Part shown: positions 1-64,000 of the stretch, piece by piece
How positions within the stretch are numbered: the stretch's first letter is position 1
How the letters are laid out: each line of letters starts with the position of its first letter
Source of the DNA: a virus
Virus record (IMG/VR): IMGVR_UViG_3300036830_000184
Location: 7,877-71,876 of that record
Direction: 5' to 3' (one strand)
DNA length: 64,000 nucleotides
Position numbers and translations under genes: made by a program
Notes under the pieces: generated by a model
Database searches by the model: none
Told to the model about the DNA's origin: nothing
The model's input: only the letters and a program-made list of their open reading frames with translations

Positions 1-288
1 GGTGATCTGGCGGTAGCCGCCGCCATCCACCCGATCAATCGAGAGGGAGATGACCTGCGGCGAGCCGTCCGCGTAAGTAATATGCAACGTAATCAACTGC
101 CGTATTTGTTGCAGCCGCCACGACTCTGCCGCCTGCCGGTTGTCCCATTCGAGGGCCGAATAGAGTGCGGATGCCTTATGCGCCCGTGCCCATTCGAGCG
201 CTTCCCTTGGATACAAAATCTTGTCAGGCGACTGAGTTTGTAGCGCCAATAACTCTTCGCGGATCGTGTGTTGAAGCCTCGACGCCAC
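1..288 (-). CDS. Hypothetical protein downstream of the RAMP gene and array A1 (partial, runs off the window)
   Basis: Not in the ORF track because it has no stop inside the window. GTG at 288 follows AAGGGGAACAAA. My translation is VASRLQHTIREELLALQTQSPDKILYPREALEWARAHKASALYSALEWDNRQAAESWRLQQIRQLITLHITYADGSPQVISLSIDRVDGGGYRQIT, open for 96 codons. Confidence 0.75.
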   Translation of the reverse strand, partial: MASRLQHTIREELLALQTQSPDKILYPREALEWARAHKASALYSALEWDNRQAAESWRLQQIRQLITLHITYADGSPQVISLSIDRVDGGGYRQIT

Positions 289-303
289 TTTGTTCCCCTT
301 TGT

Positions 304-612
304 TGCCTGCCACGCCCCACCGAACCAGGTGATGCCCTGCCTACGTCACCCAACCTGCCATGCCATGCCGATCCGGGCCGGAAGCTGATTAGCCGCGCCA
401 AAGAAAGCGCCACCTGCCCAGCCCCCCTTACGGAGCGTAGCCGTGATGAACCATGGTTCGCCCGCGCCGCCTCGATATGCCAGGACAGTCCTCGCCTACG
501 TTGCCGTTGGGTGCCTGCCATGCCGCTCCAGGTTAGACGTTGCGACACCACGCCTGGCGTTGCCCGCCATGCCAGTATTTGCGGAGCGAGGAGACACCTC
601 GCCACGCCTGCC
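304..612 (-). repeat. Pentamer (GGY/CGY-NN) array A1, candidate guide-RNA array
   Basis: The minus strand parses as GGCA GGCGT GGCGA GGTGT CTCCT CGCTC CGCAA ATACT GGCAT | GGCG GGCAA CGCCA GGCGT GGTGT CGCAA CGTCT AACCT GGAGC GGCAT | GGCA GGCAC ... GGCCC GGATC GGCAT GGCAT | GGCA GGTTG GGTGA ... GGTTC GGTGG GGCGT | GGCA GGCAA. It starts 7 nt after the RAMP stop codon. Confidence 0.85.
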
Positions 613-619
613 AAAAGCC

Positions 620-1558
620 TCAGTATTTGAGCACCTTGAACTCGCCCCAGCCGCAGCCGGCGCTCATCTTGCTATCGGGCCGGCCCTCGCCGACGCCAAC
701 CTGCTGGCCCGCTCGTGCCAATAAGTTAACGACATCGTTCGCCGAGAACTGGTCGCCGTCCCACTTCAGGATCAGTTGCGCTTGCCAGCCATCGGCGAAC
801 ATCGGCCGGGCGCGCAGGTCAATGCCGCCGTTGGCGTTGCGGCCGGGGCGGATGTCGCAGCGCGGTTCGCCCTTGGTGATCCGGACCAGACCGGTGCCCT
901 GTTCATCGAAGCCATCGGCCATGACGAACAGCGACATTTTGGCGATTGTCATTTTGAAACCCACCGTGCGGCAAGCCGAAATCAGTGCGTTTCTGAAAGC
1001 AGACGCGGGAATGCCGTCCCAGCCTTCTATCGCTCGGTGTCTGGCGTTCTCATAGTTCTCGTCAAAGTCGCGGGCCTGGCGCGTCTTGCCCTTGCGGCTT
1101 TGGCTGCCGGCTTCCTGGGTTGCGCGGATGGTGTTCTGCACCTTCTGGCTGAACTTATGCAGCACCAAGGGGGTGGTTCCCTCGATCGTGACGCGGGCGA
1201 GCTCGAACTTCGGCGGTGAGATAGAGACGCGCGCTTGTGGCTTCGTTTTGTCGTCGGGATCGGTCAACCCAAGGTCGCGGAGATCGGACCGGATCTCGAC
1301 CGGGGGCCGGCGCTGGCCGGGGATCGGCGCTTTGACCCGCGCGATGATCTCTTGTTCATCCGGGGTAACCCGCCTCGCCGCCGGGCTACCGCGCCGCTTC
1401 GGCGGTAGATAGTCGGTATCGGGCTGCAAGGTCTCATCGACGGTGACGGCAACTACCTTCCGGGGCCGGCCGCGCTTCTTCGGCTGTTGGACCAATAGCG
1501 CGCCTTCGTCTGGGTGCTCGCCGCTTGAGTAAGAATTCCCACGTGATTTCACAGCCAT
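620..1558 (-). CDS. Stand-alone Cas7/RAMP-like protein with a disordered AT-hook N-terminal extension
   Basis: ATG at 1558 with SD AAGGGGAG (track ORF 620-1720). The C-terminal ~195 aa carry RAMP signatures: first strand ARVTIEGTTPLVLH, GIPASAFRNALISA (cf. IPGSSLKGALR), and terminal Gly-rich loop VGVGEGRP...GCGWGEFKV. The N-terminal part has KKRGRPRK. Confidence 0.8.
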   Translation of the reverse strand: MAVKSRGNSYSSGEHPDEGALLVQQPKKRGRPRKVVAVTVDETLQPDTDYLPPKRRGSPAARRVTPDEQEIIARVKAPIPGQRRPPVEIRSDLRDLGLTDPDDKTKPQARVSISPPKFELARVTIEGTTPLVLHKFSQKVQNTIRATQEAGSQSRKGKTRQARDFDENYENARHRAIEGWDGIPASAFRNALISACRTVGFKMTIAKMSLFVMADGFDEQGTGLVRITKGEPRCDIRPGRNANGGIDLRARPMFADGWQAQLILKWDGDQFSANDVVNLLARAGQQVGVGEGRPDSKMSAGCGWGEFKVLKY

Positions 1559-1672
1559 GGCCAGGTGCTCCCCTTGTTGCCATTTTTCGGTGCCAATCAA
1601 ACCAATTTTGGTTGACGAAAAATAGCAAACCATGCTCACGTTTGGGCGGTCAAGCGAATATAGAAAATAGTC

Positions 1673-1870
1673 ATGCAAATACGCAAAAGTGAGAATGTTG
1701 TTATTCGGCTGCACAAACACGAGTTGGATGTCGTTGTTTTGGCGGCGGCGAGTAAATTCCTATCGCCAACAGCGTGGGTGCGGCATCTGGTTTTGTCGGA
1801 GAGTTTCAAAGTGAAGGAGGAGCTAACGGAAAAGGCAAAACGGACTGACGGTGTCCCTTTGGCATCGTGA
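1673..1870 (+). CDS. Small ribbon-helix-helix-like DNA-binding protein
   Basis: 65 aa with RKSENVVIRL (beta strand) then two helices (ELDVVVLAAA, SPTAWVRHLVL). Divergent from the RAMP gene across an AT-rich spacer. Confidence 0.6.
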   Translation: MQIRKSENVVIRLHKHELDVVVLAAASKFLSPTAWVRHLVLSESFKVKEELTEKAKRTDGVPLAS

Positions 1871-1882
1871 AGGCCCTCCATC

Positions 1883-2558
1883 GGCATGGCAGGTAGGGAC
1901 CGGCACCGTTCGCAACGAGTGATCGGCATGGCAGGCTCGGTTCCGATTTCAACTCACGGCAGGGTTTGAGTGGGCACCGCAGGTCGGGCGCCGGAGGTTT
2001 GGCGCCGGAGGAAAGGTTCGGCGGGCTTGGGTGTCGAGGTCTGGCTTCGACGGCGCGATAGGCTTGGCGGGCTAGGCATGGCCAGGGCGACGAGGCGCGG
2101 TGACTTAGGTTTGGCGGGCGAGGCAATTCGTGGCCTGGGTCGGTCGTGCATCGATAGGTGAGGTGAGGCAGGTGAGGGCGGCGTCCAAGGTAGGGCGTGC
2201 GCGGTGAAGCAACGCAGGCGAGGGGCACCAAGGCATCGCTCGATGACGATGGCCCCCTATGGCATGGCAGGCGAGGCATGGTCACGGCGACGAGGTGCGG
2301 TGACTCGGGTCTGGCAGGCGAGGCGCACTTGGCAGCGATGGTCCGACATGACGGGGCCGGCGGGGCACAGTGGGGATCGACGGGGCAACGCACCGAGAGG
2401 CGCGGCAGGCGAGGCGGAACAAGGTCGATACTGGCTTCTATCGGCTTGACTCGGCAGGCTCCCAAGAACGCGGCGGTCGGAGACAACCGGCCCGTCATGG
2501 CAGGCTAGGATTGGCACGGCCCGGCAACGCCAAACTTGGCGAGGCGTCGGGCTTACGG
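1883..2558 (+). repeat. Pentamer (GGY-NN) array A2
   Basis: Recurrent GGCATGGCAGG / GGCAGGC / GGCGGGC anchors every ~40-60 nt with 5-nt-phased GGY-NN units between them, e.g. GGTGA GGTGA GGCA GGTGA. Overlapping ORFs are Arg/Gly/Ala-rich shadows. Confidence 0.85.
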
Positions 2559-2559
2559 T

Positions 2560-2590
2560 GGCGGGGGATCTTCGGGTCTCTCGCCTTTCC
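2560..2590 (+). terminator. Hairpin/terminator closing array A2
   Basis: GGCGGGGGATC-TTCG-GGTCTCTCGCC followed by TTTCC: an 11-bp stem including G-U pairs and a C(UUCG)G tetraloop. Confidence 0.75.
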
Positions 2591-2658
2591 TTTGTCCCCG
2601 ATGGTAATGTTGAGCCGCCGGCCAGCAGCCCGGTCCCCCAACCATCCGGGACTCTGCC

Positions 2659-3570
2659 ATGTCGATCGGCCAGCGTTACTACACACCCAACCCATTCGAG
2701 ATCGACGCCAACGGCGTGCCACTCGCGTTTGCGCAGTTGTTCTTCTATGCAACCGGGACGAACACGCCGCAGGACACCTTCTCTGATGTCGGGTTGACGG
2801 TCGCCAACGCAAACCCGGTGCGTGCGGACGCCAACGGCCGGTTTGGCTCGATCTTTCTGGCCACAACCAACGGTTACGCGGTCTCATTGTGGACGGCGCC
2901 GACCACCGACAACCCCGGTGGGGTCCAGGTCTGGACGGAAGACCCGGTTGGCCCGGCGGCGGGTGGGGCGGTCAGCAATGTCGTCGGGATCATCGGCGAG
3001 ATCCGCCAGTTCGCCGGCATCGCGGCCTCGATCCCGAGCGGCTGGTATCAGTGCTATGGCCAGGCGGTCAGCCGCACAACCTACGCGGCAGCCTTCGCGG
3101 CGCTCGGCACAACCTGGGGCGCTGGCGATAGCTCGACCACGTTCAACCTGCCCGATCTACGCGGCCGGGTGACCGCTGGCCTCGACAACATGGGCGGTTC
3201 GGCGGCCGATCGGATCACCGCTGGGGTGTCGGGGATCGCCGGCACCACGCTTGGCGGGTCCGGTGGCGATCAGGCGCAGCAAGAGCACACCCACACCATC
3301 AATGATGGTGGGCACACCCATGCGCTTACCGATCCGGGGCACGTTCATACCGTCAATGTTGCCACCGCGGTGACGGGCGGATCGGCCGCGGGCCTATCGG
3401 CGACCGATGCGGCACCGGCCGTGGTGCCGTTCGGGGTCAACACCGCGACGACCGGGATCACTATCGCCTCGGCGACGACCGGGATCACGAACAGCAACAC
3501 CGGGGCCGGCGCGAGCCAGAACGTGCAGCCGACATCGATGGTCTACAGCATTATTTATCTAGGAGCGTAA
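2659..3570 (+). CDS. Tail fiber protein with tail-collar domain
   Basis: N-terminal DANGVPLA..LFFYATGTNTP..NPVRADANGR virion-attachment-type region, collar motif GEIRQFAG..PSGWYQCYGQAVSRTTYAA..FNLPDLRGR, and HTH/HVH repeats. Confidence 0.85.
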   Translation: MSIGQRYYTPNPFEIDANGVPLAFAQLFFYATGTNTPQDTFSDVGLTVANANPVRADANGRFGSIFLATTNGYAVSLWTAPTTDNPGGVQVWTEDPVGPAAGGAVSNVVGIIGEIRQFAGIAASIPSGWYQCYGQAVSRTTYAAAFAALGTTWGAGDSSTTFNLPDLRGRVTAGLDNMGGSAADRITAGVSGIAGTTLGGSGGDQAQQEHTHTINDGGHTHALTDPGHVHTVNVATAVTGGSAAGLSATDAAPAVVPFGVNTATTGITIASATTGITNSNTGAGASQNVQPTSMVYSIIYLGA

Positions 3571-4343
3571 TGACAGCGCCGGTTGCTCCGTTCGGCGGAT
3601 CTTCAAACCAGAAAGCCAACAGAGTGCCGGACCCTAACAATGCTTCTCGGTTCAGTTTGGCTGACCCGATGCGGATTTCGATGTGGACTGTCATCGGGTC
3701 GGTGTTCGCCTCGGTGCTGACCGCCGGCATCCTCGGTGGGGCCAGCGGCATCCTCCAGGTCCCGAACCTGATCAATCAGGTGGCGCTTTTGACCGCGTCG
3801 CGCGAGCTTGAGAACCACTCCCTGTCCGCGCTATCGGAGCGCACCCGCAGCGCCGAACTGACGTTGGAAGGATTACAGCGGCAGGTGAACGATATCGCCG
3901 CGCGGCAAAATCAGTTCACCGTCCGGCTGGAAAAGATGGACAGCGAGGAGCGCACCCTCGATGTGGCCACCCAACGCGAGATTTCTGAGTTGGAAGGCCG
4001 CAGCAAGGACCGGAGCACCCAGGCGATCGGGCTGGCCACCAACGCCTCGACGGCGATCAGTGATCTAAATGAACGCCTGAAATCCACGGCCGATGGTCTA
4101 AATACCCTGCGCGCCGTCGTTTATGACCTGTCCATGCGATCAGGTATGCGACAAAACCAATCCCAGCAAGGCTCTCAACAGCAATCAGCACCCAGGTCAT
4201 TTGGCTCCCCTTATGATCGCCAGCACGACGGCGGTCCCTTCAGCAAGAAGCGCCTAGAGGAAGATGCAGCCGGCCCCGGCGTTGCGACAGCCGCAAGGGC
4301 TTCACTTAAAAGCGAGAAGCACGTTATGGTTGTTTCCCAATGA
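3570..4343 (+). CDS. Membrane-anchored coiled-coil protein (possibly lysis-associated)
   Basis: One hydrophobic segment (WTVIGSVFASVLTAGILGG) followed by a long heptad-rich region. Coupled to its neighbours. Confidence 0.55.
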   Translation: MTAPVAPFGGSSNQKANRVPDPNNASRFSLADPMRISMWTVIGSVFASVLTAGILGGASGILQVPNLINQVALLTASRELENHSLSALSERTRSAELTLEGLQRQVNDIAARQNQFTVRLEKMDSEERTLDVATQREISELEGRSKDRSTQAIGLATNASTAISDLNERLKSTADGLNTLRAVVYDLSMRSGMRQNQSQQGSQQQSAPRSFGSPYDRQHDGGPFSKKRLEEDAAGPGVATAARASLKSEKHVMVVSQ

Positions 4344-4768
4344 TGGAATTTCTTCAAGCGGTTGTCCCGACCGTGCTGACAATCGCCGGTGCGGTGGCCA
4401 GCGGCACGATCGCGGTGTTTGTGCCCAAGCTGGTGGGCGCGCTCGCGGCCCACACGGGCATCACCCTGACCGAAAATCAGCGGCAGACGGTGTTGGATGC
4501 GGTGCAGACGGCGGCCGGCGTGTTGGAAACCCACCTCGATAACAGCATGATCCGGCGCGAGCACATCAATGCGACCGGTGCGGTTGTGCGCGAGCAAGCC
4601 GGCGCGGTGCTGGCGGCGGTGCCCGACTCGGCAAAGGCTTTCGGCCTGAATGTGCCGGACATCGCGCGAATGATCGTCGGCAAGGTCGACACGGCCAATC
4701 ACCCGCCGCTGCTTGCGCCCTCGGTGGTGACGCCGATCCCCCCTTCATTGCCGAAGGTGCCCACATGA
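4340..4768 (+). CDS. Putative holin-like membrane protein
   Basis: Dual Met start, N-terminal TM segment, then an amphipathic region (LTENQRQTVLDAVQTAAG). Confidence 0.45.
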   Translation: MMEFLQAVVPTVLTIAGAVASGTIAVFVPKLVGALAAHTGITLTENQRQTVLDAVQTAAGVLETHLDNSMIRREHINATGAVVREQAGAVLAAVPDSAKAFGLNVPDIARMIVGKVDTANHPPLLAPSVVTPIPPSLPKVPT

Positions 4769-4941
4769 GGCTGATTATTCTGGTCATCCTGTTGGTGATC
4801 GTCTTCGGCGGGGTCGGGGGTTACTACGGTCCGGGGTGGTTCGGGGGTGGCCCCGGCTGGCGGCCGGTCTATGGCGGCGGCGGCCTCGGATTGCTCGTCC
4901 TGATCCTGCTGATCCTGTGGCTGGCCGGGGTGCTGCGCTAG
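4765..4941 (+). CDS. Small Gly-rich two-TM membrane protein
   Basis: Below the track cutoff. ATGA overlap with the upstream stop. Translation MRLIILVILLVIVFGGVGGYYGPGWFGGGPGWRPVYGGGGLGLLVLILLILWLAGVLR. Confidence 0.65.
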   Translation: MRLIILVILLVIVFGGVGGYYGPGWFGGGPGWRPVYGGGGLGLLVLILLILWLAGVLR

Positions 4942-5115
4942 GGCTTATTGAGACGCGGCCAGGGCCGGCTCAATACCTTTTCCATGGCTTCCCGTTCGAG
5001 CGGACATTGCTGGTCGTAGACGCGCCACGCTTGGATGTTCCGCTCGCCGATCGCCCGGATCTTGCGTTGTTTCCGGGCGACCATCCGCTCTAGGGCCTCA
5101 CCGCCCCAAGCGTCC

Positions 5116-6999
5116 TCATCCGCCATCGGCCGGGGGCTGCGCGGGTGGGGCCGTGTCGAGGGTCTTGAACCGAGCGCGCGCCGCCTTCTGCACCGCCTCG
5201 CAGAGTTCCGGCGCGGCGATCTTCAGGGTCGCCAAGTGGCGCACGACCGATTGGTTCTTCTCCAGGGCCGCCAGGGCAACGGCCGTTTTGCAGGCGGCGA
5301 TGTCACGCATCAGCCCGTCGTGGATTTCTTGCGGTGTTGGCATGGGCTTTTTGGTCAGGGCCTGTTGCTTGGCCTCCAGCAAAGTCTTGGCGGCGAGACG
5401 GTATTTCGGCGGGAAGTCGCGATAGATCGGCTCGTTGAGTTCGATCAGCCGGTTGAACTCATCCGGCGTGGCCACGGTGACCAGCACCTGACCGAAGCGT
5501 TCGTTCCAAGCGTCCCATCCGGCCTTGTTCGTGGTGGCCGGCGGAGCGAGTTGCAGCGGATCGGCCTCGGCGGCATCCGGTTGCGACTCGGGTTCGGGCT
5601 CGGGCTCGGGCGGCAGCCGTTCGTCAGTCGGTGGTTCCTGGATCGGCGGCCGCGGCGCCATGATCAGCATCGCCTCATGGCTGATACGGCCGGCAGCTTG
5701 GGCGTCCTCAATGTTAGCCTGGCGGATCAGTTCCACGTCGCCGGGGAAGCAGCTTGAGAGCGCCCGCATGAAGGCCCGCGCGTATTCGACGGGGTCGGTG
5801 TAACGCTCGCCGGTAAAGCCATCGCCCTCGATCGGTGAGCCGTCTGGGTCCACCAACCATGCCGAGAAAGCCGGAGGCTGACCGATCTGCACCTCGGGTT
5901 GGCTCGGCTCCGGGGGCTCGGGCGGCGGTGGTGACGCGGCAGCCGGCGGCGGCACGTCGGTTTTCGGCTTAGTGACGGCGGCGCGCGGCGGTTTCACGAC
6001 AACCGGCTCCGGTTTCACCTCTTCTCCCGGCGGCGTCTCCGGGTCGTTGGCCACCGAGCGCAGCCCGAAGGTCGCCGTCGTGTCGGTCTCGTCCTCGACC
6101 AGCGGGCCGTTCTCTTGGTAGCCGCCATCGGCAATGGAGGCGTCGCCGTCGATCACCGAACCGAAATCGATGGTGCCGCGATCCTGCGACTCATCGAGCG
6201 CCAGCACGCCGGCCAGTTCGACCGACTTCGGCAGCCACGCCGCCAAGGAACGGAACACGGTTTTGCCGCCCATCTTGCGTTCGTATTTGACCCACGGCGC
6301 CTCGGTCCAGGTCCCTGGCAACTTCCACCCGTTCTTCTCGGCCGCCTCTTTGGCCGCGAGCGCCGAGCGGAAGCCCTGACTGCCGTTGCGGATCTTGAGC
6401 ACGTCAGCCCACGGCATGACATGGAACGCCTGACCGGACCTTAGCGACGCGTGGGCATAAGCGAACATCGGCATTTCTTCGTCCGGCCGTGCCCGCTCGG
6501 GCCGATGGCTCAACACCGCGTTGGTGCCGTATTCAAACTTGAAGCGGCCGTTGTCGTATTCGTCTCTGTAGGCCACGTCGGCGTGGACGCTGGTCACCTG
6601 GCCCGAGCGATAGCTGAGATCGAGCAAGCCCGGATACCCGAAGATCAACTGCACCTCGTAGCCGATCAACTCCCGCTCGCGCTTCTGCTTGTTCCATTTG
6701 TATTTGCCGAAGGGGATCAGGAACGCGTGCTGCAATGGGGTGTTCGGTTCGAGGCCCACCTCGGAACAGGTGAGCATGGCACCGAGCACCGAGCGCATTG
6801 AGCATTGCAGCAGAAGCGGGGCTTTGGAGGTTGCCTGCACAAAAGTGCGGAGCATCCGCTGCGGCTTCACGTGGCTCGGGGCCGATGCCTTGATCCGCTC
6901 CATCAACTCGGCGGACTGGAAAGCCTCACCCAGGTTGCGGCAATCCTTCAGGGTCTTGAATTCCGCCCGGCTCGGTGCGGTTAGCTGTTGGCCGCTCAT
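5116..6999 (-). CDS. recT: RecT-family ssDNA annealing protein with long C-terminal extension
   Basis: LLQCSMRSVLGAMLTCSEVGLEPN..HAFLIPF..VQLIFGYPGLLDLSYRSGQV..MGGKTVFRSLAAWLPKSVE. Pro-rich linker and extra domains follow aa ~290. Confidence 0.85.
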   Translation of the reverse strand: MSGQQLTAPSRAEFKTLKDCRNLGEAFQSAELMERIKASAPSHVKPQRMLRTFVQATSKAPLLLQCSMRSVLGAMLTCSEVGLEPNTPLQHAFLIPFGKYKWNKQKRERELIGYEVQLIFGYPGLLDLSYRSGQVTSVHADVAYRDEYDNGRFKFEYGTNAVLSHRPERARPDEEMPMFAYAHASLRSGQAFHVMPWADVLKIRNGSQGFRSALAAKEAAEKNGWKLPGTWTEAPWVKYERKMGGKTVFRSLAAWLPKSVELAGVLALDESQDRGTIDFGSVIDGDASIADGGYQENGPLVEDETDTTATFGLRSVANDPETPPGEEVKPEPVVVKPPRAAVTKPKTDVPPPAAASPPPPEPPEPSQPEVQIGQPPAFSAWLVDPDGSPIEGDGFTGERYTDPVEYARAFMRALSSCFPGDVELIRQANIEDAQAAGRISHEAMLIMAPRPPIQEPPTDERLPPEPEPEPESQPDAAEADPLQLAPPATTNKAGWDAWNERFGQVLVTVATPDEFNRLIELNEPIYRDFPPKYRLAAKTLLEAKQQALTKKPMPTPQEIHDGLMRDIAACKTAVALAALEKNQSVVRHLATLKIAAPELCEAVQKAARARFKTLDTAPPAQPPADGG

Positions 7000-7609
7000 T
7001 CGGCGTGTGTCCTTTTGTCAAATCCTGAATGTGCCAATGCAGACGCAAGGTCATCTCCAGGTCGGTGGTGGCGTTGTGGGCATCGGTTACGCGCTCTCCA
7101 AGAAGGGTGCGCACAGCCTGCGTCAGGGTCGGTGACTTGAAGGTGTTGTTGCCGGCAGCCATCATCGCGCTGCTCGGGGGTAGTTTGCAGCGCGGGGTCG
7201 CGGCCTGCATCACATCGACAATGGGCTTCCGTTCCAAGGCTTCGATCTGGCGCCGGCTCGCGCCGTCACGCAGTAGGGCAATCCGCATAATACGCTGATC
7301 GAATAACGGCACATAGCCTAGGATGACCGATGCACGTGCCCAAGCGTCCATATAAGTCCTGGTGACGATTGACTCTTTCACGCCCAGCCGCACCGCTTCC
7401 TCTTGGGTGATGCCGTGGATCGCTATCGCGGCGGGGGGAATGATCCAGCCATCCGGGCGGACCACGAGGTCCCAGGCTGCAATTGCTTGGCGGGTGTTGG
7501 GATCAACGAGCTTGGCCGCGAACTGCACGATATGCGGTTGGCCCGGATCGTCACTCGGGGTTTTCCATAGGACTAAGCCGGTTGTCTCCAAGTCCATTGC
7601 CAGGATCAT
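6926..7609 (-). CDS. DEDDh 3'-5' exonuclease (DnaQ-like)
   Basis: MILAMDLETTGL (ExoI), HGIT, FDQRIM (ExoII), AHNATTD (ExoIII). The start at 7609 overlaps the upstream stop (ATGA). Confidence 0.85.
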   Translation of the reverse strand: MILAMDLETTGLVLWKTPSDDPGQPHIVQFAAKLVDPNTRQAIAAWDLVVRPDGWIIPPAAIAIHGITQEEAVRLGVKESIVTRTYMDAWARASVILGYVPLFDQRIMRIALLRDGASRRQIEALERKPIVDVMQAATPRCKLPPSSAMMAAGNNTFKSPTLTQAVRTLLGERVTDAHNATTDLEMTLRLHWHIQDLTKGHTPNERPTANRTEPGGIQDPEGLPQPG

Positions 7610-8409
7610 TTGCGCACCGTCAGATCGTCTACGTCGCGGATGGTCACGCCGTCGATGATGGGGATTGCATCGCCCGGCTTGCCGATGGCGGCCCGGATCA
7701 GCGCGTCCGAGGGCACGCAATAGGCGCGCGGCACCAAGGCCGGTTGGGTGATCTCAAAGAGCCGCCGCTGATTGAGGCTGGATGTTCCGAAGTCGCTCCC
7801 GTGGGCGCGGGTGCGCGTGGCCGGTTTGGCGTCGGCGACGGCGCGCGCCTTCTCCGCTTCCTCGGCTGCGGCTGTGGCGTCCTTATAAGAGACGGTTCCC
7901 GATCCTTGGTCGGCGAGGTGTTCGGCTTGGCGCGCGAGTTCCGCCAGACGGGCGGCCTCGGCTTCGTCGGCCTGTTGCTTGGCGAGGTTCTTCGCGGCCT
8001 TGTAGGTCACCACGGCCTGAAGGATTTGTTCCGCCAGCGTGAACGGGGGTTTCCGGTCGCGCAGAGATCGGATCGTCAGATCGGGGCCGATGGTCCCATA
8101 GGTGGCATCGATCGCGCGCCCGGCGGCCAGCACCGGCGCCTTGAGCGACACGCGGGACGTTTCGACGCTGCCGTTGGTCGAAAGGAACCTTTGCAGGACA
8201 GCCAGGATCTCCGCCGCGGTGCCGTCCTGTTCATCGGTGGTGATGGTCGGATGGGCTTGCAGGAAGCGCAGGCAACTCGCGGTCAGCACCGCCGCGCGAG
8301 CCCTCAGCGGCTCGGCCGCTACGTCGAGGATGGCTTGGACCGTTTCAAGCGACAGCAGGTCACTCAGCGTCGGGAGATTATGGCCACGGGACGGAGGATC
8401 ACTCATCAA
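7606..8409 (-). CDS. Hypothetical helical protein in the recombination module
   Basis: 267 aa. RVSLKAPVLAAGRAIDA and C-terminal LVPRAYC..IDGVTI; coupled to the exonuclease gene. Confidence 0.65.
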   Translation of the reverse strand: MMSDPPSRGHNLPTLSDLLSLETVQAILDVAAEPLRARAAVLTASCLRFLQAHPTITTDEQDGTAAEILAVLQRFLSTNGSVETSRVSLKAPVLAAGRAIDATYGTIGPDLTIRSLRDRKPPFTLAEQILQAVVTYKAAKNLAKQQADEAEAARLAELARQAEHLADQGSGTVSYKDATAAAEEAEKARAVADAKPATRTRAHGSDFGTSSLNQRRLFEITQPALVPRAYCVPSDALIRAAIGKPGDAIPIIDGVTIRDVDDLTVRK

Positions 8410-8621
8410 TTATTCCCATAGGGATAGATCGCGTTCGCCACCAACTTGGCCGCCTGGCGGGTGCGAAGCGGCATGTGGCAGCAGGCGCACTCGATCGTTC
8501 GAGCGCCATCTGGTGCGACGATGGTCCAGCCGCCCTCGCGCCATACGACGCGCAGACCATCGGTGCGCTCGCTACTGTTGTTCCAGCCGGCGATGTCGGC
8601 GAACAGGGACTGGCCGGTCAT
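8406..8621 (-). CDS. Small hypothetical protein (CxCC)
   Basis: ATG at 8621 overlaps the stop of the upstream ORF (TGATG). Confidence 0.5.
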   Translation of the reverse strand: MTGQSLFADIAGWNNSSERTDGLRVVWREGGWTIVAPDGARTIECACCHMPLRTRQAAKLVANAIYPYGNN

Positions 8622-9097
8622 CACGGCAGGTCTGGATGATAGCCGCCCGCTTGGCCTTCGAGGTTTCTCAGCAAATCGCCCCATGTCGCCAACACCTTTT
8701 GGGTGCCATCGCCGGAATAGAAGGTCACCGCCGGCTCGGCGTGGCGGCGACGGACCCAGTCCAAACCTTCCTCAACCGTCAACCAAATGATCTCCGCCGC
8801 TAACTCCGCCACTCCGCGGCGCGGCGGCAGAGTTCCGAGGATCGCATTTGGATCGTTGTTGTCCCGCCCGGTCACGATCCCGTCGCTGAAGAACGGCTGG
8901 CGGTCCGGCTCACTCTTCAGCCGGAAGGCGCGGTCGGCTTTGCGCAGCATCCCGTCGTCGCTGAGATAGAGCGCATCGCCATCGGGATAGATCTTCCCGA
9001 GCGTCATGCTGCCGCCGAGCTTCTTGCCCATGTCGGAATATTCATAGGTCCATGGGGTGATGGTGCGACGCATCGCGTCGATGAAGAAACCCTTCAT
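8621..9097 (-). CDS. Hypothetical protein
   Basis: 158 aa ORF with normal composition, coupled within the leftward operon. Confidence 0.6.
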   Translation of the reverse strand: MKGFFIDAMRRTITPWTYEYSDMGKKLGGSMTLGKIYPDGDALYLSDDGMLRKADRAFRLKSEPDRQPFFSDGIVTGRDNNDPNAILGTLPPRRGVAELAAEIIWLTVEEGLDWVRRRHAEPAVTFYSGDGTQKVLATWGDLLRNLEGQAGGYHPDLP

Positions 9098-9224
9098 GTC
9101 AGCGCTCGGGGACGGCCCGAAGAACCGCCCCCTTGTCGCTGTTCATGCGATGCGGCGCCGATGGCACCCTGCCATGCAGCGCCTAACCACGCCATCAATA
9201 CCCTATCGCTCATGGGACCAAACC

Positions 9225-9578
9225 TCAAAATGGAATATGATTATCCAGATCCAACGCCCGCCTGGGATTGGCCGCCGCATGGTTGGGGCTGTAGATCATC
9301 GCCCACCGCCGCTGCCCCACCCGGAACTTGACTTCGCTCTCTGTGGCAAACCGACCGTAGTGATGCAGGGTCGTCAACTTCTCCAAGATCCACGGATTGG
9401 CCGAGGGACCGTCCCAGTCGCCGTCGATCATCGCCGACCATTGACCTTCAGCAAATCGGATCTCGCCGCCGACATAAGGTCCGCCCTTGACCAGCCGCAG
9501 CACATAAAATCCTGGCACGGGCTCATCGCTTCGCCTTGTTGCAAAAGGCTTGGGAAAATGCGAAATCAACGTGTTCAT
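9225..9578 (-). CDS. Hypothetical protein
   Basis: Likely start MNTLISH after GAGGGG. EPVPGFYVLRLVKGGPYVGGEI motif. Confidence 0.6.
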   Translation of the reverse strand: MNTLISHFPKPFATRRSDEPVPGFYVLRLVKGGPYVGGEIRFAEGQWSAMIDGDWDGPSANPWILEKLTTLHHYGRFATESEVKFRVGQRRWAMIYSPNHAAANPRRALDLDNHIPF

Positions 9579-9643
9579 TTTGTTTTCCCCTCTCCGAAAT
9601 TCATATAGGTCAGTCGTCACGTCAACAGGGAAAACACGGTTTA

Positions 9644-9907
9644 ATGGCCACTGGAATTGAAAAGGCCGTGGCAATCGCGGGGTCTCAATCGGCGCTCGCC
9701 CGGCTTCTGCTGGTCGCCCAAGCGCGTGTCAGCGATTGGGTCACCCTAGGATATGTCCCGGCCTCACGTGGACGTGCCGAGATGGTCGCGCAGGCCACCG
9801 GCGTTTCTCTCAAAAGTCTCCTGCGCAAAACCAAGAGAAGAAAGCGCCGTCGCTATGTTGGAAGAAAACGGGAGTGCCGAGATGTCGGGATCGAATGTGG
9901 TCTCTGA
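9644..9907 (+). CDS. Cro/YdaS-like HTH regulator
   Basis: IEKAVAIAGSQSALARLLLVAQARVSDW..VP..AEMVAQATGVS. Confidence 0.8.
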   Translation: MATGIEKAVAIAGSQSALARLLLVAQARVSDWVTLGYVPASRGRAEMVAQATGVSLKSLLRKTKRRKRRRYVGRKRECRDVGIECGL

Positions 9908-10508
9908 AATTATTGCTGAAGCCTTAGTGGCTTACACCGCTGACAAGGGCGCGCACGATCGCACCGGGATGCAGATCGCGCGGAACCAAGCCAAGTATGG
10001 CCGGCTTGGTGTGTCGGCCGAGATGATCCGCCTGCTGCACAAAGAGAGTCGGCTGACCGAGGAAGAGCGGCAACAGAAGTATGCCAACGAACTGCGTTAC
10101 CGCAAAGCGGTCTCGCTCTGGGATGCCGAGTCCGAGGATGACTTTGCGATGGCGATGGAGGCGGCCTCGCAGACCCAGGCGGCCCACGGGCACGTGACCG
10201 ACTTGCTGGCAGCGGCCCGCTCCTACAATGACGGGTTTAACTCCGCGGCCCATGGCCGGGCGGACGAAGCGGCCAACCCCCATACCGCCGGCACGTTGCA
10301 GCACGCGCAGTGGGCCAAGGGCTGCAAGGATGGGATCAAGCACCTGAAGGAATTCGGTGAGGAACCGACCGCCGAGGGCGAGAAGCGGGGTCGCGGTCGC
10401 CCGCGCAAGGTTGTCGTGACCGAGCCCACACCCGAGCAAGAGGAAGAGGCTCAAGCTGGGGCCGAACCGGCCGGCGGAGGATTTGGCTTCCCGAGCATCC
10501 CGCACTGA
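9855..10508 (+). CDS. Hypothetical protein with RMF-like motif and AT-hook
   Basis: YNDGFNSAAHG..NPHTAGTLQHAQWAKGCKDG and KRGRGRPRK. Start uncertain (track ORF from 9753). Confidence 0.6.
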   Translation: MLEENGSAEMSGSNVVSEIIAEALVAYTADKGAHDRTGMQIARNQAKYGRLGVSAEMIRLLHKESRLTEEERQQKYANELRYRKAVSLWDAESEDDFAMAMEAASQTQAAHGHVTDLLAAARSYNDGFNSAAHGRADEAANPHTAGTLQHAQWAKGCKDGIKHLKEFGEEPTAEGEKRGRGRPRKVVVTEPTPEQEEEAQAGAEPAGGGFGFPSIPH

Positions 10509-11038
10509 TGGCGTGGATTGCGGGCGAGGTGATCCGGATTGAAATCCCCGGATCACCCAAGGCGGTCCCGCGACAGCGGCATAGGATCGTCACGCCCAAA
10601 AATAAGCCCGCGTTCGTCCACAACTATCAGGTCTCGGACTCACGGAACGAGGCTGCCGTGATCAGAGACTTTGCGCAGCAGGCGATGAACAAGCAGCCGC
10701 CGATCGAGGGGCCGGTGGAACTGCGCTTTGTCTGCTACATGCCGGTGCCACCGGGGTGGTCGATGAAGAAGCAGCGGGCTGCGCTCGCGGATCAGATCCG
10801 GCCGCACGGGCGCCCTGACGTGGACAACCTGTTGCGCCGGGTGGACTCATTCAAAAAGGTGATTTGGCGGGATGACTCGCAGATCACGGATGCTGCGGTG
10901 TGGAAGCGCTACAGCGACCGGCCGCGGGTGGTGGTCGAAATCAGGCCGCTGGTATTTCAGCAGGCGCAACCGGCGGCAAAGTCCAGGGTCGCCAATAGAG
11001 GTAACGCTCATCCCCCATCCACGGCTCTAGCTTCCTAG
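10508..11038 (+). CDS. rusA: RusA-family Holliday junction resolvase
   Basis: IPGSPKAVPRQR..IEGPVEL..RPDVDNL..VIWRDDSQI..KRYSDRPRVVVEI. Confidence 0.88.
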   Translation: MAWIAGEVIRIEIPGSPKAVPRQRHRIVTPKNKPAFVHNYQVSDSRNEAAVIRDFAQQAMNKQPPIEGPVELRFVCYMPVPPGWSMKKQRAALADQIRPHGRPDVDNLLRRVDSFKKVIWRDDSQITDAAVWKRYSDRPRVVVEIRPLVFQQAQPAAKSRVANRGNAHPPSTALAS

Positions 11039-11402
11039 GGTCCAGCACGATCGAGACCAACCACTCGTCGGCCATCACCTGGACGCGGTCATAGTGATAG
11101 GGCGACGGGGCGGTTGGATTGGCTTCCTCCATTGGATACCACGGGAGCCATCCGTCTGGTGCGGCGGTGATGTCGTTGGCGATCCACCAAGCGCCGCACC
11201 GTTGAGCCAGACGGACGAAGATCATCGTCATAACGACAGGCACCGACGCGCAATCTCGGCGTTGATCCGGGCCAGCTTGATCCGCAAGGCGGCTTGCTGG
11301 TCGGGCAGGAGAAAGTCGAGATCAAGGTCGATGGTGATCCACTTTCGCCGATCGCGCAGCACCAGCATGATAATCGCCATATCTTCGGTCATGTGGGCAT
11401 CG

Positions 11403-11717
11403 TCACACCGGCCAGCCGTTGCGATCGGTCGGCGGCTTGTAGGGCGGAGCGGTCGCGCGCTCGGCGCGGGCCAGGGCAATCTCACGATCCAACTCAGCGC
11501 GGGCGCGGGCTCGGGCGCGGTCCCATGCGTCCGCCGCCATGGCTGGTCCTACGGTCCGGGCGCGCTCGGCTTTGGCCATGCGGGGAAATGAAATCTTCTG
11601 TTGGGTGGCGTGGTAATCGAGGATGTGCAGCTTCACGCCCAGTCGGTCGGCGGTCGCCTTGCGCGAGAAGCCACGGTTGGCGAAGTCCCGCATCCGCTCA
11701 ACATCCTCGGGTGTCAT
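11403..11717 (-). CDS. Small HTH-like protein
   Basis: GFSRKATADRLGVK helix-turn-helix pattern, coupled to the GcrA-like gene. Confidence 0.5.
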   Translation of the reverse strand: MTPEDVERMRDFANRGFSRKATADRLGVKLHILDYHATQQKISFPRMAKAERARTVGPAMAADAWDRARARARAELDREIALARAERATAPPYKPPTDRNGWPV

Positions 11718-12376
11718 GCGGCCACTCGCCGACCGGCCTTCATGTGTTCCTCGCAGTAGGGCTCGCCGGGCTGGGTGGCGTGGTCACAATAATGGAAACT
11801 CGGGGTGCGCGGGGTGCCGCATGGCCAACAGCATTCCGTCACGCGGCCTCGGTGGGTGGGGATCGGTGTCGATTTGGGGGGCGCTGGCGCGACGATCTTG
11901 GGTTTGGGCGCGCGTTTGATCACGACGCGAGGCAATGGCGGAAGGGGCGCCTCGGGTTTGACCGCCTTCGGGCGTGGTGTCACGGCGCGGACGCGTTTGG
12001 GGGCACCTTCAGGGTCGGGGTAAAGCGGACTAGGGCGGCGATCAAGGTCCAGGCGCGATGCCTTGCCGACGATGGCATTCTTTGAAAGATGGAGTTCCCG
12101 GCCGATCGCGGCCGTGGATTTGCCGGCGGCCCAACCGCTGCGCAGGATCGCGATCGTCTCCTCGTTCCAGGGGCTCGCTGGTTTCCTACGGCCAAGGCGC
12201 GGAAGGCCATAGCGGTGGCGGATGCGGTAGATGACCCGTTGGTCGCAGTCTAGGGCGATGCAGATCTGATCAACCGTTTTGCCCTCGGCAATAAGGGCCA
12301 GCATGTCGTCATCCGAGAAGCCGCGTTTCGCCGCGCAGATCGCCCGCAGTTTTGCTATCCCAGTTTCGGTATTCAT
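11714..12376 (-). CDS. gcrA: GcrA-like cell-cycle regulator with extra N-terminal HTH
   Basis: WNEETIAILRSGWAAGKSTAAIGRELHLSKNAIVGKASRLDL..RPSP and C-terminal CCWPCG..FHYC..GEPYCEEH. Confidence 0.85.
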   Translation of the reverse strand: MNTETGIAKLRAICAAKRGFSDDDMLALIAEGKTVDQICIALDCDQRVIYRIRHRYGLPRLGRRKPASPWNEETIAILRSGWAAGKSTAAIGRELHLSKNAIVGKASRLDLDRRPSPLYPDPEGAPKRVRAVTPRPKAVKPEAPLPPLPRVVIKRAPKPKIVAPAPPKSTPIPTHRGRVTECCWPCGTPRTPSFHYCDHATQPGEPYCEEHMKAGRRVAA

Positions 12377-13043
12377 CGGTCTCTCCCTCTGCGCCCTCGG
12401 GGATTAAAGACAGGTTGTGGGGCGCGAATTTCGTGATCAGGCCACGGAGGGTGCGTAGCGCGGCGATGATCTGTTGCGGTGTGGGGTGGGCCTGGGTGCC
12501 GTCATTGTAGGAGCCGTAACAGGATCGGATGGCCCGGCGCACCGTCTCCGGGTCGGACCATTCGGCGGCGCGGTCGCTAGAGTCGGAGGCCCAACCGAGG
12601 CGCACCGCCATTTCAGCGGCGCGAATGTCCGTCTTGAGCAAGTGGGCAAAGGCCGCGGGGTGATAGCGCCGAACCAGCGTCAAGGTGGCCGCGGCCCCTC
12701 GATCGGTGGGCTCAACGCGCAGCCAGCGGGCGATCCAGTTGCGGCCGTCGATATCCACCGGCGCGGTGGCGGCGGCCTCGGGCAGTGCATCGGACTCGGG
12801 GAGGTGCTGTTGACGCCAGCGGTTGAGGCGTTGGCGGATGTCGGCTTCCCGGAACCACTCCAGGTCGATCAGAACGTAGTTCGCGCTCTCTTCGTTGAAG
12901 GCGGCGAGCGGATAGGATTGGGAGAGGCTTGGCGCCATGATCTGCGTCTTGGCGTCGGCCTCGTCGGCGGAGTCATTGTTCGGCAGCCGGGACATGATCC
13001 ATAGCAGCCAGGTCCGAACCTCTTTGGGGGTTGCGCGTCTCAC
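12309..13043 (-). CDS. Hypothetical protein (replication module)
   Basis: 244 aa ORF directly downstream of the replication-like gene. Confidence 0.55.
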   Translation of the reverse strand: MRRATPKEVRTWLLWIMSRLPNNDSADEADAKTQIMAPSLSQSYPLAAFNEESANYVLIDLEWFREADIRQRLNRWRQQHLPESDALPEAAATAPVDIDGRNWIARWLRVEPTDRGAAATLTLVRRYHPAAFAHLLKTDIRAAEMAVRLGWASDSSDRAAEWSDPETVRRAIRSCYGSYNDGTQAHPTPQQIIAALRTLRGLITKFAPHNLSLIPEGAEGETDEYRNWDSKTAGDLRGETRLLG

Positions 13044-13058
13044 GTTGGCCGGTCCAGA

Positions 13059-13568
13059 TCAGTCGTCACCACCACCGACATAACCGAGGAGCGGTAAGCC
13101 TGGGTCCCGTGAAGCCACCACGCCGTCCAAGATGATCGGTCCCCGGCCGGCTTCTTCGGCTTCGCGCATGAGGAGTTCGAGCGCACCATTTCTAAATGTC
13201 TCCCGTGGTTTCTGGCGGTCGGCATAAGTGCCTTCCAGCAGGCGCACGAAAGATTTGGGTTGAAGCAGAAAATCGAAATCCGCCCGCCATCCCCGTGCGC
13301 CGCAGCAGAATGACGAATTACCCACAGCCGCGACGGCTTCCAAGACGCCATCCAGGCCCACTTCGCGGATACGGGTGGCCAAGTGGGCGCTCCTGGCGAT
13401 GGTCATCATCCGGATGCTCGGAAGACCGGCCTGTTTGGCCATGGTGTTCCAGGCGTCGGCGATTTGCCGCTCGACGGCATTCATCCGAATGTGATTAAAT
13501 AATTTTGTGACACGGTTCATTTCTCCAAGTACGTCAATATTTGGAGAAACACACTTGTCATCAGCCAT
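13059..13568 (-). CDS. Phage replication-initiator-like C-terminal domain protein
   Basis: AWN..LPSIRMMTIARSAHLATRIRE..SSFCCG..GWRADFDFLLQPKSFVRLLEGTY. Confidence 0.65.
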   Translation of the reverse strand: MADDKCVSPNIDVLGEMNRVTKLFNHIRMNAVERQIADAWNTMAKQAGLPSIRMMTIARSAHLATRIREVGLDGVLEAVAAVGNSSFCCGARGWRADFDFLLQPKSFVRLLEGTYADRQKPRETFRNGALELLMREAEEAGRGPIILDGVVASRDPGLPLLGYVGGGDD

Positions 13569-13708
13569 TTAGGCGGGATATGCACGCCTAAGCGGACGCT
13601 AAATGCGGTCTCCTGGGTCGCGGTTAGTAAGCCCGTGAACAGCCAACAACTTGTTACCGAGGAGATGGCCTTGCACGCCCCTCCTCGGTCCTCTTCTTTA
13701 CAGCGAGG

Positions 13709-13981
13709 TTACTCCCCACCCAAGAGGCTAATCGTCAGCCGTGGGATCGGGAGATCGAATGCCTGGAAGTAGGCCAAGGTCATCGGGTCATAGAAGGCCG
13801 CACGCTCACGCAGCTTCTTCTCACCGCCTTGGGTCTCGATCATCACCGCGGTATCACGGCGTCCGAGTCGGGCTTTGTAGACGATGACCGAAATGTCCCG
13901 GACCCGCTCTTGATCGATCGGGGGGAACAGGTCGGCCGCCTTCGTTCCCCTGACAGGGCCTCGCGATTTTGCTTTTGCCAT
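13709..13981 (-). CDS. Hypothetical protein
   Basis: 90 aa ORF starting next to an AT-rich divergent region. Confidence 0.5.
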   Translation of the reverse strand: MAKAKSRGPVRGTKAADLFPPIDQERVRDISVIVYKARLGRRDTAVMIETQGGEKKLRERAAFYDPMTLAYFQAFDLPIPRLTISLLGGE

Positions 13982-14145
13982 AAGCAGGACTCGTAAATCC
14001 AGGGACCGAAACCGTCAATGGAAAATCCGATACTTTTATTGTGATTTGTTGGCCTCGTTGGCGGCGTTGATGATTGCCAAAGGCTCACTCTTGGGTCGCG
14101 ACGCGCGGTAACGCTGGGCCAGTCAGGCAGGCGGGGGCACTCATT

Positions 14146-14358
14146 ATGGCTGATCTATTTGCCGGCGAGCCGGTGCCGCTTGGTGAGCAAATCCGCGAAA
14201 TCGAACGTGAGCTTGAGACCCGCCGGGCGGTCTATCCGCGTTGGGTCCAGGCCGGGCGGCTATCCTTTGATGTGGCCAAACGGCGGGTGCTGATCATGGA
14301 GGCGGTTCTGGCCGAGTTGAAGGGCAGGCAGGGCGGGGCGGATCACGGGGCGGTTTGA
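14146..14358 (+). CDS. Small phage hypothetical protein embedded in array A3
   Basis: EQIREIERELETRRAVYPRWVQAGRL..RRVLIMEAVLAEL; ATG at 14146. Confidence 0.7.
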   Translation: MADLFAGEPVPLGEQIREIERELETRRAVYPRWVQAGRLSFDVAKRRVLIMEAVLAELKGRQGGADHGAV

Positions 14359-15705
14359 TCCCGGCACGGCTGCGCAGGCAGTCCAACATCCAGGCGGGAA
14401 TACCCGCCGTCACGGCTGGTTTGAGGTGGATGGCGACCCGCGGCAACGCAAGGCCAGGGGTGGCGCTGCCGGTGTGGTCTATCTGTTAGTGGCTAGGCGC
14501 GATGGGCATGGCAGGTCACGCAGGGCAGGTGTGTTCCGGATTGGTCTTCGCTTTGCAACGCCAGGCTGATCGGGGCAACGCAGGCTGCCCGAGGCGAGGT
14601 TGAGCGAGGCACCGAGCGCCAGGCAGGTAAGGTGGGCGAGGCACCGCGCTGCGCATCGAGGTAAATCCTTGCGTGGCAGGCTATTCGAGGCACGTGCGGC
14701 TACGCCATCCGAGGCGTCGCTAGGTTAAGCGAGGCGGGTTTGGTTGGTGGGGCGGGGCTTCTCTGGGTTCGCTCGGCGGGTGCGGCGAGGATATCAGGGC
14801 TGCGTTGGGTTCGCTTGGCGGGTTTGGTGAGGATGACGGGGCTGCGTTGGCGGGGTAGCGATGGCCGGCATTGCTCGGAAAGTCATCGCACCGCTTATCT
14901 GGGCGTCGCAGGCTGGGTCGCTTTAGGCGCGAAGAGCTAGGGACGGCTAGGCACGGCAGGCGTGGATAGGCGTGATTGGCTTGGCAACGGAGGCAAGGCA
15001 GGCGTGGAACGGTTGGCTCTTCGTGGTTCCGGACGTGAGGTGTTTCATTTCGCGGTGAGGCAGGCTGATCGGACCGGGGCATCGTAGGCGTGGCGGGTGA
15101 CGTTGACCGTCGCGAGTTTGGGCGACGCATGGTGAGGCCGGGCAGGTCGGGTGTCGCGACCTTGCGATGGAAAGGACTGGTTTGGCAGGTCCGGCAACGT
15201 TGGCAACGCCTCGTAGGCTAGGCAGGTTCGGTTGGTGGCGTGGGCAACGCAGCGACCGTAGGTTATGGCGGGCGAGGCAGGGTGTCGCTTCTCCTGTCCA
15301 GGCCGGAAAGGCAGGCTAGGCATGGCCGAATTTGGCCGGGCTTCACTGGGTTTGGCTGGGCCGGCAACGTTGGCGTCTCAACGCTGGGTCAGGCATGGCT
15401 CGCAGGCTAATCGGCACTTCGGTGCCCAATACCCACGAGGGATCAACCCTCGGTCACGGCAGGCACGGCCACGCGACTCCGCTTCTGGCCAGTCAAGGTG
15501 AGGCAGGCGTGGTTTGGATGGCAGCGCCACGCTCCGCAAGGAACGGCAGGCAGGGCATCGCAACGCGCTTCGGGGTAAGGATCTGGCCAGGCAGGCAATC
15601 GGCACTTCGGTGCCCAACACCCATGAGGGGATCAACCCTCAGTCACGGCAGGCAAGGCGTGGCAGGGGCGGCGACGCGTTTCGCGGCCTGAACTGGCCCG
15701 GCTAG
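14323..15705 (+). repeat. Pentamer (GGY-NN) array A3, the largest (~1.4 kb)
   Basis: More than 20 GGCAGG/GGCGGG/CGCAGG anchors at ~40-60 nt spacing with 5-nt-phased units, e.g. GGCTA GGCAC GGCA GGCGT GGATA GGCGT. No credible CDS. One more unit lies upstream at 14082-14134. Confidence 0.85.
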
Positions 15706-15714
15706 GGGCTGACA

Positions 15715-15748
15715 GGGGAGAGTCCGGGGTCCAACTCGGACCCTCCCC
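15715..15748. terminator. Hairpin between array A3 and the convergent GH5 gene
   Basis: GGGGAGAGTCCGGG-GTCCAA-CTCGGACCCTCCCC inverted repeat. Confidence 0.6.
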
Positions 15749-15802
15749 ATCCCGCCTATAATTTTGTGCGGCCTTCACCGCAGTTAACGATTGCGGCTCG
15801 GC

Positions 15803-18043
15803 TCACGGCAACAATGCGGTGTCGGCTCTGACCTTCGCCAAGGCCGTCACGGCGCCCGTCAGCACGCCATTGATAGCATCGATCTCGGCCTGAACCGAAG
15901 CCACGGTCACGCCGGTCGGGGGTGGCGGAGGCGGCGGAGGTGGCGTGACGCCGATCGGGTTGGCCGCAGCGGTGGCCGAGATCAGCCCGGCAATCAGTTG
16001 GCCGTAGGGTGTGATCTGGCCGGCATCGGTGACCATCTGGTCGCCTTGCTCGTCCGGATTGAAGGCCCACGCGCAATAGGACATGCCGGAGGCGCCCACC
16101 ACCTGGCAAACTTGCGTCCCGTTGGCATCGACCGCACCGCCGGTTGTGGAGTTGCCGAACTCGCCGATCACCACGGGCACCAGACCATCCAGCGAGGTGA
16201 TCGATTGCGCGCCGGCCACACCGGAGGCACCGCCGACCGAGCCTTGCAGGCCAGCCTTGATCGTCGGGATATCGGTGGAGAAGTTGGTTACCCACCCATA
16301 GTAGTGAAGGTCCCAACAAATGTTATACATGGTTGCATAGAGCGCGGGCGTCATCGGCCCTTTGCCGTCGTAACCCGTCGCCTGGCTGCCCACGAGGCCC
16401 GGATTGCCGCCGGAGGGTTCCTCCATGAACACCAGCGCAAAGCTGCCGGCGCCCCGGATGGCGTCATAGATCGCCTTTTCCTGCGTCGCGATGCCGGCCA
16501 GATTGTTGCCGTTGCCGGGCTCGTTGAAGGTGCCGAAGGCCACGTAGGGGTTGGCCTTGTAGGCCGCCGCCATGGCCGCATACCACTTGACCTCGGCGGC
16601 AAGCTGGCTCCCGGTGAGCGGCGGCGCGCTGATCCCGGTGTGATCCTCGAAGATCATCAGGGTCTGTTGCGCGGTCGCCCATTGGATGAAGGCGGCGTAG
16701 GTCGACGGGTCAGAATAGGCCCGATTGGCAATCCGCAGGATGCGTGTGCCGGGGAACATCGTGCCGGTCTTGGCGCTGACCGTGTCCATCTGGTCTTGGT
16801 TGAGGTTGAAGCCGCCGGCCGCGAGGACCGACCCATCCGGGCGCAGGATCTTGGCACCGGAGACCTTGAAGAAGCCGGCTGGCGTCGGGTTGGTGCCGGG
16901 TGGGGGCGGGGGCGGCGTCACGCCACCGGGGAGTGGGCTCGTCGTGGTGGCACCGGACCAGCTTGACCCGAGCCACGAATACCAACTCCCGGCCGTGTTC
17001 TGTTGCCAGATGACGCCCTTCTCCAGGGCCATGAGGGTGACGTTTTTGGTCGTCGTGTCGTTGACGTTGTTGCGCGCGATGGTGCCGGCCGGGGTGATCG
17101 TCCAGACATTGCCGGTGGCGTCGGTGATCGAGCCGGTGCCGGGGGTGATGCGGGTGTCGTCGGGCGAGGGTGTGATGGTCACGGGTGGGGTGACTCCTGT
17201 TCCAGATGCGGTCTGCGCCGCCGCCCAATCCCAGATCGGCTTGCCGGCGGGGAGCGGGCAGTAACTGTCCCAGACATCATGGCCCTTGTTCGGATCGAAC
17301 AGTAGCCGGAAGGCGGAGGTGCCCGCCTGCGCACCGGCTGGCCCGCTGACCGTGGGGGCGCCGTTGGCGAAGTGCGCCCACACGGCCAGGTCCCAATTCG
17401 GCGGACTGGTGGTGTCACCGGCGCCATGCACGGCAAAGATCGGCACGCCGGTGATGGTCTCGAACTGCGCCGCGGTCGGCCCCACGCCGTAGCCGTTGCG
17501 CTCGATCACGCCGGCCATGGGAATGAAGGCGCAGAAGGTCCGGCTGCGGGTGCCGTTTTTGGTGTTGTGATCCAGCGCCTGCGCCCATGAGCCGATGCCG
17601 CCGAGCGAGGCCCCGCCGACCACGAGGGCATCCGGGTCGGCCCCGAGATTGGTCACGGCATACTGCGCACAGAGCGCGACCGAGTCCTCGTTGGCGTCGT
17701 CGTTGGGCGGGGTCCAGCCGCCGAAGTTCTGCTCCACGTCGCTGCCGGTGGTCTGATCGCAGGCCGGAACCAAGATCAACCAGGGGTAGGCGCCCATGAA
17801 GGCGGAGTTGTTGAACCACGCATCGGCCTGGCAGGCTTGGGGTAGCGCGTCATCACCATTATACGCCCGGTTGCCTTCTTCGTCCTCATGCTCCCAGACG
17901 AGGCAGCGATACTTGCCACCTGCAACCCATCCCGGAGGAGCCAGCACGTAGAAGATCATCTTCTGCCCGGACGGCAGGGTGGGACCCGTCGGGAGTTGGA
18001 AGCGGGTCCACTTGCCCGGAACGAGTGAGGTGGGATTGGTCAT
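15803..18043 (-). CDS. Alpha/beta-hydrolase (esterase) plus GH5 glycoside hydrolase fusion
   Basis: N-domain GASLGG nucleophile elbow, HGAGD and GHDVW (Ser-Asp-His triad). Pro/Thr linkers. C-domain FNEP, DLHYY, VVIGEFG and CAWAF, matching GH5 motifs. Confidence 0.82.
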   Translation of the reverse strand: MTNPTSLVPGKWTRFQLPTGPTLPSGQKMIFYVLAPPGWVAGGKYRCLVWEHEDEEGNRAYNGDDALPQACQADAWFNNSAFMGAYPWLILVPACDQTTGSDVEQNFGGWTPPNDDANEDSVALCAQYAVTNLGADPDALVVGGASLGGIGSWAQALDHNTKNGTRSRTFCAFIPMAGVIERNGYGVGPTAAQFETITGVPIFAVHGAGDTTSPPNWDLAVWAHFANGAPTVSGPAGAQAGTSAFRLLFDPNKGHDVWDSYCPLPAGKPIWDWAAAQTASGTGVTPPVTITPSPDDTRITPGTGSITDATGNVWTITPAGTIARNNVNDTTTKNVTLMALEKGVIWQQNTAGSWYSWLGSSWSGATTTSPLPGGVTPPPPPPGTNPTPAGFFKVSGAKILRPDGSVLAAGGFNLNQDQMDTVSAKTGTMFPGTRILRIANRAYSDPSTYAAFIQWATAQQTLMIFEDHTGISAPPLTGSQLAAEVKWYAAMAAAYKANPYVAFGTFNEPGNGNNLAGIATQEKAIYDAIRGAGSFALVFMEEPSGGNPGLVGSQATGYDGKGPMTPALYATMYNICWDLHYYGWVTNFSTDIPTIKAGLQGSVGGASGVAGAQSITSLDGLVPVVIGEFGNSTTGGAVDANGTQVCQVVGASGMSYCAWAFNPDEQGDQMVTDAGQITPYGQLIAGLISATAAANPIGVTPPPPPPPPPTGVTVASVQAEIDAINGVLTGAVTALAKVRADTALLP

Positions 18044-18343
18044 AAAGCGCACGCTCCCCGAAAAGTGAGGCGCATAGCGCAAAGCCAGGACAACCGCCAG
18101 TGAAAGGGTGGGAAAGTTACGCTACCGCCGCCGAAGAGGCCAAATTCACTCAGGCATGGGAGAGGACTCGGCCTTGCCTTCGGCGGCGACAGGTGCCCAC
18201 CATCAGGAGCGGGGTGATCGGACCGTGAAATCCGATAACCAAGCCATCGTTTCGACTGCACCGAAAGAGGCTTAATGGTTGACGAAAAACGTATAGACCA
18301 TTCTGAAGTCCCGCAAGTCCCCGCGAAGTCACGGGTGGTTTAG

Positions 18344-18826
18344 ATGACGCGGATGAACTGGAAAGCGTCCGGCGAACGCCTCGCGGCACGACGAGCCGCC
18401 GTCACCGAAGCATCCAAGAACCGGGTTGAGTCAATCGTCCGCGCCGCTGAACGTAAGTTGGCACCGGAATTGGGCGACCTGACACAACCGAAGAAGGTGC
18501 GGAAGCCGAGGAAGCCGAGGAAGCCGACGAAGCCTCGCGTGCCACAGAAACAGCGGGAAGTCAGGAAGTATGAGGCGTGGGTGCAAAGCCTTCGGGATAG
18601 GGATGCACGTTCTAAAAACCCGATAGTCAATATCGCCACAGCCAGCATTTCGGTGCCAGAGGCGACGCCGGCGAACGAAGCTGGGCGAGCCTATGCGCAA
18701 TATCGAGCCGAGATGGAGCGTCAAGGACGCGAGCCGGTGCCATCCGGCGCCTGGATTTGCAAATGGTGGCAGAGACAAGAACGTCGGAAGCAAAGAAAAC
18801 AATCAGCCATGGAGGGCCAAAAATAG
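18344..18826 (+). CDS. Basic hypothetical protein
   Basis: 160 aa, Lys/Arg-rich with tandem RKP repeats. Confidence 0.55.
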   Translation: MTRMNWKASGERLAARRAAVTEASKNRVESIVRAAERKLAPELGDLTQPKKVRKPRKPRKPTKPRVPQKQREVRKYEAWVQSLRDRDARSKNPIVNIATASISVPEATPANEAGRAYAQYRAEMERQGREPVPSGAWICKWWQRQERRKQRKQSAMEGQK

Positions 18827-19929
18827 GCTGCCCTTCGTCGCGCCATCAGACATTGGTCTGAGATGCCCCCAAGATTGCCGCACCCGCGGAACACAGGACC
18901 GCACCGGCACCGGAGTAGCGACTTAGAGGAAACAGTGCCGCCCCCCGCGTAGCAGGGTAGCGCCCGGCTTGATCGGGCTCCCTCGCTCTTACGTCAAGCG
19001 CCACTGACCACCCGGATCACCATCCTGCCCCTCGCGCGGGTGCCTAAGACGGCCACTGCAATTCGAGGAAGGGACCTAGACCGGGCGGAGCTATGTCTCC
19101 ATGGAGGCTACCATCGAGCAACCTCTCACTCTCATAAGCAAATCATCCTATAAAGAGTCCCGCGTAGCGGTCCGTATCGCGGGTGCAGCGGAGCGCAGCG
19201 ATCAGGTTGGGAGCGGTTAGCGGCCCCCGCTGATAGGACTGTGGCACCGGGGATCTTGATATCCCCGGATCGGAAGCGGGACGTGCTTACCTCTCAAGGG
19301 CACCAGTTCGCTACGCGAGCCTGGAGCCCGAGCACTCACATGGTTTGTGAAGCTAATATGATCACAAGGAAAAAACCGCATGGAGACCGGGCACCGACCG
19401 ATCAGGTGAGAGTCTACGCGCACGTGAGTCTTATCTTAACAAGAGATAACGCGACTCGTCGTTGGGAAATCGAATTGCATTAAACGTATCTGATTTTGGA
19501 GTTTGCAAAATGGCGCAGCGCCTTCAATGCAGGTCGCTGACCGGCTGGGTTTATTACCTCGCGGTGGGCGCGATCATCGCCATCGAGCCGGCGCTCTGGC
19601 CCAAGCATCATTGTTATGTCAGCCTCAGCCTGCCCCGGAGCGCGGTATCGCGGGTTTTGGTCTGCGAGGGGACAGCGACGATCACCGCGCGCTATTACGA
19701 TCTGGTCCCGGTTTGCGACTTACCGAGGCGCCCATGGTGAGCATGTTTCTGTTGCGGCTGCTGCCGATCGAGTGGGCGCACACGCTGGCGATCTGGTCGA
19801 TCCGGACGGGGTTTTACCGCGTCGGCCTCTGGGTTGATTGGCTCGCCGTGCGGGTGGTGGTTGGTCTGCTGTTGGCCTACGCCAAGCCGGGGATGTGGCT
19901 GAAGGCAAAATGGCGGGGAGGGCGATAGG

Positions 19930-20202
19930 ATGGTGAACTTTCGGGATCGCGTGTTCTGCGCCTCGCCGGGGTGCCAGAACCGGTGCGGGCGGCAACTGAC
20001 GCCGGAGATACAGGCCGCGGCCGAGCGGTGGTGGGGCGGTCCGGGCGCACCGATCGCCTACGGCTACTTCTGCGGGCGTGAGCCGGCCCCGACGAGTTTC
20101 ACCTGCCCGCGATGTCAGCGTGTCTCGCACCATCCGAAGGATGTCGAACACCGCTTCTGCGTCATATGCGGGTTTGCCGACGATCCGAGCCCCTACCTAT
20201 GA
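19930..20202 (+). CDS. Cys-rich zinc-finger-like protein
   Basis: FCASPGCQNRC, CPRC and CVIC motifs. Confidence 0.55.
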   Translation: MVNFRDRVFCASPGCQNRCGRQLTPEIQAAAERWWGGPGAPIAYGYFCGREPAPTSFTCPRCQRVSHHPKDVEHRFCVICGFADDPSPYL

Positions 20203-20597
20203 CCCTCGAACGGCTTTACCAGAAGATCCCCACGTTCACGTGCCGGCCCGGCTGCGGCGATTGCTGCGGCATCGTGCCGTTTTCGCCCGAGGAGTTCGCC
20301 CGTGTGCGCGATCGGCTGCCGGTCGGCTCCGAGGTGCTAGAGGCCGATGGCAACTCCTACCCGGTCCGGTCCGGCTCGGCGACTTGCGCGTTCTTCGACC
20401 GCGGCTGCACGGTCTACGCGGATCGCCCGTTCATGTGCCGGCTGTTCGGGACGGCGCGGGATGCTCGGCTGAAATGCCCGCATGGTTGCCAGCCGCAAAA
20501 GATCCTGACCAAGGAGAAGGCGCGGGCGCTCACCGACAGCTACCGCCGGCAGACAGACGAGAAAGCGCCTATCAATTCTATTTTGAAAACCGTATAG
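20199..20597 (+). CDS. YkgJ/CxxCxxCC cysteine-cluster protein
   Basis: CRPGCGDCC..CAFF..CTVYADRPFMCRLFG. Confidence 0.75.
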   Translation: MTLERLYQKIPTFTCRPGCGDCCGIVPFSPEEFARVRDRLPVGSEVLEADGNSYPVRSGSATCAFFDRGCTVYADRPFMCRLFGTARDARLKCPHGCQPQKILTKEKARALTDSYRRQTDEKAPINSILKTV

Positions 20598-21105
20598 TCT
20601 TTATCTCGCTGGAAGGAGCAATCCACGTGAACTGTCCATGGTGCGACAACAATTTTCACTTCGCGCTCGGCGACGACGGCGGCCGGGTCAAGCTCAAGGC
20701 GGGCGATATCGTGATCTGCGCAGCCTGCACCCAGCTAGGCCAACTTTGCCTCACCCATGGCATCGTGCGGTTCAGCGACGCGGCCCTTCATACGCTGGAA
20801 CAACTCGACCCGGACTACGCGATGGACCTGATCGAGGCCCAGGCGGTGTTGCGCCAGATCGATCGCCGCCAGGCGGTGTGATGGGCTGGCTCGATTGGCT
20901 GCGGCGTCCGTTGACGCCAACGGAGATCGCCAAGCAGCGCATCCGCAAGGTCAACCGCGTGCTGGAACTGTCCGAAGACGGTCTGTTGAAGCCGGATCAG
21001 TTTGAGGCCCACATGACCGCGATCAACGCTTGGACCGAGCGCCAGCACGCGCGGATCAAAGCCGCCCCGCGTTCGTGACGGCCCTGCGTTAAAATTGAGG
21101 GGAAA

Positions 21106-21597
21106 ATGCAGAGAAAACGACCGAGCATCATCGCCACGCGTCCCGCTGGTCCCGACCACGCCGTCTTGGCAATCGAGGGTGGCATTGACCACCGCTACCG
21201 TCGCCAGCCGTGCGCGGATTGCCCCTGGCGCCGAGACCGCGTCGGTGAGTTTCCGGCCGAGGCGTTCCGCCAATCGGCGGTAACCGGCATCGACCCATCG
21301 TCTTTGCCATGGAAGAAAGATCCAGGTTTGGCGCAGCGGCTGTTGGCGGGGGCCGATCACACGTTCGCTTGTCACGAAAGCGGCCCCGTGCGGCCAGCGG
21401 TCTGCGCCGGCTACATCCTGCGCGGCGATCAGGCCCTGGCGTGGCGGGTGGCGTTCTCGCGCGGCCAGTTCGACCCCAAAGATGTCCATGACGGCGGTCT
21501 GGCGCTGTTTGAGAATTATCGCGCCATGGCTGAGGCCAACGGCGTCGCGCCGGACGATCCGGCCTTGGTGGGGTGCGCGCCGATGCCGACCCGTTGA
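21106..21597 (+). CDS. DUF6283-like Cys-rich protein
   Basis: PCADCPWRRD..FACHES..CAG. Confidence 0.6.
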   Translation: MQRKRPSIIATRPAGPDHAVLAIEGGIDHRYRRQPCADCPWRRDRVGEFPAEAFRQSAVTGIDPSSLPWKKDPGLAQRLLAGADHTFACHESGPVRPAVCAGYILRGDQALAWRVAFSRGQFDPKDVHDGGLALFENYRAMAEANGVAPDDPALVGCAPMPTR

Positions 21598-22604
21598 CGA
21601 TCCGGATCGTCCGCGGCGACTGCCGGGATGTGCTCAAACAATTGGAGGCCGGTTCGGTGCAGTGTTGTGTGACCTCGCCGCCGTATTTTGGCTTGCGTGA
21701 TTACGGAACCGGCACATGGAGCGGCGGCGATCCCGCGTGTGATCATCGACAGGGGCGACCGGGGGCTGGCCGCGCTGATGGTGTGGTCGATGATCGGGCA
21801 CAAAGAAACCGCGATGGTGTCGGAGCCATGGGCGGCGATTGCCGTAAGTGTGGTGCGGTCAGGATTGATCAACAGATCGGCCTCGAAGCCTCGCCGGACG
21901 CCTATGTCGCCGAGATGGTCGCGGTGTTCCGCGAGGTTTGGCGGGTGCTGCGCGACGATGGGACGGTTTGGCTGAACCTCGGGGATAGCTACGCCAACGA
22001 TACCAAGTGGGGCGGTAGCAGCGGCGGTAAGCACGTCGCTGCGCTACATGGCGATACCGGCGTGGGGCGGGGAAAACAGGCGACGGGGCTTAAGTCGAAG
22101 GATCTGATGATGATCCCCGCCCGCGTCGCCCTGGCACTCCAGGCAGACGGCTGGTATTTGCGGTCCGATGTGATCTGGCACAAACCCAACCCGATGCCCG
22201 AGCCGGTCACCGACCGGCCTACGTCCTCGCACGAACACATTTTCCTGCTAACCAAGCAGCCAGCCTATTTCTATGACGCTGATGCGGTCAAAGAGCCGGC
22301 CGATCCCTTCAACGGATCTCTGACCCGCAACCTCCGCAACGTGTGGACCATCGCGATTGCGCCTTATCCGGAAGCCCACTTCGCGACCTTCCCGCCGGAC
22401 CTCGCCGAACGCTGCATCAAGGCCGGGAGCAAGACGGGAGATACTATCCTCGACCCATTCTTTGGCGCTGGCACCACCGGGCTCGTCGCCGACCGCCTAG
22501 GCCGCCACGCCATCGGGATCGATCTCAATGGTCAGTATGTGGCCATGAGCGAAAACCGCATCCGCCGCGACAGTCCACTCTTTGCCGAGGTGATCTCAAC
22601 ATGA
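21573..22604 (+). CDS. DNA methyltransferase, beta class (N4-C/N6-A)
   Basis: Motif IV TSPPY precedes motif I LDPFFGAGTT; also WHKPNPMPE and HFATFP. Confidence 0.92.
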   Translation: MRADADPLTIRIVRGDCRDVLKQLEAGSVQCCVTSPPYFGLRDYGTGTWSGGDPACDHRQGRPGAGRADGVVDDRAQRNRDGVGAMGGDCRKCGAVRIDQQIGLEASPDAYVAEMVAVFREVWRVLRDDGTVWLNLGDSYANDTKWGGSSGGKHVAALHGDTGVGRGKQATGLKSKDLMMIPARVALALQADGWYLRSDVIWHKPNPMPEPVTDRPTSSHEHIFLLTKQPAYFYDADAVKEPADPFNGSLTRNLRNVWTIAIAPYPEAHFATFPPDLAERCIKAGSKTGDTILDPFFGAGTTGLVADRLGRHAIGIDLNGQYVAMSENRIRRDSPLFAEVIST

Positions 22605-23412
22605 CCGAGGAACACCGCGCCGTCGTGATCCGGGGAAACCTCACCGGCCCCGAGCTTATGGAACTGATCCGGCTGATCCGGACCATGCACGATCGCCGAC
22701 CGGCTGAGGCTGAATTCGAGGTGCTGGTCGTTGATGCTGACGCCACAATTCACGAGTCCGAAAAGCTGATGCGGGACGCGCTTCCCGGTATGGCCTTCCG
22801 CGTTTATCGGGATAAGCCCACCTCTACTCATTGAGCGGTCCATGTCCGATAAACTGTTCGGGGTTGCGGTGATCCTCGCGTCGCCGCTGATCTTGCTTTG
22901 TCTCGTCGTGGGGTTAGGCGTCACTCTCGCGTGCGGCTGGAAAAAACGGAGACACGACCTTGCACAAAAATGCCCGCTTCGCGCTCGACCATCCGGTCTA
23001 TGATCCGACAACGGAGATCCGACCCGGTCACTTCTGGGTCGCCGACCGTGATGTGAGCGCCGGGTTGACGGTCAACATCGGCCAAGAGTGAGCCGTCTAT
23101 GCCGGCGGCCGCCCGCTCTGGCACCTCTCGCTGAGTTTCCACAAGCGCGGTAAAGGCCCGGTATCGGTGCTCCGTTGGAGCCCCACGCGATGGCGCAAGA
23201 TGGAGGCGATCCGCGACCGGATCTTGTTCGGCCTCGGCAGTGCCGAGCCGGTGATCGCGGCAGAGGGTGAGGAGTTGGCGTTGCTCACGCGCTCGATGCA
23301 GTGGCGCAAACCGCTCTCGATCGCGGAGATCGGCCAGATGGGCATGACGGACGCCGTGCGCCAGCGGCCCGGCCGGCCGTGAGACTGACGCCCGAAGGCG
23401 CCAGTCCCGGTC

Positions 23413-24564
23413 TCAATTACAGGCTGATTTGACCACGCCACAGAGCGAGTTGAGCACTGCGACCATCGAGCTATTGAACTGGCTCGCGCCCAGGTAGCCG
23501 CTGGTGCCCGCCGGTCCGTAGGACGTGACCGCAACCACCGTCTCCGTCCCCAAGGTCCAGTTGTCCGGGCCGGTGTTCTTCGGCGCGGTGCCGAAGTCGA
23601 TCAGCCACGGCCCACCGGACGCCCCGCCGGATGCCGCCGAGCCATACTCATAGGTATTGTTTCCGCCATTCACCGAGTTACCGGCGTCGGTGCGGATCAT
23701 AACCGAGCAATTGTCGAGGTTGCACGGGTAGCCGAGCATGGTGATGTGCTGGCCCGCCAGCGCGTTGGTCCGCCAGCCATACCAGCCGATCACGTCGCCG
23801 ATCCGCCGGCCGCCTTGCTCGTTCATCGCGAACATGCCGACATCTTGGGCGTTGGGCACGGTGTCGTTGCCGTTCCACCATTCACCGGTCGTGTCGACCC
23901 AGCTAGGCGCCCATTTGCCGTAGGGGGCGCTGCCGTTGTTGGTCGCCGGCACGAACAGGAAATTGGTAAAATAGTGCGGCGGGGTGTTGCCCGCCTTCGG
24001 CGCCGCAACGCAGTGGCCCGCCACGATCACGATGCCGGGGCGGATCGTTGAGCCCGAGCACACGAAGTCGCCCGCGCCCTGCTCGGTGAAGAACAGTTGC
24101 CCGGCCGCCCGCTGCGGATAGGCCACCTGTTCGCCCACCGGCTGCACCTCGGACGTGGTGAACGGGAAGCCGAATTTGGAATTGGCGTCCGGGGATTGCG
24201 GCTCGCTGTCCTCGGGCGCCATGTCGTCGACCGCCGCCGCTGATAGGGCCGGATGGATGCGGACAGAAAAGTCAGCGGCCTCGCTGTCCGCGATAGTAGG
24301 GGGGCTGCCGGGCTGCCCTTCCTGTGACTGGCCGGTCTGTGGTGCAACCCGTGGCATCCCAGCGTTGGGCGTCACGGCCGAGCTATTGCGTTGGGGCATT
24401 GGGCGCGGCCGCGCTTTCATCATCCGTTGCGGCGTCCAGTAGTTGCCCGTTGTGCCGGCCTCGGTGCCGTTGATATGCCCCGGTGGAGCGGCCTCTTGGG
24501 CAAGCGCGGTGCCTGCCAGCAGCGCAAGCATGGCCGCCCCGGCGAACGTGGGTAAGGATCTCAT
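23413..24564 (-). CDS. Secreted trypsin-like serine protease
   Basis: Signal peptide (..LLAGTALA-Q), YWTPQRM propeptide, CSG, VAGHC (His), QDVG (Asp), GYP, GGASGGPW (Ser). Confidence 0.85.
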   Translation of the reverse strand: MRSLPTFAGAAMLALLAGTALAQEAAPPGHINGTEAGTTGNYWTPQRMMKARPRPMPQRNSSAVTPNAGMPRVAPQTGQSQEGQPGSPPTIADSEAADFSVRIHPALSAAAVDDMAPEDSEPQSPDANSKFGFPFTTSEVQPVGEQVAYPQRAAGQLFFTEQGAGDFVCSGSTIRPGIVIVAGHCVAAPKAGNTPPHYFTNFLFVPATNNGSAPYGKWAPSWVDTTGEWWNGNDTVPNAQDVGMFAMNEQGGRRIGDVIGWYGWRTNALAGQHITMLGYPCNLDNCSVMIRTDAGNSVNGGNNTYEYGSAASGGASGGPWLIDFGTAPKNTGPDNWTLGTETVVAVTSYGPAGTSGYLGASQFNSSMVAVLNSLCGVVKSACN

Positions 24565-24676
24565 GGCGTGGTGTTCCCCTTCGGTGTTTTATATGGAGTG
24601 TGAGGGTCGACGCGGCGGACCGCGCCGGAGGCACGCTGCCACAAACCGCCCCGAAGTGAAATATCGTTAATCACAT

Positions 24677-25117
24677 TTGGGAAATATTTTACGGAGGCTG
24701 ATAATGCAGGAGATGCCGAAGCCGCAGGCGATCGAACTCATCGCTGCGCAGGCCGCTGAGGCTGGCGCGGGGATCGGGATCTATCTGGTCTTGCCGCACG
24801 AAGCGCCCGAACTGAAGGCCGCCGCCGACAAGGGAGATCCGGGGAGCGTGGCGACATTGCAGATGGTAACCGATATGGTTGTGGCGATCACCTCCAAAGC
24901 CACAACGGCCGAGCCAGCCAAGTGCGCCGGCTGCGACGAGCCGATGCTCGATCGCGACTTCGCGGTCTGCGTCGTTCATGCGTCGGTGCCCCAACCGCAG
25001 GCCGTGCTCGTGTTCGGATTATGCGCGGAATGCACCGATGCCGACGATCAGCAAGAACGGCTTTTGCGGCACTTGCGGCACTATTGGCCAAATTTACACA
25101 ACCACACCATCCACTAG
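24677..25117 (+). CDS. Hypothetical protein with CxxC pairs
   Basis: CAGC..CAEC. Confidence 0.55.
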   Translation: MGNILRRLIMQEMPKPQAIELIAAQAAEAGAGIGIYLVLPHEAPELKAAADKGDPGSVATLQMVTDMVVAITSKATTAEPAKCAGCDEPMLDRDFAVCVVHASVPQPQAVLVFGLCAECTDADDQQERLLRHLRHYWPNLHNHTIH

Positions 25118-25724
25118 GACGCTTTGCCCACCCGGCACAAACTGCTAGGACGCTCGCCGCAATGGCAGCACCGATCCAGCCGTTCAATTGGCACCGCTTG
25201 CTTCCCCAGGCTTGCGACCCGCGCATCAGCCAATTGCTGGCCGGGCAGCAAGCAATCATCGCCCTGCTTCAGACGATTTTGAAGGAACTCCAAATGTCCC
25301 AGACCATCACACAACAGATGGACGCCGCGATCACCCAGTTAGAGGCCGACGTGACGGCACAAAAAGGCGTTGTGGCGAGCAATACCGCGCTCCTTGAAGG
25401 CTTCGCCGCCGCCCTCCAGACCGCAATCAATAACAGCCTCAACTCGGGCGCTACGGACGCCGAACTCGCCTCGGTGATCGCCCTGCACACCTCGGTTGCC
25501 GCCAACACGGATGGACTGGTCGCCGCCGCCGTCGCCAATCCGCTACCCCCGACCCCGTAGGTCGCGCCTTGCCGCAAAAGATGGGCGGCCCAGGACGCGG
25601 AGCCTATCCGCAGCGCGCGCCGCGTCGTCGTGGGGTCGCACCGGGCAATTCCCACGGTGCGCCGCCGTTTCTATCCCTGGCGCCGGTATTGAACGAAGCG
25701 CGGGACGCAACAGGAGATTGGCAA

Positions 25725-26216
25725 ATGGCTGATTGGCAATATCTCTCGCCCGAGCAAGTCGAGCACCTAGAGTCGCTGGTCAAGCGAAGCTGCTTCTCGT
25801 GGGTCTCCGTCTATGAGCGGTTCGGTTCCAGCATGGGCGAAATGAACGCCGTGCGGGCCGGCAAGCGCCCGTTCGCGTGGGGAACCTGGATACCGCACCT
25901 CGAAGCGCTGGTCGAAGCCGTGGAAGCCGTGCCGATCCCGCCCAGGCCCGCCTATGTGCCCGAAGGGGAGCCGAAGCCTATGCCGTCACCGGACTCGATG
26001 ATCAACGTCGAAGTGCTGGCCGCCACCATCGGCCGCTTGTTCTTGGAGTCGGAGAGCTTCAGCGCCGGGGAGCGCGAAATCACCCAGGACGCCTACGGCC
26101 GCCTTGCCGAAGCCCTCGGCATCGAAGCGAATGTCGCCAACGCGGCGCGATCGATGCGAACGACCGCACAAACAAGCCGGGCAATCGCCGCCACCCTGCA
26201 TAACGCCGAAGGCTAG
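25725..26216 (+). CDS. Hypothetical protein
   Basis: ATG at 25725 with SD AGGAG. Confidence 0.55.
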   Translation: MADWQYLSPEQVEHLESLVKRSCFSWVSVYERFGSSMGEMNAVRAGKRPFAWGTWIPHLEALVEAVEAVPIPPRPAYVPEGEPKPMPSPDSMINVEVLAATIGRLFLESESFSAGEREITQDAYGRLAEALGIEANVANAARSMRTTAQTSRAIAATLHNAEG

Positions 26217-26399
26217 CGGACCGACTCACGTCCCTCGGACTGCGGGAGCGCAACAACGGCAGCGTCCCACTTGTATGCGATCTCAGCCTCCGCCCGGCAC
26301 CAGCCGCACGGCTCCGGACAGGGGCTGCGGTGCATCTGCCGGCAGATCCCGAGCGCGACCGTGATCAGGTCAGTCATATTTCAAGCTCCTTTAGGAGTT

Positions 26400-26960
26400 C
26401 TATCCACTCGCAACCTCGTGCCAGACGCCATCGCTTGCCAGACAAGGCGCAAACAGCACCAGCGCGCGGACGGAGTCGAAGCGCACTAAGGCCGCTACCG
26501 CGTGCGCCTCAGCCATCCGGACAAGGTAGGCGCGCAAGGCCGGGTCCCGGTGTGCGTTCGGCCGGTGCGGGTCGACCCAGATCTGAATGACCGAAAGATG
26601 GGTTATCGCCCCGGTCGCGTTGTCCTTCATCGAGATCTCATCCGGGTTAGGATCGATCACATATCCACTCCGGTCCGGCCGCGATAGATCAGCGGTGTCC
26701 GGATCGATCAGCCACCGGCAAGAGAACAGCCGGCACACCTCCGGCCGGTTGGCGTAGATGGTGCAGCCACGGGCATAGGATTGATGCCGGCACTTCTGCC
26801 CCGCCTTCTTGTGCAGTTGCGGGACCGGCAGCACCCGGCAGCAGAGTTGGCACGAGCCGCACTTGCGCGAGCCCGCCCCGTCAAAGGTCACCTCGATCCC
26901 GCCAGCGATCTGCGTTAACCGCATTTTCGACGTGTCGGGGATCAGTTCGGACAGGTCCAT
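26400..26960 (-). CDS. CxxCxxCC cysteine-cluster protein
   Basis: RKCGSCQLCC..KCRH..GCTIYANRPEVCRLFSCRWL..RPDRSG. Confidence 0.72.
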   Translation of the reverse strand: MDLSELIPDTSKMRLTQIAGGIEVTFDGAGSRKCGSCQLCCRVLPVPQLHKKAGQKCRHQSYARGCTIYANRPEVCRLFSCRWLIDPDTADLSRPDRSGYVIDPNPDEISMKDNATGAITHLSVIQIWVDPHRPNAHRDPALRAYLVRMAEAHAVAALVRFDSVRALVLFAPCLASDGVWHEVASG

Positions 26961-27457
26961 TTGTCGATCTCTCTTCTTGGGCAACCGGGCGCCCCTTTCG
27001 CAAGGATTTTGGCGCAAACCGCCGCCATCGCCTGCGCCCTGGCGTTATGCTGCACATTCAGCCGGGCAAGCCACCAGATCGCAGCCGGCACAGACAGACA
27101 GAGCGTCGATTGCTTCCCGCCCTTGGTGGCCAGCACCAGATAGAGCGAGCCGCCGCGAATAAGGGGGTCGCGCTTGATCCGCGCGAGTTGCGGGCGAAGC
27201 GGGATCTGAAGCCGCTCGCAGGTCGCCTTGACGGGCAAATAAATAACCCCGTCCCGCTCGAAAAAGAAACCCGATGGATCGGGCGCGACCTCGCTCAATC
27301 CGGCATCCGCCCGATCTGGCGCAGCGAACAGATCACCAGCCACACGACCGCCAACTCCGCGACGCCCCCGACTCCGGCGATCGTCAGAGCGATGACCAGA
27401 CCCAAGGTCGCCATCAGGACATTCCGAAGATGTATTCGATGGACGAGTGTCGGACAT
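26942..27457 (-). CDS. P22 antirepressor N-terminal-like domain protein
   Basis: DGVIYLPVKATCERLQIPLRPQLARIKRDPLI..TKGGKQSTLCL..WWLARL. Start uncertain. Confidence 0.6.
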   Translation of the reverse strand: MSDTRPSNTSSECPDGDLGSGHRSDDRRSRGRRGVGGRVAGDLFAAPDRADAGLSEVAPDPSGFFFERDGVIYLPVKATCERLQIPLRPQLARIKRDPLIRGGSLYLVLATKGGKQSTLCLSVPAAIWWLARLNVQHNARAQAMAAVCAKILAKGAPGCPRREIDKWTCPN

Positions 27458-27704
27458 AATAAACCGGTTGCCCCAAATATCGGCCTTTGTGGTAGCTCAC
27501 ATGCCAATCACGCTTCATGGGCATATATCCAGGCCGCGACCGCTTGCCGTCCCAGTCATAGGACGGGAACGCCTCGGCAAGCGCCTTGAGCCCGATCTTG
27601 CGTCGCGCCGTGCGGTAGGAGATCGACCGCGAGTTATCGACCAGATCGCGGATCGGCTCGTAAGTAGAGTTTATGCAGGTCGTAATAAATTGCATGGCCA
27701 TGGC

Positions 27705-28292
27705 TCAATCTGCCGCCTCGGCGAGATCGTCATCGAGATCGTCATCGATGCCCCACGGCGGAGCGTCGCCCCGTAGCTTCGCGGCATAGGCCGCGCGCCC
27801 ATGCGCCCGGTGATAGTCAGCCGCCGACACGCGCGGATAGTCGGGATGCACCTCGATACCGTCCGGCAGCACGCCGCCCGGCCAATACCTTGCCGCCGGG
27901 AACCGGCCAAGCCGTGTGCCGCGAGCGCTTGGCAGGATGCGCGCGGGGAGCGTTACGATCAGGGTTTCACCGATCGGTGCAGCGCACGCCCAGCCTTGGC
28001 CATAGACAGCCATGATTGCCGCTTTGGCGAGCGCATGGGCTTCCCAGAACTCCGGTGCCGTCATCACGCGAGTCTTCGCCGCCTTGCGCGCAGGCCGCTT
28101 CGCCGACACCACCGCCGGCACCTGTCCGGCCGCCAGCGCGTCCCGGATCGCCGTCGTCATCGCCCGATAGCGCCCGGCTCGTTGGTGCGCGGTCACCACC
28201 GCGAACGCATCCGGCGCGGTCAGCACCCGACCGTCCGCATCGGCCGCCCAACTATCAAGCAGGATCAGAACTTTGGAAATCGTCATCGACAT
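27705..28292 (-). CDS. Hypothetical early protein
   Basis: Start follows the GGAGTTTGATCCA leader; acidic C-terminus. Confidence 0.6.
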   Translation of the reverse strand: MSMTISKVLILLDSWAADADGRVLTAPDAFAVVTAHQRAGRYRAMTTAIRDALAAGQVPAVVSAKRPARKAAKTRVMTAPEFWEAHALAKAAIMAVYGQGWACAAPIGETLIVTLPARILPSARGTRLGRFPAARYWPGGVLPDGIEVHPDYPRVSAADYHRAHGRAAYAAKLRGDAPPWGIDDDLDDDLAEAAD

Positions 28293-28638
28293 TGGATCAA
28301 ACTCCAAGGGGTTAAGGGTCTCAGACTTAGCGACCGCCGTTCACGTATAGCTTCAGCGTCAACAGCGCCTTGAGCACGTCGTTTGCCGCGGCGATCTGAT
28401 TGCGAATGTTGGCTTCATGCCATTTGTTGCACCGCCGCACTTCGATTTTCAGCCGTTCGATCTCACCGCCATAGTAGGCAAGATCCGCTTCGACGCGCGT
28501 ATCTGGGATTGGCGAAAAAGCCATCAGCCGGATTTCGTCTGCCACTTGTGGCGCTCCGTGGTATCCGGCGGATAATTCCGAACCGGCCGAAAAATAGTTG
28601 CACAAAAACTATTTATTGTATTGTCACAAAATCGCGCT

Positions 28639-28899
28639 CTAGCTCGCGATTTCCTCCGCCCGCATATCCTCGGTGCGCCATTTTTCCGGCAGTTGGTGGG
28701 CAGTGTGGAATTCCGCCAGTATCCGCAGCCACGCCCCCACATAGCGCGGCACCTCACGCACGCCAGACGCCCAGCGCGCCGACACGCGTGTGTCGATCCC
28801 CAACATCCAGGCGATATCGCTCACCCGCCAGCCAATCGCTTTGATGCACTCGCGGAACTCATCGGGGTGCATGATCGGGATCGCGTCGCGCTCGGTCAT
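28639..28899 (-). CDS. Small XRE-like HTH protein
   Basis: MHPDEFRECIKAIGWRVSDIAWMLGIDTRVSARWASGVREVP. Confidence 0.7.
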   Translation of the reverse strand: MTERDAIPIMHPDEFRECIKAIGWRVSDIAWMLGIDTRVSARWASGVREVPRYVGAWLRILAEFHTAHQLPEKWRTEDMRAEEIAS

Positions 28900-28925
28900 C
28901 TACCGGATCTCCTATTTAGGCCGCG

Positions 28926-29342
28926 TCACCACGGCGCCTTTTTGTAGGCTTCAAGCCCCTCGATGACCTCGAACGCTAACACGTGCAGCGCTTCGTCCAT
29001 CGCCACCGACAGCGGCAGGTCGCCGTTCTCGCCTTCGTCGCACTGGTAAGACAGAACGCGCAGCGCTTTCCAGCAGACTACTAGGTCGTCATGCGAGAGA
29101 GGCCGCCAGTCCGTGAAGTCGAACGCCAGCGACGCCGCCGATGCCGCCGGCTCGTTGGGGTAGCGGCTCGCGTAGGCCGCCGCGTTCAGTTTGAAGAGCG
29201 CGCGCCCGATGTCGCGCCCCGCGTAGGTCTCTTCGGTCCAGAACGGTCCAAACCGGGTGATCAGGTTTCGACCGCCCCGCTTGTAGAGGATCGCGCGAAT
29301 AGCCTTCGTCATGGTCTCAGTGTCAACGATCGAACAGGACAT
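28926..29342 (-). CDS. Hypothetical early protein
   Basis: LFKLNAAAYASRY..KALRVLSYQCDEG; good SD. Confidence 0.65.
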   Translation of the reverse strand: MSCSIVDTETMTKAIRAILYKRGGRNLITRFGPFWTEETYAGRDIGRALFKLNAAAYASRYPNEPAASAASLAFDFTDWRPLSHDDLVVCWKALRVLSYQCDEGENGDLPLSVAMDEALHVLAFEVIEGLEAYKKAPW

Positions 29343-29698
29343 GGATCTAGCTCCAGGGATTGGCCGGCTGGATCGCCGGAACCAAGGGTTAATTTGGCCT
29401 TATTCCCGAGAATATTCTAGGAACTCTTGCGCGATGGCCATTGACCATTCCGCAAATCCATCCGGTTTGCGCTCGCGCGGATTGGCCATCACGACATAGG
29501 CCGTGCAGGATTGTCCGGTCTCTTGCACCAGCCGGCGGATCGCCGTTTCCAGGTCCACAAACGACCGCGCCTCAACCTCGTGAACGCCATCCGGCACGTC
29601 CCGCACGATAACCGCGCGATGGCCGCCCCCAAACCGGCGGATGGCCGGCGTGAGGGTGACCAGATATCGCCGCACGGGCGGAAGCGTCGGAGCGCGCA

Positions 29699-30328
29699 TT
29701 AGGGCTCTTCGCCGGTCAGCGCATAGAGCGGCGCAAGCAGGCCAAGCAGGTAGTTATAGTCATCCCCATCGGGTGCCTTGGCGTCTTCGCCGCTGGTATC
29801 GCCGTGCGGATCATTCAGATTGCCGTTGTGCGCCCGAACGTCCGCCAGCACGCCGCGCAAGGTCGTCAGTAGCGCCCGGCTCTTGAGCAATTCGCCTACC
29901 ATCAGCCGAAGTTCGTCGGCCCAGACGGTCCAGTTGGCGAAGCCCTCGCGTCCTTCCAGACCAGCAATCAGGTTCTCTAGGCGGCCCTCAGAGACGATAG
30001 CCGAGACGCGTTCGGGCGGCACCTCAGCCTCTTTAATGATCGCCACAGGCGCAGCCAGATGATTGTCATAGACTTTGATCTGATCCACCCGGCAGTCGAA
30101 ATAGGCAATGGCATCATATCCCGGTCGCGCCGTGATCTGGCCATTCACCGCGCCGTCCGGGTCGATTGCGACCTCCAGCATCCACCCGGATGTGTCGGTG
30201 CCCGGCACAGAGTCCAGGAACAGACTCAAATCATAACCCGACTGGCCCGTCACCAGACTGAGACGAGCAACGCGCGAACCTCCGCCAGCCTTGGGCACGA
30301 ATGGCCCAATCTCCGATACTTCGTTCAT
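29699..30328 (-). CDS. Hypothetical early protein
   Basis: Start follows the GGAGTGTGATCCAA leader. Confidence 0.55.
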   Translation of the reverse strand: MNEVSEIGPFVPKAGGGSRVARLSLVTGQSGYDLSLFLDSVPGTDTSGWMLEVAIDPDGAVNGQITARPGYDAIAYFDCRVDQIKVYDNHLAAPVAIIKEAEVPPERVSAIVSEGRLENLIAGLEGREGFANWTVWADELRLMVGELLKSRALLTTLRGVLADVRAHNGNLNDPHGDTSGEDAKAPDGDDYNYLLGLLAPLYALTGEEP

Positions 30329-30376
30329 TTGGATCACACTCCAGGTTTGAGGCCGGCACGATCGCCGGCCCGCATG

Positions 30377-30853
30377 TCAGTGCAAGTCTGCCGCAAAGCC
30401 CAAGCGGGTTAATGCGGAAATTATGGGCTCGTTAAGCATCCCATCGATCCCGATGAAATATTCCCGCTCTCGGTGCCATTCCACACACGTCCGCAATGTG
30501 GCGATGAAATCAGCCTCATCCGCGCACTTCGTGTGGACGATATCACCCTCGCAGTAGGAGAATAGTTCTAAGGTTAACGGATTGACCCAGTTCCCATAGT
30601 AAGACGCGTCTTGCCGCGTATCGAGTTGCGCCCAGCCATCGGCCGGAAGGCATTTACGGAAATCGTATTTGTATCGATCGCTATAGGGCAGATCGCTGCC
30701 TCGGGTGATTGTCGCCATTGGATTAGACTCCAGGTAATCGCGGTAGCATGTCGCAGTCAGAGTAAACCCGTCGAGCTCCCCCTTGATCGACTCACCGTCG
30801 CACACGTAGGCGTCAAAAGCCTTGGTAAAGACCGGTTCAGACATCGGAACCAT
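30377..30853 (-). CDS. Hypothetical early protein
   Basis: DRYKYDF..GWAQLDTRQDASYYGNWVNP..SYCEGD motif. Confidence 0.65.
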   Translation of the reverse strand: MVPMSEPVFTKAFDAYVCDGESIKGELDGFTLTATCYRDYLESNPMATITRGSDLPYSDRYKYDFRKCLPADGWAQLDTRQDASYYGNWVNPLTLELFSYCEGDIVHTKCADEADFIATLRTCVEWHREREYFIGIDGMLNEPIISALTRLGFAADLH

Positions 30854-31101
30854 CCCGCTTGGATGTGACGCTAACCACCGTCTGGCCCATTAAGCGATTA
30901 TACGCTTGTGGCAGATCCCGCATGAGCGCGTAACGCGTCTCCACGGGCATGTTGTAGAGAAACCAAGTAAGCGTGACCTCTTTGTCCCACGTGGTTGCTG
31001 AGTGAAAATTAAACGACATCGGATCTATCCTCCGGGTTAATCGCCACCATGGCGATTGCTAGAGTCCCATGGTTCCGCGCGCCACGGGACTAGGGCAATC
31101 C

Positions 31102-31623
31102 TCAGGCGCTTGTCTGGTCCGTGATCGCCGCGACAGGCGCCGTCTCGCGACACAAGCGCCACCGAGATTGCGAGACGCAGCTATAAATCCCGAATTCGGC
31201 AATCTGTTTATCTTTCCGCCACGCGCGCAAATAGAGCACGTCATGGTGAAAGCCGGCGTCCTTCAAGTCGCCAGTGGTCCGGGCATCAGGACGGAATACA
31301 AACATGATCGTATCGTCCACCCGCAGTATCGAAAGCATAGACGCAACCTCGGTGCATTGCTCCCGGTAGGGATAGACGACCGCGCGGCACTCGTAAGTAA
31401 ATTCCCTCCGGTCATATTCCTTTTGGACCGTCACGGGTGCCGGCAAGGTCCGCCTCGCCTCGGTTGGGAAAGGATTGGACTCGCTCGCCTCGGGGGCTCG
31501 CTTAACAAGGTCGACTTGTCCGAATTCCGGCGTGTCTTGGGTTAGTCCGACCCACAAAAAGTCGCACGCTTTGAGCGCAGCAATGTCAATCTTGGTTAGA
31601 GCGTAAGGCACTGCGTAAGCCAT
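31102..31623 (-). CDS. Hypothetical early protein
   Basis: ATG at 31623 after GGAGTTGATCCA; the track ORF is longer. Confidence 0.55.
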   Translation of the reverse strand: MAYAVPYALTKIDIAALKACDFLWVGLTQDTPEFGQVDLVKRAPEASESNPFPTEARRTLPAPVTVQKEYDRREFTYECRAVVYPYREQCTEVASMLSILRVDDTIMFVFRPDARTTGDLKDAGFHHDVLYLRAWRKDKQIAEFGIYSCVSQSRWRLCRETAPVAAITDQTSA

Positions 31624-32193
31624 TGGATCAACTCCCAATTCTGTCCGGACTATTCCGATACCAGTTACTAAAACGCGACCGCGATATTGCTCACCATGAG
31701 CAGCGCAATCCAGAAACCAAACTGAAACCAGCAGTCGCGCATTTCTTCTGAACTCATCGCTGCGCGCTCCCCATTGGGCGCCACTTGCGCGCGTCAACCA
31801 AACTCCGCCGATAGGCTTGCTTGTTGTGGGCATACAAGCCGGCGTCCGCCTCGCGTTGACCAGCCAGGACATAGACCTCGCGAACAAACATCGCGTGCGC
31901 CAGATGCCCGGCGTAGATGCCTCGGTCGTACGCGCGCAAGTCGAATGGACCACCTAGGCTTTCCAGCGTTGCGCGCCGCGTCTCGCCTTGGCGGATGACT
32001 GCCGGCAAGCCCGTGACAGGATCAAGCCGGGCGCTATCCTCGACCATCCAAGCCAGCGCATCAAACCGCGTGTGGACAGGATAGAGCGCATAGCGTCGAC
32101 CCGGCCCAAAGCGTTCAACGCCCGCGGCAAGATCACCCGCACGCGTTGGATCATTCGCGAGCAAGTGGTCCGAAGGATTGAAGAAACAAGGTC

Positions 32194-32520
32194 TCATCGC
32201 CGCACGCCCAACAAGCGCGCGATCCGCACACGCGATCCACCCGATAGAGACGGAGGGAAATGGATCGAGCGGGACTCTTGATCACCCGTGCGGAATTCGC
32301 GCCCATTAGAGACGGTCACCCATCGCGCGGATGACAGACAAGAGTCGTTCGGCTCGATCGCTTGAACGCCATCGACTTCATACGTCCGGGTGCTACGAAC
32401 CTCTTTCACCGCATCGCGCAAGGTCACATCGCGACAGACAAAGCCGGTCTCTTCCGCCTCGCCATACGCGGCCGACTCATCGGTCACAATCTCATAGGTC
32501 ACTGCGAATAAAAGAGTCAT
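32194..32520 (-). CDS. Hypothetical early protein
   Basis: VTYEIVTDESAAYGEAEETGF; coupled to neighbours 31754-32197 and 32517-32807. Confidence 0.6.
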   Translation of the reverse strand: MTLLFAVTYEIVTDESAAYGEAEETGFVCRDVTLRDAVKEVRSTRTYEVDGVQAIEPNDSCLSSARWVTVSNGREFRTGDQESRSIHFPPSLSGGSRVRIARLLGVRR

Positions 32521-33002
32521 GACTCGATTACCGCGCGACCAGCCGGCGTCAGATGCCAGTGCGAGATATAATGGTGAACGGTATTGCCCCGCTGCGCTGT
32601 CATGTCGTGACTACCGCCGCACCGGGCTAGCAAGCCCATCACCGAGAGGCGCATACAGCGGCTGCGCTCTAGCGAGCCATGGGCGATGCGTCCACCGTCC
32701 GGACCACGCCCAGACATAACCTCGCAAGACTTGCGACCATGCCGCGCAGCAACGAGCATAATCTCGGTCTGCCAAGGCGTAAGATCACTCGCTCGTATCT
32801 GTTTCATATCGCGGGATAACTCCCCAATCGGTCCGGCCCAGCGCCGAGACCCATGGCAACCATATCAACACACAAGCCCAACGCATTAAATAAAAAAGTG
32901 ATATCGAAAATAATAATGTGATGATGCTATTTTCCAGCAATAAGACCATCTTGCTCATGCCGGATGGCGATCAAGCCAACGAGCAACAAGGAACCTATCC
33001 TA

Positions 33003-34088
33003 ATGGAACTTACGCAAGCGTCCCGCCAGTGGGCAAGCCGTCCGAATGATGAGCGTTTCGTCTCGCTAGACGACATGCTCTCGCATTTCCGCGCAGTGCG
33101 TGGCCAGTCACGTGAAGTCGTCGCACCGTCCAAGCGCCTGCAAGTTATCCCGCAGGATGACCATCGCGGTCTCATGCTCACCGGACCCAATGGTCACCCA
33201 TACGCCCCTACAAACTGGTCATTTGGCCAACTCGCCGCACTGGCGGAGGCACCCGCAGGATATCTCCGCAAACTGCCGGCGGAACTAGCGGCCGATTGTA
33301 TCAACGTCGGCTTGCAAGTTCTCCGCCAACAAGAGGATATCGGCTGTCTGCTCTATCGTGGCGATGGCACACCAGAGCTTCGCGCCGCGACCGGTCCAAA
33401 ATATGGGCGGATCTGGAATTCGGACGTGGTCAGCGGCTTAGTCGACCGTTTCGGCGATGGCATCCATGGTCAGTTCCGCGTGCCGGGCGAATTCGGCAAA
33501 GCTGTCACGGTCGACAAGAGCAACACGACCCTTTACGCGTCCGACCGGGATATGTTCGTATTTCTGGCGGACGAAGAGCGACGCATCAGCATACCAAACC
33601 GGCGCCATGGCGAGCCCGGAGAACTGGCGAGAGGCTTTTTCGTCTGGAACTCCGAAGTAGGGTCATCGACTTTCGGCATCGCGACATTTCTCTTCGACTA
33701 TGTCTGTATGAACCGGATTGTGTGGGGAGCAACAGACTTCCAAGAACTCAAGATCCGCCACACCGGAGGCGCACCGGACCGGTTTTTCCGTGAAGTCGCT
33801 CCCGCCCTACAGACCTATGCCAACTCATCAACAACAGGCGTCCAAGCGGCAATCGAGGATGCCCGCAAGGTTAACCTCGGTGATGACCTAGACGCCTTTC
33901 TCGCCACCCGGTTCAACAAGAGCCAGATCTCCAGCATGAAGGCCGCACACCTGCTAGAAGAGGAGCGGCCAATAGAGACACGCTGGGACGTGGTGGTCGC
34001 CGCGACCGCAGTAGCCAGAGGCATCGAACACCAAGACGCCCGCGTTGACCTTGAACGCGCAGCCGGCAAACTACTGACCATCGCCTAA
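33003..34088 (+). CDS. DUF932-family protein
   Basis: RQWASRPNDERFVSL..PTNWSFGQLA..LRAATGPKYGRIWN..YASDRDMFVFL..RGFFVWNSEVG..VCMNRIVWG..IRH. Confidence 0.75.
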   Translation: MELTQASRQWASRPNDERFVSLDDMLSHFRAVRGQSREVVAPSKRLQVIPQDDHRGLMLTGPNGHPYAPTNWSFGQLAALAEAPAGYLRKLPAELAADCINVGLQVLRQQEDIGCLLYRGDGTPELRAATGPKYGRIWNSDVVSGLVDRFGDGIHGQFRVPGEFGKAVTVDKSNTTLYASDRDMFVFLADEERRISIPNRRHGEPGELARGFFVWNSEVGSSTFGIATFLFDYVCMNRIVWGATDFQELKIRHTGGAPDRFFREVAPALQTYANSSTTGVQAAIEDARKVNLGDDLDAFLATRFNKSQISSMKAAHLLEEERPIETRWDVVVAATAVARGIEHQDARVDLERAAGKLLTIA

Positions 34089-34110
34089 ACATCCCTCTCC
34101 CAACTAACCA

Positions 34111-34148
34111 AGCCCGGATTAGCTCCCCCAAGAGCGTCCGGGCTTTTT
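34111..34148 (+). terminator. Rho-independent terminator
   Basis: AGCCCGGA...TCCGGGCT followed by TTTT, just after the DUF932 stop. Confidence 0.7.
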
Positions 34149-34181
34149 GCTGTCAACCGTTCCGTGATATGCGCCAAGACC

Positions 34182-34655
34182 ATGTCCGACGCCCAACTCA
34201 TCGTTAATTCCAACCTGCTCCGCCAACATAAATCCGCCGCGACCGAGGCAGATCCTGACCACGGTCTAACCAACCGACAGTGGAAATTCGTCCAACACTA
34301 CGTAAGCCTGCCAAATGGCACACAAGCCGCGATCGATGCAGGCTATTCCGTTAAATCGGCCGCAGAACAAGCATCGCTACTTCTGAGCAATGCTAAGATT
34401 AAAAGCGCAATTGATCGGCAATTGGCTGTAGCGGCCGAACGCTGTGCAGTGACGACCGACTCCGTCCTTCGCGGTCTCGTGCGAGAGTCCACCTATGCAG
34501 GTCCGGGTGCCAGCCATGCGGCGAGGGTTAGAGCGCTGGAACTATTGGGGAAAACCCTGTCAATGTTCACCGACCAGACCGCCATCATTGGCCCAGATGG
34601 GCGCCCGGTGGACCGCTTCGCACCCGTGTTTCTTCAGGTCATCCGCAATGGCTGA
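34182..34655 (+). CDS. terS: Terminase small subunit
   Basis: LTNRQWKFVQHYV..NGTQAAIDAGYSVKSAAEQASLLL..ALELLGKTLSMF. Confidence 0.88.
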   Translation: MSDAQLIVNSNLLRQHKSAATEADPDHGLTNRQWKFVQHYVSLPNGTQAAIDAGYSVKSAAEQASLLLSNAKIKSAIDRQLAVAAERCAVTTDSVLRGLVRESTYAGPGASHAARVRALELLGKTLSMFTDQTAIIGPDGRPVDRFAPVFLQVIRNG

Positions 34656-34992
34656 TAAATCTATCGGCCTCTCGATCAAATGAAGGTTTGACGATGCACT
34701 GCGCCAGTGTTGCCACCACGGACGCGTGTGTGATGCACCGTCGCCACACATAGCCGCGCTTTCTGCCCCCCCACCCCCCAAGTTTGTCCTGGGCGAGGAC
34801 TGGGACGGGTCCCCCCCTTCCCACACGACAATCTGAGATTTGGGAGACCGTCCTGTAGCCTCCCTTCCTCACAATTTTTTGAGGTTTGCAGAGGCTGCGC
34901 GTTTGCCCGAAAAAAATCTGAGTTGCTGGGCTGCCGGTTTTTTTTTGCGTTCGGTGTGAGAGATCGTCTCCCAGAAAATTTGGGAGTGAGGA

Positions 34993-35331
34993 TCAGCAGG
35001 CTTGTTGGGTTGGTTTGAAGAGTGCTGCTCGCTGTCGCTCGAACAGATAGGTGGCTTTGACGAGGTGGGTGAGTTCGGCGAGCGAGAAGTCTCGGTATGC
35101 TGGGGCTTTGGCGAGGGTATGGATGAGTTCGTGGTGAATTCGGCAGATGAGAGCGAGATCGGTTGGGAGTTCGTTCCCGAGGTTGGCGTAGGACAGATGA
35201 TGCAGATGCAAACCGGACATGGGCCATCTGGGTCGCCACCCGCAGACCCAGCAGATCGGTGAGATGGCGACGTAGTGGGCTTTTTTTTCTGCCCACGCAG
35301 GGCTGTTGAGGTAGGCATGATAGTCAAACAT
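34993..35331 (-). CDS. HNH endonuclease-like protein
   Basis: YLNSPAW..CWVCG..LHLHHLSYANLGNE..DLALICRIHHELIH. Confidence 0.75.
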   Translation of the reverse strand: MFDYHAYLNSPAWAEKKAHYVAISPICWVCGWRPRWPMSGLHLHHLSYANLGNELPTDLALICRIHHELIHTLAKAPAYRDFSLAELTHLVKATYLFERQRAALFKPTQQAC

Positions 35332-35791
35332 GGTTTGACCGGCTCGGTGGTTTTGGTCTAGGTGCGGACGGCGGTTCGGGGCACTCTACTTCTGTAGAGG
35401 ACAGAGTCTGTATCTCGCGTGCGCGCGTGCGGGGGAGCGTTTCCGCTGGTAAATCGCATAGGGTATCGGGTTTGTTGGGAGTGAGTGGTTGATGGCCCAT
35501 TGTGTGAGCCACCGACCTTCCAAGCGGGGCGTTGCCCACGCTTCCCAGCCCAGCCTTGATGAGCGTAGCCTGCCATGAGTGCCGTTCGTCCTCGCGACGG
35601 CCGGCGGGTTTGATCCTAAGATTAGGAACCTCCGGGTCAAGCAGGTGGGCCGATGATCACTTGCGGGAATATCACTCACGTGTGAGAGAGGAGTTCCCTA
35701 GACACTCGTCTAGGGCTTGGACGTTTCCTCCCCGACTTGGGCGTCGGCGCCCTTTGGTTCCGGCGCTCCTTCTTTTTTCTGGGCGTTGGCC

Positions 35792-36106
35792 ATGAACGAT
35801 ATAAATCTAGGCGGGCTGCGGGCAATTCAGATACCTGCGAGCGGTGGGCAGCGGACCGAGCGGTGCGACACCTGCTATTGGTCCGAGCGTGTCGGCAATG
35901 GGTTGGAGTGCCATGGCGAGCCGCCGACGTTGAACTTGATTGCGGAGTTAGCGCCGCCGCAGCCTGGGCAGGTGCTGCTTCCTGGGCAGAAGCAGAACCA
36001 AATTCTGCGGCCGATTTGTATTTGGCCGTTGGTTCCGCCGCACGGGTTTTGCCGTCATTGGGAATTGCGGGCTGAGGTGCCGATTGGTCCGGTGCCGGTG
36101 GGGTAG
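35792..36106 (+). CDS. Cys-containing hypothetical protein
   Basis: CDTCYW..ECHGEPP..WPLV..FCRHW. Confidence 0.55.
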   Translation: MNDINLGGLRAIQIPASGGQRTERCDTCYWSERVGNGLECHGEPPTLNLIAELAPPQPGQVLLPGQKQNQILRPICIWPLVPPHGFCRHWELRAEVPIGPVPVG

Positions 36107-36124
36107 CTGGCGAGGGGCGCGTCC

Positions 36125-36864
36125 TCGCCTAGCCAACCAAGAGCCGCCTGCGTTGCCGTTCCTGGCGAAGAGACACCAAACCAGTCCGTGCCTGCGTTGC
36201 AACGCCCGGCCTAGTTCCGCCACCCCGAGCCAGTCCACGCCTGCCAAGAGATACCTCGCCAGTCGACCCAACCTTAATCGGCCTGCCGAGCGACGCCCTG
36301 CCAATCTTACGTTGCCCTACCTGCCGAGCGGCGCCCCACCCCGCCGGGCCATTTCAACCTTGGTCTGCCTAGCCTGCCGCGCGAGCCGGACCTAGCCGAG
36401 AGTATCCGAGCCAACCTTGCCTGCCGAGCCCTAGTCAACCTAACGCGCCATCGACCCCGAACCTAACCTGCCGGGCCAAGATCCACCCATCACGCCGGGC
36501 CATCGTGGCCATCGTGGCCAAACCTGCCACCGCCGCCACTCCCCGCCACTCTCACGATACGAGTCGGGCCATCCAGGCGAAGCCTGCCCAATCATGCCGC
36601 ACCGACCCAAATGCGCGATGCTCTACGTCGCCACGCCTGCCGGGCCAGGATCTGCGGTGCCAAGCGGGTGTCACCTCACCATTCGACGCGACGCCTGCGG
36701 GACCGATCCGCGATCTGATTGGCCAGAACGATCCGCCCGCTCCCAGCCTGCCTCACCCTGATCGACGCGGCCTCGCGAAACCACCGAAACCGCCAATGCC
36801 AAACCTGCCGCGCGGTGGGCTGCGACGCCCCTGAAGCGTTGCTGATCCTGCCTTTCCATGACGC
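36125..36864 (-). repeat. Pentamer (GGY-NN) array A4
   Basis: CCTGC(C/G) anchors (GCAGG on minus) at 36147, 36191, 36240, 36282, 36320, 36373, 36420, 36467, 36523, 36583, 36636, 36694, 36747, 36804 and 36847, spaced 38-60 nt. Hairpin GGCGAGG..CCTCGCC at ~36109-36129. Confidence 0.85.
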
Positions 36865-36893
36865 CCGCCGTCTCGCGAGGGGAGGCGGTATCG

Positions 36894-36899
36894 AGTATA
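36894..36899 (-). promoter_or_regulatory. Candidate -10 box for array A4
   Basis: TATACT on the minus strand ~40 nt upstream of the first anchor; the -35 element is weak. Confidence 0.4.
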
Positions 36900-37450
36900 A
36901 GATGTCTTATGGCGGACCCAAATCACAGCCTACTGATCGTTGTTCGAGGCAGCCGCCGCGAGGTGGTCACCCGTCCCGGTCATCTCGACATTAAGACCGC
37001 GATGGGATTGGCGGCCCGAGCCGGCGGCACGCTGCATGTGCTGCGCCACCACCGCACGCTGCCGGAGGCCGGTCAGGTCGAGGTTGTCCGCATCCAGGCG
37101 ATTGAGACGGTATGAAGCAGCAGCCGAAGCCCAAGGTTCGTAAGACCATGGAGGCTTTGGCTGTTCTGGCGGATGCGCGGTTCGCCGGTCATGTGCAGAT
37201 CCGCAAGGGGCCGGATGGCTGGAACGTCTACTTTGCGGCACCGACCGCTTTGCAGAGTGATCGGGGCGACGCTCCGCTTGCGAGCTTCACGGCGGCGGCC
37301 AACCGGGCGATGGTCCGGGTGGGGCACGATCCGGTTGGGTCGGATGGGAAAAAGTAACCCGGCGATCGGGTTATAGCGTCCGGCTTGGTTTCTCAGTAGT
37401 CTGCCCCCAGGCCGGAGCGGTCAATTTTCCTTCTGCAAAAGAGGCGACCC

Positions 37451-37729
37451 ATGGAAAATTCTTCGCACGCGCCCGGCCATGAAATCGAGATGGGCAGCGA
37501 CGGCGTCCGCCAGCGCAAGATGATGGCTTCCGGCGATGGCCCGATGAGCGGCGGCAACTTCGGTGTTGGTTCGATCCCCGGCACCCGGACCGCCGGCCGC
37601 ATGGGCGGGACTTGGTCTAAGACCAGCGATGGTGAGATGTGCAGCGACAAAGAGCGCTGCCGGCCGATCAAGTCTGGCGGCATGATGATGCACGCGCAGG
37701 CACACCCAGACCACGGGTCCATGCGCTAA
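37451..37729 (+). CDS. Small Gly/Met-rich hypothetical protein
   Basis: SD GAGG; 92 aa. Confidence 0.55.
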   Translation: MENSSHAPGHEIEMGSDGVRQRKMMASGDGPMSGGNFGVGSIPGTRTAGRMGGTWSKTSDGEMCSDKERCRPIKSGGMMMHAQAHPDHGSMR

Positions 37730-37762
37730 CCGACTCCTTATACTCTATAGAGAGAGGCCCGC

Positions 37763-38188
37763 ATGGCCAAAGACACCGCCAAGGCCGCCGATCCGGCCCC
37801 GGAGGCCGCTCCCGTCATGCCAGATATCGGCGTGGTGATTAAAAACCAAGACGATGGCACTGCGACGCTTCACGGCATCGAACAGGACGGCTCGCAGCAT
37901 CAGATCGTCTTGCCGGCGAACCACGGCGCGTTGCTGTCCTTCAAGGCCATCCTCAAAGATTGGATGACGCGGCTGGGTGAGCGGGCGATCTCGTGGGACA
38001 AGATTGCGCCTGCGGACGCCGCGGCACCCGGACAGGTGGTCGAACCGGCAAACCCCGAACCGCCCGCGACGCTGACCCCGGCCCCGTTGCCCTCGCCGCC
38101 GACCGCCCCGATCGGTGACAGCCCGCAACCGGGCGATAGCGGCTCCCAGTCTGGACCGGCTGGCCGTGGCGGCAAAGGAGAAGCGTGA
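37763..38188 (+). CDS. Hypothetical protein with Pro-rich tail
   Basis: SD GAGAGG; 141 aa. Confidence 0.6.
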   Translation: MAKDTAKAADPAPEAAPVMPDIGVVIKNQDDGTATLHGIEQDGSQHQIVLPANHGALLSFKAILKDWMTRLGERAISWDKIAPADAAAPGQVVEPANPEPPATLTPAPLPSPPTAPIGDSPQPGDSGSQSGPAGRGGKGEA

Positions 38189-38792
38189 TGGCGTCTAAGC
38201 ACCCCGGCGATGACGGCGATTGGTGCCAGGGCTCGGCCTCGCGGCCGCGGATGACGATCAACGAGCGCATCTGCACCTTGGTGAACGTCGTCGGCCCAGC
38301 CACGATCGCGGCGATGCGGGCGGAAGACGAGTTCCTGGCCTCGGTGCCGAACACCCCACCCGACACCAAGCGCTACACCGACCGGCGGAAGATCCCCGGC
38401 CGCGAGCGGATGATGCCGTAGTATAAGAGGAGTGGTCTGATGGCTGACCAAGACGATCCGAGCACCTTCGCCTACGTCCCGCCAGGCGCCAGCCAAGCCT
38501 TCGGGCAGAAGCCGGTCCGCCGTCTATCCCCGATGTTCAGCCCGGATATGCGCGCGACCATCCGCGACAAGGCGCTGGAACAGGGCGGCGGCGCGATCGA
38601 CCCTATGGCCGGCAGCAAGCCAGGCTCCTGAATTGTGGCCGTGATCACCACCGGAAGCGTTCCGAAGGCTATTGGCGGAGTCGCAATGGCTAAAACGGGC
38701 AAAAAGCGGCCAAAAACGGGCAAAAAGGCTGCTAAGGCTGCAAAAAAGGAAGCTAAACCGGGTTTTCGGACGTAATCGGGGGTCGATAGGCC

Positions 38793-39026
38793 ATGGCACG
38801 GCTGACAATGGCGCAAAGAAAGGCCATTCCGAGTAAAGATTTCGCCCGACCAGGCAAAGGAAAGGGTCCGAGCGGCAAAGGTGCCGGCTCCTATCCGGTG
38901 GAAGACAAGAAGCACGCCCGGATCGCGCTCTCGCTGGTCTCCCAGCACGGCGATGCCGAGGAAAAGGCCGAGGTTCGGGCCAAGGTGCGGTCGAAGTTTC
39001 CAGGGATCGGCAAAAAGAAGAAGTGA
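38793..39026 (+). CDS. Small basic phage protein
   Basis: MARLTMAQRKAIPSKDFA..SYPVEDKKHARIALS. Confidence 0.65.
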   Translation: MARLTMAQRKAIPSKDFARPGKGKGPSGKGAGSYPVEDKKHARIALSLVSQHGDAEEKAEVRAKVRSKFPGIGKKKK

Positions 39027-39101
39027 GACCCCGCCGTTCGCCTCCCGGCGGTCGGCCCAGCCATGATAGCAACCCTCGGTATTTGCGTGTAGGGCTGACA
39101 C

Positions 39102-40589
39102 ATGGCGATGGTCTACAGTTGCAGCGGAATGCCGACAATCGAGGCGTTCTTTAACAGCGACGCATTTTTTCGCGGGTTGATGGGTCCGTTTGGCTCGGGC
39201 AAGTCGTCGGCCTGCTGCGTGGAGATCGGTCAGCGCGGTATCCAGCAGAAGCAATTAGTCGATGGCGTTCGCCGGACGCGATGGGCGGTGATCAGAAACA
39301 CCTATCAGCAGTTGTCCGACACCACGATCAGGACATTCCTTCAGTGGTTCCCGCCCTACCAGTTCGGCGATTGGACGCCTTCCAAGCACCTCTACACCAT
39401 CCGAGCGCTCCGGGCTGAGGGAGACACGTGCGGCGCGGAAATCGAGGTGCTATTTCGCGCGCTCGATCGGCCGGACCAGTTGGGCAACCTGTTGTCGCTG
39501 GACCTGACCGGCGCTTGGGTGAACGAGGGGCGCGAGATCGAGTGGACCATCTTCCAGGCGCTTGAAGGCCGTGTTGGCCGCTATCCCCGCCAGCAAGATG
39601 GCGGTCCTACATGGTCAGGAATTTTTACCGACACCAACGCGCCCGATGTGGACTCGGAATGGTTTAAGTTTTTCGAGGAGACCGATCACTCCGAGCGCGT
39701 GGCGCTTTTGGCCGAGGTGATCCCCGGCATGACGGTCGAAAACTACCGCCAGTTGTTCAAGCAGCCATCCGGCCGCTCGCCGCAGGCCGAGAACCTATCG
39801 AACCTGCCGCTTGGCTACTATCAGCGGCTGGCGATCGGGAAGGACCCAGAATGGGTCAAGGTTTATATCGATGGTGAATATGGCTTCGTCATCGAAGGTA
39901 AGCCGGTCTGGCCGGGCTACAACGACACCATCCATTGCCCCGCCGACAAGAAGATGTGGCCCCGGCCGATCGAGGGCTTACCGATCCTTCGCGGCTGGGA
40001 CTTTGGGCTGACCCCGGCGGTTACCTTCAGCCAGATCACCCCGCGTGGCCAATGGGCGATCTTTGACGAGATGGCGGCGACCTCGATGGGCGCGGACCGC
40101 TTTTCAGATGAGGTGCTGGATCACTCGGCCCGGCAGTATCCGCGGTTCGAGTTCGAGGATGTCGGCGATCCGGCCGGCGCGCAGCGGGCACAGAGCGACG
40201 AGAAGACCTGCTTTCAGATCCTGCACGCCAAGGGGATCGGTATCGAGCCCGCGTTGCAGACTTTGGAGATCCGTATCGAGAGCGTGGCGCGACCGCTGCG
40301 CACCTTGGTGGACGGAGGCTACCCGCAATTCACCCTGCACCCTCGCTGCAAGATGCTGCGCCGGGCGATGATGGGTGGCTATCACTTCCGGCGGATGCGG
40401 ATCTCCGGCGAGCGCTATAGCGAAAATCCCGAGAAGAACCACTATTCCCATATCGCCGATGCGCTCGGCTACTCGGGCACCCGGCTGTTCGGGTCAGGGC
40501 TGCGCACAGCGGTTGCCCCGCGCCGTGGTCGCTATGATGATGACGACGCTATCATGGACAGAAGCCGGAGCCGGGTGACCGGATACTGA
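39102..40589 (+). CDS. terL: Terminase large subunit
   Basis: Walker A GPFGSGKS, Walker B AWVNE, coupling motif DTN, RNase H-like GWDFG, GDPAG, SHIADAL. Confidence 0.93.
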   Translation: MAMVYSCSGMPTIEAFFNSDAFFRGLMGPFGSGKSSACCVEIGQRGIQQKQLVDGVRRTRWAVIRNTYQQLSDTTIRTFLQWFPPYQFGDWTPSKHLYTIRALRAEGDTCGAEIEVLFRALDRPDQLGNLLSLDLTGAWVNEGREIEWTIFQALEGRVGRYPRQQDGGPTWSGIFTDTNAPDVDSEWFKFFEETDHSERVALLAEVIPGMTVENYRQLFKQPSGRSPQAENLSNLPLGYYQRLAIGKDPEWVKVYIDGEYGFVIEGKPVWPGYNDTIHCPADKKMWPRPIEGLPILRGWDFGLTPAVTFSQITPRGQWAIFDEMAATSMGADRFSDEVLDHSARQYPRFEFEDVGDPAGAQRAQSDEKTCFQILHAKGIGIEPALQTLEIRIESVARPLRTLVDGGYPQFTLHPRCKMLRRAMMGGYHFRRMRISGERYSENPEKNHYSHIADALGYSGTRLFGSGLRTAVAPRRGRYDDDDAIMDRSRSRVTGY

Positions 40590-40599
40590 GGGTGAGCCC

Positions 40600-40977
40600 A
40601 TGGGGGTCGATCAACGCGCACTGAACAACGTCTATGCCGGAGCGATTTTCACCAGTTCCCGAGAGGCAGATCTGGACGCGTTCGACATGCTGCCGCCCGC
40701 CCTGCGTTGGGTGGTGAACGAGAACGCGACCAAACTGGCGGCCTATACCGTGCTCCGGCACGCGCACAATCTGGTCGCCGCGGGCATACCGCCGGCCAAC
40801 GCGATCTCGGCGACGATCCGAGAAATCCTAAAATTGGAAGCCGGCGAGATCAGCGTCTTTGCGGGTCGCTATAAGGGCCAGTTCGGCCAAGAGCTTCCCC
40901 ATGCTGCGGCGCGGGCCTCGGTGCAGCGCTATGGCGCTTCGCGGCGCGGGGGGAGTAGGTTGCCGCGCAGGTCGTAG
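40600..40977 (+). CDS. Hypothetical protein (DUF6525-like)
   Basis: DLDAFDMLPPALRWVV. Confidence 0.5.
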   Translation: MGVDQRALNNVYAGAIFTSSREADLDAFDMLPPALRWVVNENATKLAAYTVLRHAHNLVAAGIPPANAISATIREILKLEAGEISVFAGRYKGQFGQELPHAAARASVQRYGASRRGGSRLPRRS

Positions 40978-41008
40978 TGGCCACGGTTTTTCCTCAAAGG
41001 GAAGTGGC

Positions 41009-43270
41009 ATGAGCACGACTTTGAACGGTGCGGCGCCACCGCCGACCGCGCCCGGAACTCCGCTTGCCGCGCTTGCTGCGCTGGGGCCGCCCGCTGCTGG
41101 GTCTGACGACGATCGCGGTCCCATCGATGCGGACGAAACGGCCGCCAGCGTCGAGGAAAAGCCGGGTCTCAAGCATGAGAAGCAACTCACGAACTGGGCC
41201 AAGATGGCCAACATCGCCGACGATCTCGATAGCGGCGAGATCTCGACCTTGGCCGGCATCGTCAAGCGCGAATACGATATCGATGAGAACAGCCGACTCG
41301 ACTACCTCGAAAAATACAAAAAGTGGCTCGACTTCGCCATGCAGGTTGTCGAGGAGAAGACCTATCCGTGGCCACGGGCCTCGAATGTCGTCTATCCGCT
41401 CCTGACCTCGGCCGCGATCCAGTTCGCCGCCCGCGCCTATCCGTCTATCGTGCGTGATAGCGGCGTCGTCAAAGGCCAGGTCGTGGGCGACGACAAGGGC
41501 GAACCGACGCCAGATCCCTCGACCGGCGGCCAACTGATGATAGACGGTCAGCCCCAATGGGTCTCCGCGCCGGGGGCGAAGAAGCACCGCGCCGATCTGG
41601 TCGGCCGGCACATGAGTTGGCAACTCCTGACCGAGCAAGAGGAGTGGGAGCCGCAAACCGACCGAATGCTGGTGGTGCTGCCGATCGTTGGCAGCATGTT
41701 CCGCAAGTCGATGTTCGATCCCAACCTGCGGCGCAACGTCAGCGAGACCATCGACGCGACCCATCTCGTGGTCAACTATCACGCCCGCTCGTTCGAGACC
41801 GCGCCGCGCAAGACCGAGATCATCGAGCTCTACCCTTGGGAGATCGAGGAGCGCATCCGGTCGGAGATCTTTCTCGATGAGGACTACGGCACCGACCAAT
41901 TGCAGAAGGACCAGACCGACCTCGACAGCCCGGTCACCTTTCTCGAACAGCATCGCCGTTACGATCTAGACGGGGATGGTTACGCCGAGCCCTACATCGT
42001 CACCATCGCCAAAGACTCCGGACACCTGGCGCGCATCCGTGCCGGTTATGAGATGGCGGGCGTCGAGTGGACCGACGATGGCCGGGTGCGGCGGATCGAA
42101 CAGGTCGAATATTACACCAAGTATGGGTTTATTCCGTCGCCGGGCTCGAACGTTTACGATCTCGGCTTCGGGCACCTGCTGTATCCGATCAACGAAGCGA
42201 TCAATACCAGCCTCAATCAGATGTTCGACGCCGGCCACCTGCAAAATGTCGGCGGCGGCTTCATCGGCTCGGGGATCTCGCTCAACACCGGCGCGGTCCG
42301 CTTCCAGGTCGGCGAATACAAGCCGGTGAACACCATGGGCGGCACGCTGAAGGACAACATCTTTCCGCTGCCGTTCCCTGGCCCAAGTCAGGTGCTCTTC
42401 GCCTTGGTGCAATTCCTTGTCGAAGCCGGCAAGGAGATCGCCGCGGTCAAGGACATCATGGTCGGCGACATGCCGGGCGACAACACCTCGGGGATCACCA
42501 CGCTGGCGGTGATCGAGCAGGGGCTGAAAGTCTACTCGGCCATCCACAAGCGCATCCATCGGTCGCTCGGCTACGAATTCCGGAAATTGTTCCGGCTCAA
42601 CCGGCTCTATCTGCCGAAGGAAAGCGGCTGGCTCGACGGGGAACTCTGGCGGACCATCACGCGCCAAGACTACAGCATGGCCGGCGGGGTAACCCCGGTC
42701 AGTGATCCGCAGATGGTCACCGACATGCAGCGCATGGGCCGGGCGCAGTTCCTGCTTCAGTTCAAGGATGACCCATTATTCAACGGCAAAGAAATCCGGC
42801 TGCGGATGCTCGATGCCGCCAACATCCCGGACCCCGAACTGCTGTTGGCCACGCAGCCGCCGCAAGATCCGAAGGTGGCGCTGAAGGGGCGCGAACTCGA
42901 CATCCGCCAGGCGCGTGAGACCGCCGATCTGTTGCTGCGCCAGCATCACGACAAGGCGCTGATGGTCAAAGAGATCGCGCAAGCCGAACTGTTCCTTGCG
43001 CAGGCGCGGAAATTGGACAATGACGCGCAACTTGGGTGGGTCGAACAACACCTAGAACGATTGAAGTTGCAGGTAGATGCCGCATTCGGACAAGCCGACG
43101 CCATGGGTGGACAAGGAGACGCCGACCCCTCGACAACCGGAGGTGCCGGATCTGGTCCGGGAGCTAACCTCCCAGCAATTCCAGGCATGGCGGCACCACC
43201 CGGTAACCCTCATGCTGCTGCGGGACTATCTGCCAGCATGGCGCCGGGCCAGGGGCCAACAGGCGCTTAA
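41009..43270 (+). CDS. Portal protein
   Basis: KTYPWPRASNV.YPLLTSAAIQFAARAYP..GSMFRK..DLDGDGYAEPYIVT..YDLGFG; follows TerL. Confidence 0.9.
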   Translation: MSTTLNGAAPPPTAPGTPLAALAALGPPAAGSDDDRGPIDADETAASVEEKPGLKHEKQLTNWAKMANIADDLDSGEISTLAGIVKREYDIDENSRLDYLEKYKKWLDFAMQVVEEKTYPWPRASNVVYPLLTSAAIQFAARAYPSIVRDSGVVKGQVVGDDKGEPTPDPSTGGQLMIDGQPQWVSAPGAKKHRADLVGRHMSWQLLTEQEEWEPQTDRMLVVLPIVGSMFRKSMFDPNLRRNVSETIDATHLVVNYHARSFETAPRKTEIIELYPWEIEERIRSEIFLDEDYGTDQLQKDQTDLDSPVTFLEQHRRYDLDGDGYAEPYIVTIAKDSGHLARIRAGYEMAGVEWTDDGRVRRIEQVEYYTKYGFIPSPGSNVYDLGFGHLLYPINEAINTSLNQMFDAGHLQNVGGGFIGSGISLNTGAVRFQVGEYKPVNTMGGTLKDNIFPLPFPGPSQVLFALVQFLVEAGKEIAAVKDIMVGDMPGDNTSGITTLAVIEQGLKVYSAIHKRIHRSLGYEFRKLFRLNRLYLPKESGWLDGELWRTITRQDYSMAGGVTPVSDPQMVTDMQRMGRAQFLLQFKDDPLFNGKEIRLRMLDAANIPDPELLLATQPPQDPKVALKGRELDIRQARETADLLLRQHHDKALMVKEIAQAELFLAQARKLDNDAQLGWVEQHLERLKLQVDAAFGQADAMGGQGDADPSTTGGAGSGPGANLPAIPGMAAPPGNPHAAAGLSASMAPGQGPTGA

Positions 43271-43380
43271 TGCCTGGATCGACGGCGGCCTAACGCTCAC
43301 GCTCGAACAAGTCGTGCGTGGGCAAATCATGGGTTGCCTGTTCTTGGAGAACTTGAGCTTGGAAGAAATCCAGCAATTCT

Positions 43381-43845
43381 ATGGAGTTGAAACCTAGGAA
43401 GGAAAAAGCCATGGATCTCGCCGACGCGGTCGCAGCCTTTGAGGCCGACTATACCGTCCATGATGCCATGGGGTTTCCGGTGGGTGACTATGACGGGCCG
43501 ATGGACCTGGCGCGGGCTCCCACCGGCGAAAAATACATTTGCCTGACTTCGGGCGGAATAAAAAAGCCAGGGCAGCCCGTGGCTTCGTGGTTTGTTTTCG
43601 AGGAAGAAGCGGTTACGTGGTGGCTCGCCGAGGCGCGGCACTATCGGATCGAGGTGTCAGGCGCGCGGCATCTCTATTGGCGGCATCGGCCCTCTTTGGT
43701 GACAGCGAGTTTTGTCAACGTGCAGCAGGCGGCGGCGCTCCAGGATGATCGCTTGCGCGACAGCCTCTCAGTGGAATTGCGATATGTTTCGTCGTGGCTC
43801 GTATTGTCGGATAAAGACCCGGCCGGTAAGGAGACTGGCACATGA
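43381..43845 (+). CDS. Hypothetical protein
   Basis: 154 aa ORF within the head operon. Confidence 0.55.
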   Translation: MELKPRKEKAMDLADAVAAFEADYTVHDAMGFPVGDYDGPMDLARAPTGEKYICLTSGGIKKPGQPVASWFVFEEEAVTWWLAEARHYRIEVSGARHLYWRHRPSLVTASFVNVQQAAALQDDRLRDSLSVELRYVSSWLVLSDKDPAGKETGT

Positions 43846-44198
43846 GTATTGAAGAAACCGAACGGGCCAGCGTCACCGTCATCAAGCACCACGACCGCCG
43901 CGTCTCGCTCGCTTCGATTGAAACTAAAATTGTCCAACGCTGGGATCGCACGCTCGACTCCATGTTGGATAGCTACCCCGCCAGTGCGCCGGACCCACGT
44001 CTCGCGCATGTCTCGGTCTGCACGCTGCTTCTCGACAACGGCTTTGTCGTCATCGGCATGTCGGCGCCGGTGACAGCGGAAAACTTCGACGCGGGACTCG
44101 GAAAGAAATTCGCTTACGAGGACGCGATCCGCAAGCTCTGGCCCATGGCAGGCTACGCCATGCGTGAGCGCATCTCGGCGGCAATTGGAGAAAGATGA
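43842..44198 (+). CDS. Phage Gp49/66-family protein
   Basis: VCTLLLDNGFVVIGMSAPVTAENFDAGLGKKFAYEDAIRKLWPMAGY. Confidence 0.8.
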   Translation: MSIEETERASVTVIKHHDRRVSLASIETKIVQRWDRTLDSMLDSYPASAPDPRLAHVSVCTLLLDNGFVVIGMSAPVTAENFDAGLGKKFAYEDAIRKLWPMAGYAMRERISAAIGER

Positions 44199-44201
44199 CT
44201 G

Positions 44202-44645
44202 ATGGAAGATCGGACCTTTGTCACCCGTCGTGGCGTCTATGAGCGTGCGCCGTGGGATGGGATCAATCATTCCGGGCTGCGCCCACTCTGCGACATGGTG
44301 TTGGTCCAGGTGGATGGCGGCGCCGAACGCACCTCGGGCGGCATCATGGTCGCCGATCAGACCAAGGAGACCACCTCGCTCGGATCGACCACCGGGGTAT
44401 TGATCCAGTGCGGGCCACAAGCGTTCGCCTATGACGCCGATCGATTGGTGCGCTGGGAGGGCGACCGGCCCAAGCCCGGCGACCGGGTTTGGTTTCAGCG
44501 CTACGCCGGCCAAGAGCATTATGGCGTGGATGGCGAACTGTATCGCTTAATGCGGGACAGCGTCGTCGCCGCGGTAGAGGATCGTGAGATCGAGACCGCA
44601 AGCGAACCCACAACAAGGATCGTCCGGGCCGGAGGGAAAGCATAA
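44202..44645 (+). CDS. GroES-like co-chaperonin
   Basis: LRPLCDMVLV..ERTSGGIMV..GVLIQCGP..KPGDRVWFQRYAG..DGELYRLMRDSVVAA. Confidence 0.85.
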   Translation: MEDRTFVTRRGVYERAPWDGINHSGLRPLCDMVLVQVDGGAERTSGGIMVADQTKETTSLGSTTGVLIQCGPQAFAYDADRLVRWEGDRPKPGDRVWFQRYAGQEHYGVDGELYRLMRDSVVAAVEDREIETASEPTTRIVRAGGKA

Positions 44646-45608
44646 ATGTCGGGATCTGTCCTCGCTCGCCAAGAGGCCGAGCAAGAAACCGGGACCGAGA
44701 AGCCGGCCCCGCCCAGCCTGGACATGAACGATGATGAGGTGAGCGGACTCGCGCGGCGCCTTGGCTGGAAACCACAAAACGAATATCGCGGACCACCGGA
44801 TCGCTGGGTCGATGCCAGGGCGTTTGTCGAGACGGCGGACCGCAATCCAGCGGTCATGTGGTCGAACCTGCAAACCCTCGATAAGCGACACGCCACCCTT
44901 GAGCGCGAGGCCCGCGAGACCAAAACCAAACTCGAACAGGCGGTAACCCTGATCTCGGATTTGACCGAGCAAAGCCGCACGATCGGCCAGCGGGCCTACG
45001 ATCGCGCCCGCCGCGATCTGATCGCCGAGCGTGAAGCGGCAGTGGAAGCCGGCGACAAGGTTGCCTTCGCCAAGGTCGACGGCGAACTGGCCGATCTGGA
45101 AAAGAGCAAGCCGCAGCCGAAGGCTGCCGCGACCTCACCTCCGCAGAACAACCAACCGCCGCCGCCACCGCAGGAAGTGCAAGACTGGGGCAGGCAAAAT
45201 CCGTGGTTCTATTCCGACCTCGAATTGCAGGGCGAGGCCAACGCGCTGCACATGACGCTCCTCAACAGCCGGCCCGATCTCTCCGTGGCTGATAACCTGG
45301 CCACCGTCTCCCGCACGATCAAAGCGCTGCACCCTGAAAAATTCCCAAATCGAGCAGCCGCCACGCCACCGAAACAAGCGAACGGTCACGACGACGGCGA
45401 GGACCCGCCGGTCGGCGAGCGGCCCAGCGCGGTGTCACGCGCCACACCCGGCCGGCCCAAGCGCGATTTCAACTCGGTGCCACGCGAGAGCAAGGCGCAG
45501 TTCAATCGCTATAAAGAAATGATCGGGCGCAAGGACGGCGCAAAACCGTTGACAGAAGCTGAGTGGGCGGCGAATTATTGGGATCAGTTTCCTGAGGACG
45601 GCACTTAA
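44646..45608 (+). CDS. Probable capsid scaffolding protein
   Basis: ARRLGWKP..WVDARAFV, coiled coil, W..NPWF; lies between portal and capsid. Confidence 0.65.
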   Translation: MSGSVLARQEAEQETGTEKPAPPSLDMNDDEVSGLARRLGWKPQNEYRGPPDRWVDARAFVETADRNPAVMWSNLQTLDKRHATLEREARETKTKLEQAVTLISDLTEQSRTIGQRAYDRARRDLIAEREAAVEAGDKVAFAKVDGELADLEKSKPQPKAAATSPPQNNQPPPPPQEVQDWGRQNPWFYSDLELQGEANALHMTLLNSRPDLSVADNLATVSRTIKALHPEKFPNRAAATPPKQANGHDDGEDPPVGERPSAVSRATPGRPKRDFNSVPRESKAQFNRYKEMIGRKDGAKPLTEAEWAANYWDQFPEDGT

Positions 45609-46207
45609 TGTCTTTGCGCGAGATGCTTGCGGCCGAGAGCGCAGACGATAGGCGGTCCGCCATCGCGGCCAAAGAGGGTGCCTCGCTCACCGGCCTCAGT
45701 GGTCACCACGCCGGTATGGACGAACCGATCTTCGGCAAGCGGATCGATCCGACCGTCACGCGCGGTGCGGACCCTGCGGAAGATCCAGCGCCCGCCATCG
45801 CCAATGCGCGCTCGCGGGTTTCTGCCGCTTCCCGCCAGCGTATTCCGTTTGGCGCGGCTGAACTGCGGTTGGCCTATCCGGCGCGCGATGGCTTCCGGCG
45901 GTATTGGTTCAACGATGTGCCGGGCCGGCTGTTCCGCGCCAAGCAGGCCGGATATAGCCACGTCATCGATCCGGCCACCGGTGAAAATGTCCAGCTTGTG
46001 ACGGGACGCCAGGCAGGCGGCCAAGAACTCCGCTCCTACTTGCTGGAAATTCCAGAACAGTGGTATTACGAAGATATGGGCGTCCAGCAAGACGCTTTAG
46101 AGCAACGCCTGTCCGACATTCGGACCGGGCGTGGCGGGCCAGGGGCGGAAGACAACCGCTATGTCCCGCAGCGCGGTATCTACTTCGGGAAGCAGCGCAC
46201 AGCATAG
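45608..46207 (+). CDS. Head-region hypothetical protein
   Basis: GFRRYWFND..GR..AKQAGY..YLLEIPEQWYYED. Confidence 0.65.
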   Translation: MSLREMLAAESADDRRSAIAAKEGASLTGLSGHHAGMDEPIFGKRIDPTVTRGADPAEDPAPAIANARSRVSAASRQRIPFGAAELRLAYPARDGFRRYWFNDVPGRLFRAKQAGYSHVIDPATGENVQLVTGRQAGGQELRSYLLEIPEQWYYEDMGVQQDALEQRLSDIRTGRGGPGAEDNRYVPQRGIYFGKQRTA

Positions 46208-46352
46208 CGCGTCTCCCTCTCTCACCGGGCCTCCGCCAGTAGCCGGAACCCCGCGGGCAAGCAGCCCTTCCGATCAGCACATAGGCTATCTCCGTCGTGC
46301 GCCCATTCCGGTCGTGCGGCTGCAATGAACCTTGCCTCTGCTGGGGGTCTTG

Positions 46353-46949
46353 ATGGCCAACGCGAACACACCCTTCGGGCTTCAGCCTTACGCCTACTCG
46401 TGGGGTGCGCCCTATAACGGCGCCGTCCGGACCTATTATGTCCCCGTGGGCAATGGGACCGCGCTCTACCTCGGCGATCCGGTCGTCATCATCACGGCCA
46501 ATTCCGATGGTAATGGTGTCCAGACCTGCGAAATCGCGACCGCCGGAACGAGCAATGTCATCACCGGCGTCTTCATGGGCATCTCCAACAATGCCGGGCA
46601 GACGACGATCCCGCTGTTGCAGAGCCAGACGCCTTACCTGGCCGCCTCGCAGGCCGCCTACATCTACGTCGCCGACGACCCCAATCTTCTGTTTAAGATC
46701 CAGGAAGACTCGGTGGGCGGCGCGCTGGTCTCCGGCGCCTCCGGACGCAACGCCAGCTTGGTCGCGGGCTCCGGCTCGACGGTCACCGGCCTCTCGGGGT
46801 GGCAGCTTGATAGCTCGACCATCAACACCACCGCGCTTCAAATGCGCATCGTCCAGCTACTTCAGGAAGCGGACAACGCGGTCGGCGTGAACGCCAAATG
46901 GCTCGTCAAAGCCAACCTGAGTTCCTGGAACACGACGACCGGCATCTAA
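46353..46949 (+). CDS. Putative capsid decoration/structural protein
   Basis: MANANTPFGLQP..LYLGDPV..GVFMG..VADDPNLLFKIQ; upstream of the major capsid gene. Confidence 0.7.
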   Translation: MANANTPFGLQPYAYSWGAPYNGAVRTYYVPVGNGTALYLGDPVVIITANSDGNGVQTCEIATAGTSNVITGVFMGISNNAGQTTIPLLQSQTPYLAASQAAYIYVADDPNLLFKIQEDSVGGALVSGASGRNASLVAGSGSTVTGLSGWQLDSSTINTTALQMRIVQLLQEADNAVGVNAKWLVKANLSSWNTTTGI

Positions 46950-47830
46950 CGAGAACCAATATGCTCGCCGGCTCTCCTTGCGTCTTCGGTCTGCAACCAT
47001 TCAACCGGGTCCCGGTCGGACTTGGACTGGTTGCAGGGGCGGCACAGCAGTTGGATGTTCGTGATCCAATTCGTGCCATTCCGCGCCAACGGCATGATGT
47101 GGTCTTCGTGGTAGCCACCGCACAGCGAGGTGCCACACCACGGGGCCGCGCAGCCATGGTCTTGCTTGATCAGCAGATCGGCAACCTCGGCTGCCGTGTG
47201 CGAGCCTTCGGAGCCAGCCTCGCGGGCGCGGCGGTTGGCCTCGTGTTGGCGAAGGAGCGGGCGGTTCGCTTTGCTCCAAACCTTCATCTTCGCGGCGATG
47301 GTGACCTTGTTGGCGGCGCGATGCCGCCTCGTCCGAGCGCTAACCGCAGCCGCGTTCTCGGTCTGATAGGTCTTTACCTTGGCGATCACCTCGGTTTGGT
47401 GGCGCAGGTAGGACGCAGCCTTCTGGGCTTTGACCGCGCCACCTCGGGTTTGGCGGACGATCGCCCGCGCCTCCCGGTGGCAGGTGAGGCACTCCTTACC
47501 GTTGGTCCTACGTTTGGACAGGTGACCATTCACGCACCGGATGCCGGTGAAATAGTGGGGCAACCCGAGAGCCTTCGCATCTCGGCGCGAGACGATCTTG
47601 TCGGTCTCCTCGGGGATCGGCGCGTTGGCCAGGCGCTCAATGCGGGCTGGATCTCTGGCGCGATGGTTCGCCGTGTTTTCGCGGGCGCACGAGAGGCAAG
47701 CACCTCGGAGCGTCCATTTGGCGACGTGCCCACGTATGCACGGAATGCCCGTGAAGAAGTGCTTGAGGCCAGCGGCCTTAGCATCCACACGGGAAATGAT
47801 CGCCGGCATCTCGCTCGGTCTGGTCATCAC
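46946..47830 (-). CDS. HNH homing endonuclease with two zinc-ribbon repeats
   Basis: Two repeats ISR.DAKA.GL.H(F/Y)FTG..C..GH...CL.C, plus C-terminal HEDHIMPLARNGTNWITNIQLLCRPCNQSK. Confidence 0.88.
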   Translation of the reverse strand: MMTRPSEMPAIISRVDAKAAGLKHFFTGIPCIRGHVAKWTLRGACLSCARENTANHRARDPARIERLANAPIPEETDKIVSRRDAKALGLPHYFTGIRCVNGHLSKRRTNGKECLTCHREARAIVRQTRGGAVKAQKAASYLRHQTEVIAKVKTYQTENAAAVSARTRRHRAANKVTIAAKMKVWSKANRPLLRQHEANRRAREAGSEGSHTAAEVADLLIKQDHGCAAPWCGTSLCGGYHEDHIMPLARNGTNWITNIQLLCRPCNQSKSDRDPVEWLQTEDARRAGEHIGSR

Positions 47831-47965
47831 CTGAAGTCCTATCCGGTTCGATCACGCACAGTAACGCGGCCACCGAACGGTTCTCCAATCAGATTTTGTT
47901 CAACGATCAATGCCGGGCGGCCAGTGGCTTCGCCAAGTATTGCTTCACTATAGGAGAAGTATAAA

Positions 47966-48874
47966 ATGGCCGTTATTACCACGGGGTCACATCCTAAGGC
48001 ACTTTGGCCGGGTATTCGCGCGTGGTGGGGCAGAAGTTACGATGAACACGTGCCAGAATACCCGGATCTATTCGAGACGGATACTTCGGACAAGGCTTAC
48101 GAAGAGGAAGTCGAAATCACCGGGTTCGGCCTGGCGCCGGTCAAGCCGCAGGGGTCGCAGATTTTCTACGACACCGAAGTGCAAGGCCCGGTCAGCCGCT
48201 ACACGCACGTGGCGTATGCCCTCGGGTATATCGTTACCTACGAAGAATTAAGAGACGATCTCTATGAGGTGGTCTCCAAGCGACGTGCCCAGCAGTTGGC
48301 GTTCTCGATGCGCCAGACCAAGGAAAACGTCCTGGCGGCGATCTACAACCAGGGCTTCAATAGCTCCTTCCCCGGCGCCGATGGCGTGGCCCTGTTCTCG
48401 GCCTCGCATCCGACCCTCTCCGGCAACCAGTCGAACTTGCTGACCGTGGCTGCGGATTTGTCGGAAATCGCGGTCGAAGACCTCTGCATTCAAATAATGC
48501 AAACCACAAACAACCGTGGCATGAAGATCAGCGCGCTGCCACAGTCGCTTCATCTGCCGCCGCAGCAGTGGTTCGAGGGTAATCGCATCCTTCATTCTGT
48601 GTTGCAGAGTGATACCGCGAACAACAACATTAACGTGTTGCGCGCCACTGGTGCCTTCCCCAAGGGTATCAAAGTCAACCATTACTTCTCGTCAGGGACG
48701 GCGTGGTTCATTCGGACCAACATCCCGCGTTCGATCCAGTATTTCGAGCGCGATCGGATCAGTTTTGATCAGGATAACGACTTCGATACTAAGAACGCCA
48801 AGGCGGCTTGCTATGAGCGGTATTCCGCTTACTGGTCGGATTGGCGCGGAGCCTACGGGACGCCTGGGGTTTAA
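47966..48874 (+). CDS. Major capsid protein
   Basis: Strong SD AGGAG; 302 aa; SDKAYEEEVEITGFGLAP..YALGYIVT.E..DGVALFSASHP..DFDTKNAK..ERYS..DWRG.YG. Confidence 0.9.
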   Translation: MAVITTGSHPKALWPGIRAWWGRSYDEHVPEYPDLFETDTSDKAYEEEVEITGFGLAPVKPQGSQIFYDTEVQGPVSRYTHVAYALGYIVTYEELRDDLYEVVSKRRAQQLAFSMRQTKENVLAAIYNQGFNSSFPGADGVALFSASHPTLSGNQSNLLTVAADLSEIAVEDLCIQIMQTTNNRGMKISALPQSLHLPPQQWFEGNRILHSVLQSDTANNNINVLRATGAFPKGIKVNHYFSSGTAWFIRTNIPRSIQYFERDRISFDQDNDFDTKNAKAACYERYSAYWSDWRGAYGTPGV

Positions 48875-48888
48875 CTCCGGCTGTATTG

Positions 48889-48921
48889 AAAAAGGGGCGG
48901 TGGGAGTGATCCCAGCCGCCC
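48889..48921 (-). terminator. Rho-independent terminator (minus strand)
   Basis: Minus strand GGGCGGCTGGGA-TCAC-TCCCACCGCCCC then TTTTT, convergent with the capsid gene end. Confidence 0.75.
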
Positions 48922-48922
48922 T

Positions 48923-48977
48923 TCCCCTTGCGTCTCCCGGCCAGACCTCTCGTCGCCTAGCCGTGCCACGCCATGCC
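48923..48977 (-). repeat. Single pentamer unit A5 after the lysozyme gene
   Basis: GGCAT GGCGT GGCAC GGCTA GGCGA CGAGA GGTCT GGCCG GGAGA CGCAA GGGGA: 11 in-phase units followed by the terminator. Confidence 0.8.
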
Positions 48978-48990
48978 GCCAGCAGTCTGC

Positions 48991-49470
48991 TTAGGCTTCC
49001 TCGGTGGCGTCAACCGCCGGTGCCACGCCATACTGCATGATGTTCATGCACCGGCCGGCGCGGGCTGGGGTCTCCTTGAACCATAGCGAGGCCCGCCCGG
49101 CAGCCGCGGCGGCGATGTAGTCTTTGCGCTCGATGGCGGCGATCATGTCGTGGAAATCGAGCAGCCCCTGCAAACCGAGTTGGTGGCGCATGTTGACGAC
49201 AGCGCGCTGGCGGATGTCATCCAGGCCGACGAACCACGGTCGCGGCGATAGCTCGCGCTCGTAGCGGTTTAGGTCATTGTCAGCGAGCGCGTAGCTTTCC
49301 GCCGAGGACAGCCCGCCGGGCCAATCCAGCCGCCGGCCGATGCCGATGGTGGGGTAGCCGATCAGGGTTGAGCCTTTGGTGATCGGCTTGCCGGTCGCGT
49401 CGTCATAGACCTGCGGCTCTAGCTTCTCGTCCCGGACAAGCTCGCGCGTCATAGCTTCGCGGTCGAACAT
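48991..49470 (-). CDS. Lysozyme/endolysin (T4-like, GH24)
   Basis: LVRDEK..VYDDATG..GYPTIGIGR..RQRAVVNM..SLWFKETPARA. Confidence 0.85.
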   Translation of the reverse strand: MFDREAMTRELVRDEKLEPQVYDDATGKPITKGSTLIGYPTIGIGRRLDWPGGLSSAESYALADNDLNRYERELSPRPWFVGLDDIRQRAVVNMRHQLGLQGLLDFHDMIAAIERKDYIAAAAAGRASLWFKETPARAGRCMNIMQYGVAPAVDATEEA

Positions 49471-49499
49471 CTCGGCTCCTGCAAGGTGGCCGGATAATC

Positions 49500-49780
49500 C
49501 TGCGCCACCTTGCCGAGTCGCACCGAGCCAGTGACTCGGAGCCTAGAGATGCTACGCGTTGCCCGCCGAGCGATGCGGCTCGTTGAGGCACGAAGCACAC
49601 CTTGCCTAGCCTGCCCTGCCTTAGCCGGCCCTGCCGGACCCACCTGGAGCCGCCGGGATGTGCCTGCCCTACCAGTCGTACGGAGCCGTGAAGTGCTCCG
49701 ATGCGCGTTACCTGCCGCGCACAGCAGTGCCGAGTGATGCGAAGGTCCGCCGACGAAGCGATCCTTGCCTGCCATGCCAT
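49500..49780 (-). repeat. Pentamer array A6 upstream of the lysozyme gene
   Basis: Minus strand: hairpin GTCCC..GGGAC, then GGCAT GGCA GGCAA GGATC..., with ~5 segments delimited by GGCAGG/GGCGGG. Confidence 0.8.
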
Positions 49781-49842
49781 TGTCCCGCCGATAGGGACGG
49801 TCTAAAGCCTATGGCCGCCCACCAATCGGGGAAAATCAATTT

Positions 49843-50214
49843 ATGTATATTGTGCGCGTTATATTCCGAACCGGCACGGTATTGGACTTCAATTTCAGCG
49901 ACTTTGGCGTTGCCCAACGGACGATCGACGCGATCACCGAGCGGCGTTGCGAGGGCAGCGACGTGAAGATCATGGACGAAGGCGGACGCGACTATCGCTT
50001 CTCCGGCGCTGATCTTCTGTCCGAAGGCTTGATCGACATCGCCCGAGAGACCGCCGCCGTGGTGCGACTCGGTATCCTGATCAATCAGGCCGGCGCGGAG
50101 ACCAAGATGCGCGAGGGCGTTATGGACGAGCCGGCACTGCCACCCCCGAACGCACTCGGGTCACTGTTGCCCGACGAAGGCCGCACCAAGCGAGTGCCGC
50201 GCTTCTCCGCATAA
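49843..50214 (+). CDS. Hypothetical protein
   Basis: 123 aa ORF divergent from array A6. Confidence 0.55.
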   Translation: MYIVRVIFRTGTVLDFNFSDFGVAQRTIDAITERRCEGSDVKIMDEGGRDYRFSGADLLSEGLIDIARETAAVVRLGILINQAGAETKMREGVMDEPALPPPNALGSLLPDEGRTKRVPRFSA

Positions 50215-50303
50215 GCTGCGGTTGCACAACAGCCCCTGCCTGCATATTCTGCGCCCGACCGCGCGAGCAGCCGGCGTCTCCCATTCTATGGAGTGCCCTG
50301 CAT

Positions 50304-51221
50304 ATGGCCGCTGGTCAAATCGTTTACACGCCGCAGCATGTTATTCTGCCGCAAGGGGCGCCGGGCGATGCGCAGGGGCCGGACATCGCCCCCAACAGCG
50401 CGATCATGGGGTTTGCCGTTGCTGACCCACGGCCGCCGTATGCTCCCAATGACACCCACGGCGCGATCAAGGCGTGGTTTGCCAACACGTCCTGCAAGGT
50501 CGTCGGTCAGGCTCCGGCGACCGCAGCGACCGCCAACATGGCCGCACTCCAAGTTGCCGCCAGCGGCACACCGTTCACCTTGGTCAGTTCGACCGGAGCC
50601 GGGATCACCCTGCTGGCGACCGCGTTCCTGGCTTTGGGCAGCGGCAACACCATACCAGTCGGGTCGCTCGCGATCGATGGCAACCCGATTTACACCACGT
50701 TTGGCCAAGGCTTCCATAGCGGCTTCTACGCGCCGAGCGGTGGCCTGGCGCGGGCCGTGTCGGTCACCGCCGCATCCAGCGCGACGGGTGGCGTGGTCAC
50801 CATCCGAGGGGCGGACTATTACGGCTATCCGATGGCGGAAGAGATCACCGCCGTGGCCGCTTCAACGGTGAATGGCCTCAAAGCGTTCAAGTGGGTGTTC
50901 TCGGCGACGCCGGGCTTCACGGATGGCACCCACAACTATTCGATCGGCACTGCCGATGTTTATGGGCTCAACCTGCGGGCCGACAATTTCGCCGACATCG
51001 TCTCGTTCTTCGATGACGTGGTGCTGGCAAAGGCTGCTTTCACCGCCGCCGTATCCACCACCGCAACGGCCACCACGGGCGATGTGCGCGGCACCCTCAG
51101 CACCGGCGTAACCGCCAATGGCACCAAGGTGCTGGCGGCCTTTGTGCGGCCCACCCTGACGATGATGGCCAACGCCTCGCTTTCGGTCGGGATGTTCGGC
51201 GTCGCCCAGTTCAACGAGTAA
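50304..51221 (+). CDS. Virion structural protein
   Basis: Ala/Thr/Gly-rich; ARAVSV..G.DYYGYPMAEEI..GLKAFK..GTADVYG..TGDVRGT. Confidence 0.7.
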   Translation: MAAGQIVYTPQHVILPQGAPGDAQGPDIAPNSAIMGFAVADPRPPYAPNDTHGAIKAWFANTSCKVVGQAPATAATANMAALQVAASGTPFTLVSSTGAGITLLATAFLALGSGNTIPVGSLAIDGNPIYTTFGQGFHSGFYAPSGGLARAVSVTAASSATGGVVTIRGADYYGYPMAEEITAVAASTVNGLKAFKWVFSATPGFTDGTHNYSIGTADVYGLNLRADNFADIVSFFDDVVLAKAAFTAAVSTTATATTGDVRGTLSTGVTANGTKVLAAFVRPTLTMMANASLSVGMFGVAQFNE

Positions 51222-51230
51222 GGCGCACCC

Positions 51231-51695
51231 ATGGCCGGCGATGTCGTCACCAGCACGTTGCTCGAAAACGGTCCGAGTCGTTGGGCCTACTGCTTCACGG
51301 GCTATTCCGATGGCACCGGTGAGAGCGGGGTCGTAAAGGTCGACGCCTCATCGGACGGCGATCTTGGCGTGGTGGTCCAGGGCCAGACCTTCTATCCAGG
51401 GGTCCATCTGGTCGTGACGGGCTTGTGGTATTGCGTCTCGAACATGGTCTTGGAGATGCTTTGGCAAGCTGACTCCAGCACCGACTTTCTGGTGTTGCAG
51501 GGCTTCGGCCGAATGGACTTTCGCGACAGCAAGGGCGGCATCCAGGGGCTGATCAACCCCGCCGCGACGGGTGCGACCGGGTCGATCCTGTTTACGACCA
51601 CGTTCGCGGGTCCTGGGGCCGTGGGACCGCCGGTTACTCAGCCTGGCTCCTACTCGATCATCATGCAGGGCCTGAAGGGCATTCCCCAATCGTGA
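51231..51695 (+). CDS. Virion structural protein
   Basis: SDGTGESGVVKVD..GATGSILFTT..YSIIM. Confidence 0.65.
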   Translation: MAGDVVTSTLLENGPSRWAYCFTGYSDGTGESGVVKVDASSDGDLGVVVQGQTFYPGVHLVVTGLWYCVSNMVLEMLWQADSSTDFLVLQGFGRMDFRDSKGGIQGLINPAATGATGSILFTTTFAGPGAVGPPVTQPGSYSIIMQGLKGIPQS

Positions 51696-51704
51696 GGGAG
51701 CCCG

Positions 51705-52256
51705 ATGGCAGATGACCGGCACTACGTAGGCGGTCAGTGGTATTTCATTGACGATAGGTCGGGCTTTAAGGTTAGGTCATCCAAGGCCCGGCTGCGCTGG
51801 GATGGGGTAATGACCAGCGGGTCGCACTGGGACCCGCGCCAGCCGCAAGACATGGTTCAAGGTGTGCGCGACGAACAAGCGCCGCCATGGACCCGCGACC
51901 GCCAGCGCAATCAGTTCACCGTCGTGGCCTCTTACGTGACCGCCTTCTCAGGCGCCGGCAGTCTGTCCATGGAGATCCAGGACAGCCAGGGCTTCAGCCT
52001 CGGCGACATCTGCCAAGTGCCTTTGGACAATACCGGCAACATCTTCCAGTTCCGGATTTCCGCCATTTCCGGAAATGTCATTTCGTGGGCCTCTCCGGGA
52101 TTGCCGGGCACGGTCGGCGGCAGCTTCGGCGATCCCCTGGAAAACCAAGTGTTCGACATCACAGCCTCGCAGCCTGCCAATGTCAGCGATCTGGTCAATC
52201 AGGACGGCACAGTGATCACCGATAGCACCGGGACGCCGGTGTTGGTCCAGACCTGA
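51705..52256 (+). CDS. Structural-region protein
   Basis: DDRSGFK..WDG..WDPRQPQDMVQGVRDEQ plus a C-terminal beta module. Confidence 0.65.
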   Translation: MADDRHYVGGQWYFIDDRSGFKVRSSKARLRWDGVMTSGSHWDPRQPQDMVQGVRDEQAPPWTRDRQRNQFTVVASYVTAFSGAGSLSMEIQDSQGFSLGDICQVPLDNTGNIFQFRISAISGNVISWASPGLPGTVGGSFGDPLENQVFDITASQPANVSDLVNQDGTVITDSTGTPVLVQT

Positions 52257-53200
52257 TGGCCAGCACGTATATCACCGACTACCTCGAACGCGGCCTGGCG
52301 GCGGCTCGTCCGGCCACGCCACCGGTCGGGACCGCCTTGGCGCTGTATGAGGCAACCGACACCGGCGCGTTGTCGATGTGGGACGGCAGCCAGTGGCTCA
52401 ACGTGGTGGTGTCGATCACCGCCGGCACCGGATTGAGCGGCGGCACGATCAACTCTGAAGGGACCATCGCGCTCGCGGCCATCGCCTCGCATGACGTGTT
52501 GGCCAATACCACCTCGGGCAGCGCCGCACCGACCGCGACGACGGTGACTGCTTTGCTCGATGCCGCCTTGGGCTCGACGCAGGGCGATGTGCTGTATCGC
52601 TCCGCGTCTGCCTGGACCGTGTTGGCTCCGGGCACTTCGGGACAGGTGCTGCAATCAGGCGGCGCGGCGGCGAACCCATCCTGGCACACGCCGGCCACCG
52701 GCAGCGTCACCGAGGTCGATACCGGGACCGGCCTCTCGGGCGGCCCGATCACCAGCAGCGGCACGATCAATGCCGATTGGGATGGTGGGGTTGTCACCGC
52801 GCTCGGGTCCGGGCTCTCATTGAGCGGCGGCACGCTCGATATCGAAGCCTCGGAGAAGATCCGCACCATCCCGTTCCCGATCATCGGCGTTCCGTCCGAC
52901 GCGCAGCAGATGAACGTGACGCTCACCCAAGGCGGCACCCTGTTGGCCAATGGCGGCACGGCTCAAGCCTACGTCCCAACCAACCCGACAGCGACCGAAA
53001 CGCTCGAAATCAACACCGTCCATAATGGCACCATCACCACCCAAGGGACGATCAGCATCAACACCAGCGGTGTGGTCACCTTCCCGACCTTCACGGCCGT
53101 GACGATGGCGGCCGGCGACACCATCCAATTGCTCAACCAAGCCACGGCTGATGCCACCTTCGCGAACGCCTGTATCAGCCTGCAATATCAGGTGACGTGA
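52256..53200 (+). CDS. Tail fiber-like protein
   Basis: Thr/Gly-rich; shares GTGLSGG and QGDVLYR..W..LAPGT modules with 58718-60841. Confidence 0.7.
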   Translation: MASTYITDYLERGLAAARPATPPVGTALALYEATDTGALSMWDGSQWLNVVVSITAGTGLSGGTINSEGTIALAAIASHDVLANTTSGSAAPTATTVTALLDAALGSTQGDVLYRSASAWTVLAPGTSGQVLQSGGAAANPSWHTPATGSVTEVDTGTGLSGGPITSSGTINADWDGGVVTALGSGLSLSGGTLDIEASEKIRTIPFPIIGVPSDAQQMNVTLTQGGTLLANGGTAQAYVPTNPTATETLEINTVHNGTITTQGTISINTSGVVTFPTFTAVTMAAGDTIQLLNQATADATFANACISLQYQVT

Positions 53201-53201
53201 C

Positions 53202-54110
53202 TTGGCACACCGCTATTGGCGGGTGTGGATCACCCAAAGCCAGACCAACGGCATCGCCTCGATCGCCGAAATCACCATGGCCGCGTCCTATGGCGGACCC
53301 AATCAGATCGGCTCGGGCACAGCTTCCGCATCCGGCGTCTACTCATCCCCGGCCAACGATCCCGGCAAAGCCTGTGACGGCGACACCGCGACCTGTTGGG
53401 CGGTTGTCCAGAATTGGGCATCCTCCGCGCCGTCATGGTGGGAATACGACTTCGGCTCGGGGAACGATGTCGGGGTCCTGGAACTGAAGATCACCGCCCA
53501 AAGCGGCAGCGCCGACTTCGCGCCCTACACCCTCACCCAATTCCTGCTGCAATATTCCGACGACGACGCCACCTGGATCACCGAGGCCGGCTTTACCAGC
53601 CAAACCGCCTGGACGGCCGGATCGCAGCAGACCTTTCAGGTGCCGGTGGCAGCAGTGGGCTCGGCGCACCGCTACTGGCGCTACGATATGTATTCGAACG
53701 CCGCCACCAATACCGCGGCGATCTCCGAAACCACGATGGCATCCACCAAGGGCGGCAGCAGTCTGTTCGGTGGTGGCACGCCCTACGCTTCCAGCGCGGC
53801 CAATCCCGCCGGCAATGCCTGTGATGGCAATATCGCGACGTTCTGGGCAGCCAACAACGGCTTCTTCCCCGCGTGGTGGGCCTACGATTTCGGCTCCGGT
53901 GTGAAGGTGGTCGAAGCCACCATGGCTCTCAACACCGGCATCACCAACAACGGCCCGACGACCTTCTCGATCGACTACAGCGACGACAACGTTGCGTGGC
54001 TTCCGGCCGGCTCGTTCACCGCCTCGGCCTACGTCGGCACCGTCGTGCAGACCTTCGATCTATCGGTCCCGTCGACCGGGCAAAAATTCCTCTCCTGCGG
54101 GATGATCTGA
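53202..54110 (+). CDS. Tandem discoidin/F5-8-like carbohydrate-binding protein
   Basis: Two repeats of AHRYWR..E.TMA..ACDG..T.WA..WW.YDFGSG..YSDD..W. TTG start. Confidence 0.72.
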   Translation: MAHRYWRVWITQSQTNGIASIAEITMAASYGGPNQIGSGTASASGVYSSPANDPGKACDGDTATCWAVVQNWASSAPSWWEYDFGSGNDVGVLELKITAQSGSADFAPYTLTQFLLQYSDDDATWITEAGFTSQTAWTAGSQQTFQVPVAAVGSAHRYWRYDMYSNAATNTAAISETTMASTKGGSSLFGGGTPYASSAANPAGNACDGNIATFWAANNGFFPAWWAYDFGSGVKVVEATMALNTGITNNGPTTFSIDYSDDNVAWLPAGSFTASAYVGTVVQTFDLSVPSTGQKFLSCGMI

Positions 54111-55117
54111 TGGCAGTTTTAACTACCAGCGGTAGCTACACCTTCAGCCAAAGCGCCGTGGAGATCATCACCGCCGCGCTGCGGATTTGCCAGGTTGTGA
54201 ACGAGGAAGAAACCCCAACCGGGGCACAACTGACCAACGCGCTCGCCGCGCTCAATGCGATGACAAAGGGTTGGCAGGTCTCCGGCATCCACCTGTGGGC
54301 CGAGGAAGAGGCGATCCTGTTCCCGCAGCCGAACCAACCGCTCTATTATATCGGGAGCGGCAGCACCGACCACGCGACGCTTTATTCCTCGCTGGCGATG
54401 ACCACCTTGGCGAGCACCGCGCTGGCCGCCGCGACCACGCTGGTTTTGGAGTCAGCCAGCGGCTTCGTGGTCGGCAACACTATCGGGGTCCAACTCGACT
54501 CCGGCAGCAACTTTTGGACAACCATCACCACGGTGAGCGGAACCACGATCGGTCTTACCGCCCCCCTGCCCAGCCAGGCGACGGCGGGCACGACCCAGAT
54601 GATCTTCAGCTATGACGTGCCATTGGTCCGGCCGCTCCGCGTCTATACGGGCCGGCGGTTTATCTACAACAGCAGGATCGAGAACCCGATGATCATGCTG
54701 TCCCGGACCGATTACCAGAACCTGCCGAACAAATTCAATCAGGGGACGATAACCCAATTCTTCTTCGACCCTCAGACGGGAACAAGCCAGGGCGCCTACA
54801 CCGCCCCCCTCGCGCAGGCCAACCTCTGGCCCTCCCCGATCGACAACCAATCGGGCTTCCGGTTCACGGCCCAACGCCCGCTGCAAGACTTCGCAAACTT
54901 GGCCAACTTGCCGGACTTGCCGGTCGAATGGTCCGTCGCGTTGAAGTGGAACCTGGCCCAAGAGATCGGTCCGGAGCTATCGACGCCGATGGATCAGATG
55001 ACCTTGATCGGGAAAATGGCGGGAACTTGGTTCGAACGCATCCAGCAATGGGATCGGGAACCCGAGGCCGTGCTATTTGGGGTTGCACACGAGCCGGGCT
55101 ACCACACCGGCGTGTAG
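54110..55117 (+). CDS. Head-tail adaptor (P22 gp4-like) with inserted beta module
   Basis: EIITAALR..ALNAM..W..SRTDYQNLPNK..LWPSP..DLPVEW..ALKWNLA. Confidence 0.7.
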   Translation: MAVLTTSGSYTFSQSAVEIITAALRICQVVNEEETPTGAQLTNALAALNAMTKGWQVSGIHLWAEEEAILFPQPNQPLYYIGSGSTDHATLYSSLAMTTLASTALAAATTLVLESASGFVVGNTIGVQLDSGSNFWTTITTVSGTTIGLTAPLPSQATAGTTQMIFSYDVPLVRPLRVYTGRRFIYNSRIENPMIMLSRTDYQNLPNKFNQGTITQFFFDPQTGTSQGAYTAPLAQANLWPSPIDNQSGFRFTAQRPLQDFANLANLPDLPVEWSVALKWNLAQEIGPELSTPMDQMTLIGKMAGTWFERIQQWDREPEAVLFGVAHEPGYHTGV

Positions 55118-55135
55118 TCGGCCTATGGTTTGCTC

Positions 55136-55248
55136 GTCCTTTTAGGACATTGGCATGGTGTGGCAGGCTTGGCGGGGCGTCGCGCGGTTTCGCGAGGCCC
55201 GGTGGGGCTAGAACCACAAGGCGGCGGATCGGGCAACCCTTCCGCCGC
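55136..55248 (+). ncRNA. Putative single-unit pentamer small RNA A7
   Basis: 5' hairpin GTCCT-TTT-AGGAC; GGCAT GGTGT GGCA GGCTT GGCGG GGCGT CGCGC GGTTT CGCGA GGCCC GGTGG GGCTA; 3' hairpin GCGGCGGA..GG-GCAA-CC..TCCGCCGC. Confidence 0.65.
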
Positions 55249-55312
55249 ATTGCCAGCCTAAGCTATAGAGAGAGCAGGCCCAGCAGCGCCCACACCCCAG
55301 GATGGCGGCGCT

Positions 55313-56824
55313 ATGGCAGAACTTCAATTCGCTGGTCAGGCATATCAAGCTCGCTCGACCCAGCTTATCGCCCAGCAGTGCATCAACGCCTTCGTTGAGA
55401 CCTCGCCGAAAGAGGCGAAAAGCCAAGTTCCGATCTACGGCACGCCGGGCCTCTCGGTCTTTGCCAGGTGCGGCAAGGGTCCGGTCCAGGGCTTATGGAT
55501 CATGGGGAGCCTGCTTTACGTCCTTTCGGGCGGCGCGCTCTACTCGGTCACCCCCACCGGCACGGCCACCCTGATCGGGCAGACCAACTTGGGCGGCGTG
55601 TGCGTCCTCGCCGACAACGGCCAGCAACTCGTCATGGTCGATGGCTTCGCGGGCTGGGTGTATCAGCCCGGTGGCCTCAACCAAGTCACCACGCAAACGG
55701 TCGCACCGGTCAACCAAGTGCAGATGACCGTGGGCGGCACGATTACCAACGCCGACACCATCTCGATCACCGCGACCTCCGGGAGCATCAGCGGCAGCCC
55801 GCAGACCGTGACAGTCACCGTCACCGGGGCAGACGACACCACCACCCTTGCCGCAGCGCTCGCCGCCGCGATCAACGCCAACACCCACATCATCGGCGTC
55901 GGCGTGAAAGCCACCTCGGCTCTTGCGGTAGTCACCCTGCAATGGCCCACCACCATCGGGATCGCGTGGCTCCCGGCGGTCTCCTCCGGGGCAAGCGAGT
56001 CGTTGACGGCCGGCGCGACCGGCTTGGGCGGCGGGACCGTGATCCCGGCCAACATCACCGGCACGATCACCTCCGGCGACACGCTGCAAATCCCGCTCGA
56101 TAACGGGAGCACCTTCACCACCACGGCCGCCTCGACCGTCACCGCGGCGGACACGGCCATCATTCTGACGGACGGCGTGCCGTCCCAGGTTAGCGCCGGG
56201 GCCACGATCAAGGATAGCAGCACCACCCTGGCGCAGATCCTGGCGCCTGCGTTCAAGCCGCCTTGCTACGTCTGTTTCATGGATGGGTATTTCGTCTTTG
56301 CCGCGACCAACACCCGGCAATTCTTCCTATCGGCGATCAACGACGGCACCCAATACAGCGGCTTGGACTTCGCCACCGCGACCGCCAACACGGGCTTTGT
56401 CCTGGCTGTTCTCAACTTTCACGAGCAACTTCTGATTTTTACCAGCAAGCCTTGCACCGAGGTTTGGTATGACAGCGGGGCGTCGGCCTTCCCGTTCCAG
56501 CGCTACGATGGCGTGTATATCCAGCGCGGACTCTCTAATTCGTTGGCGGTCGCGAGCGAGGATAACACCTGTTTTTGGCTCGGCGACGACGGGATTTTTT
56601 ACCGGAACAACGGCTTCCTACCGGAAAGGATTAGCACTTTCGCGATGGAGCACGCTTGGGCGCAGTATCCGCAGAAGTATTTCGACTGCATCGCCTTCGT
56701 GCTTGACCAAGAGGGCCACAAGTTTTTGGTGTGCAACTTCATCTCGGGACAAGCGACCTGGGTTTTTGACCTGAGCACAAAATTGTGGCACCAGCGACAG
56801 TCCTACGGGAGCCCTTGGGTATGA
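55313..56824 (+). CDS. P22 gp10-like tail hub/DNA stabilization protein, N-terminal part
   Basis: YQARS..CIN..GTPGL..DNGQQL..FMDGYFVF..TEVWYDSG..FWLGDDG..ISTFAMEH..EGHKF..TWVFDLSTKLWHQR. Stops before the usual C-terminal region. Confidence 0.8.
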   Translation: MAELQFAGQAYQARSTQLIAQQCINAFVETSPKEAKSQVPIYGTPGLSVFARCGKGPVQGLWIMGSLLYVLSGGALYSVTPTGTATLIGQTNLGGVCVLADNGQQLVMVDGFAGWVYQPGGLNQVTTQTVAPVNQVQMTVGGTITNADTISITATSGSISGSPQTVTVTVTGADDTTTLAAALAAAINANTHIIGVGVKATSALAVVTLQWPTTIGIAWLPAVSSGASESLTAGATGLGGGTVIPANITGTITSGDTLQIPLDNGSTFTTTAASTVTAADTAIILTDGVPSQVSAGATIKDSSTTLAQILAPAFKPPCYVCFMDGYFVFAATNTRQFFLSAINDGTQYSGLDFATATANTGFVLAVLNFHEQLLIFTSKPCTEVWYDSGASAFPFQRYDGVYIQRGLSNSLAVASEDNTCFWLGDDGIFYRNNGFLPERISTFAMEHAWAQYPQKYFDCIAFVLDQEGHKFLVCNFISGQATWVFDLSTKLWHQRQSYGSPWV

Positions 56825-56929
56825 CCGTAGGATGGCGTGGTGTGGCAGGTAAGGCACCGTGGGCTTGGTTGAGCATCGCGGGGCGAGGCTGCCGCAAAGG
56901 ACGCGGATGGGGCGACCTGTCCGCTGTCC
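56801..56929 (+). ncRNA. Putative single-unit pentamer small RNA A8
   Basis: 5' stem TCCTACGG/CCGTAGGA; GGCGT GGTGT GGCA GGTAA GGCAC CGTG GGCTT GGTTG AGCAT CGCGG GGCGA GGCTG; 3' hairpin with GCGA loop. Confidence 0.6.
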
Positions 56930-56949
56930 GTTCGCGCTAAGGTAGCGCC

Positions 56950-58614
56950 ATGGCCGACCTAGCCGGGCAGATTGCCCAAGTAATTATTCCCAGCGACAGC
57001 ACCGGCAACCCGTCGATGGTGCTCGTTGACTGGCCGAACACCAACCTGTGGTTGCTCGGGAGCGGCGGGCAGCGGATCTACACCGTCGCGCTCGCGACCC
57101 AGAACCCGGTCCTCTCGGTGGTGGGCTCCCCGAACGTCGGCAACGCACCGCTCGCCGCCGGCTGCGACGCGGCGGGCAACTGTCTGTGGCAAGGTGGGTC
57201 GACCAACAGCCAGACGGTCTACCGGCTCGATCCGACAACCTTGGAGTCGACCGCAAGCCACGGCAGCAACAATTCCTCGCTCGGCAACTACCCCGTCGAT
57301 ATCGAGGGCAGCGAGTCGATCTGCTGCATCACCACGGGCGGTGTGGCCTACGCCCTGTGCAAGTCATCGATCAGCGCCAATTGCAACATCCTGCGCACCG
57401 ACGACATGACGGCGGCCGGGGCCTCAATCGTGGTCTCCGGCGCGTTTCGTGGCCACTCGTGGATGGTTCCCGGCTACACCGGGACCTCGATCGCGACGGC
57501 CTACTTCATCGATAAGACCCTCTCGGGCGCGCAAGCCTCGGTCGGCGTTTACACGATCGCCATCACCTCGGGAGCCAAAGACTACAACATCGCCACGTGG
57601 CCGACCCCCAACCCCGACATCAACGGCAGTCAGATCGGGAGCCTGTCCGCCGCCGGGATCGATGCCAGCCTCAGCACGATCACCACCAACGGCATCGGCT
57701 TTGACAGCCACGCCGGGATCATCGTCGCCGACGTGAACGGCAACACCGGCGTGCGCTATCTGGTCGGTCTCAGCCGAACCACGGCCGCGATCATCTGGCG
57801 CCTGGCGCTGCCGGATGTGAACTGGCCGATCGACCTCACGCAATGCCGGATCGCCTCCAGCAACCTGCCATACCTCAATTCCTCCATCACCATCGCGCCG
57901 ATCCTGGGGATACAGACCGCCAGCGGCGCGGACACCGCCAACACCGTCACCGGGGTCGGGGCCGGCGATCTCGGCTTCAACACCTATACCGACGATCAGT
58001 CGCAACTCATGGTTTGCGACGCCTTCTTCTCGGGCTCGGGGCAGGTCACTCCGGTCTCGGGCTCGGCTTCCAGCTTCGCCGGTCTGGCGATCCTCTCGGT
58101 CTGGCCACCCTTCCCACCAGCACCACCACCCACCCCGGTTATCGGACCCGGCACCATCAGCGGCCCGCTCGGCGGCTGGCGCGGGATCGTCGGCATCAAC
58201 TGGCAAGGATTGGCTCTTCTCGGCGATGCCTGGGCCGGGATCGTCGGGCTCTCGGACTTCGATGCCTTCACGGAATACGGCAACCCAATGGTCATGCTGG
58301 TGACCTCGCCGCCGATCCAGAATGACCGCAAGCGGATTTTCATCCGAAAGTTCGAACTCGACATCCAAGCCGCGACGGCGGACCTCGACACACCGGACCC
58401 GCAACTCAACCTGGATTATTCGCGCGATGGCGGAATGACCTGGAAGCCGCTGCTTATCCGCCGTTCGATGGGCCAAATCGGCCAATACACCAAACGGTTG
58501 CGGTGGCTGAACCTCGGCGAGTCACGCGCTTGGGTGTTGCGGATTACGATAAGTGATCCCGTTAGGCGAACGATCATCGGCGCCTATGTTGACCTGGCCG
58601 CAGGGATCGGCTGA
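56950..58614 (+). CDS. Beta-rich domain fused to a gp10-like C-terminal domain
   Basis: After a PPFPPAPPP linker: LLGD..FELDIQ..PQLNLDYSRDGGMTW..SMGQIGQYTKRLRWLNLG..ITISDPV. Confidence 0.75.
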   Translation: MADLAGQIAQVIIPSDSTGNPSMVLVDWPNTNLWLLGSGGQRIYTVALATQNPVLSVVGSPNVGNAPLAAGCDAAGNCLWQGGSTNSQTVYRLDPTTLESTASHGSNNSSLGNYPVDIEGSESICCITTGGVAYALCKSSISANCNILRTDDMTAAGASIVVSGAFRGHSWMVPGYTGTSIATAYFIDKTLSGAQASVGVYTIAITSGAKDYNIATWPTPNPDINGSQIGSLSAAGIDASLSTITTNGIGFDSHAGIIVADVNGNTGVRYLVGLSRTTAAIIWRLALPDVNWPIDLTQCRIASSNLPYLNSSITIAPILGIQTASGADTANTVTGVGAGDLGFNTYTDDQSQLMVCDAFFSGSGQVTPVSGSASSFAGLAILSVWPPFPPAPPPTPVIGPGTISGPLGGWRGIVGINWQGLALLGDAWAGIVGLSDFDAFTEYGNPMVMLVTSPPIQNDRKRIFIRKFELDIQAATADLDTPDPQLNLDYSRDGGMTWKPLLIRRSMGQIGQYTKRLRWLNLGESRAWVLRITISDPVRRTIIGAYVDLAAGIG

Positions 58615-58720
58615 TGATCCGATCGGCGTGGCGGTTCATGGTAACGCTGGGCTTTGCGGGGCAGCGTGCCCCCTGGCGTCGAAGAACCGATGAGCACGGG
58701 GCGGGGAGACTCGCTCCGTG
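58605..58720 (+). ncRNA. Putative single-unit pentamer small RNA A9
   Basis: 5' stem GATCGG/CCGATC; GGCGT GGCGG TTCAT GGTAA CGCTG GGCTT TGCGG GGCAG CGTGC CCCCT GGCGT CGAAG; 3' hairpin CACGGGGCGGG-GAGA-CTCGCTCCGTG. Confidence 0.6.
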
Positions 58721-60841
58721 AGCGGCAACGCACCGGCCCCCCAAAGGATTGTCCCGCCGCTCGGTGATCAACCGCTGATGGACGGGTCCGGGCGGCCGAC
58801 ACAACCTATGGTTCAATGGATGCAGCGGTTGTCGGCCTTCGTTGGCCCGGTCAACGCGGCCTCCGCAGGATCTGGCTCGGTCACCAACCTCAGCATCTCG
58901 GAACAACTGACCGAACTAGAGAACCAAATCGCGGTGCTGGTAGCGGCGACCAGCGCGGACTTCACGGCGCGCGGGCAGATCGCCGGGCTTGAGCAACAGA
59001 TCCTTGCGCTCAAGGGTTTGCTTGGCCAGCAGGCGCAGCAACCCGGCCCGGTCTTCGTTCCCGGCTTCACGGGCATCGTCTATCTGACCAACGGATGCCG
59101 CCTATTGGATGGTTATGGGGGTCCAAACAGCGCGATCTATGGCTCGATCGGCGACCTCTACACCCAACGCGACGGCAGTGCCGGCGGCACGCTCTGGGTC
59201 AAGACCTCGGGGGAGAACACCGATAGCGGTTGGTCGGTGGCTGACCTGCCTGGCACGGTCACGGAGGTGGACACCGGCACTGGGCTGACCGGTGGGCCAA
59301 TCACCAGTAGTGGGACGATCAGTCTCGCCGCGATTGCCAGCCATGACATTTTGGCCAACATCACCGGCGGCTCCGCTGCGCCCATCGCCAATACCCTTTC
59401 CGCCACCATCGACGCAGCCATAGGCAGCACCCAAGGCGACATCCTCTACCGCTCAAGCGCGGCATGGACGGTGCTCGCCCCTGGCACGGCGGGCAACTTT
59501 CTCGCCACCGGCGGCGCGAGCGCGGACCCATCATGGGCGGCGGGCAGCGGGGGCACCGTCACGAGCGTGGCGACCGGCACCGGACTGACGGGCGGCCCGA
59601 TCACCACGACGGGCACGGTCAGCTTTGCCGCCATCGCCAGCCTCGATTTGCTGGCCAATATTACCGGCGGTGCGGCAGCGCCGGTTCCGAACACGCTGAC
59701 CGCGGTGATCGACGCGGCGATTGGCGCGGTTCAAGGCGACATTCTTTACCGTGGGGCCTCGGCTTGGTCGGTGCTGGCGCCGGGCACGGCCGGGCAGTTC
59801 CTGCAAACCCAGGGGGCGAGCGCTAATCCGGCGTGGGACACGGTTGGGGACATTGGCCGCAACCTTCTGCACAATTCGGTATTCCGCATCCAGCAGCGCG
59901 GCACCGGACCGTTCACCGCCAGCAGCGCCTATACGGCTGATCGTTGGCTGATCCAAAACGTCCTCGACAGTCAAAGTGTTGCCATCGCCAATATTCTTGA
60001 TGCCGGGCGGGCGCAGATTGGCAATGAGCTTGCGCAATTCACGCTGCAAAACATTTTCACCGGCAATTCCGGGGCGACGGCATTCAATGTCCTAGGCCAA
60101 CGCATTGAGAACGTTTACCGCCTCTCCAACAAGACGGTAACGGTCTCGTTCTGGGCGGTTGCCGGTTCGGGCACTCCCCAACTTGGGGTCAGCATTAACC
60201 AGAATTTCGGCTCGGGCGGTTCGGCCAATGTCAATGGCACCGGCCAGGCGGTCACGCTATCCACGACTTGGACCCGCTACAGCCTCACATTCTCGATTGG
60301 CTCAACATCCGGCAAGACGGTCGGCGCCAATAATTTTACTGCGTTGAATTTTTGGTATTCGTCGGGCGCAAACAACAACACCTTTGCGGGCGGCATCGGC
60401 GTGCAGTCGGGCACCTTTAATATTTGGGGACCGCAACTTGAGTTCGGCAACCTGACCCCGTTCGAGATGGTGGATTTCCCGGTCGATTGGGAGAACTGCC
60501 AGCGGTTCTTTTTCTCGACCTTCGGCAATCAGGTCACGCCCGTGCAGAATGCCGGCGCGGATACCGGCAATATGATGTGGTCGGCGATTTTTGCCGGGGC
60601 AGGCGCCCAACGCAGCCCGCAATTCCTCTTCCCAACTGAGATGCGGGCGGCGCCAACGATCACCTTCTATAACACCCAGGCGACCAACGCGTTCATCCGC
60701 GACCAGACAACCGGCACAGACACCTCGACGGCCTCATACGCCTCATACGCCCACGGTTGTCGCCTTGTTGGCACCGGCCCGGCGGGCTGCGCGGTCGGCG
60801 ACTTCCTATCGGTCCACATCACAGCCTCGGCGGACCTATGA
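58718..60841 (+). CDS. Tail fiber/needle protein
   Basis: N-terminal coiled coil, GDLYTQRDGSAGGTLWVKTSG..GW, duplicated ~95-aa module, and C-terminal RNLLHNSVFRIQQRG..ADRW..CQRFF..MRAAPTIT. Confidence 0.82.
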   Translation: MSGNAPAPQRIVPPLGDQPLMDGSGRPTQPMVQWMQRLSAFVGPVNAASAGSGSVTNLSISEQLTELENQIAVLVAATSADFTARGQIAGLEQQILALKGLLGQQAQQPGPVFVPGFTGIVYLTNGCRLLDGYGGPNSAIYGSIGDLYTQRDGSAGGTLWVKTSGENTDSGWSVADLPGTVTEVDTGTGLTGGPITSSGTISLAAIASHDILANITGGSAAPIANTLSATIDAAIGSTQGDILYRSSAAWTVLAPGTAGNFLATGGASADPSWAAGSGGTVTSVATGTGLTGGPITTTGTVSFAAIASLDLLANITGGAAAPVPNTLTAVIDAAIGAVQGDILYRGASAWSVLAPGTAGQFLQTQGASANPAWDTVGDIGRNLLHNSVFRIQQRGTGPFTASSAYTADRWLIQNVLDSQSVAIANILDAGRAQIGNELAQFTLQNIFTGNSGATAFNVLGQRIENVYRLSNKTVTVSFWAVAGSGTPQLGVSINQNFGSGGSANVNGTGQAVTLSTTWTRYSLTFSIGSTSGKTVGANNFTALNFWYSSGANNNTFAGGIGVQSGTFNIWGPQLEFGNLTPFEMVDFPVDWENCQRFFFSTFGNQVTPVQNAGADTGNMMWSAIFAGAGAQRSPQFLFPTEMRAAPTITFYNTQATNAFIRDQTTGTDTSTASYASYAHGCRLVGTGPAGCAVGDFLSVHITASADL

Positions 60842-61122
60842 CCTTCACCTATTCGCTCACCGATATCCCAACCACGATCCAGCGCTCGGACGGCACGATG
60901 ATCCCGACCGATCCAGGCAATGTCGACTATGCCGCCTTCCTCGAATGGGTCGCCGAGGGCAACACGCCGACACCCTATAAGGCTCCTCCCCCACCCGTTG
61001 CGCCGGTGATCGCCGATAGTGCAGCCTCGCTTTTGCGCGCCCAAGCGACCCGCCTTGCCGCCAAGGGCCGCACCGCCGATGCGCTGGCCGCGACCCTCAA
61101 ATTGATAGGGAACCCCCCATGA
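60838..61122 (+). CDS. Small tail-fiber-associated protein
   Basis: IPTDPGNVDYAAFLEWVAEGNTP. Confidence 0.7.
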   Translation: MTFTYSLTDIPTTIQRSDGTMIPTDPGNVDYAAFLEWVAEGNTPTPYKAPPPPVAPVIADSAASLLRAQATRLAAKGRTADALAATLKLIGNPP

Positions 61123-61439
61123 CTTCCGTGATCATCTCCAACACGCCGCCGTTCGGGGCGCTGACCAATCAAGCCGTCGCCGATCTATTCACGGTCAATC
61201 AGGCGATCGTGCGCCTGCAAGCCGCGGTAGCTTCGGCCGCGAGCGGTTACGCCGGCACCGCCGGCACCGAGTATGAGGGCAATGGCACCAACTTTGGCGT
61301 CGTCGCGTCCAGCGATCCGGGCGCGCAAGGGGCGGCCTACTCCTTCGCCCTGCTCACCCTCGCCAATGCCTGGACAACCTTTTGGAATGCCGCTCTGGCC
61401 TCGATCGAGGAACTAGACAATGGCGTCATTTCGCCCTGA
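61119..61439 (+). CDS. Hypothetical protein
   Basis: 106 aa, ATGA-coupled to the upstream gene. Confidence 0.6.
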   Translation: MTSVIISNTPPFGALTNQAVADLFTVNQAIVRLQAAVASAASGYAGTAGTEYEGNGTNFGVVASSDPGAQGAAYSFALLTLANAWTTFWNAALASIEELDNGVISP

Positions 61440-61534
61440 CGAAATTCTGATTTTCCAGGAAGCATTTTACCACCGTAAGGTCTCTGCGGCGCGGCTGCTC
61501 TCGGTTGTCTCCGCGGTTCTGGGTGTCGAGAGAA

Positions 61535-61795
61535 CGGCACGGCTGATCTCGGCAGGCTTGGCTTCCCCACGCTTATCATGGTTTCGCGTCGCAGCGCGCA
61601 CAGCCCCACGGCTCGGCAGGCACGGCGGACAGGGGCGGGGAACGCACTGTGAGGCGCGGCTTGGCAGGCAGGGCATAGTAGGGCTCGGCTTCTCTAGGCT
61701 GGACTTGGCGGGCGAAAACGTCTTAGGATCGGTTTGTTCCAGTTGAGATGTTGAGGGCGGTTGGGCGGCGGTAGGGGAGACCTTGCCGCCGTTTT
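61535..61795 (+). repeat. Pentamer array A10 with terminator
   Basis: Anchors GGCAGG at 61551, 61615 and 61663 and GGCGGG at 61707; ends in CGGCGGTAGG-GGAGA-CCTTGCCGCCG-TTTT. Confidence 0.78.
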
Positions 61796-61887
61796 CAATG
61801 CAGCCGATTGCGCGAGAGGCGTCTGAGACGGTAGGTTGTGCCGGGGCCTAGCAGCGCTCCGCACCTCGCCGGAGACGCGCTGCATCA

Positions 61888-62229
61888 ATGACCACCTCTC
61901 CCAGTTTGCAAATCGTCAGTTCCCAGCAACTTACGAACGCGGCGGCCACGCTCTACACGTCGCCGGTCGCAACCTGGACGCGCATCGAAAAGGTGACCCT
62001 CTATAACAGCGATAGCGCGAGCCACACCTATTCGATCTATCTGGTGCCGGCCGGGAGCACTGCCGGGGTCACCAATCTGCTTGTGTCGGCGCAGCGGATC
62101 GCCGCCGGGGCCAGCCTCTCGGACTTCAACATCCCCGGCAACTACCTGAACCCTGGCGATTTTATCGCCGCGTTCGCCGACACCGGCGCCAAGGTCGTCA
62201 TTACGATCGGGGGCACCCAGTTTTCCTAA
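61888..62229 (+). CDS. Small virion structural protein
   Basis: TLYTSP..TRIEKVTLYN..LNPGDFIAAFAD. Confidence 0.65.
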   Translation: MTTSPSLQIVSSQQLTNAAATLYTSPVATWTRIEKVTLYNSDSASHTYSIYLVPAGSTAGVTNLLVSAQRIAAGASLSDFNIPGNYLNPGDFIAAFADTGAKVVITIGGTQFS

Positions 62230-62915
62230 TGAGCCAACATCTGGAAAAGCTGGCGGATGGCTTCGACGTAGAGCCCGTGCTGGCGCAACTCGCGAACCAT
62301 CCGGAACTCTGGAACGTCTACCACGAGCGCCGCATCGGACCGCACCGAGACGCCTCGGACATCTGGGTCCGCTACTTCGATCGGGACGTGCTCACCGGGC
62401 CGGAAGCCTACCGCGAGCGGCATCCGCTCGTGTTCTATCCCGCATGGTCGGCGCTGCCGGGGCTGAAGCCGATCGTCAAGCGGCTGATCGACATCGAGCA
62501 AGCGCACCAACTGGGTGGGATTTTGATCACCAAGATCCCGAGCGGCGGCGTGGTGGACTGGCATCACGATCGCGGATCGTGGCACGCCGAGTATTTCGAC
62601 CGGAAGTTGTATGTTCCTTTGAAGAGCAACAGCCGGTGCGTCAACTACGTCGGGACCGAGCGCTGCGTCATGCACGCCGGCAGCGCGTGGTATTTCAACA
62701 ACCTTGTTGACCATGCCGTTGAAAACAATGGGGATACCGATCGACTCACGCTGATTGTGTGCCTGCGCCGGATTGCCTCATTGGCGGACCTGGCAGATGA
62801 TTGGGAAGCGTCCCTTCGGGCTGAAGGCGCGCGTCATGGTAAGGCAGGCGGGGCACGGCACCGCGACGCAGAGCGCGGAGTCGCACCGCGCGGGTCTGAA
62901 AGGATCGGGCAGTGA
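62229..62915 (+). CDS. Aspartyl/asparaginyl beta-hydroxylase-like 2OG-Fe(II) oxygenase
   Basis: LGGILITKIPSGGVVDWHHD..WYFNNLVDHAVENNGDTDRLTLIV. The last ~50 aa are low complexity and overlap pentamer unit A11. Confidence 0.8.
   Translation: MSQHLEKLADGFDVEPVLAQLANHPELWNVYHERRIGPHRDASDIWVRYFDRDVLTGPEAYRERHPLVFYPAWSALPGLKPIVKRLIDIEQAHQLGGILITKIPSGGVVDWHHDRGSWHAEYFDRKLYVPLKSNSRCVNYVGTERCVMHAGSAWYFNNLVDHAVENNGDTDRLTLIVCLRRIASLADLADDWEASLRAEGARHGKAGGARHRDAERGVAPRGSERIGQ
62831..62911 (+). repeat. Single pentamer unit A11 inside the 3' end of the oxygenase ORF
   Basis: GGCA GGCGG GGCAC GGCAC CGCGA CGCAG AGCGC GGAGT CGCAC CGCGC GGGTC TGAAA GGATC GGGCA: G at position 2 in 13 consecutive pentamers. 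Confidence 0.7.
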
Positions 62916-63280
62916 CGGCACCGCTTTCCGTTGTGCCCGGTCCGTTCCGCCTGGCCGAACAACCGATTTCAGTTGAAATCAAAATCGTTCGCGGCCTGTT
63001 CGTGAAGTCGATGCTCGTCCGCGAGGCCGGCACTATCGTGCCGCAGCATTCGCACACGTTCGACCACCTGAGTATGTTAGCGCTCGGCAGGGTCCTCGTT
63101 TGGGCTGGCGACGTGTGTCTAGGTCCGCACGAAGCGCCATGCGGCATCCAGATCAGAGCCGGGGTCAAGCACACTTTCCGCACGCTGAGTGATCTCGTTC
63201 TGATCTACTGCATCCACCGGACCGACGAGAACGGCGAGATCCCGATCGAAGAAGAACACCATTTGTTCGGGGAGGGCTGA
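62912..63280 (+). CDS. Cupin-fold protein
   Basis: PQHSHTFDHLSMLALGRV..IRAGVKHTFRTL..YCIH. Confidence 0.78.
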   Translation: MTAPLSVVPGPFRLAEQPISVEIKIVRGLFVKSMLVREAGTIVPQHSHTFDHLSMLALGRVLVWAGDVCLGPHEAPCGIQIRAGVKHTFRTLSDLVLIYCIHRTDENGEIPIEEEHHLFGEG

Positions 63281-63282
63281 TC

Positions 63283-63999
63283 ATGCCATGGGGTGCGGCG
63301 GCGGCTGGCATATCGGCCGGTGGGAACATCCTCACCGGCATTCTCGGCGGCAACGCTTCGCAGAAGGCGGCGCAACAGCAGGCGCAGGCCGCGCAGCAGG
63401 CGCTTGCCTTCCAGCAGCAGGTTTACAATACCGGCCAGTCGAACCTTCAGCCGTTCGTCAACAGCGGGAATACCGCGCTTTCGAGCCTCATGGGCCTGCT
63501 TGGGCTCGGTGGCTCCGGCCAGAACGCCACCGCGCAGACCGCTTATCAGGGCTTCACCCAGACACCCACCTATCAGTTCCCGTTGCAGCAAGGGAACCTG
63601 GCGCTCAACCGGCAGCTTGCCTCGGCGGGGCTGACCGGATCGGGCGGCGCGTTGAAGGACGCGGTTGCCTACAACCAAGGGTATGCCAGCCAGGGGCTCA
63701 ACTCCTACCTGTCGCAACTCGCGGGGTTGGCTGGCGGTGGGCAAGGCGCGGCGACTTCGCTTTTGAGCGGCGGCAACACGGCGGCGCGGAATGTCGGCGG
63801 CTTGGACACTTACATCGGCAACGCGCTCGGGCAAGGCACCTTGGGTCAGGCGGAGGGGATCAACAAGGCGATCAGCGGTGGGATCGGGCCGCTGATCGGG
63901 CAGAACAACGGCGGCATCGGGGGTCCAAACAGTCCGATCGGGCAGTTGGGCGGGTGGCTATCGGGTCTACTCTCGGGCAGCGGCGGTTCGTCCTATACC
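63283..63999 (+). CDS. DNA ejection/transfer protein (P22 gp7-like), partial
   Basis: Not in the track (no stop in window). MPWGAAAAGISAGGNILTGILGGNASQKAAQQQAQAAQQALAFQQQVYNTGQSNLQPFVNSGNTAL..TPTYQFPLQQG..ASAGLTGSGGALK. Confidence 0.78.
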   Translation, partial: MPWGAAAAGISAGGNILTGILGGNASQKAAQQQAQAAQQALAFQQQVYNTGQSNLQPFVNSGNTALSSLMGLLGLGGSGQNATAQTAYQGFTQTPTYQFPLQQGNLALNRQLASAGLTGSGGALKDAVAYNQGYASQGLNSYLSQLAGLAGGGQGAATSLLSGGNTAARNVGGLDTYIGNALGQGTLGQAEGINKAISGGIGPLIGQNNGGIGGPNSPIGQLGGWLSGLLSGSGGSSYT

Positions 64000-64000
64000 C

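Follow-up and report, generated by a model that had tools for sequence, protein, structure and literature searches.

A probable VIPR locus with guide-like pentamer arrays dispersed across a soil phage genome

VIPR (Viral Interference Programmable Repeat) systems are RNA-guided DNA-silencing systems that were first reported in four 2026 bioRxiv preprints and are composed of a RAMP protein, Vipr, and of vrRNAs built from GGY/NN repeats (bioRxiv 10.64898/2026.04.26.720920). The reference is the type II system of Escherichia phage SUSP1 (10.64898/2026.04.26.720920, 10.64898/2026.04.26.720927, 10.64898/2026.10.15.759431), for which a cryo-EM structure is reported with one protomer per repeat, each GGY held jointly by two adjacent protomers and the NN pair displayed (10.64898/2026.04.26.720927). 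Published vrRNAs are described as having 9-16 clean repeats, those of type II ending in a structured 3' tail that is conserved, and the legend of fig. S18 in 10.64898/2026.04.26.720920 describes 'staggered' arrays of other VIPR types in which successive vrRNAs overlap by 1 nt. VIPR represents a newly described form of RNA-based DNA reading in which a RAMP filament carries the gapped NN pairing; an origin older than CRISPR has been proposed for it.

The locus described here is located in the 71.9-kb genome of a soil phage, a virus record with a CheckV completeness of 100% that carries tail collar, RecT, RusA, portal and capsid genes. The whole stretch analysed, 64,000 nt in length, is referred to as the window. 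We consider the locus to be a VIPR system with a probability of about 0.88, based on computed support from the protein fold, homology to the solved Vipr, pentamer periodicity, linkage of arrays to the gene family, phage context and the absence of cas genes. A sequence-only reading of this DNA had likened the locus to phage VIPR-type systems and left novelty to a literature check. The comparison was correct, as the system was published in 2026 and the protein is homologous to SUSP1 Vipr; since VIPR is already described in the 2026 preprints, the phage locus is a further example and not a new system. It is a well-supported addition from a large, little-studied Vipr branch (2,228 clusters at 50% identity, E<=0.001) and is distinguished chiefly by the number of guide-like repeat arrays dispersed across the genome.

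The Vipr protein and its locus

The vipr gene (620..1558, minus strand; stop at 620-622) encodes a protein of 312 aa with the RAMP core at aa 101-312. Its ATG at 1558 lies inside an ORF at 620-1720 (-) and agrees with the N-termini of homologs P0002-P0004. The hallmarks that had been read from the letters as RAMP motifs (TIEGTTPLVLH, IPASAFRNAL and GVGEGRP..GWGEF) are present in the translation, and the RAMP fold was confirmed by structural comparison, where the best matches were type III and type VII Cas7 subunits. No match to the protein was found in Pfam or PADLOC. When the family profile was compared with all PDB sequences, SUSP1 Vipr (36pp_D) was the only match below E 0.1 (E 4.6e-6; next E 0.38), and hhalign to the SUSP1 CDS gave a probability of 94.6 and E 7.3e-8 over 172 columns. 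Homology to an experimentally characterised Vipr is therefore found at the profile level, while the single phage sequence reaches E 0.17 only.

In the hhalign alignment, four of the five GGY-contacting residues of SUSP1 Vipr (10.64898/2026.04.26.720927) are kept or conservatively changed in the phage protein: H17, R138 and R179 are identical and D177 is replaced by glutamate, the phage equivalents being H134, R251, R293 and E291 respectively. The fifth residue, W178, stacks on G2 in SUSP1 but is a glycine in the phage, which counts against the VIPR reading. The phage Vipr also carries an N-terminal extension of 100 aa (1259..1558, minus strand) with an AT-hook-like KKRGRPRK at aa 27-34 (bases 1457-1480). 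Most homologs are about 225 aa in length and their alignment is limited to aa ~105-310 of the phage protein; an RGRP-type core in the N-terminal part was observed in 13 of 269 homologs examined. The extension may bind DNA, as its motif suggests, and a natural Vipr with such an extension is a feature that can be tested, of interest in view of the synthetic Vipr fusions put forward by the VIPR authors.

Read along the minus strand, the locus comprises vipr, array A1, a partner gene and array A0 in this order. The RAMP gene had been taken to be a lone gene, but past A1 it is followed by the partner gene, which is conserved and vap-like. The 5' part of this gene occupies 1..288 (-) and the whole ORF of 201 aa (G000:C1:7559-8164, minus strand of the genome record) crosses the left edge of the window, with A0 (G000:C1:~6790-7560, -) just beyond that edge, so that the locus extends past both the window and the coordinates first given for it. 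The partner gene is present on the same strand in 61 of 80 related viral loci. Its product was observed to be winged-helix-like, at modest Z in structural comparison, and no homology was found between it and SUSP1 vap1. The locus therefore has the minimal composition of VIPR loci, which include an accessory (vap) gene.

The divergent intergenic region (1559..1672) presumably holds promoters, judging from its position; a search of 1-3000 gave no sigma-70-like promoter, a result that counts against the VIPR reading. A small ORF of 65 aa before A2 (1673..1870, +) is ribbon-helix-helix-like by eye only, gave no Pfam, PHROG or PADLOC match, has a counterpart in 0 of 80 related loci and may not be a gene. 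No Rfam match near the gathering score, including hammerhead or other ribozymes, was found in 1-3000 or in the whole window, and no tRNA genes were found.

No cas gene was observed among the 58 ORFs scanned against PADLOC apart from one weak Cas9 row, and the TRF listing contained no CRISPR-like repeats, in agreement with the sequence-only reading, which had recognised neither. The single Cas row was rejected as a phage HNH endonuclease that weakly matches Cas9 through its HNH domain. With cas10, csm and cmr partner genes and a repeat-spacer array absent from these ORFs and this listing, Vipr does not qualify as the Csm3/Cmr4 subunit of a type III CRISPR-Cas system. The lack of CRISPR/cas in a viral context is what has been described for VIPR loci, which are mostly viral or proviral.

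In summary of the comparison with SUSP1, both systems are phage-borne two-gene loci without cas or CRISPR in which a small G-loop RAMP is flanked by long non-coding GGY/NN tracts. Unlike SUSP1, the phage has a Vipr that is distant in sequence from this type II reference, an AT-hook-like N-terminus and a partner unrelated to vap1.

Pentamer arrays and their linkage to vipr

Array A1 (290..618, -) separates vipr from the partner gene and lies on the vipr strand, and its first GG-led run of units begins at 612, 7 nt past the stop, as had been stated. Array A2 (1860..2590, +) lies on the divergent side, also as described earlier, and ends with a terminator-like hairpin at 2560-2585. The lag-5 excess that the sequence-only reading had predicted was observed in both. 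The recurrence of GG in A2 (1860-2590, +) was 42 against 23.0 expected at lag 5, 45 against 22.8 at lag 9 and 47 against 22.7 at lag 14, and A1 (290-620) gave 21 against 9.7 at lag 5; the A1 signal appears as CC on the plus strand and is therefore GG on vipr's strand. The controls were flat (vipr gene, 12 against 8.2; 2660-3570, 13 against 12.3). In seven phage arrays the spacings between successive GGY, taken modulo 5 (residues 0 to 4), were counted as [279,26,19,47,158] compared with [242,209,223,308,264] in coding controls, and every array scores higher, by some 3 to 10 sd, than 20 shuffles do on average. The array pattern is a period of 5 nt with frequent -1 slips, which correspond to the 4-nt GGCA noted earlier as punctuation. 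When the tiling was scored on G2 and Y3 only, position 1 was found to be G in 51% and C in 24% of units, consistent with the conserved GGY/CGY triplet that had been proposed, and the two variable positions, 4 and 5, show uniform base use in a genome of 63% GC. With no more than 1 mismatch allowed, the motif GGCATGGCAGG was counted 19 times where 2.67 are expected.

Several properties of these arrays count against the VIPR reading. The VIPR paper's array caller requires at least 4 YNNGG units, while strict runs reach a maximum of 3 units in A2 and 4 in A1 (310-329, once); the pentamer tract is thus evident from the strong period-5 statistics and only barely so by the strict caller. The median length of in-phase runs is 5 units, and degeneracy is much greater in the phage arrays than in published vrRNAs. 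The 4-mod-5 share of in-frame spacings (0 or 4 mod 5) is 36% in the phage compared with 8-16% in the clean relatives L008, L040 and L005, so that the phage arrays slip roughly three times as often. As a difference from SUSP1, which is described as having separate vrRNAs of ~100 nt with a pseudoknot tail, the phage arrays are long and run-on; 9-11 in-phase units followed by a hairpin were seen at three candidates (2503-2595, +; 48880-48985, -; 55135-55260, +), and most arrays have no tail. If a G is shared at ...GGCA|GGC..., read as GGCAG plus GGC.., the 1-nt overlap of staggered vrRNAs would give the -1 slip of the phage and of L008, L040 and L005. From the fig. S18 legend we infer that the phage slips may be such overlaps. 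In the run-on arrays, the 4-nt slips may mark guide boundaries, which can be tested; the earlier proposal of one guide per segment of 40-60 nt is not established.

Related loci were gathered with a closer family alignment, the wide alignment being too diverse; a scan of viral contigs with the phage Vipr as a single protein found no relative. Of 80 viral loci, 75 have an array of 250 nt or more on the strand of the vipr homolog and no further than 1.5 kb from it (73 downstream, 13 upstream), and the same holds for nine of ten bacterial MAG loci. Arrays adjoin the homolog in Cyanophage Cy-LDV1 and Mycobacterium phage Donkeykong, in line with the neighbouring period-5 arrays anticipated by the sequence-only reading. 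In Donkeykong, annotators called a CDS (gp48) over the array, which illustrates that pentamer arrays can be misannotated as genes. Vipr relatives were found in MAGs of many phyla. The closest viral relatives, L003 and L004 (68% identity), have no array reaching 250 nt in the vicinity of the gene, which again counts against the VIPR reading. An opposite-strand array within 1.5 kb was found in 0 of 80 relatives, and the A2 arrangement is therefore particular to this phage.

Dispersed arrays and alternative explanations

Further arrays far from the locus are, like the one divergent array, a difference from SUSP1. Array A4 (14360..15700, +) is a tract of the same kind of ~1.3 kb followed by a hairpin at ~15715-15750, and A5 (36060..36830, -) and A7 (61450..61800, +) are pentamer tracts. 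Array A6a (49475..49830, -) lies upstream of an ORF at 48991-49470 (-), and downstream of it is the solo-like unit A6b (48880..48985, -), which has ~11 pentamers and then a strong hairpin and a T run (fold z -3.55). A second solo-like unit, A8 (55135..55260, +), has ~10 in-phase pentamers and then a hairpin (fold z -3.86). Degenerate arrays are present at about nine sites and together make up roughly 5 kb, about 7% of the genome. A detector segment at 16051-16360 was discarded as probably false, since it lies inside an ORF (15803-18082). G-rich stretches without 5-nt spacing on inspection were also rejected (11640-12000, 34960-35340, 34000-34200, 63600-63860, 12380-12650 and 9060-9310 of the window, and the first 175 bases of the genome).

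The short units A6b and A8, each followed by a hairpin, are reminiscent of the solo/orphan vrRNAs of satellites and VIPR-null phages, which are likewise vrRNA-like units away from vipr (10.64898/2026.10.15.759431). The published ones are reported in elements without vipr or at a deleted vipr-vap1 site, whereas here a vipr-bearing phage has them among several distant intergenic sites. We tentatively suggest that VIPR guides might be made genome-wide, from about nine intergenic tracts on both strands among early, lysis and structural genes, with guide sets differing by transcription unit or infection stage or with some tracts serving as decoys against rivals' Vipr, and with the AT-hook of Vipr tethering the filament to DNA; this proposal is possible but doubtful. 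Such an organisation is not described in the main texts of the VIPR preprints, and one phage with an unusually large, dispersed array set is a feature that can be tested.

It is also conceivable, if rather unlikely, that vipr is real but that most tracts do not work as guides, being decayed or non-functional remnants or else G-rich intergenic DNA that serves some other purpose such as transcription punctuation; this would apply especially to the distal tracts and to the most degenerate. The short strict and in-phase runs and the empty target searches (see below) are in keeping with this, as are three near-complete relatives in which the same detector found no more than 300-1,630 nt of array, largely next to vipr, and a strict six-unit pattern that, on the records of five relatives, matched in three and near vipr only. 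However, the distal tracts share the period, the -1 slip and the motifs GGCATGGCAGG and GGCAACGC with A1 and A2, their N positions are evenly used despite the GC-rich genome, and stable hairpins on the array strand terminate several of them. Internal degeneracy of vrRNAs is moreover described as frequent (10.64898/2026.04.26.720920). That the periodic tracts are coding sequence or a by-product of composition is hardly credible: open frames do occur in a GC-rich genome, with ORFs of 63-230 aa overlapping A2, and mycobacteriophage annotators placed a CDS over such an array, but the period is 5 and not 3, it is not reproduced by shuffles or coding controls, and the tracts accompany a gene family across phyla.

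A functional alternative is that Vipr acts like Csm3 or Cmr4, binding a guide and recognising or cutting RNA instead of silencing dsDNA, as its top structural matches might suggest. We regard this as highly improbable because the only solved relative by sequence profile is SUSP1 Vipr, a DNA-binding silencer, and the guide-like tracts consist of pentamers rather than repeat-spacer units. Compared with the Cas7 RAMPs of type III and type VII systems (Csm3, Cmr4, Cas7), the protein has 9-15% identity, lacks Cas partners and a repeat-spacer array, and is associated with a 5-nt and not a 6-nt register.

Proposed silencing, target search and array variation

By analogy with SUSP1, the VIPR locus of this phage would function through arrays that are transcribed and then cut into vrRNAs, with A2 transcribed divergently from vipr and ending at its hairpin. 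Vipr protomers would polymerise along the RNA, one per pentamer, with GGY gripped via H134, R251, E291 and R293 and the N pair exposed. The sequence-only reading had proposed that each subunit grips one triplet and displays the NN pair; this is close to the SUSP1 structure, which has one protomer per repeat and NN displayed, with each GGY shared by two adjacent protomers. The filament is predicted to bind dsDNA in which the matches to successive NN pairs are separated by a single skipped base (xNN), a rule that would extend to this clade, and this binding may silence transcription of a rival mobile element. The AT-hook-like extension and the partner protein probably assist DNA engagement.

For target searches, 31 in-phase segments (at least 8 units) were compared at skips of 0 to 3 with the phage and the 80 related loci, where none exceeded its own shuffles at the 1-nt skip, guide boundaries being uncertain. 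Apparent hits at skip 3 were arrays matching themselves. Exact xNN patterns of A6b and A8, which are stricter than the paper's 80% rule, gave 0 matches in viral contigs, and A6b also gave 0 in genome and metagenome contigs. These null results do not bear on the existence of targets.

Among sequencing runs that share words with the phage, four were of soil DNA (word shares 0.07-0.21) and none was of RNA. Lastly, array variation was seen in near-relative contigs from soil DNA, where the evidence is thin as it comes from single contigs at depth 2-5. A 5-nt deletion was noticed in A1. Six substitutions were observed in A2, of which two are at N, two are C/T swaps at Y and two fall in units without GG, and none (0) removes a GG.

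The vipr gene and its protein

The vipr gene (620-1558, minus strand) encodes a protein of 312 residues, and the RAMP motifs that the sequence-only reading had quoted are present in its translation. A search of Pfam gave no match to this protein, and in PHROGs it matched phrog_4652, a family of unknown function, over residues 120-309 (E 2e-15). The family is large, as 1,686 of 2,838 candidates matched in one search and 2,228 clusters were retrieved at E<=0.001 in another. A typical homolog has about 225 residues, corresponding to residues ~105-310 of the present Vipr, and the fold of this core was predicted with a pLDDT of 94.8 from an 86-sequence alignment. When the family profile was compared with all PDB sequences, the single clear match was the 'SUSP1 Vipr protein' (36pp_D, E 4.6e-6), a segment encoded by CDS 28474-29061 of the record of the reference phage SUSP1, and hhalign aligned 172 columns of the two proteins with a probability of 94.6%. 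The phage protein is a RAMP and a relative of Vipr.

In SUSP1 Vipr, the available text of the cryo-EM preprint describes G1, G2 and Y3 of the guide RNA as held by H17, D177, R138, W178 and R179 (10.64898/2026.04.26.720927). These residues align with H134, E291, R251, G292 and R293 of the present Vipr respectively, so that three are identical, one is conservatively replaced and one is lost. The present protein also carries an N-terminal extension of 100 residues which contains KKRGRPRK, a putative AT-hook as read by eye and not by a tool. Of 269 homologs, 13 have an RGRP-type core towards the N-terminus, and neither 'AT-hook' nor 'N-terminal' occurs in the main text of the VIPR discovery paper (10.64898/2026.04.26.720920). 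In one homolog of 290 residues (P0207), the AT-hook-like extension is replaced by ~60 N-terminal residues that resemble a winged helix-turn-helix by eye, and Vipr proteins may have acquired different DNA-binding heads.

Pentamer structure of the arrays

Arrays A1 (290-620) and A2 (1860-2590, plus strand) lie on either side of the gene. In A2, the GG dinucleotide recurs at roughly double the expected frequency at lags 5, 9, 10 and 14. The same enrichment was observed in A1 for CC on the plus strand, which places its G-rich strand on the vipr gene's own strand. These peaks are absent from the vipr gene body and a neighbouring gene, used as controls. Over seven tracts of the phage, successive GGY distances were 0 mod 5 in 279 of 529 cases and 4 mod 5 in 158, compared with near-flat counts of 242, 209, 223, 308 and 264 in coding DNA. 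The unit is therefore 5 nt long, and many units are one base short, the usual short form being GGCA ahead of the next GG. The arrays are real as 5-nt periodic tracts, in agreement with their earlier description as pentamers punctuated by GGCA.

In a tiling whose score depended only on a G in the second place and a pyrimidine in the third, position 1 was G in 51% and C in 24% of units, and positions 4 and 5 use all four bases evenly in a genome of 63% GC. The tracts are degenerate, with perfect YNNGG runs of at most 3-4 units and in-phase runs of a median of 5 units. With at most one mismatch allowed, 19 copies of GGCATGGCAGG were counted where 2.67 were expected, and most of them lie within the tracts. 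We also noticed 15 occurrences of GGCAACGC against 5.8 expected, a sequence that parses as the unit GGCAA with a CGC.. unit behind it; nine are in arrays, all on the array strand (557, 36150 and 49556, minus; 2384, 2523, 14442, 14574, 15202 and 15243, plus).

Near-identical soil DNA contigs of near-relatives (run X1) lack exactly 5 nt at 555 in A1. In A2 they omit 42 nt from one GGCATGGCAGG copy to another (1882-1925) and 47 nt at 2264-2312. These differences, each seen in one contig of depth 2-5, suggest unit-wise gain and loss. Substitutions in such single low-depth contigs spare the GG pairs. Exact matching with uncertain guide ends found no guide targets, a negative result of little weight.

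Locus layout and pairing in relatives

The locus is wider than first described. Beyond A1, an ORF of 201 residues on the vipr strand extends off the window (7559-8164 of the full phage record), and a further array of ~770 nt, A0, lies beyond it and outside the window. The first 135 residues of this partner ORF recur adjoining vipr in 61 of 80 loci, on the same strand in every case; it matched no Pfam family and showed no likeness to vap1, the accessory gene of SUSP1 VIPR (Prob 0.5). A terminator-like hairpin closes A2 at 2560-2585, and a divergent array such as A2 was found in none of the 80 relatives.

These 80 loci were retained from 492 pattern matches in viral contigs, 444 of which encode a relative. 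In 75 of them, an array of 250 nt or more is present on the gene's strand within 1.5 kb (73 downstream, 13 upstream), and none has one on the opposite strand. When arrays of 150 nt or more were counted wherever they lay in the locus, 78 of 80 loci had one on the same strand and 22 of 80 on the opposite strand; array bases then numbered 53,810 and 4,570 respectively, of 589,749. No array lies near the gene in the other five loci, among them one truncated locus and the closest two relatives, L003 and L004. Arrays were also present in nine of ten bacterial MAG loci from many phyla. The pairing of vipr gene and array is thus general, as the sequence-only reading had proposed checking among homologs.

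Clean relatives carry long GGC-NN runs with occasional GGCA slips. Cyanophage Cy-LDV1 has a homolog followed by two clean arrays, and Mycobacterium phage Donkeykong (NC_051648.1; locus L084, about 2771-2900) has a perfect in-phase GGY array, with 20 GGY in 100 nt. The latter sits within the annotated CDS gp48, immediately upstream of the Vipr homolog gp49, and this 'gene' is probably a guide RNA (vrRNA) array.

Known VIPR systems and the distal arrays

As far as its available text goes, the discovery preprint describes VIPR as a minimal RAMP with vrRNAs of 9-16 YNNGG repeats and a 3' tail, recognition of dsDNA by a 1-nt-skip rule, and seven types with vap1-6 and staggered or ribozyme-interspersed arrays (bioRxiv 10.64898/2026.04.26.720920). 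Further preprints, likewise in the text available, treat its structure (10.64898/2026.04.26.720927), competition and solo vrRNAs (10.64898/2026.10.15.759431), and a language-model survey that recovered 99 period-5 clusters (10.64898/2026.10.21.760802). The present locus therefore belongs to a known kind of system, as the suggestion of a phage VIPR-type system had it, and this kind of system is already in print. The initial observation is confirmed and its interpretation supported. What stands out in this phage is its scattered, degenerate arrays together with the extended Vipr.

One detector scored 5,270 nt of array in this phage, divided among nine segments that each reach 250 nt or more, compared with 650, 1,630 and 300 nt in three near-complete relatives. 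The segment at 16051-16360 was discounted as an array because it falls within a coding ORF. Distal tracts are located at 14360-15700 (plus), 36060-36830 (minus), 49475-49830 (minus) and 61450-61800 (plus), and two short units of about ten pentamers followed by a stable hairpin at 48880-48985 (minus) and 55135-55260 (plus). Distal arrays are not unique to this phage, since the provirus record of a relative has one ~26 kb from its vipr gene (G002:C1:33114-33683, minus).

Within the distal array A4, a ~60-nt element is present twice (15409-15441 and 15597-15629, plus) and has no further copies in the window. It consists of two small hairpins (GGCACTTCGGTGCC and GAGGGATCAACCCTC) and then CACGGCAGGCA, with a fold z-score of just -1.7, and could be a vrRNA tail or processing signal.

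The virus record (71,876 bp), of which the window spans bases 7877-71876, is rated complete by CheckV, and the window holds genes for a tail collar protein (2659-3570), RecT (5116-6999), RusA (10508-11038), a DNA methylase, a portal-like protein and a capsid protein. At 35689-35783 (plus), Rfam weakly matched suhB/mmgR, a small RNA of alphaproteobacteria (25.5 bits, where the gathering score is 41; E 0.48), probably by chance. A phage ORF of 759 residues at 15803-18082 (minus) contains a domain of the GH5 cellulase family (Pfam E 3.1e-15) and perhaps encodes a tail-associated depolymerase.

Follow-up and report, generated by a model that had tools for sequence, protein, structure and literature searches.

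A probable VIPR accessory gene encoding a predicted winged-helix protein in a tailed phage with seven pentamer arrays

Results

Layout of the locus

The window, by which we mean the whole stretch of 64,000 nucleotides (nt) that was analysed, corresponds to bases 7877-71876 of a single contig of 71,876 bases, the initial 100 bases of which are repeated 158 bases short of its end. The gene content (small and large terminase subunits, portal, major head protein and collar-domain tail fibres) is that of a tailed phage, and RecT, RusA, an O-like replication initiator, a DNA methyltransferase and an HNH endonuclease are encoded as well. The G+C content of the genome is 63%, and four soil-metagenome DNA runs contain 8-24% of the words sampled from the stretch, no RNA run with the stretch being found.

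At the left end of the window, three features follow one another on the minus strand: a RAMP gene (620-1720), a repeat stretch (289-619) and an open reading frame (ORF) whose first 96 codons occupy positions 1-288. This is the order on one strand that the initial annotation had given for the RAMP gene, an array and an ORF, and our mapping reproduces it for all three. No terminator-like site was found between the RAMP gene and the ORF when the minus strand was scanned, a sigma-70 promoter scan of the locus returned 0 sites, and no Rfam family reached its gathering score in the window and its left flank. Divergently from the RAMP gene, a candidate ORF of 65 aa, possibly a gene (1673-1870, plus strand), heads a plus-strand unit with the array that we call R3. 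It gave a weak NikA-like match (E 0.099) and no tblastn match in the 16 viral loci that were fetched with the accessory ORF. Left of the window, an ORF of 1,422 aa without a PHROG match (genome 2486-6754, plus strand) converges on another array, R1.

Published VIPR systems

The features of this locus recall VIPR, a newly described CRISPR-related system of RNA-guided DNA recognition, in which the role of the accessory gene is the part least understood. According to the available text of the first preprint, a VIPR locus consists of a solitary RAMP protein (Vipr), usually one accessory gene (vap, of six families) and vrRNAs in the flanking intergenic regions, and such loci occur mostly in phages and prophages (10.64898/2026.04.26.720920). 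The vrRNAs are made of alternating GGY and NN motifs, of which the NN dinucleotides read dsDNA, with one base skipped per pentamer, and thereby silence competing elements. They were searched for with the pattern YNNGG repeated at least four times, internal degeneracy being acknowledged, and the legend of fig. S18 speaks of 'staggered vrRNA arrays', where each vrRNA starts as the preceding one ends, so that the two overlap by 1 nt. The same text predicts that the type II, VI and VII vaps bind DNA, some of them being winged-helix-like, and describes type II, the clade of SUSP1 and P. fulva, as having vap1 and a conserved, structured 3' pseudoknot tail after 9-16 YNNGG repeats. When vap1 was supplied on a separate plasmid together with a plasmid-borne SUSP1 VIPR, protection was reported to be enhanced (10.64898/2026.04.26.720920).

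As far as the accompanying structural preprint is available, one Vipr protomer covers each pentamer, with H17 and D177 binding G1, and R138 and W178 binding G2; for expression of the SUSP1 ribonucleoprotein (RNP), vrRNA1 and vipr alone were used, and in Class 1 CRISPR every sixth base pair between guide and target is displaced (10.64898/2026.04.26.720927). Two further preprints, likewise cited from their available text, report that SUSP1 without vap1 plaques about 10^4-fold less on a satellite lysogen, as does SUSP1 without vipr (10.64898/2026.10.15.759431), and that VIPR arrays can be recovered through their 5-nt periodicity (10.64898/2026.10.21.760802).

The RAMP gene

Read from the GTG at 1720, the RAMP gene encodes 366 aa, with a Cas7/Csm3-like domain at residues 168-366. 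The 366-aa frame had no match in Pfam, and in PHROGs it matched phrog_4652 only, a family of unknown function (E 2.9e-15, residues 174-363). The call of a RAMP gene in the initial annotation is borne out by its fold. Foldseek against the PDB gave 26 matches at E <= 0.001 (best E 1.4e-4, with a probability of 1.0 in the best matches), and among the matches listed all were RAMP backbone subunits of CRISPR systems, namely Csm3, type VII Cas7 and Cmr.

With the C-terminal 200 residues, 1,777 relatives were found in the database at E <= 0.001. Since these are mostly 215-260 aa long, the N-terminal 160 residues are a lineage-specific, largely disordered addition. This disordered extension carries KKRGRPRK at residues 73-80 (window 1481-1504, minus strand), which we take to be an AT-hook-like motif. 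An alternative start, the ATG at 1558, would give 312 aa and is the position where close homologues begin. It is probably the true start, because the corresponding Met55 of the 366-aa frame is nearly invariant among those homologues; a start there removes the overlap with the 65-aa ORF and leaves an A+T-richer divergent control region of 114 bp.

The accessory ORF

The minus-strand frame is open from the GTG at position 288 to the left end of the window over 96 aa, as had been claimed for an unannotated ORF of at least this length, and its translation contains the residues that had been quoted for it (..REALEWAR..SALYSALEWDNRQAAESWRLQQIRQLI..). Extension of the contig to the left, which the initial annotation had called for, shows that the frame continues for 317 bases beyond the window to a stop at genome 7559, so that the whole gene lies at genome 7559-8164 and encodes 201 aa. 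The array had been said to end about 15 nt before this GTG with a good Shine-Dalgarno sequence, and the gap after the last GGCAGGC on the sense strand is indeed 16 nt (AACAAAGGGGAACAAA) and contains the Shine-Dalgarno-like motif AGGGGA.

A word-indexed search found 21 database relatives besides the ORF itself, with E values from 1.5e-76 to 2.1e-17, all of which are annotated as hypothetical and none of which has a Pfam domain. When 1.84 billion representatives were searched exhaustively with HMMER, the family comprised 2,579 clusters at E <= 0.001, 543 of which reached E <= 1e-10 and 16 of which reached E <= 1e-30; for some of the weakest, the low-complexity tail may account for the score. The 21 relatives, with E values down to 1.5e-76, and the 543 clusters at E <= 1e-10 show the ORF to be a real gene and not a frame open by chance. 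Family members are usually 140-165 aa long, and a tail rich in Pro, Gly, Lys and Arg (residues ~145-201) is shared by the closest relatives only. In an alignment of 84 sequences, E12, W48, G91 and Y92 are invariant, and S81, L82, D85, R86, G90 and R93 are nearly so, forming the motif SLSIDR..GGGYR.

Pfam gave nothing above threshold for the 201-aa product and no recurring family among the 84 members, and no nuclease-like domain was found in either scan; in PHROGs the only match was phrog_15946, of unknown function (E 1.4e-4). A single-protein tblastn search with the ORF against 50,697 phage records had no match at E <= 1e-3, unlike the family profile, which later recovered the members in Cyanophage Cy-LDV1 and Mycobacterium phage Donkeykong that are described below.

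An AlphaFold2 model built from the alignment has a mean pLDDT of 86.1, exceeding 89 in each block of ten residues up to residue 140. It consists of a winged-helix-like N-terminal domain (residues 1-99), a helical hairpin (101-140) and, beyond that, a basic tail that is disordered and of low confidence. The product is thus predicted to be a small winged-helix protein, of a modelled fold that binds DNA or RNA and has no catalytic domain. Z-alpha and forkhead domains were among the best matches of the predicted winged helix; when the forkhead, MarR/PadR-type, Z-alpha and ScpB/MukE-type families are compared, no single one stands out. From winged-helix nucleic-acid-binding domains the ORF differs in that it has no significant Pfam match and adds the helical hairpin and the basic tail. 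We also observed that the tail contains the stretches KRPRGPR and KRPPGRS. Because these resemble the KKRGRPRK of the RAMP protein's N-terminal extension, both proteins of this clade may, judging from sequence, have acquired basic DNA-binding tails.

Linkage of the ORF and the RAMP gene

The initial annotation had proposed that co-occurrence with RAMP homologues be measured, and the two genes proved to be linked from whichever side the search was made. In all 16 IMG/VR loci that were fetched with the ORF, a RAMP gene lies directly upstream on the same strand, and in eight of them the two genes touch or overlap (stop/start). Conversely, the ORF family was present on the same strand in 79 of 80 IMG/VR loci fetched with the RAMP profile, these being the best 80 of 377 confirmed IMG/VR stretches, and the single locus without it ends 270 bp past the RAMP gene. 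No close relative suitable for a base-by-base comparison of the arrays was found in a first metagenome scan, and a second scan, made with a five-sequence alignment, returned distant relatives only (<=43% identity). Among 46 such distant relatives, 38 have a Vipr-like neighbour, often in the order vap then vipr. The other eight gave no Vipr match; several have short flanks, and in the two with ample flanks (L132 and L147) Vipr may be too divergent for the profile or may be absent.

After removal of loci with identical vipr DNA, a non-redundant set of 80 loci was obtained, in 75 of which the order is vipr then vap. The gap between the two genes is at least 200 bp in 52 loci, and 44 of these 52 gaps are pentamer-periodic (z >= 3 against mononucleotide shuffles), which indicates that the order of RAMP gene, array and ORF is a common layout of the clade and not peculiar to the present phage. 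Two of the eight non-periodic gaps (L006 2194-2632 and L010 5693-5997), which come from related phage contigs, are built on AGC instead of GGC. Their pentamers read GAAGC (AAGCAGGC); the fixed trinucleotide is a variant one, and GCAGGC again forms the core of the junction.

Named phages carry the pair as well. In Cyanophage Cy-LDV1 (L101), g33 is a member of the ORF family (E 1.5e-17) beside the RAMP gene g34, and in Mycobacterium phage Donkeykong (L102), gp50 is a member (E 2.7e-18) beside the RAMP gene gp49. Both pairs are annotated as hypothetical and sit in the early/immunity region near repressor, antirepressor and excisionase genes. Strong pentamer periodicity (z 16.5) was seen over the 700 bp upstream of the pair in Donkeykong. 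The RAMP gene matches records of 27 Mycobacterium and five Gordonia phages.

This conserved linkage strongly supports a functional partnership between the ORF and the RAMP gene with its array. The initial annotation had suggested a partner subunit or effector of the system; the partnership stands on the linkage, and for an enzymatic effector the predicted fold, which has no catalytic domain, gives no support. A complex prediction with Vipr 160-366 and ORF 1-145 given as alignments scored 0.00 in two runs made without controls.

Pentamer arrays

The stretch between the two genes, array R2 (289-619, minus strand; 'array A1' in the initial annotation), consists of vrRNA-like GGY-NN pentamers on the sense strand. 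This strand is 38% G, and its GGC triplets are spaced by 4-5, 9-10, 14-15, 19-20 and 24 nt. At lags of 5, 10 and 15 nt we counted 52 GG pairs, compared with 28.1 +/- 4.9 (maximum 44) in 300 dinucleotide shuffles (z 4.8). Six GGC(A/G)GG(C/T) junctions delimit four units, of 44-59 nt, and a longer interval of 101 nt. A CRISPR reading of this array was rejected, since it has no regular repeats, a 5-nt periodicity and irregular units; a repeat search for a regular repeat-spacer array found one 30-nt pair only within R2.

Six more non-coding arrays of this kind were found in the genome. R1 (genome 6955-7558, left of the window) is pentamer-periodic and lies directly downstream of the ORF. R3 (1871-2658, plus strand; z 4.9), divergent from the RAMP gene, is G-rich on the plus strand and has 11 junction motifs. 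The largest is R4 (14359-15802, plus strand; 1444 bp, z 6.6) with 21 junction motifs, followed along the genome by R5 (36107-36857, minus strand; 11 junction motifs, z 6.8), R6 (49471-49842, minus strand; five, z 4.0) and R7 (61440-61887, plus strand; four, z 4.3). These last four are remote from vipr, by up to 60 kb. In each of the seven arrays the GG count at lags 5/10/15 exceeds the maximum of 300 shuffles (z 4.0-7.8), and no such excess was seen in coding regions of the same genome. Together the arrays amount to 4,738 bp, or 6.6% of the genome, and each of them is G-rich on the strand that is sense for its flanking genes; the genome has one copy each of vipr and vap.

The junction GGC(A/G)-GG(C/T), at which the step is 4 nt and not 5, divides the arrays into units, whose borders are taken from these junctions. 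Altogether there are 67 junctions, with 49 intervals of 37-66 nt, most of them of 42-58 nt. The profile from unit starts is GGC..GGC..GG...G....G, and that anchored at unit ends is ..G....G....G....G...GGC..GGCA; in many units the register slips midway. Because the arrays are degenerate, the strict pattern (YNNGG at least four times) occurs only five times in the genome, against 0.94 expected and a maximum of three in shuffles.

No conserved type II-like or pseudoknot-like 3' tail was seen between array units, and as Rfam gave no hit in the window and left flank or in R4 (no family at E <= 1 in the latter), there appears to be no known ribozyme between them. R3 ends before a tail-fibre gene, at a terminator-like hairpin with 11 pairs after which the sequence is T-rich (TTTCCTTTGT; window 2560-2585, L001 10436-10461). 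Within R4, a double-hairpin element, GGCAC-UUCG-GUGCC then GAGGG..CCCUC, is present in two copies (~15405-15470 and 15593-15658, plus strand) that differ by one compensatory change, CGAGGG/CCCUCG in one and UGAGGG/CCCUCA in the other. Folding gave only weak z-scores for it (-1.5 and -1.2) and Rfam no match; it may be a processing or tail element.

Directly before R4 lies a gene of 94 aa (14074-14358, plus strand) that belongs to phrog_19667, of unknown function. A homologue with 53% identity over 59 aa is found in another locus (L002), 1.5 kb downstream of vap, and the gene may be a second array-linked gene.

Six clean guides of nine pentamers were scanned under the one-skip rule against the genome and 147 loci (1.19 Mb). 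They gave 0-2 matches at >=15/18, with no excess over guides in which the order of dinucleotides had been shuffled.

Comparison with the SUSP1 proteins

When the Vipr profile of the present clade was searched against SUSP1 (NC_028808), the sole match was gp039 (E 1.2e-3, 13.9 bits). The surroundings of this gene, with a 449-bp gap, gp039 (195 aa), gp038 (146 aa) and a 531-bp gap, fit the layout of vipr and vap1. An hhalign comparison of the clade Vipr with gp039 was weak (E 3e-4, probability 40%) and covered 52 columns at the C-terminal G-loop. It places R305 over SUSP1 R138 and E345 over D177, both residues being invariant in the clade, and H188 was placed over H17 by eye (IEGTTPLVLH and ITGTRPFLSH). 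SUSP1 W178 aligns with a glycine, and the invariant W358 of the clade sits in an insertion after it.

The profile of the ORF had no match in SUSP1, and hhalign found no significant similarity between the ORF family and vap1 (gp038; probability 0.6%), despite which the alignment pairs GGGYR with GVGYR; vap1 itself is represented by three clusters only. What is known of vap1 transfers to the ORF by analogy only, because the two have no significant similarity.

Discussion

Identity and proposed mechanism

We consider it probable that the ORF is a vap-type accessory gene of a VIPR system in this 71.9-kb tailed phage. If the SUSP1 and P. fulva systems of the preprints are a guide, Vipr protomers would polymerise along the vrRNA, one per pentamer, hiding each GGY and presenting each NN, and the NN dinucleotides would read a dsDNA target with one base skipped after two. 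Such gapped reading would silence competing mobile elements, for which SUSP1 needs both vipr and vap1. The 201-aa protein, presumably made from the same minus-strand unit as vipr and the intervening array, would be a nucleic-acid-binding helper acting where the Vipr-vrRNA filament has bound its DNA target, and there it would stabilise or extend silencing and not cut DNA. Contact with nucleic acid may be made by the winged helix, through its long helix 55-69 with R63 and the GGYR motif (G90, G91, Y92, R93).

A bolder version of this proposal is possible, though we think it unlikely to hold as a whole. The winged helix, with Z-alpha and forkhead domains among its best matches, might make the protein a structure-specific reader and no generic DNA binder, locking silencing by docking on the Vipr filament or on the distorted triplex of the R-loop. 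The seven arrays, with ~50-65 candidate units, each in the sense of the transcription unit around it, might form a genome-wide guide programme unlike the published examples, in which early, middle and late transcripts would each bring their own set of guides.

The small size and winged-helix-like fold of the product would also suit a transcription factor that represses or activates the vipr/array operon or a phage switch gene and has no role in silencing. The Cy-LDV1 and Donkeykong pairs lie in the early/immunity region by repressor, antirepressor and excisionase genes, and strict linkage to vipr would be expected equally of a dedicated regulator. However, neither operator-like palindromes nor sigma-70-type promoters were seen around the locus, and the enhanced protection reported, in the available preprint text, for plasmid-borne SUSP1 vap1 suggests a role beyond native transcription control, albeit for a different vap family. 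We regard a pure regulator as improbable. Slightly lower still we place a factor for guide-RNA biogenesis or loading that binds the array transcript, for example at the GGCA-GGY junctions. Such a factor is attractive because the arrays show neither a ribozyme nor a tail, yet the ORF has no nuclease-like domain that we could find and eight of the 16 loci fetched first have the two genes directly adjoining, leaving no room for an array. Moreover, since the SUSP1 RNP was obtained from vrRNA1 and vipr alone, as the available preprint text states, type II at least assembles without vap.

It might also be argued that the ORF has nothing to do with the neighbouring RAMP gene, being either some other phage gene or a frame open by chance in G+C-rich DNA. 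At 63% G+C, spurious frames of some length are frequent (array R2 itself is crossed by several), no Pfam family applies and the single-protein tblastn search of the phage collection was null. Against this stand a conserved family with invariant residues, a confident structure model and a linkage that is near-universal both ways (16/16 and 79/80), by which we regard this reading as already refuted and hardly credible.

Significance

The VIPR kind is already known from the preprints of 2026, and the phage locus is a further example of it. The predicted winged-helix partner of this clade, the array between the genes and the seven dispersed arrays may go beyond what the available preprint text describes, in which the experiments on accessory genes concern vap1. 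The locus represents one very abundant Vipr clade (1,777 protein matches, 377 IMG/VR stretches) with its own strictly linked partner, predicted to be a winged-helix protein. It also indicates that guide arrays can sit between vipr and vap and far from both, and surveys confined to the vicinity of vipr would miss the remote ones. A bench test is within reach because named culturable phages (Cy-LDV1, Donkeykong and relatives) carry the gene pair.

Comparison with known systems

Type III and type VII CRISPR-Cas systems share the RAMP fold (Csm3/Cas7), and the identity of the present RAMP protein to matched Csm3/Cas7-type chains is 8-18% over the 50 VIA-align rows listed. Unlike those systems, the phage genome has no CRISPR array, Cas10, Cas11, Cas5, Cas6 or second RAMP. 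No cas gene was matched among the 65 genome proteins scanned against PHROGs, and type III CRISPR-Cas was rejected as an assignment for want of a repeat-spacer array, a second RAMP and a cas match. The repeat periodicity is 5 nt, which differs from the displacement of every sixth base pair in Class 1 CRISPR.

The locus differs from SUSP1 VIPR in several respects. An array lies between vipr and vap as well as outside both, and seven arrays are spread over the whole phage genome, whereas SUSP1 has four vrRNAs next to the genes. The units are of ~42-58 nt with a 4-nt step at GGCA-GGY, frequent phase slips and no pseudoknot-like 3' tail that we could see. Vipr has a long basic N-terminal extension and vap a basic tail, and similarity to SUSP1 is no more than marginal for Vipr and undetectable for vap1. 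An assignment to type II was rejected, as no 3' tail recurs and the vap is not detectably related to SUSP1 vap1. The 4-nt step is the look to be expected of a 1-nt overlap of pentamer registers, as in the staggered vrRNA arrays, to which we infer that the junction arrays are equivalent, the comparison being with the figure legend of the preprint.

In common with SUSP1 VIPR, the phage carries a solitary small RAMP with a G-loop and putative GG-binding His, Arg and acidic residues, a downstream accessory gene on the same strand (~140 aa in SUSP1) and flanking non-coding GGY-NN pentamers on the sense strand, and, as in VIPR generally, its genome has no cas genes and no CRISPR repeats. Of the features that define VIPR, adjacent putative RNA genes of GGY/NN pentamers are present, though the arrays are degenerate, and so is a minimal phage locus of vipr and vap without cas genes or a CRISPR array. 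We file the locus under VIPR, as neither type II nor vap1.

Follow-up and report, generated by a model that had tools for sequence, protein, structure and literature searches.

A3, the largest of the pentamer arrays in the 71.9-kb genome of an uncultured soil phage, is a G-rich tract of 1.36 kb (1356 nt) in which G recurs with a period of 4.75-5 nt. We analyzed it within a window of 64,000 nt (positions 7,877 to 71,876 of IMG/VR record IMGVR_UViG_3300036830_000184). The array follows a 70-aa gene, is convergent with a gene of 759 aa, and lies 12.8 kb from vipr, which encodes a RAMP protein (Table 1). The remaining arrays measure 180-741 nt, in agreement with an earlier, sequence-only reading that had singled out this stretch as the largest array, 12 kb from the RAMP gene.

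Table 1. Features of the A3 region and related elements; positions are those of the window unless marked otherwise.
Feature	Position	Strand	Evidence or remark
vap-like accessory gene, 201 aa	1-288 (5' part); L228 7559-8164	-	phrog_15946
Array A0, past the vap-like gene, outside the window	genome 6850-7490	-	
Array A1, between vipr and the vap-like gene	290-620	-	six GGCAGG anchors
vipr, Cas7-like RAMP protein, 312 aa	623-1558	-	Foldseek, profile match, homologues
Array A2, across the divergent promoter region from vipr	1860-2560	+	
O-like/DnaD-like gene, replication-initiator-like	13059-13568		
Single anchor unit, leader of the 70-aa gene	14082-14134	+	sequence
70-aa phage gene, function not assigned	14146-14358	+	phrog_19667 match
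Array A3, orphan, vrRNA-type, 19 GGCAGG anchors	14359-15714	+	anchors, autocorrelation, shuffles
Two-hairpin module, 60 nt, copy 1, inside A3	15409-15469	+	anchor at its end
Two-hairpin module, copy 2, inside A3	15597-15658	+	
G+C-rich hairpin at the end of A3	15715-15748		faces the 3' end of the convergent 759-aa gene
759-aa gene, convergent with A3	15803-18082	-	
Orphan array A4	36120-36860	-	strongest period-5 signal of the genome
Orphan array A5, leader of a lysozyme-like gene (48991-49470, -)	49520-49800	-	
Eight-pentamer tract in a 100-nt spacer	58625-58664	+	13-mer in common with 14107
Small orphan array A6	61540-61720	+	overlapped by the tail of ORF 61420-61746

Elements, coding status and periodicity of A3

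The smaller elements described in the sequence-only reading were all recovered: a further unit ahead of the 70-aa gene, with one anchor (at 14125); the run of that gene's end into the array, with GGCAGGCAGGGC among its last codons and overlapping the first A3 anchors; a recurring 13-mer, GGTAACGCTGGGC, present at 14107 and 58640 with no third copy (0.12 expected); and a closing hairpin, which folds at -32.5 kcal/mol for 15700-15760 (z -1.9). The 70-aa gene is real, as judged from its match to phrog_19667 (E 1.3e-7) and from a 44%-identical homologue on another viral contig (L002). This homologue, its one relative, is not followed by an array; the gene and the array thus do not form a unit. In the spacer that holds the second copy of the 13-mer, GG is in register in five of eight pentamers. 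The first 21 nt of the two-hairpin module were not found by exact search of viral contigs. Rfam searches were likewise negative, both for the whole window at gathering scores and for 13950-15800 with E values up to 5 allowed; the module is thus not a described ribozyme or RNA family. The closing hairpin lacks a T-run 3' of its stem and was not called in the terminator scan, in which the one terminator-like site within A3 lies at 15019-15040; such sites are rarer in A3 than in shuffled sequence. No sigma-70 promoter was detected in 13600-16000, ARAGORN did not find a tRNA, and none of 50,697 phage records matched 13000-17000 by blastn.

A3 is non-coding; the sequence-only reading had likewise seen no credible CDS in these ~1.4 kb. 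The longest ORFs within it are of 119 aa (+) and 136 aa (-), four of its ORFs had no Pfam match at or above the curated cut-off, and the G+C period-3 signal is 0.1-0.4 in ten consecutive 450-nt windows over 14251-15900, compared to a window median of 7.0. GC skew is +0.2 to +0.3 along the sense strand.

The period-5 scan that the sequence-only reading had offered as a check gave a signal above all 500 of the dinucleotide-preserving shuffles used as the null for A3. In 14359-15714, power at periods of 4.4-5.3 is 16.6 (shuffle mean 3.6, maximum 10.5; 0/500 reach 16.6), and lags of 5, 9-10, 14, and 19 give autocorrelation peaks for G, GG, and GGC. The same interval holds 19 copies of the GGCAGG anchor (shuffle mean 2.9, maximum 9), 109 of GGC (mean 70.6), and 17 in-phase GG runs of at least three (mean 4.9), counts that none of the 500 shuffles reaches. 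Across 14051-15748, GGCAGG occurs 22 times (shuffle mean 3.3), so that the reported figure of more than 20 anchor-delimited segments is correct. The best tract of A3 has GG in 8 of 10 units (15314-15363), and a strict run of four YNNGG units is absent from the array; of the five that occur genome-wide, three belong to A0 and A1, the one in A1 being at 329-310. Two of 12 anchor-to-anchor units of A3 are in frame. The variable parts of A3 all differ from one another, and exact repeats common to A3 and the other arrays do not exceed 14 nt.

The vipr gene and the arrays of the genome

The vipr product is, by sequence and model, a Cas7-like RAMP protein with a Vipr G-loop. It comprises a basic, low-confidence N-terminal extension of ~110 aa followed by a core of ~200 aa. 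A Foldseek search with its AF2 model (pLDDT 75) gave 54 PDB matches at E <= 0.001, and all of the matches listed are CRISPR RAMPs. A profile of 34 homologues has a single, weak PDB match, Vipr of the Escherichia phage SUSP1 (36pp_D; E 0.065, 15.8 bits), in which the G-loop GVGEGRP aligns with GVGDWRP and GTTPLVLHK with GTRPFLSHA. In SUSP1 Vipr, GGY is held by residues H17, R138, D177, W178, and R179 (2026 VIPR preprints, available portions). H134, R251, E291, and R293 here correspond to H17, R138, D177, and R179 and vary little or not at all within the family; the position of W178 is taken by G292. There are 1686 homologues, with a Pfam domain in 0 of the 120 matches listed, and a peptide-pattern search of viral contigs found no close Vipr relatives. 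L062, from a pattern scan, proved to be an unrelated 9-nt tandem repeat in AT-rich DNA. The protein belongs to a Vipr clade distant from the studied type II Vipr; members also occur in cyanophage Cy-LDV1 and in phages of Mycobacterium and Gordonia, with the gene annotated there as hypothetical.

Vipr is tied to pentamer arrays across many genomes. By the script's rule, a period-5 array lies within 1.5 kb of a vipr homologue at 44 of 49 genome loci. At two more (L182 and L190) the array begins in the last ~110 nt of the gene and is missed by the 1.5-kb rule; at L213 it lies 4.9 kb from the homologue, and L220 and L223 are without one. Control loci around a terminase gene had an array in 4 of 57 cases (786 kb). 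Near the terminase in these 57 loci, power above 10 is limited to seven weak single windows, indicating that arrays are not in the conserved backbone of this phage lineage. Two weak period-5 signals in record G001 proved to be ordinary coding sequence. A vap-like homologue is found directly downstream of vipr at 29 of the 49 loci. In our phage, the vap-like gene extends past the first base of the window and array A0 is next.

The phage carries arrays at seven loci (A0-A6) that total 4.2 kb, or 5.9% of the genome, compared to one locus each in three other complete VIPR phages scanned in full, in which array DNA is far less abundant. A1 and A0 are downstream of vipr and A2 is across its promoter region, between a 65-aa ORF (1673-1870) and a tail-collar gene (2659), while A3 is not adjacent to vipr. 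The G-rich strand of each array is the strand of the neighboring genes. GGCAGGC is common to all seven arrays (34 copies, 55-fold enriched). The spacing from one GGY to the next equals 0 or -1 mod 5 in 83% of cases, compared to ~42% in shuffles, and GGCA accounts for 53 of 82 of the 4-nt steps here and for 68 of 79 in relatives. The grammar of A3 is the same as that of the arrays beside vipr.

In relatives, the GGCA/GG junction (the slash marks the joint) delimits units of 4+5n nt, whereas the register of A3 is eroded. GGY spacings are in frame in 53% of cases here vs. 79% in relatives, and off both registers in 17% vs. 6%. Of the units between successive anchors, 5 of 39 in this phage have an in-frame length (4 mod 5), compared to 81 of 122 in 20 relatives that were chosen for their strong arrays. 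The share of GG at a fixed phase falls from 0.66 to ~0.2 by the fourth unit, whereas relatives stay at 0.5-0.63. With one Vipr protomer per 5 nt, the protein would be out of step on much of this RNA.

Among the sequencing runs listed for this stretch, none is recorded as RNA. Three soil-metagenome DNA runs match the phage (small shares of 0.20, 0.13, and 0.08). For 12500-17500, two of them (X1 and X2) have short identical pieces and the third (X3) variant contigs, and no contig in the three spans all of A3. One X3 contig of 667 nt is ~96% identical to the A3 region and differs by a 31-nt deletion and a ~43-nt insertion. The Gs of A3 are spared in this related strain: G makes up 42% of the bases and accounts for 3 of the 23 substitutions listed (P = 0.003), GG is likewise avoided (P = 0.014, from this one low-depth contig), and all five substitutions at the Y of GGY remain pyrimidines. 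Substitutions amount to ~4%, with 27/623 nt in the array and 11/272, 13/356, and 29/460 in flanking genes.

Possible roles of A3

VIPR is a CRISPR-like system first described in 2026 (10.64898/2026.04.26.720920). In SUSP1, Vipr coats an RNA of GGY-NN pentamers whose NN bases form a gapped guide, and the published target is the DNA of rival phages (2026 VIPR preprints, as far as available). Array RNAs (vrRNAs) of a VIPR system are processed to Vipr-bound species of ~50-100 nt, and the operational rule for a vrRNA is at least four YNNGG units, with "internal degeneracy" allowed (2026 VIPR preprints, same portions). Most likely, A3 stores guide RNAs for the small Cas7-like protein that the phage itself encodes, and so would belong to VIPR; we consider it probable that it is a vrRNA-type array of this phage's own system, 12.8 kb from vipr. 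The sequence-only reading of A3 as the main guide reservoir, acting in trans, is supported in part: its frame of a RAMP protein, pentamer arrays, and GGCA/GG-delimited guides matches VIPR, while "main" applies by size only and, given the eroded register, the ~20 segments are candidate guides. The 4-nt step GGCA/GG as a unit joint in this clade fits the "staggered array" with 1-nt overlap of the preprint, in its available part.

By analogy to SUSP1, the array would be transcribed along with its operon and cut to short RNAs, each 5-nt unit would be bound by one Vipr protomer with GGY sequestered, and the free NN bases would pair with double-stranded DNA, every third target base being skipped. 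The complex could then silence genes of rival phages, of satellites, or of their VIPR systems. For A3 itself all of this is inferred: that it is transcribed and cut at its anchors, that the products load on Vipr in trans, and that they have targets. Seven 9-unit guides searched against 2.37 Mb, including the phage's own genome, had no match of at least 16 of 18 letters; at 15 of 18 there were six matches, vs. eight with unit-shuffled guides.

A more ambitious possibility, which we regard as rather doubtful, is that VIPR in this phage is no longer a one-locus module and has grown into a guide system that spans the genome. The seven arrays, with at least 60 distinct anchor-delimited units, would then ride the vipr, tail-fiber, and lysis operons and a small operon beside the replication genes, and spread over such different operons they would issue different guide sets at different times of infection. 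The frequent -1 junctions would yield guides far shorter than 9-16 units, or sponge RNAs for a rival's Vipr.

The array could instead be a decaying relic with no present function, vrRNA arrays having spread by recombination and then drifted. The missing strict four-unit run, the few A3 units in frame, and the excess of spacings off both registers would all be expected of such a relic, as would the unit-sized insertions and deletions between near-identical strains and a substitution level like that of the flanking genes. This we nonetheless judge unlikely, as no shuffle comes near the array in periodicity or anchors, a 72-kb head-limited genome is unlikely to retain 4.2 kb of dead DNA at seven loci, and the arrays by the intact vipr have the same style; avoidance of G and GG by substitutions, albeit in a single low-depth contig, is also unexpected under free drift. 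Alternatively, the orphan arrays may be decoys whose RNAs soak up or misdirect a rival Vipr, or draw the Vipr of this phage to sites where it does no harm. In SUSP1 satellites, solo vrRNAs are reported to divert the VIPR of a helper phage to decoy sites, and orphan vrRNAs directed against the VIPR systems of rivals are reported as well (10.64898/2026.10.15.759431, available portions), and a very high anchor density with short, irregular units would suit imprecise binding, as would the 5.9% of the genome given over to arrays suit this role. Yet the phage has intact vipr and vap-like genes, and since the arrays adjoining them are equally irregular, irregularity does not set the orphan arrays apart; we hold a decoy role to be quite unlikely.

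A function unrelated to VIPR (a G-rich, C-poor spacer that shields an untranslated transcript from Rho, an R-loop origin beside the replication-initiator-like gene, or a DNA array for a protein binding at each half turn) could draw on the GC skew and on the O-like/DnaD-like gene nearby. It would leave unexplained the tie to a Cas7-like gene at 44-46 of 49 loci, the shared GGY-NN grammar with GGCA junctions, and the seven copies in operons of unrelated function, and is in our view highly improbable. Among ideas set aside, a sigma-54 promoter array does not fit in its spacing, and a Chi-like array would not account for an orientation that follows genes rather than genome ends. Once the related loci were known, these two were dropped, as were the R-loop origin, G-quadruplex beads, and a sponge for a TRAP- or CsrA-type protein.

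Experiments on VIPR rest mainly on two related type II systems (2026 VIPR preprints, in the portions available). To these the present phage adds a distant Vipr clade, more array DNA, genome-wide spread, and a looser register. Should its loose units prove to be loaded and active, guides obey wider rules than those published; should they not, the genome shows how such arrays decay. In either case, VIPR arrays at a distance from vipr are to be expected in genome annotation.

Comparison with known systems

CRISPR arrays that serve a Cas7-family backbone (type III Csm3/Cmr4, type VII Cas7) likewise have fixed and variable parts in each unit. Unlike these, the arrays described here have a period of 5 nt rather than 60-79 nt and are without direct repeats of 25-40 nt or contiguous spacers. 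No CRISPR-type repeat family was detected in 13900-15900, nor in the window by Tandem Repeats Finder, and the annotated parts of the window have no Cas1/Cas2, Cas10, or other cas genes.

Seven types of VIPR system are published, with SUSP1 as the exemplar of type II (10.64898/2026.04.26.720920). As described in the available portions of that preprint, VIPR resembles the present system in its lone, small, phage-borne Cas7-like protein with a G-loop, the small accessory gene directly downstream, the flanking non-coding 5-nt GGY-NN arrays on the strand of the gene, the abutment of units with a 1-nt offset, and the lack of cas genes and CRISPR repeats, neither of which was seen in the window. In contrast to type II SUSP1 Vipr, the protein here is distant (E 0.065) and has the added N-terminal extension of ~110 aa. 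Relative to the same portions of the preprint (10.64898/2026.04.26.720920), the arrays here lack the conserved structured 3' tail, have units that fall short of the published 9-16 YNNGG in length and, by a wide margin, in regularity, and occupy seven loci and not just the surroundings of vipr.

The use by orphan vrRNAs of a Vipr made elsewhere is already in print (10.64898/2026.10.15.759431). Solo and orphan vrRNAs are described, in the parts of that preprint available, from phage satellites and from VIPR-null SUSP1-like phages; like A3, they are remote from vipr and are expected to use Vipr from elsewhere. They number one or two in elements that lack vipr, at the site of a vipr-vap1 deletion (10.64898/2026.10.15.759431, same parts), whereas the orphan arrays of this phage reach ~20 units and sit within four or five further operons of a genome that retains vipr.

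Sequence and borders of array A3

Array A3, which consists of 40% G and 26% C, carries no codon signal: across ten successive scan steps (14251-15900) period-3 power stays at 0.1-0.4, where the median of the window is 7.0. Its longest open reading frames reach 119 aa on the plus strand and 136 aa on the minus strand, and no Pfam match for any of four A3 ORFs searched attained the curated cut-off. The sequence-only reading had described a region lacking a credible coding sequence, divided by anchors (GGCAGG) into more than 20 segments and closed by a hairpin; this observation is confirmed, with 22 anchors counted in its full interval (14051-15748) and the hairpin present. The pentamer periodicity it had proposed was recovered by both period-5 scan and autocorrelation. 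For G, GG and GGC alike, autocorrelation has maxima at lags 5, 9-10, 14 and 19, indicating a period near 4.75 made up of 5-nt steps and frequent 4-nt steps. When compared with 500 dinucleotide-preserving shuffles, A3 holds 19 copies of GGCAGG (shuffle mean 2.9), 109 of GGC (70.6) and 17 in-phase GG runs of at least three (4.9), with a period-5 power of 16.6 (3.6), and none of the 500 shuffles attains any of these four values. In the best tract (15314-15363), eight of ten units begin with GG.

A 60-nt module, in which a UUCG-loop hairpin is joined by another hairpin, occurs twice in A3; the copies share about 94% identity, and each copy terminates at an anchor. No further copy was found in the window or the viral contigs, and the module has no Rfam match.

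Seven arrays in one phage genome

The window corresponds to bases 7877-71876 of the virus record, which is 71,876 bp, rated complete, and encodes GcrA-like, RecT-like, terminase, portal and tail-fibre genes. A period-5 scan over the whole record found arrays of one kind at seven places, which add up to 4229 nt (5.9% of the genome).

Features of the phage genome (window coordinates unless marked genome)
Feature	Coordinates	Strand	Remarks
Array A0	genome 6850-7490	-	just beyond the window
Array A1	290-620	-	
RAMP gene (vipr)	623-1558	-	312 aa
Array A2	1860-2560	+	
RecT-like annealing protein	5116-6999	-	627 aa
70-aa gene	14146-14358	+	borders A3 upstream
Array A3	14359-15714	+	70-aa gene 5', G+C-rich hairpin 3'
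Two-hairpin module	15409-15469, 15597-15658		two copies within A3
G+C-rich hairpin	15715-15748		closes A3; a convergent gene (759 aa) ends facing it
Non-array interval	18830-19500		about 680 nt
Array A4	36120-36860	-	
Tandem repeat	38688-38727		10-nt unit, about 3.8 copies
Array A5	49520-49800	-	
Candidate solo guide unit	58625-58664		eight pentamers, five with GG in register
108-aa ORF	61420-61746		second half is array A6
Array A6	61540-61720	+	

The core GGCAGGC is common to all seven: its 34 copies amount to a 55-fold enrichment over the remaining genome, both strands counted. The G-rich strand of each array is the strand of the adjoining genes; A0, A1, A2, A3 and A5 have a same-strand neighbour with family or homologue support, and the neighbours of A4 and A6 are ORFs without matches. 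In this genome the anchor pattern matched five separate arrays; in five other virus records bearing VIPR it matched one locus apiece. Three of those records (G001, G003, G004), scanned in full for period 5, have one array each, adjoining vipr. Two extra weak period-5 signals in G001 were rejected as coding sequence. Seven array loci in one genome are unusual within the small sample compared.

Several other features were noted. The 13-mer at 14107, previously said to recur at 58640, does so within the 100 nt that separate two structural genes, and the pentamer tract in that spacer may be a solo guide unit. The 108-aa ORF had no match in a family search; A6 overlaps coding sequence unless the true gene is shorter. 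The non-array interval, between a gene ending at 18826 and one starting near 19503, has a low period-3 signal, several hairpin-like runs, no long ORF and no Rfam match at gathering scores. The tandem repeat (consensus GGCAAAAAGCG, 11 letters) precedes the large terminase gene (39102) by about 400 nt and may be a packaging site. The RecT-like protein is about twice the usual length, its family match being limited to residues 27-297.

Vipr and its arrays in relatives

Vipr has been described as a lone phage RAMP beside an accessory gene and flanked by non-coding YNNGG arrays (10.64898/2026.04.26.720920). The RAMP protein of this phage has 1686 homologues; the 120 listed carry no Pfam domain, and those named are called hypothetical. 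Phage homologues annotated as hypothetical proteins occur in cyanophage Cy-LDV1 (51% identity) and in 27 Mycobacterium and five Gordonia phage records. An AlphaFold model built from 34 homologues has a mean pLDDT of 75, with low confidence in an N-terminal extension of about 110 residues. Foldseek against the PDB gave 54 matches at E <= 0.001, and those listed are all CRISPR RAMPs (Csm3, Cmr4, Cmr1, type VII Cas7), in agreement with the initial naming of the gene as a RAMP. The family profile found a single, weak match among PDB sequences, "SUSP1 Vipr protein" 36pp_D (E 0.065), which aligns the C-terminal glycine-rich loop (GVGEGRP vs. SUSP1 GVGDWRP) and an N-terminal strand. Of the residues holding GGY in SUSP1 Vipr, as named in the structure paper (10.64898/2026.04.26.720927), H17, R138, D177 and R179 correspond to H134, R251, E291 and R293 here, which vary little or not at all within the family; the fifth, W178, differs, being G292. 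The 201-aa gene after A1 belongs to phrog_15946, and a homologue lies 3' of the RAMP gene in 29 of 49 loci.

These 49 homologue-encoding loci were taken from genomes and MAGs of bacteria in many phyla. A scripted rule placed a period-5 array no more than 1.5 kb from the gene in 44; two more (L182, L190) escaped this rule, their arrays starting within the last ~110 nt of the gene, in one (L213) the array lies at a distance of 4.9 kb, and two (L220, L223) have none. The control, 57 loci of terminase relatives (786 kb), gave a signal in 4, and no such arrays were found near the terminase gene itself. Viral contigs scanned for three anchors with variable gaps yielded mostly chance matches, along with a dozen unrelated phage contigs bearing much cleaner arrays, in which (GGYNN)n immediately follows a stop codon and runs for 0.3-1.2 kb; in several, the preceding gene terminates in the motif of the RAMP gene. 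A 95.8-kb phage likewise carries a very clean (NNGGY)n array of 0.9 kb (L102 1900-2830; record G005, 4664-5564), and there tblastn over the 6.3-kb locus detected no homology between the preceding gene and the Vipr studied here.

In relatives such as L188, L187 and L207 GGCA is followed by 9-11 GGYNN units, giving units of 49, 54 or 59 nt. Among 20 relatives picked for strong arrays, 81 of 122 anchor-to-anchor units are in frame versus 5 of 39 in the study phage (2 of 12 in A3), and at fixed phase the GG share holds at 0.5-0.63 across nine units, versus a fall from 0.66 to ~0.2 by the fourth unit in the phage. Consecutive GGY spacings in eight relatives are in register in 79% of cases, shifted by -1 in 15% and otherwise in 6%, as against 53%, 30% and 17% in the phage; in A3 shuffles each residue class modulo 5 takes ~20%. 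The 4-nt step is GGCA in 68 of 79 cases in relatives and 53 of 82 in the phage. Together the spacing, frame and GGCA-step comparisons indicate that the grammar is that of the family and the register loose.

Probable guide supply, its alternatives and known systems

A3 is probably an orphan array of vrRNA type, remote from vipr, that supplies guides to the phage's own Vipr, made 12.8 kb away. By analogy with published systems, A3 would be transcribed, its RNA cut between GGCA and GG at the unit junctions, and the products loaded on Vipr as guides with targets. The sequence-only reading of a guide array is right in kind, guide function being predicted. A function unrelated to VIPR is very improbable, given a grammar shared with the family. 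That A3 is a decaying relic appears unlikely, and so does action on rival Vipr proteins as a decoy or sponge. Under the published operational rule for vrRNA (at least four strict YNNGG units), the genome holds five runs, three of them in A0 and A1 and none in A3; loose register, meanwhile, is found in the arrays adjoining vipr as well as in the orphan arrays. The sequencing runs listed for this stretch included none of RNA. Contigs of soil-metagenome run X3 represent a strain ~96% identical, in which overall substitution rates in array and flanking genes are alike. One 667-nt contig spans 14366-15015; it carries 27 substitutions (23 listed), lacks 31 nt (14875-14905) and has an insertion of ~43 letters near 14622. 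G accounts for 42% of the covered bases but is hit by 3 of the listed substitutions (P = 0.003), and GG for 31% but is hit by 2 (P = 0.014); all five substitutions at the Y of GGY remain pyrimidine. This pattern, from one contig at depth 3, fits selection on the scaffold letters.

Scaffold aside, A3 and the other arrays have no exact repeat longer than 14 nt in common, so their variable parts are all different. A local search with seven 9-unit guides against 2.37 Mb, including the phage's own genome, gave no match at 16 of 18 letters and six at 15 of 18, versus eight for shuffled guides.

In published VIPR systems, the NN letters of vrRNA pair with double-stranded DNA, each third base being skipped. 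Rival phages and satellites are silenced by the complex, and seven types are named, including "staggered" arrays in which the end of one vrRNA is the start of the next with a 1-nt overlap (10.64898/2026.04.26.720920). Solo vrRNAs of satellites, and orphan vrRNAs numbering in the hundreds across phages that lost vipr, are described in a further report (10.64898/2026.10.15.759431), and 99 VIPR-like clusters are reported from intergenic DNA at large in another (10.64898/2026.10.21.760802). VIPR is thus already known as a kind, to which A3 adds an example with loose register and an unusual spread across the genome.

Follow-up and report, generated by a model that had tools for sequence, protein, structure and literature searches.

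A candidate VIPR guide RNA with a gapped dinucleotide code in an uncultured phage and its putative targets in structural genes of related phages

Introduction

VIPR (Viral Interference Programmable Repeat) is described as a CRISPR-like silencer made of a RAMP protein, Vipr, and of vrRNAs built from GGY/NN repeats (bioRxiv 10.64898/2026.04.26.720920). A vrRNA comprises 9-16 such repeats, a PAM is absent, and in DNA recognition one base in each unit, at the wobble position of the codon, is skipped (10.64898/2026.04.26.720920). The NN-gapped specificity code was shown experimentally in the 2026 VIPR preprints, three on bioRxiv (10.64898/2026.04.26.720920, 10.64898/2026.04.26.720927); their exemplars are Escherichia phage SUSP1 and a Pseudomonas fulva prophage (type II; same two preprints), and the structure of the Vipr filament and triplex is given in 10.64898/2026.04.26.720927. 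According to the preprints, published vrRNAs are RNAs of about 100 nt that co-purify with Vipr and repress target transcription, functional vrRNAs are often internally degenerate (10.64898/2026.04.26.720920), targets are called at a threshold of 80% NN match and no self-targets are reported. Solo (orphan) vrRNAs are known from satellites and from VIPR-null SUSP1-like phages, and solo guides that target vrRNAs match their own genome with a lower score than rival phages, autoimmunity being thereby avoided (10.64898/2026.10.15.759431). The mechanism itself is already published.

Here we analysed a window of 64,000 nt (the whole stretch of DNA under study, to which all positions refer unless stated otherwise) from IMG/VR record IMGVR_UViG_3300036830_000184, a phage genome of 71.9 kb. 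An initial annotation, made from the sequence alone, had proposed that the variable dinucleotides between constrained triplets spell a gapped target code. Our results point to 55166-55210 as the vrRNA guide region of a phage VIPR that would silence structural genes of related phages, a reading to which we assign a probability of roughly 0.88.

Results

Pentamer arrays in the phage genome

The distances between GGC triplets in eight noncoding, strand-specific islands cluster at 4-5, 9-10, 14-15, 19-20 and 24-25 nt and are near zero elsewhere, while over the whole genome GGC spacing shows period 3 only. When consecutive GGC triplets were counted over nine islands (the eight in the window plus one just upstream of it), the distances of 4, 5, 9 and 10 nt were found 52, 83, 32 and 41 times, versus 9, 5 and 9 times for 6, 7 and 8 nt. 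This clustering by five, together with NN strings that differ between units, bears out the annotated picture of a constrained triplet and a variable NN. An array caller requiring at least 7 units and at least 75% [GC]G[CT] triplets returned 18 arrays in the 71.9-kb genome. Owing to the degeneracy of the units, the strict YNNGG expression used in the preprint, with at least four units in a run, found only 5 runs, versus 0.38 on average over 50 shuffles. The pentamer pattern is far beyond chance. The longer arrays are as follows.

261-624, minus strand: array I1, between vipr and the vap-like gene, with guides of 6-11 units and 4-nt GGCA-type units between them
1860-2564, plus strand: array I2, divergent from vipr, in the leader of a tail-collar gene
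14474-15700, plus strand: array I3, 1.2 kb, apparently its own transcription unit, with a hairpin at its end (about 15715-15750)
36141-36854, minus strand: array I4
49490-49794, minus strand: array I5, upstream of the minus-strand lysozyme-like gene at 48991-49470
61440-61887, plus strand: array I8, between the genes at 61119-61439 and 61888-62229

Guides within the long arrays have no evident tail. Rfam gave no match at the gathering threshold, and a hammerhead-interspersed architecture was not detected at that threshold; the tRNA scan gave none either, and repeat and tandem-repeat scans found no array of identical direct repeats and unique spacers of the CRISPR-Cas kind. A search of sequencing runs listed 4 DNA runs, with small shares (0.06-0.16), and no RNA run, an outcome that speaks neither for nor against expression.

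A period of 5 nt is also a pentapeptide period of 15 nt, and translated low-complexity repeats could produce it, as could chance. Spurious ORFs do overlap the arrays, and the array of Mycobacterium phage Donkeykong is annotated as two hypothetical proteins; the putative start codon, however, varies between the L060 modules (ATG, TTG, GTG, GCG, ACG, ACG), TAG codons and register slips are frequent, and chance is excluded by the periodicity statistics. We give this explanation next to no credence.

The Vipr homologue and its neighbourhood

620-1558, minus strand: vipr gene, 312 aa, phrog_4652
1-288, minus strand: 5' part of a vap-like accessory gene, whose full ORF (7559-8164 of the genome) crosses the window start; it matches phrog_15946

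The protein encoded by vipr has an N-terminal basic region of about 120 aa that contains KKRGRPRK, followed by a C-terminal RAMP-like domain of about 190 aa. The Vipr family comprises 2118 clusters at 50% identity. Its profile has one match in the genome (E 1.2e-97), that is, a single Vipr homologue, and profile A1 retrieved from the PDB sequences the chain 36pp_D, 'SUSP1 Vipr protein' (E 8.5e-06), over the thumb Arg and G-loop region. The AF2 model has a pLDDT of 96.3 and gave 45 Foldseek matches in the PDB at E<=1e-3, all those listed being CRISPR Csm, Cmr, type VII Cas7 or Cas6 chains. Among 95 aligned sequences, position R132 is Arg in 93 and G173 and R174 are present in all 95; the three residues align with R138, W178 and R179 of SUSP1. 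Judged by sequence and model, the protein appears to be a minimal RAMP of the Vipr type, with RRM core, thumb and glycine-rich loop.

Along the minus strand, vipr is followed by array I1, the vap-like gene and array I0, with the divergent array I2 on the other side of vipr. Such arrays flanking vipr, with an accessory gene alongside, suggest a VIPR locus. In Cyanophage Cy-LDV1, Gordonia phage ODay and Donkeykong, a homologue of the vap-like gene comes after vipr and its array, and GGC-NN arrays directly adjoin the Vipr homologues of these three phages. Furthermore, when IMG/VR loci were retrieved by the DNA repeat pattern alone, 37 of the 122 had a Vipr homologue within 1.5 kb.

Guide A7 and the adaptor gene

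55166-55210, plus strand: solo vrRNA A7 guide region, nine pentamers, NN = TT GG GT GC TT GA CC GG TA
55152-55165, plus strand: A7 5' motif, GGCAT GGTGT GGCA, outside the nine-unit run, with a counterpart in unit B at 56834-56847 (GGCGT GGTGT GGCA)
55211-55262, plus strand: A7 3' tail, hairpin GGCGGCGGA...TCCGCCGC
54110-55117, plus strand: structural, adaptor-like gene (phrog_12985) with weak similarity to Ad3, a head-tail adaptor; the exact A7 target is found in orthologues from related phages
55076-55101, plus strand: own near-cognate site of A7, in the last adaptor-like codons (F G V A H E P G Y), 16/18

Direct reading of the guide gives GGCTT GGCGG GGCGT CGCGC GGTTT CGCGA GGCCC GGTGG GGCTA, the nine pentamers and the NN string of the initial annotation, with GGY as the triplet in 7/9 and CGC in 2/9; all nine conform for the array caller. 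The 4-nt GGCA unit in the 5' motif shifts the register, and the motif, shared by A7 and B, is probably a handle or a unit boundary. The homologous hairpin of unit B carries changes on both sides of the stem relative to A7, a covariation support that is thin with two copies only; the folds of the whole units A7 and B have z values of -3.2 and -4.1.

The annotated code was to be read either contiguously or with a skipped base, and to be sought with gaps of 0-3 nt against shuffled strings. In five contigs of related phages (252 kb), A7 reached 18/18 at a 1-nt skip and 14, 15 and 14 at 0, 2 and 3 nt, and 500 shuffles of the NN order gave at best 16/18 in the same contigs; the skipped reading holds and the contiguous one (14/18) is not supported. 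The 18/18 site lies in codon phase at positions 3833-3858 of one relative (G001), at the 3' end of its adaptor orthologue, where the last codons of the gene, on the sense strand, read F G V A F E P G Y in the relatives. In all of IMG/VR this adaptor-orthologue site is the single exact match. Metagenomes gave 12 exact matches, three of which are adaptor orthologues with the same site and different wobble bases, the other nine being unrelated background; the pattern had eight matches in genome contigs, none in adaptor orthologues. The phage's own site, 65 nt upstream of the guide, is mismatched at one NN, where CA (His) replaces the TT (Phe) of the targets, both bases being changed.

No Vipr homologue was found in these relatives, G001-G005 (best tblastn E 3.8), and blastn of 54110-58614 gave no match among named phages. 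A few short islands were flagged in G001, G004 and G005.

Guide A5 and the capsid gene

48928-48977, minus strand: solo vrRNA A5 guide region, ten pentamers, NN = AT GT AC TA GA GA CT CG GA AA, 13 nt past the stop of the gene at 48991-49470 (minus strand)
48889-48927, minus strand: A5 tail, G+C-rich hairpin then TTTTT
47966-48874, plus strand: major capsid protein gene, whose orthologues are the A5 targets
48230-48259, plus strand: in-phase own site of A5, near-cognate at 17/20, within the major capsid gene (I V T Y E E L R D D)

The annotated A5 string was recovered once, with 0 mismatches, at 48928-48974 on the minus strand (mean of 0 in 100 shuffles); GGY is the triplet in 7/10 units, and the tail, a hairpin unlike that of A7 and B, looks like an intrinsic terminator. 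Read with a 1-nt skip, A5 has exact matches in 62 IMG/VR contigs, all 62 at one site in major-capsid orthologues; these correspond to 55 distinct 30-mers, in which the wobble positions vary. The control patterns, reversed order and 2-nt skip, had 0 matches each in IMG/VR. The own site carries Leu TTA and Arg AGA instead of CTN and CGN, plus an Asn-to-Asp change. Both codons are rare in this phage (TTA, 12 of 755 Leu codons; AGA, 20 of 577 Arg codons) and stand side by side here, which looks like selection to avoid the guide. Relatives already vary at exactly the same two codons (CTT CGC, TTG CGG, CTG AGG, TTG AGA), a pattern that may point to a continuing arms race in which kin phages contest core structural genes.

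In every orthologous match the NN bases occupy the first two codon positions and the skipped base the third, the 2+1 register for which a possible resistance to synonymous escape had been suggested. In-phase sites comprise 4 in adaptor and 62 in capsid genes, plus the own-genome sites of three further guides described below. Taken together, the results support for both A7 and A5 the annotated interpretation of the NN as a code with one wobble base skipped. With 9 and 10 pentamers, within the range of published vrRNAs, and targets at a 1-nt skip aligned to the wobble position, these RNAs appear, as far as sequence goes, to be vrRNAs.

In the Bacillus trp leader, the sites of TRAP are conserved triplets with short variable spacers, one triplet per protein subunit. 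The spacers of TRAP sites are not known to carry information, and TRAP does not belong to the RAMP proteins, nor is a DNA target known for its sites. Our first hypothesis for the present arrays was of this kind, a protein-binding RNA platform without a guide role, either a TRAP-like triplet site for a ring or filament protein or a two-tier G-quadruplex run in leaders; we abandoned it in view of the literature and the target matches. Conserved triplets with spacers of 1-2 nt, a strand specificity that follows transcription and a G-rich, C-poor composition would suit such a platform, but it leaves unexplained both the codon-phase NN matches in related phages at exactly one skip length and the linkage to a RAMP-fold protein, and we regard it as very improbable.

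Further guides and their own-genome sites

56848-56896, plus strand: solo vrRNA B guide region, NN = AA AC TG TT TG AT GG GA TG CA, with one short 4-nt unit
56897-56945, plus strand: B tail hairpin, directly after the guide
56564-56593, plus strand: in-phase own site of B, near-cognate at 15/16 for the first 8 units, within the P22 gp10-like gene upstream (N T C F W L G D D G)
58625-58669, plus strand: solo vrRNA C guide region, nine units, NN = GT GG AT AA TG TT GG AG GC
58189-58215, plus strand: in-phase own site of C, near-cognate at 14/18, within the gene upstream, 56950-58614 (V G I N W Q G L A)
2503-2547, plus strand: last guide of I2, NN = TA TT AC CC AA CA TT GA GT
2677-2703, plus strand: in-phase own site of the last I2 guide, at codons 7-15 of the tail-collar gene downstream, near-cognate at 14/16 (15/18 when the ninth unit is counted)

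The exact scan with the first 8 units of B (16 specified bases) gave 32 IMG/VR matches, all unrelated background and none in gp10 orthologues. About 32 matches is, by estimate, chance level for 16 specified bases in a collection of the size of IMG/VR. For C, the orthologous site in the relative G001 scores 16/18, and the exact scan with the last I2 guide gave one IMG/VR match, in an unrelated low-GC contig. No target was found for most of the roughly 40 guides in the long arrays; in the true register only A7 reached at least 15/16 among the five relatives. A local-alignment scan (5 nt to 3 nt) of all arrays against the own genome was noisy, with a floor of 13-15, and only the last I2 guide against position 2701 stood out in it (16.5), the A7 site having been hidden by masking. 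Relatives retrieved by means of the gp10-like protein (L001-L010, 58-66% aa identity) lack arrays at the corresponding gene junctions. 'Islands' flagged in L004-L008 were coding false positives and were discarded.

The arrays, or many of them, might be decaying vrRNA remnants, unbound or unused, whose target matches reflect past function. Departures from GGY are common among the units, as are 4-nt slips, and in the five relatives no match was found for most guides in the long islands. Nevertheless, the vipr gene is intact and has a high-confidence model, the registers of A7 and A5 are clean and their present-day targets perfect, and the preprint reports frequent internal degeneracy in functional vrRNAs; decay is quite improbable in our judgement.

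Discussion

By homology with SUSP1, Vipr, a minimal RAMP related to Cas7, would polymerise along the RNA with one protomer per pentamer, each protomer would hold a GGY triplet and present the NN pair, and the NN pairs would base-pair with double-stranded DNA, every third base being skipped. The most likely outcome would be transcriptional silencing of co-infecting or resident relatives, with the phage's own copy spared. At least one other guide, A5 with the major capsid gene, follows this logic, as do, less strongly, three more (B, C and the last guide of I2). Self-escape may proceed through changes that the gapped code cannot ignore, namely an amino-acid change or a switch of codon family in the six-fold Leu and Arg boxes (CTN to TTA, CGN to AGA). 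That a single mismatched NN in A7, or three single-base mismatches scattered over the A5 site, would confer self-immunity is nonetheless our assumption, since the own sites of A7 (16/18, 89%) and A5 (17/20, 85%), as that of B (15/16 over its first 8 units), exceed the 80% at which the preprints call targets and report none in the own genome.

These same near-cognate sites could be read as the main object of the guides: solo vrRNAs would then act chiefly on the phage's own late genes (capsid, adaptor, head-closure, tail), timing or tuning their expression, rather than mainly on rival phages. NN identity at the own sites is 85-94%, higher than the threshold of the preprints, every guide lies at most 0.7 kb from its own-genome site, and own matches of at least 14/16 fall within 2 kb of the array in 4/6 cases at skip 1, versus 0/4, 0/8 and 0/7 at skips 0, 2 and 3. 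However, the perfect matches are always foreign alleles (62 contigs for A5, 4 for A7), and the own alleles differ exactly where the guide reads, in the capsid gene through the rare adjacent TTA and AGA. We consider autoregulation unlikely, and retain silencing of relatives as the preferred reading.

Five guides each lie within about 0.1-0.7 kb of their own near-matching target copy. It is tempting to speculate that each solo vrRNA forms a linked pair with an immune allele (in the capsid, adaptor, two head-closure-like or tail-collar genes), the guide standing beside the resistant copy of the gene that it silences in kin, a proposal that we see as evenly balanced. With the guide adjoining its own resistant copy, homologous recombination would move weapon and antidote together, as in poison-antidote or greenbeard loci. 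The placement of a guide beside an own near-match of its target is possibly new; placement by resistant alleles and self-escape through Leu/Arg codon families would be new as regards how VIPR avoids autoimmunity and how guide and immunity spread jointly. Besides, a single ten-unit guide, A5, covers 55 nucleotide versions of one capsid motif, which implies a broad reach per guide. The VIPR code had been inferred in the initial annotation from raw sequence alone, and independent natural-target evidence from this uncultured phage, whose Vipr is of a distant clade, supports it; the published rule is thereby extended beyond the Escherichia and Pseudomonas systems in which it was demonstrated.

Comparison with known systems

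The closest likeness is to VIPR of SUSP1. Both are phage-encoded, with a RAMP-fold protein that has a conserved thumb Arg and G-loop Arg, GGY/NN pentamer arrays on either side of vipr and a small conserved accessory gene alongside; guides comprise 9-10 units, with a hairpin after those of A7, B and A5 (in A5 a different, terminator-like one), and other phages are targeted, one base per unit, at the codon wobble position, being skipped in the reading. Unlike SUSP1 Vipr, the present protein is distant, its profile match covering only about 47 residues, has Gly in place of W178 and carries the N-terminal basic extension of about 120 aa. Several further features set the locus apart from published VIPR: (i) degeneracy of the arrays exceeds that of type II vrRNAs, CGC and further triplets occurring along with many 4-nt GGCA units, a punctuation that possibly corresponds to the 'staggered' architecture of the preprint's fig. 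S18, (ii) about a dozen arrays and solo guides (18 caller matches) are scattered genome-wide, several within the structural operon, (iii) instead of satellites or lysogeny regulators, the guides match core structural genes, orthologous ones of kin phages, and (iv) the own genome has near-cognate sites above 80% match, which is the main departure and concerns a reported property, not a defining feature.

With the Class 1 CRISPR-Cas backbone (Cas7/Csm3 on crRNA) the system shares the RAMP fold, the top Foldseek matches being chains of type III Csm complexes, one protomer per fixed number of guide nucleotides and the periodic exclusion of bases from pairing. It differs in having neither repeat-spacer arrays nor cas genes, in guide information that is noncontiguous, and in a period of 5 nt with 3 nt sequestered, versus 6 nt with 1 flipped. 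The likeness to TRAP sites lies in the conserved triplets and short variable spacers; unlike in TRAP, the spacers here are the code. Finally, like the solo vrRNAs of 10.64898/2026.10.15.759431, single vrRNAs are found here remote from any vipr gene, but their carrier phage is VIPR-positive, the solo guides are aimed at structural genes, and each guide adjoins its own genome's putatively resistant copy of the target.

Target code of guide A7

The initial annotation had taken the variable dinucleotides (NN) of a short run of GGY pentamers for a gapped target code, with the skipped base possibly at codon wobble positions. Direct reading bore out the pentamers and the NN string it had given for this unit, the solo guide A7, which is placed in the 195-nt gap between an adaptor-like gene (54110-55117) and the first of two gp10-like genes (55313-56824), with GGCAT GGTGT GGCA on its 5' side and a hairpin tail on its 3' side. 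The units concerned are:

55166-55210, plus strand: solo guide A7, GGCTT GGCGG GGCGT CGCGC GGTTT CGCGA GGCCC GGTGG GGCTA
56834-56945: sister unit B in the next intergenic gap, with the 5' motif of A7 and a homologous hairpin
48928-48977, minus strand: unit A5, a further solo guide

Written as TTNGGNGTNGCNTTNGANCCNGGNTA, the NN string of A7 occurs with 0 mismatches in G001 (70.9 kb), one of five related phage contigs (G001-G005), and with 2 and 3 mismatches in two other relatives; a backwards control gave only two matches at up to 3 mismatches, one in each of the remaining two contigs. In G001 the target is the final nine codons of the adaptor orthologue (TTC GGC GTG GCG TTC GAG CCG GGC TA), where the NN bases fall on codon positions 1 and 2, as had been proposed. 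Of the two registers originally offered, the one with a skipped base held, its best score against the five relatives (252 kb) being 18/18 at a 1-nt skip, while contiguous reading fell away at 14/18; skips of 2 and 3 nt reached 15/18 and 14/18, and 500 reorderings of the NN at a 1-nt skip never exceeded 16/18 in the same relatives. The inference of a gapped code was right, and it fits the VIPR mechanism published in 2026.

As described in the available text of one bioRxiv preprint (10.64898/2026.04.26.720920), VIPR combines a ~20-kDa Vipr protein of minimal RAMP fold with an accessory vap gene; each vrRNA is built from 9-16 YNNGG repeats, in which GGY is conserved and NN hypervariable, and has a structured tail at its 3' end, the NN bases read double-stranded DNA with one base skipped per unit, usually the codon wobble, and the targets are competing phages, satellites and prophages. 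In the structure outlined in the accessible part of a second preprint (10.64898/2026.04.26.720927), there is one protomer per repeat, a thumb and a G-loop hold the GGY, and a gapped RNA-DNA hybrid is formed inside a triplex. Solo vrRNAs are described in a third, as far as its available text goes (10.64898/2026.10.15.759431).

Across the whole of IMG/VR the A7 pattern has exactly one exact match, the G001 site, a count to be set beside that of another 18-base guide pattern, whose exact scan also returned one match, in an unrelated contig. Three of the 12 exact matches in a metagenome collection are adaptor orthologues (67-71% amino acid identity, 215 residues) hit at the same site, each with different wobble bases; the other nine are unrelated, as are all eight found in bacterial genomes. 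In the phage itself, the corresponding site (55076-55101) precedes the guide by 65 nt; it encodes FGVAHEPGY and scores 16/18, both mismatches lying within one NN.

Between the adaptor and gp10-like genes, G001 has an additional gene (contig L001, 3650-3960) where this phage has A7, and in the relatives L004-L008 the two genes adjoin without a gap. The extra gene, the guide and the abutting genes mark this junction as an insertion hotspot.

Guide A5 and the capsid gene

At a 1-nt skip, A5 scores 16-18/20 in the capsid orthologues of the five relatives and in the phage's own capsid gene; its best scores anywhere were 14 at skip 0 and 15 at skip 2, and 300 shuffles gave at most 17. The exact 20-base pattern has 62 matches in IMG/VR, all 62 in capsid orthologues (50-88% amino acid identity, median 62%) at the motif IVTYEELRDN, and these sites amount to 55 distinct 30-mers in which all wobble positions vary. 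Reversing the dinucleotide order or skipping 2 nt gave 0 matches each in IMG/VR.

The own A5 site (48230-48259) encodes IVTYEELRDD and scores 17/20. Its Leu is TTA and its Arg is AGA, both altering codon position 1; the capsid gene's sole TTA here adjoins one of its two AGA codons. Counted over 28 ORFs, TTA accounts for 12 of the 755 codons for Leu and AGA for 20 of the 577 for Arg, the genome having 63% GC. Across the six phages the amino acids of this pair (48248-48253 and orthologous sites) are constant, encoded by TTA AGA here and by CTT CGC, TTG CGG, CTG AGG or TTG AGA in G001-G005 (the last in two of the six phages). Such switches of codon family at Leu and Arg are the only synonymous changes visible to a wobble-skipping guide.

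Guides beside their own-genome sites

Three further guides map to an adjoining gene, on the sense strand and in codon phase.

Further guides and their sites in the phage's own genome
Solo guide B, 56848-56896: own site 56564-56593, upstream gp10-like gene, 15/16 over the first 8 units
Solo guide C, 58625-58669: own site 58189-58215, upstream gene 56950-58614, 14/18 (G001 orthologue 16/18)
Last guide of array I2, 2503-2547: own site 2677-2703, downstream tail-collar gene, codons 7-15, 15/18

Over all 10 units, guide B matches its own site at 15/20 and orthologues at 13-14/20. For all five mapped guides (A7, A5, B, C and I2), the distance to the cognate site in the phage's own genome is between 65 and ~700 nt. 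Of the own-genome matches scoring at least 14/16 in true-register windows, four of six at skip 1 fell within 2 kb of their array, the corresponding counts at skips 0, 2 and 3 being 0/4, 0/8 and 0/7. Exact scans for guide B and the I2 guide returned background matches only; in true register, A7 alone reached at least 15/16 among the five relatives, and most long-array guides matched no target.

Judged from sequence, the solo guides adjoin self alleles of core structural genes that are predicted to be resistant, with targets in kin phages; G001-G005 yielded no Vipr homologue. All five guides are sense-strand sequence and so would pair with the template DNA strand, not with mRNA. Autoregulation, in which the guides act on the phage's own genes, stays a live and non-exclusive alternative because the self genes are assumed to be protected by a single mismatched NN, or by three mismatches of one base each. 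The available text of the first preprint records no self-target with an NN match of 80% or more (10.64898/2026.04.26.720920). As to guides directed at kin, solo guides beside putatively resistant self alleles are not described in the available text of the VIPR preprints, whose supplements may hold comparable cases.

Arrays in this genome and in other phages

The genome as a whole has coding period 3 only. Nine strand-specific noncoding islands of ~120 nt to 1.2 kb carry GGC triplets every 4-5 nt and multiples, with almost none between (spacing was measured for eight islands in one analysis, all nine were used in others, and the scan flagged two more short stretches). Within them GGCA is abundant and its complement TGCC nearly absent, and they run in the same direction as the genes around them, suggestive of a feature at the level of RNA. 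Long islands consist of runs of 6-12 pentamers split by 4-nt units, GGCA in 39 of 52.

Array I3 (plus strand) holds two copies, 189 nt apart (15385-15460 and 15585-15650), of a module of two hairpins, GGCAC-ttcg-GTGCC and GAGGG-atcaa-CCCTC, the second stem being changed on both sides between copies; the module, unlike the A7 and B tails in sequence, may be a vrRNA tail or processing signal. A long G+C-rich hairpin (15715-15750) between the end of I3 and that of a minus-strand gene with a glycosyl hydrolase family 5 domain (15803-18082) looks like a bidirectional terminator, by which I3 would be a separate 1.2-kb noncoding transcription unit.

A search of IMG/VR with a 17-letter repeat pattern yielded at least 122 stretches, 74 of them with extended period-5 islands (contig GC 0.42-0.76). 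Of the 122 loci listed, all retrieved by DNA pattern alone, 37 have a Vipr homologue within 1.5-kb flanks, and many of the 122 hold at most ~600 bases in all, too short to show one. GGC-NN arrays directly adjoin Vipr homologues in Cyanophage Cy-LDV1, Gordonia phage ODay and Mycobacterium phage Donkeykong, and 27 mycobacteriophage and five Gordonia phage records carry the homologue. The gene after vipr and the array is conserved among the three phages (E about 1e-18), and a homologue of it occupies the equivalent place in this phage (phrog_15946, genome coordinates 7559-8164).

The Donkeykong array (contig L135, 3460-3800; record region 36870-37256) lies upstream of gp49, the Vipr homologue. 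It is clean GGC-NN over ~340 nt, with GGCAGGCACGACATGGCAGGC between its units, and the annotation takes it for coding sequence (gp47 and gp48, 'hypothetical protein'). In an IMG/VR contig of 158,651 bp (L060, 340-2059, minus strand), a 1.7-kb array comprises six (GGCNN)n modules of 200-250 nt with a conserved ~38-nt separator bearing a small hairpin (CATCC/GGATG); the would-be start triplets differ per module (ATG, TTG, GTG, GCG, ACG, ACG). GGT is as frequent as GGC in another array (L054, 1250-1590; GC 0.42 over a 3-kb stretch), whose end directly meets the ribosome-binding site and the ATG of the gene that follows.

The phage and its Vipr protein

The record is a single phage contig of 71,876 bp, rated complete by CheckV, of which the window covers 64 kb. 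It encodes a terminase, an SU10-like portal, a major capsid protein, an adaptor-like protein, a tail fibre and two P22 gp10-like 'head closure' proteins. A further gene bears on the host:

11714-12376, minus strand: GcrA-like cell-cycle regulator, N-terminal HTH (Pfam PF07750, E 1.2e-21)

The family is characteristic of Alphaproteobacteria and the phages that infect them, and the gene hints at an alphaproteobacterial host. The profile of phrog_578 ('head closure Hc3', P22 gp10-like) matches ORF 55313-56824 with positions 119-327 and ORF 56950-58614 with 332-469; the family appears split across two genes with vrRNA B in between. In G001, the first gp10-like gene ends in a stop, followed by a ~210-nt gap and a new ATG.

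The single vipr gene of the genome (620-1558, minus strand, between arrays I1 and I2) has no match in Pfam, and the C-terminal 190 residues of its product give an end-to-end match to phrog_4652. One search put the family at 3109 proteins (E<=1e-3), another at 2118 clusters (50% identity). The N-terminal ~120 residues form a long basic extension with an AT-hook-like KKRGRPRK, which could be a fused DNA-binding accessory; most homologues, at 215-250 aa, have just 20-50 extra residues, and a few (316-334 aa) have the long form.

The AlphaFold2 model of Vipr (pLDDT 96.3, pTM 0.89) gave 45 Foldseek matches at E<=1e-3 in a PDB copy older than 36pp, those listed all being Csm3, Cmr, type VII Cas7 or Cas6 chains (TM 0.32-0.53). 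A 95-member profile matched PDB 36pp_D, 'SUSP1 Vipr protein', at E 8.5e-06 over the segment that links the thumb arginine with the G-loop. According to the accessible part of the structural preprint, R138, D177 and R179 of SUSP1 contact GGY (10.64898/2026.04.26.720927); the residues aligned with them here are R132, an Arg that 93 of the 95 sequences share, E172 (Glu in 69) and R174 (Arg in all 95). We regard the phage as a new, distant member of the VIPR systems.
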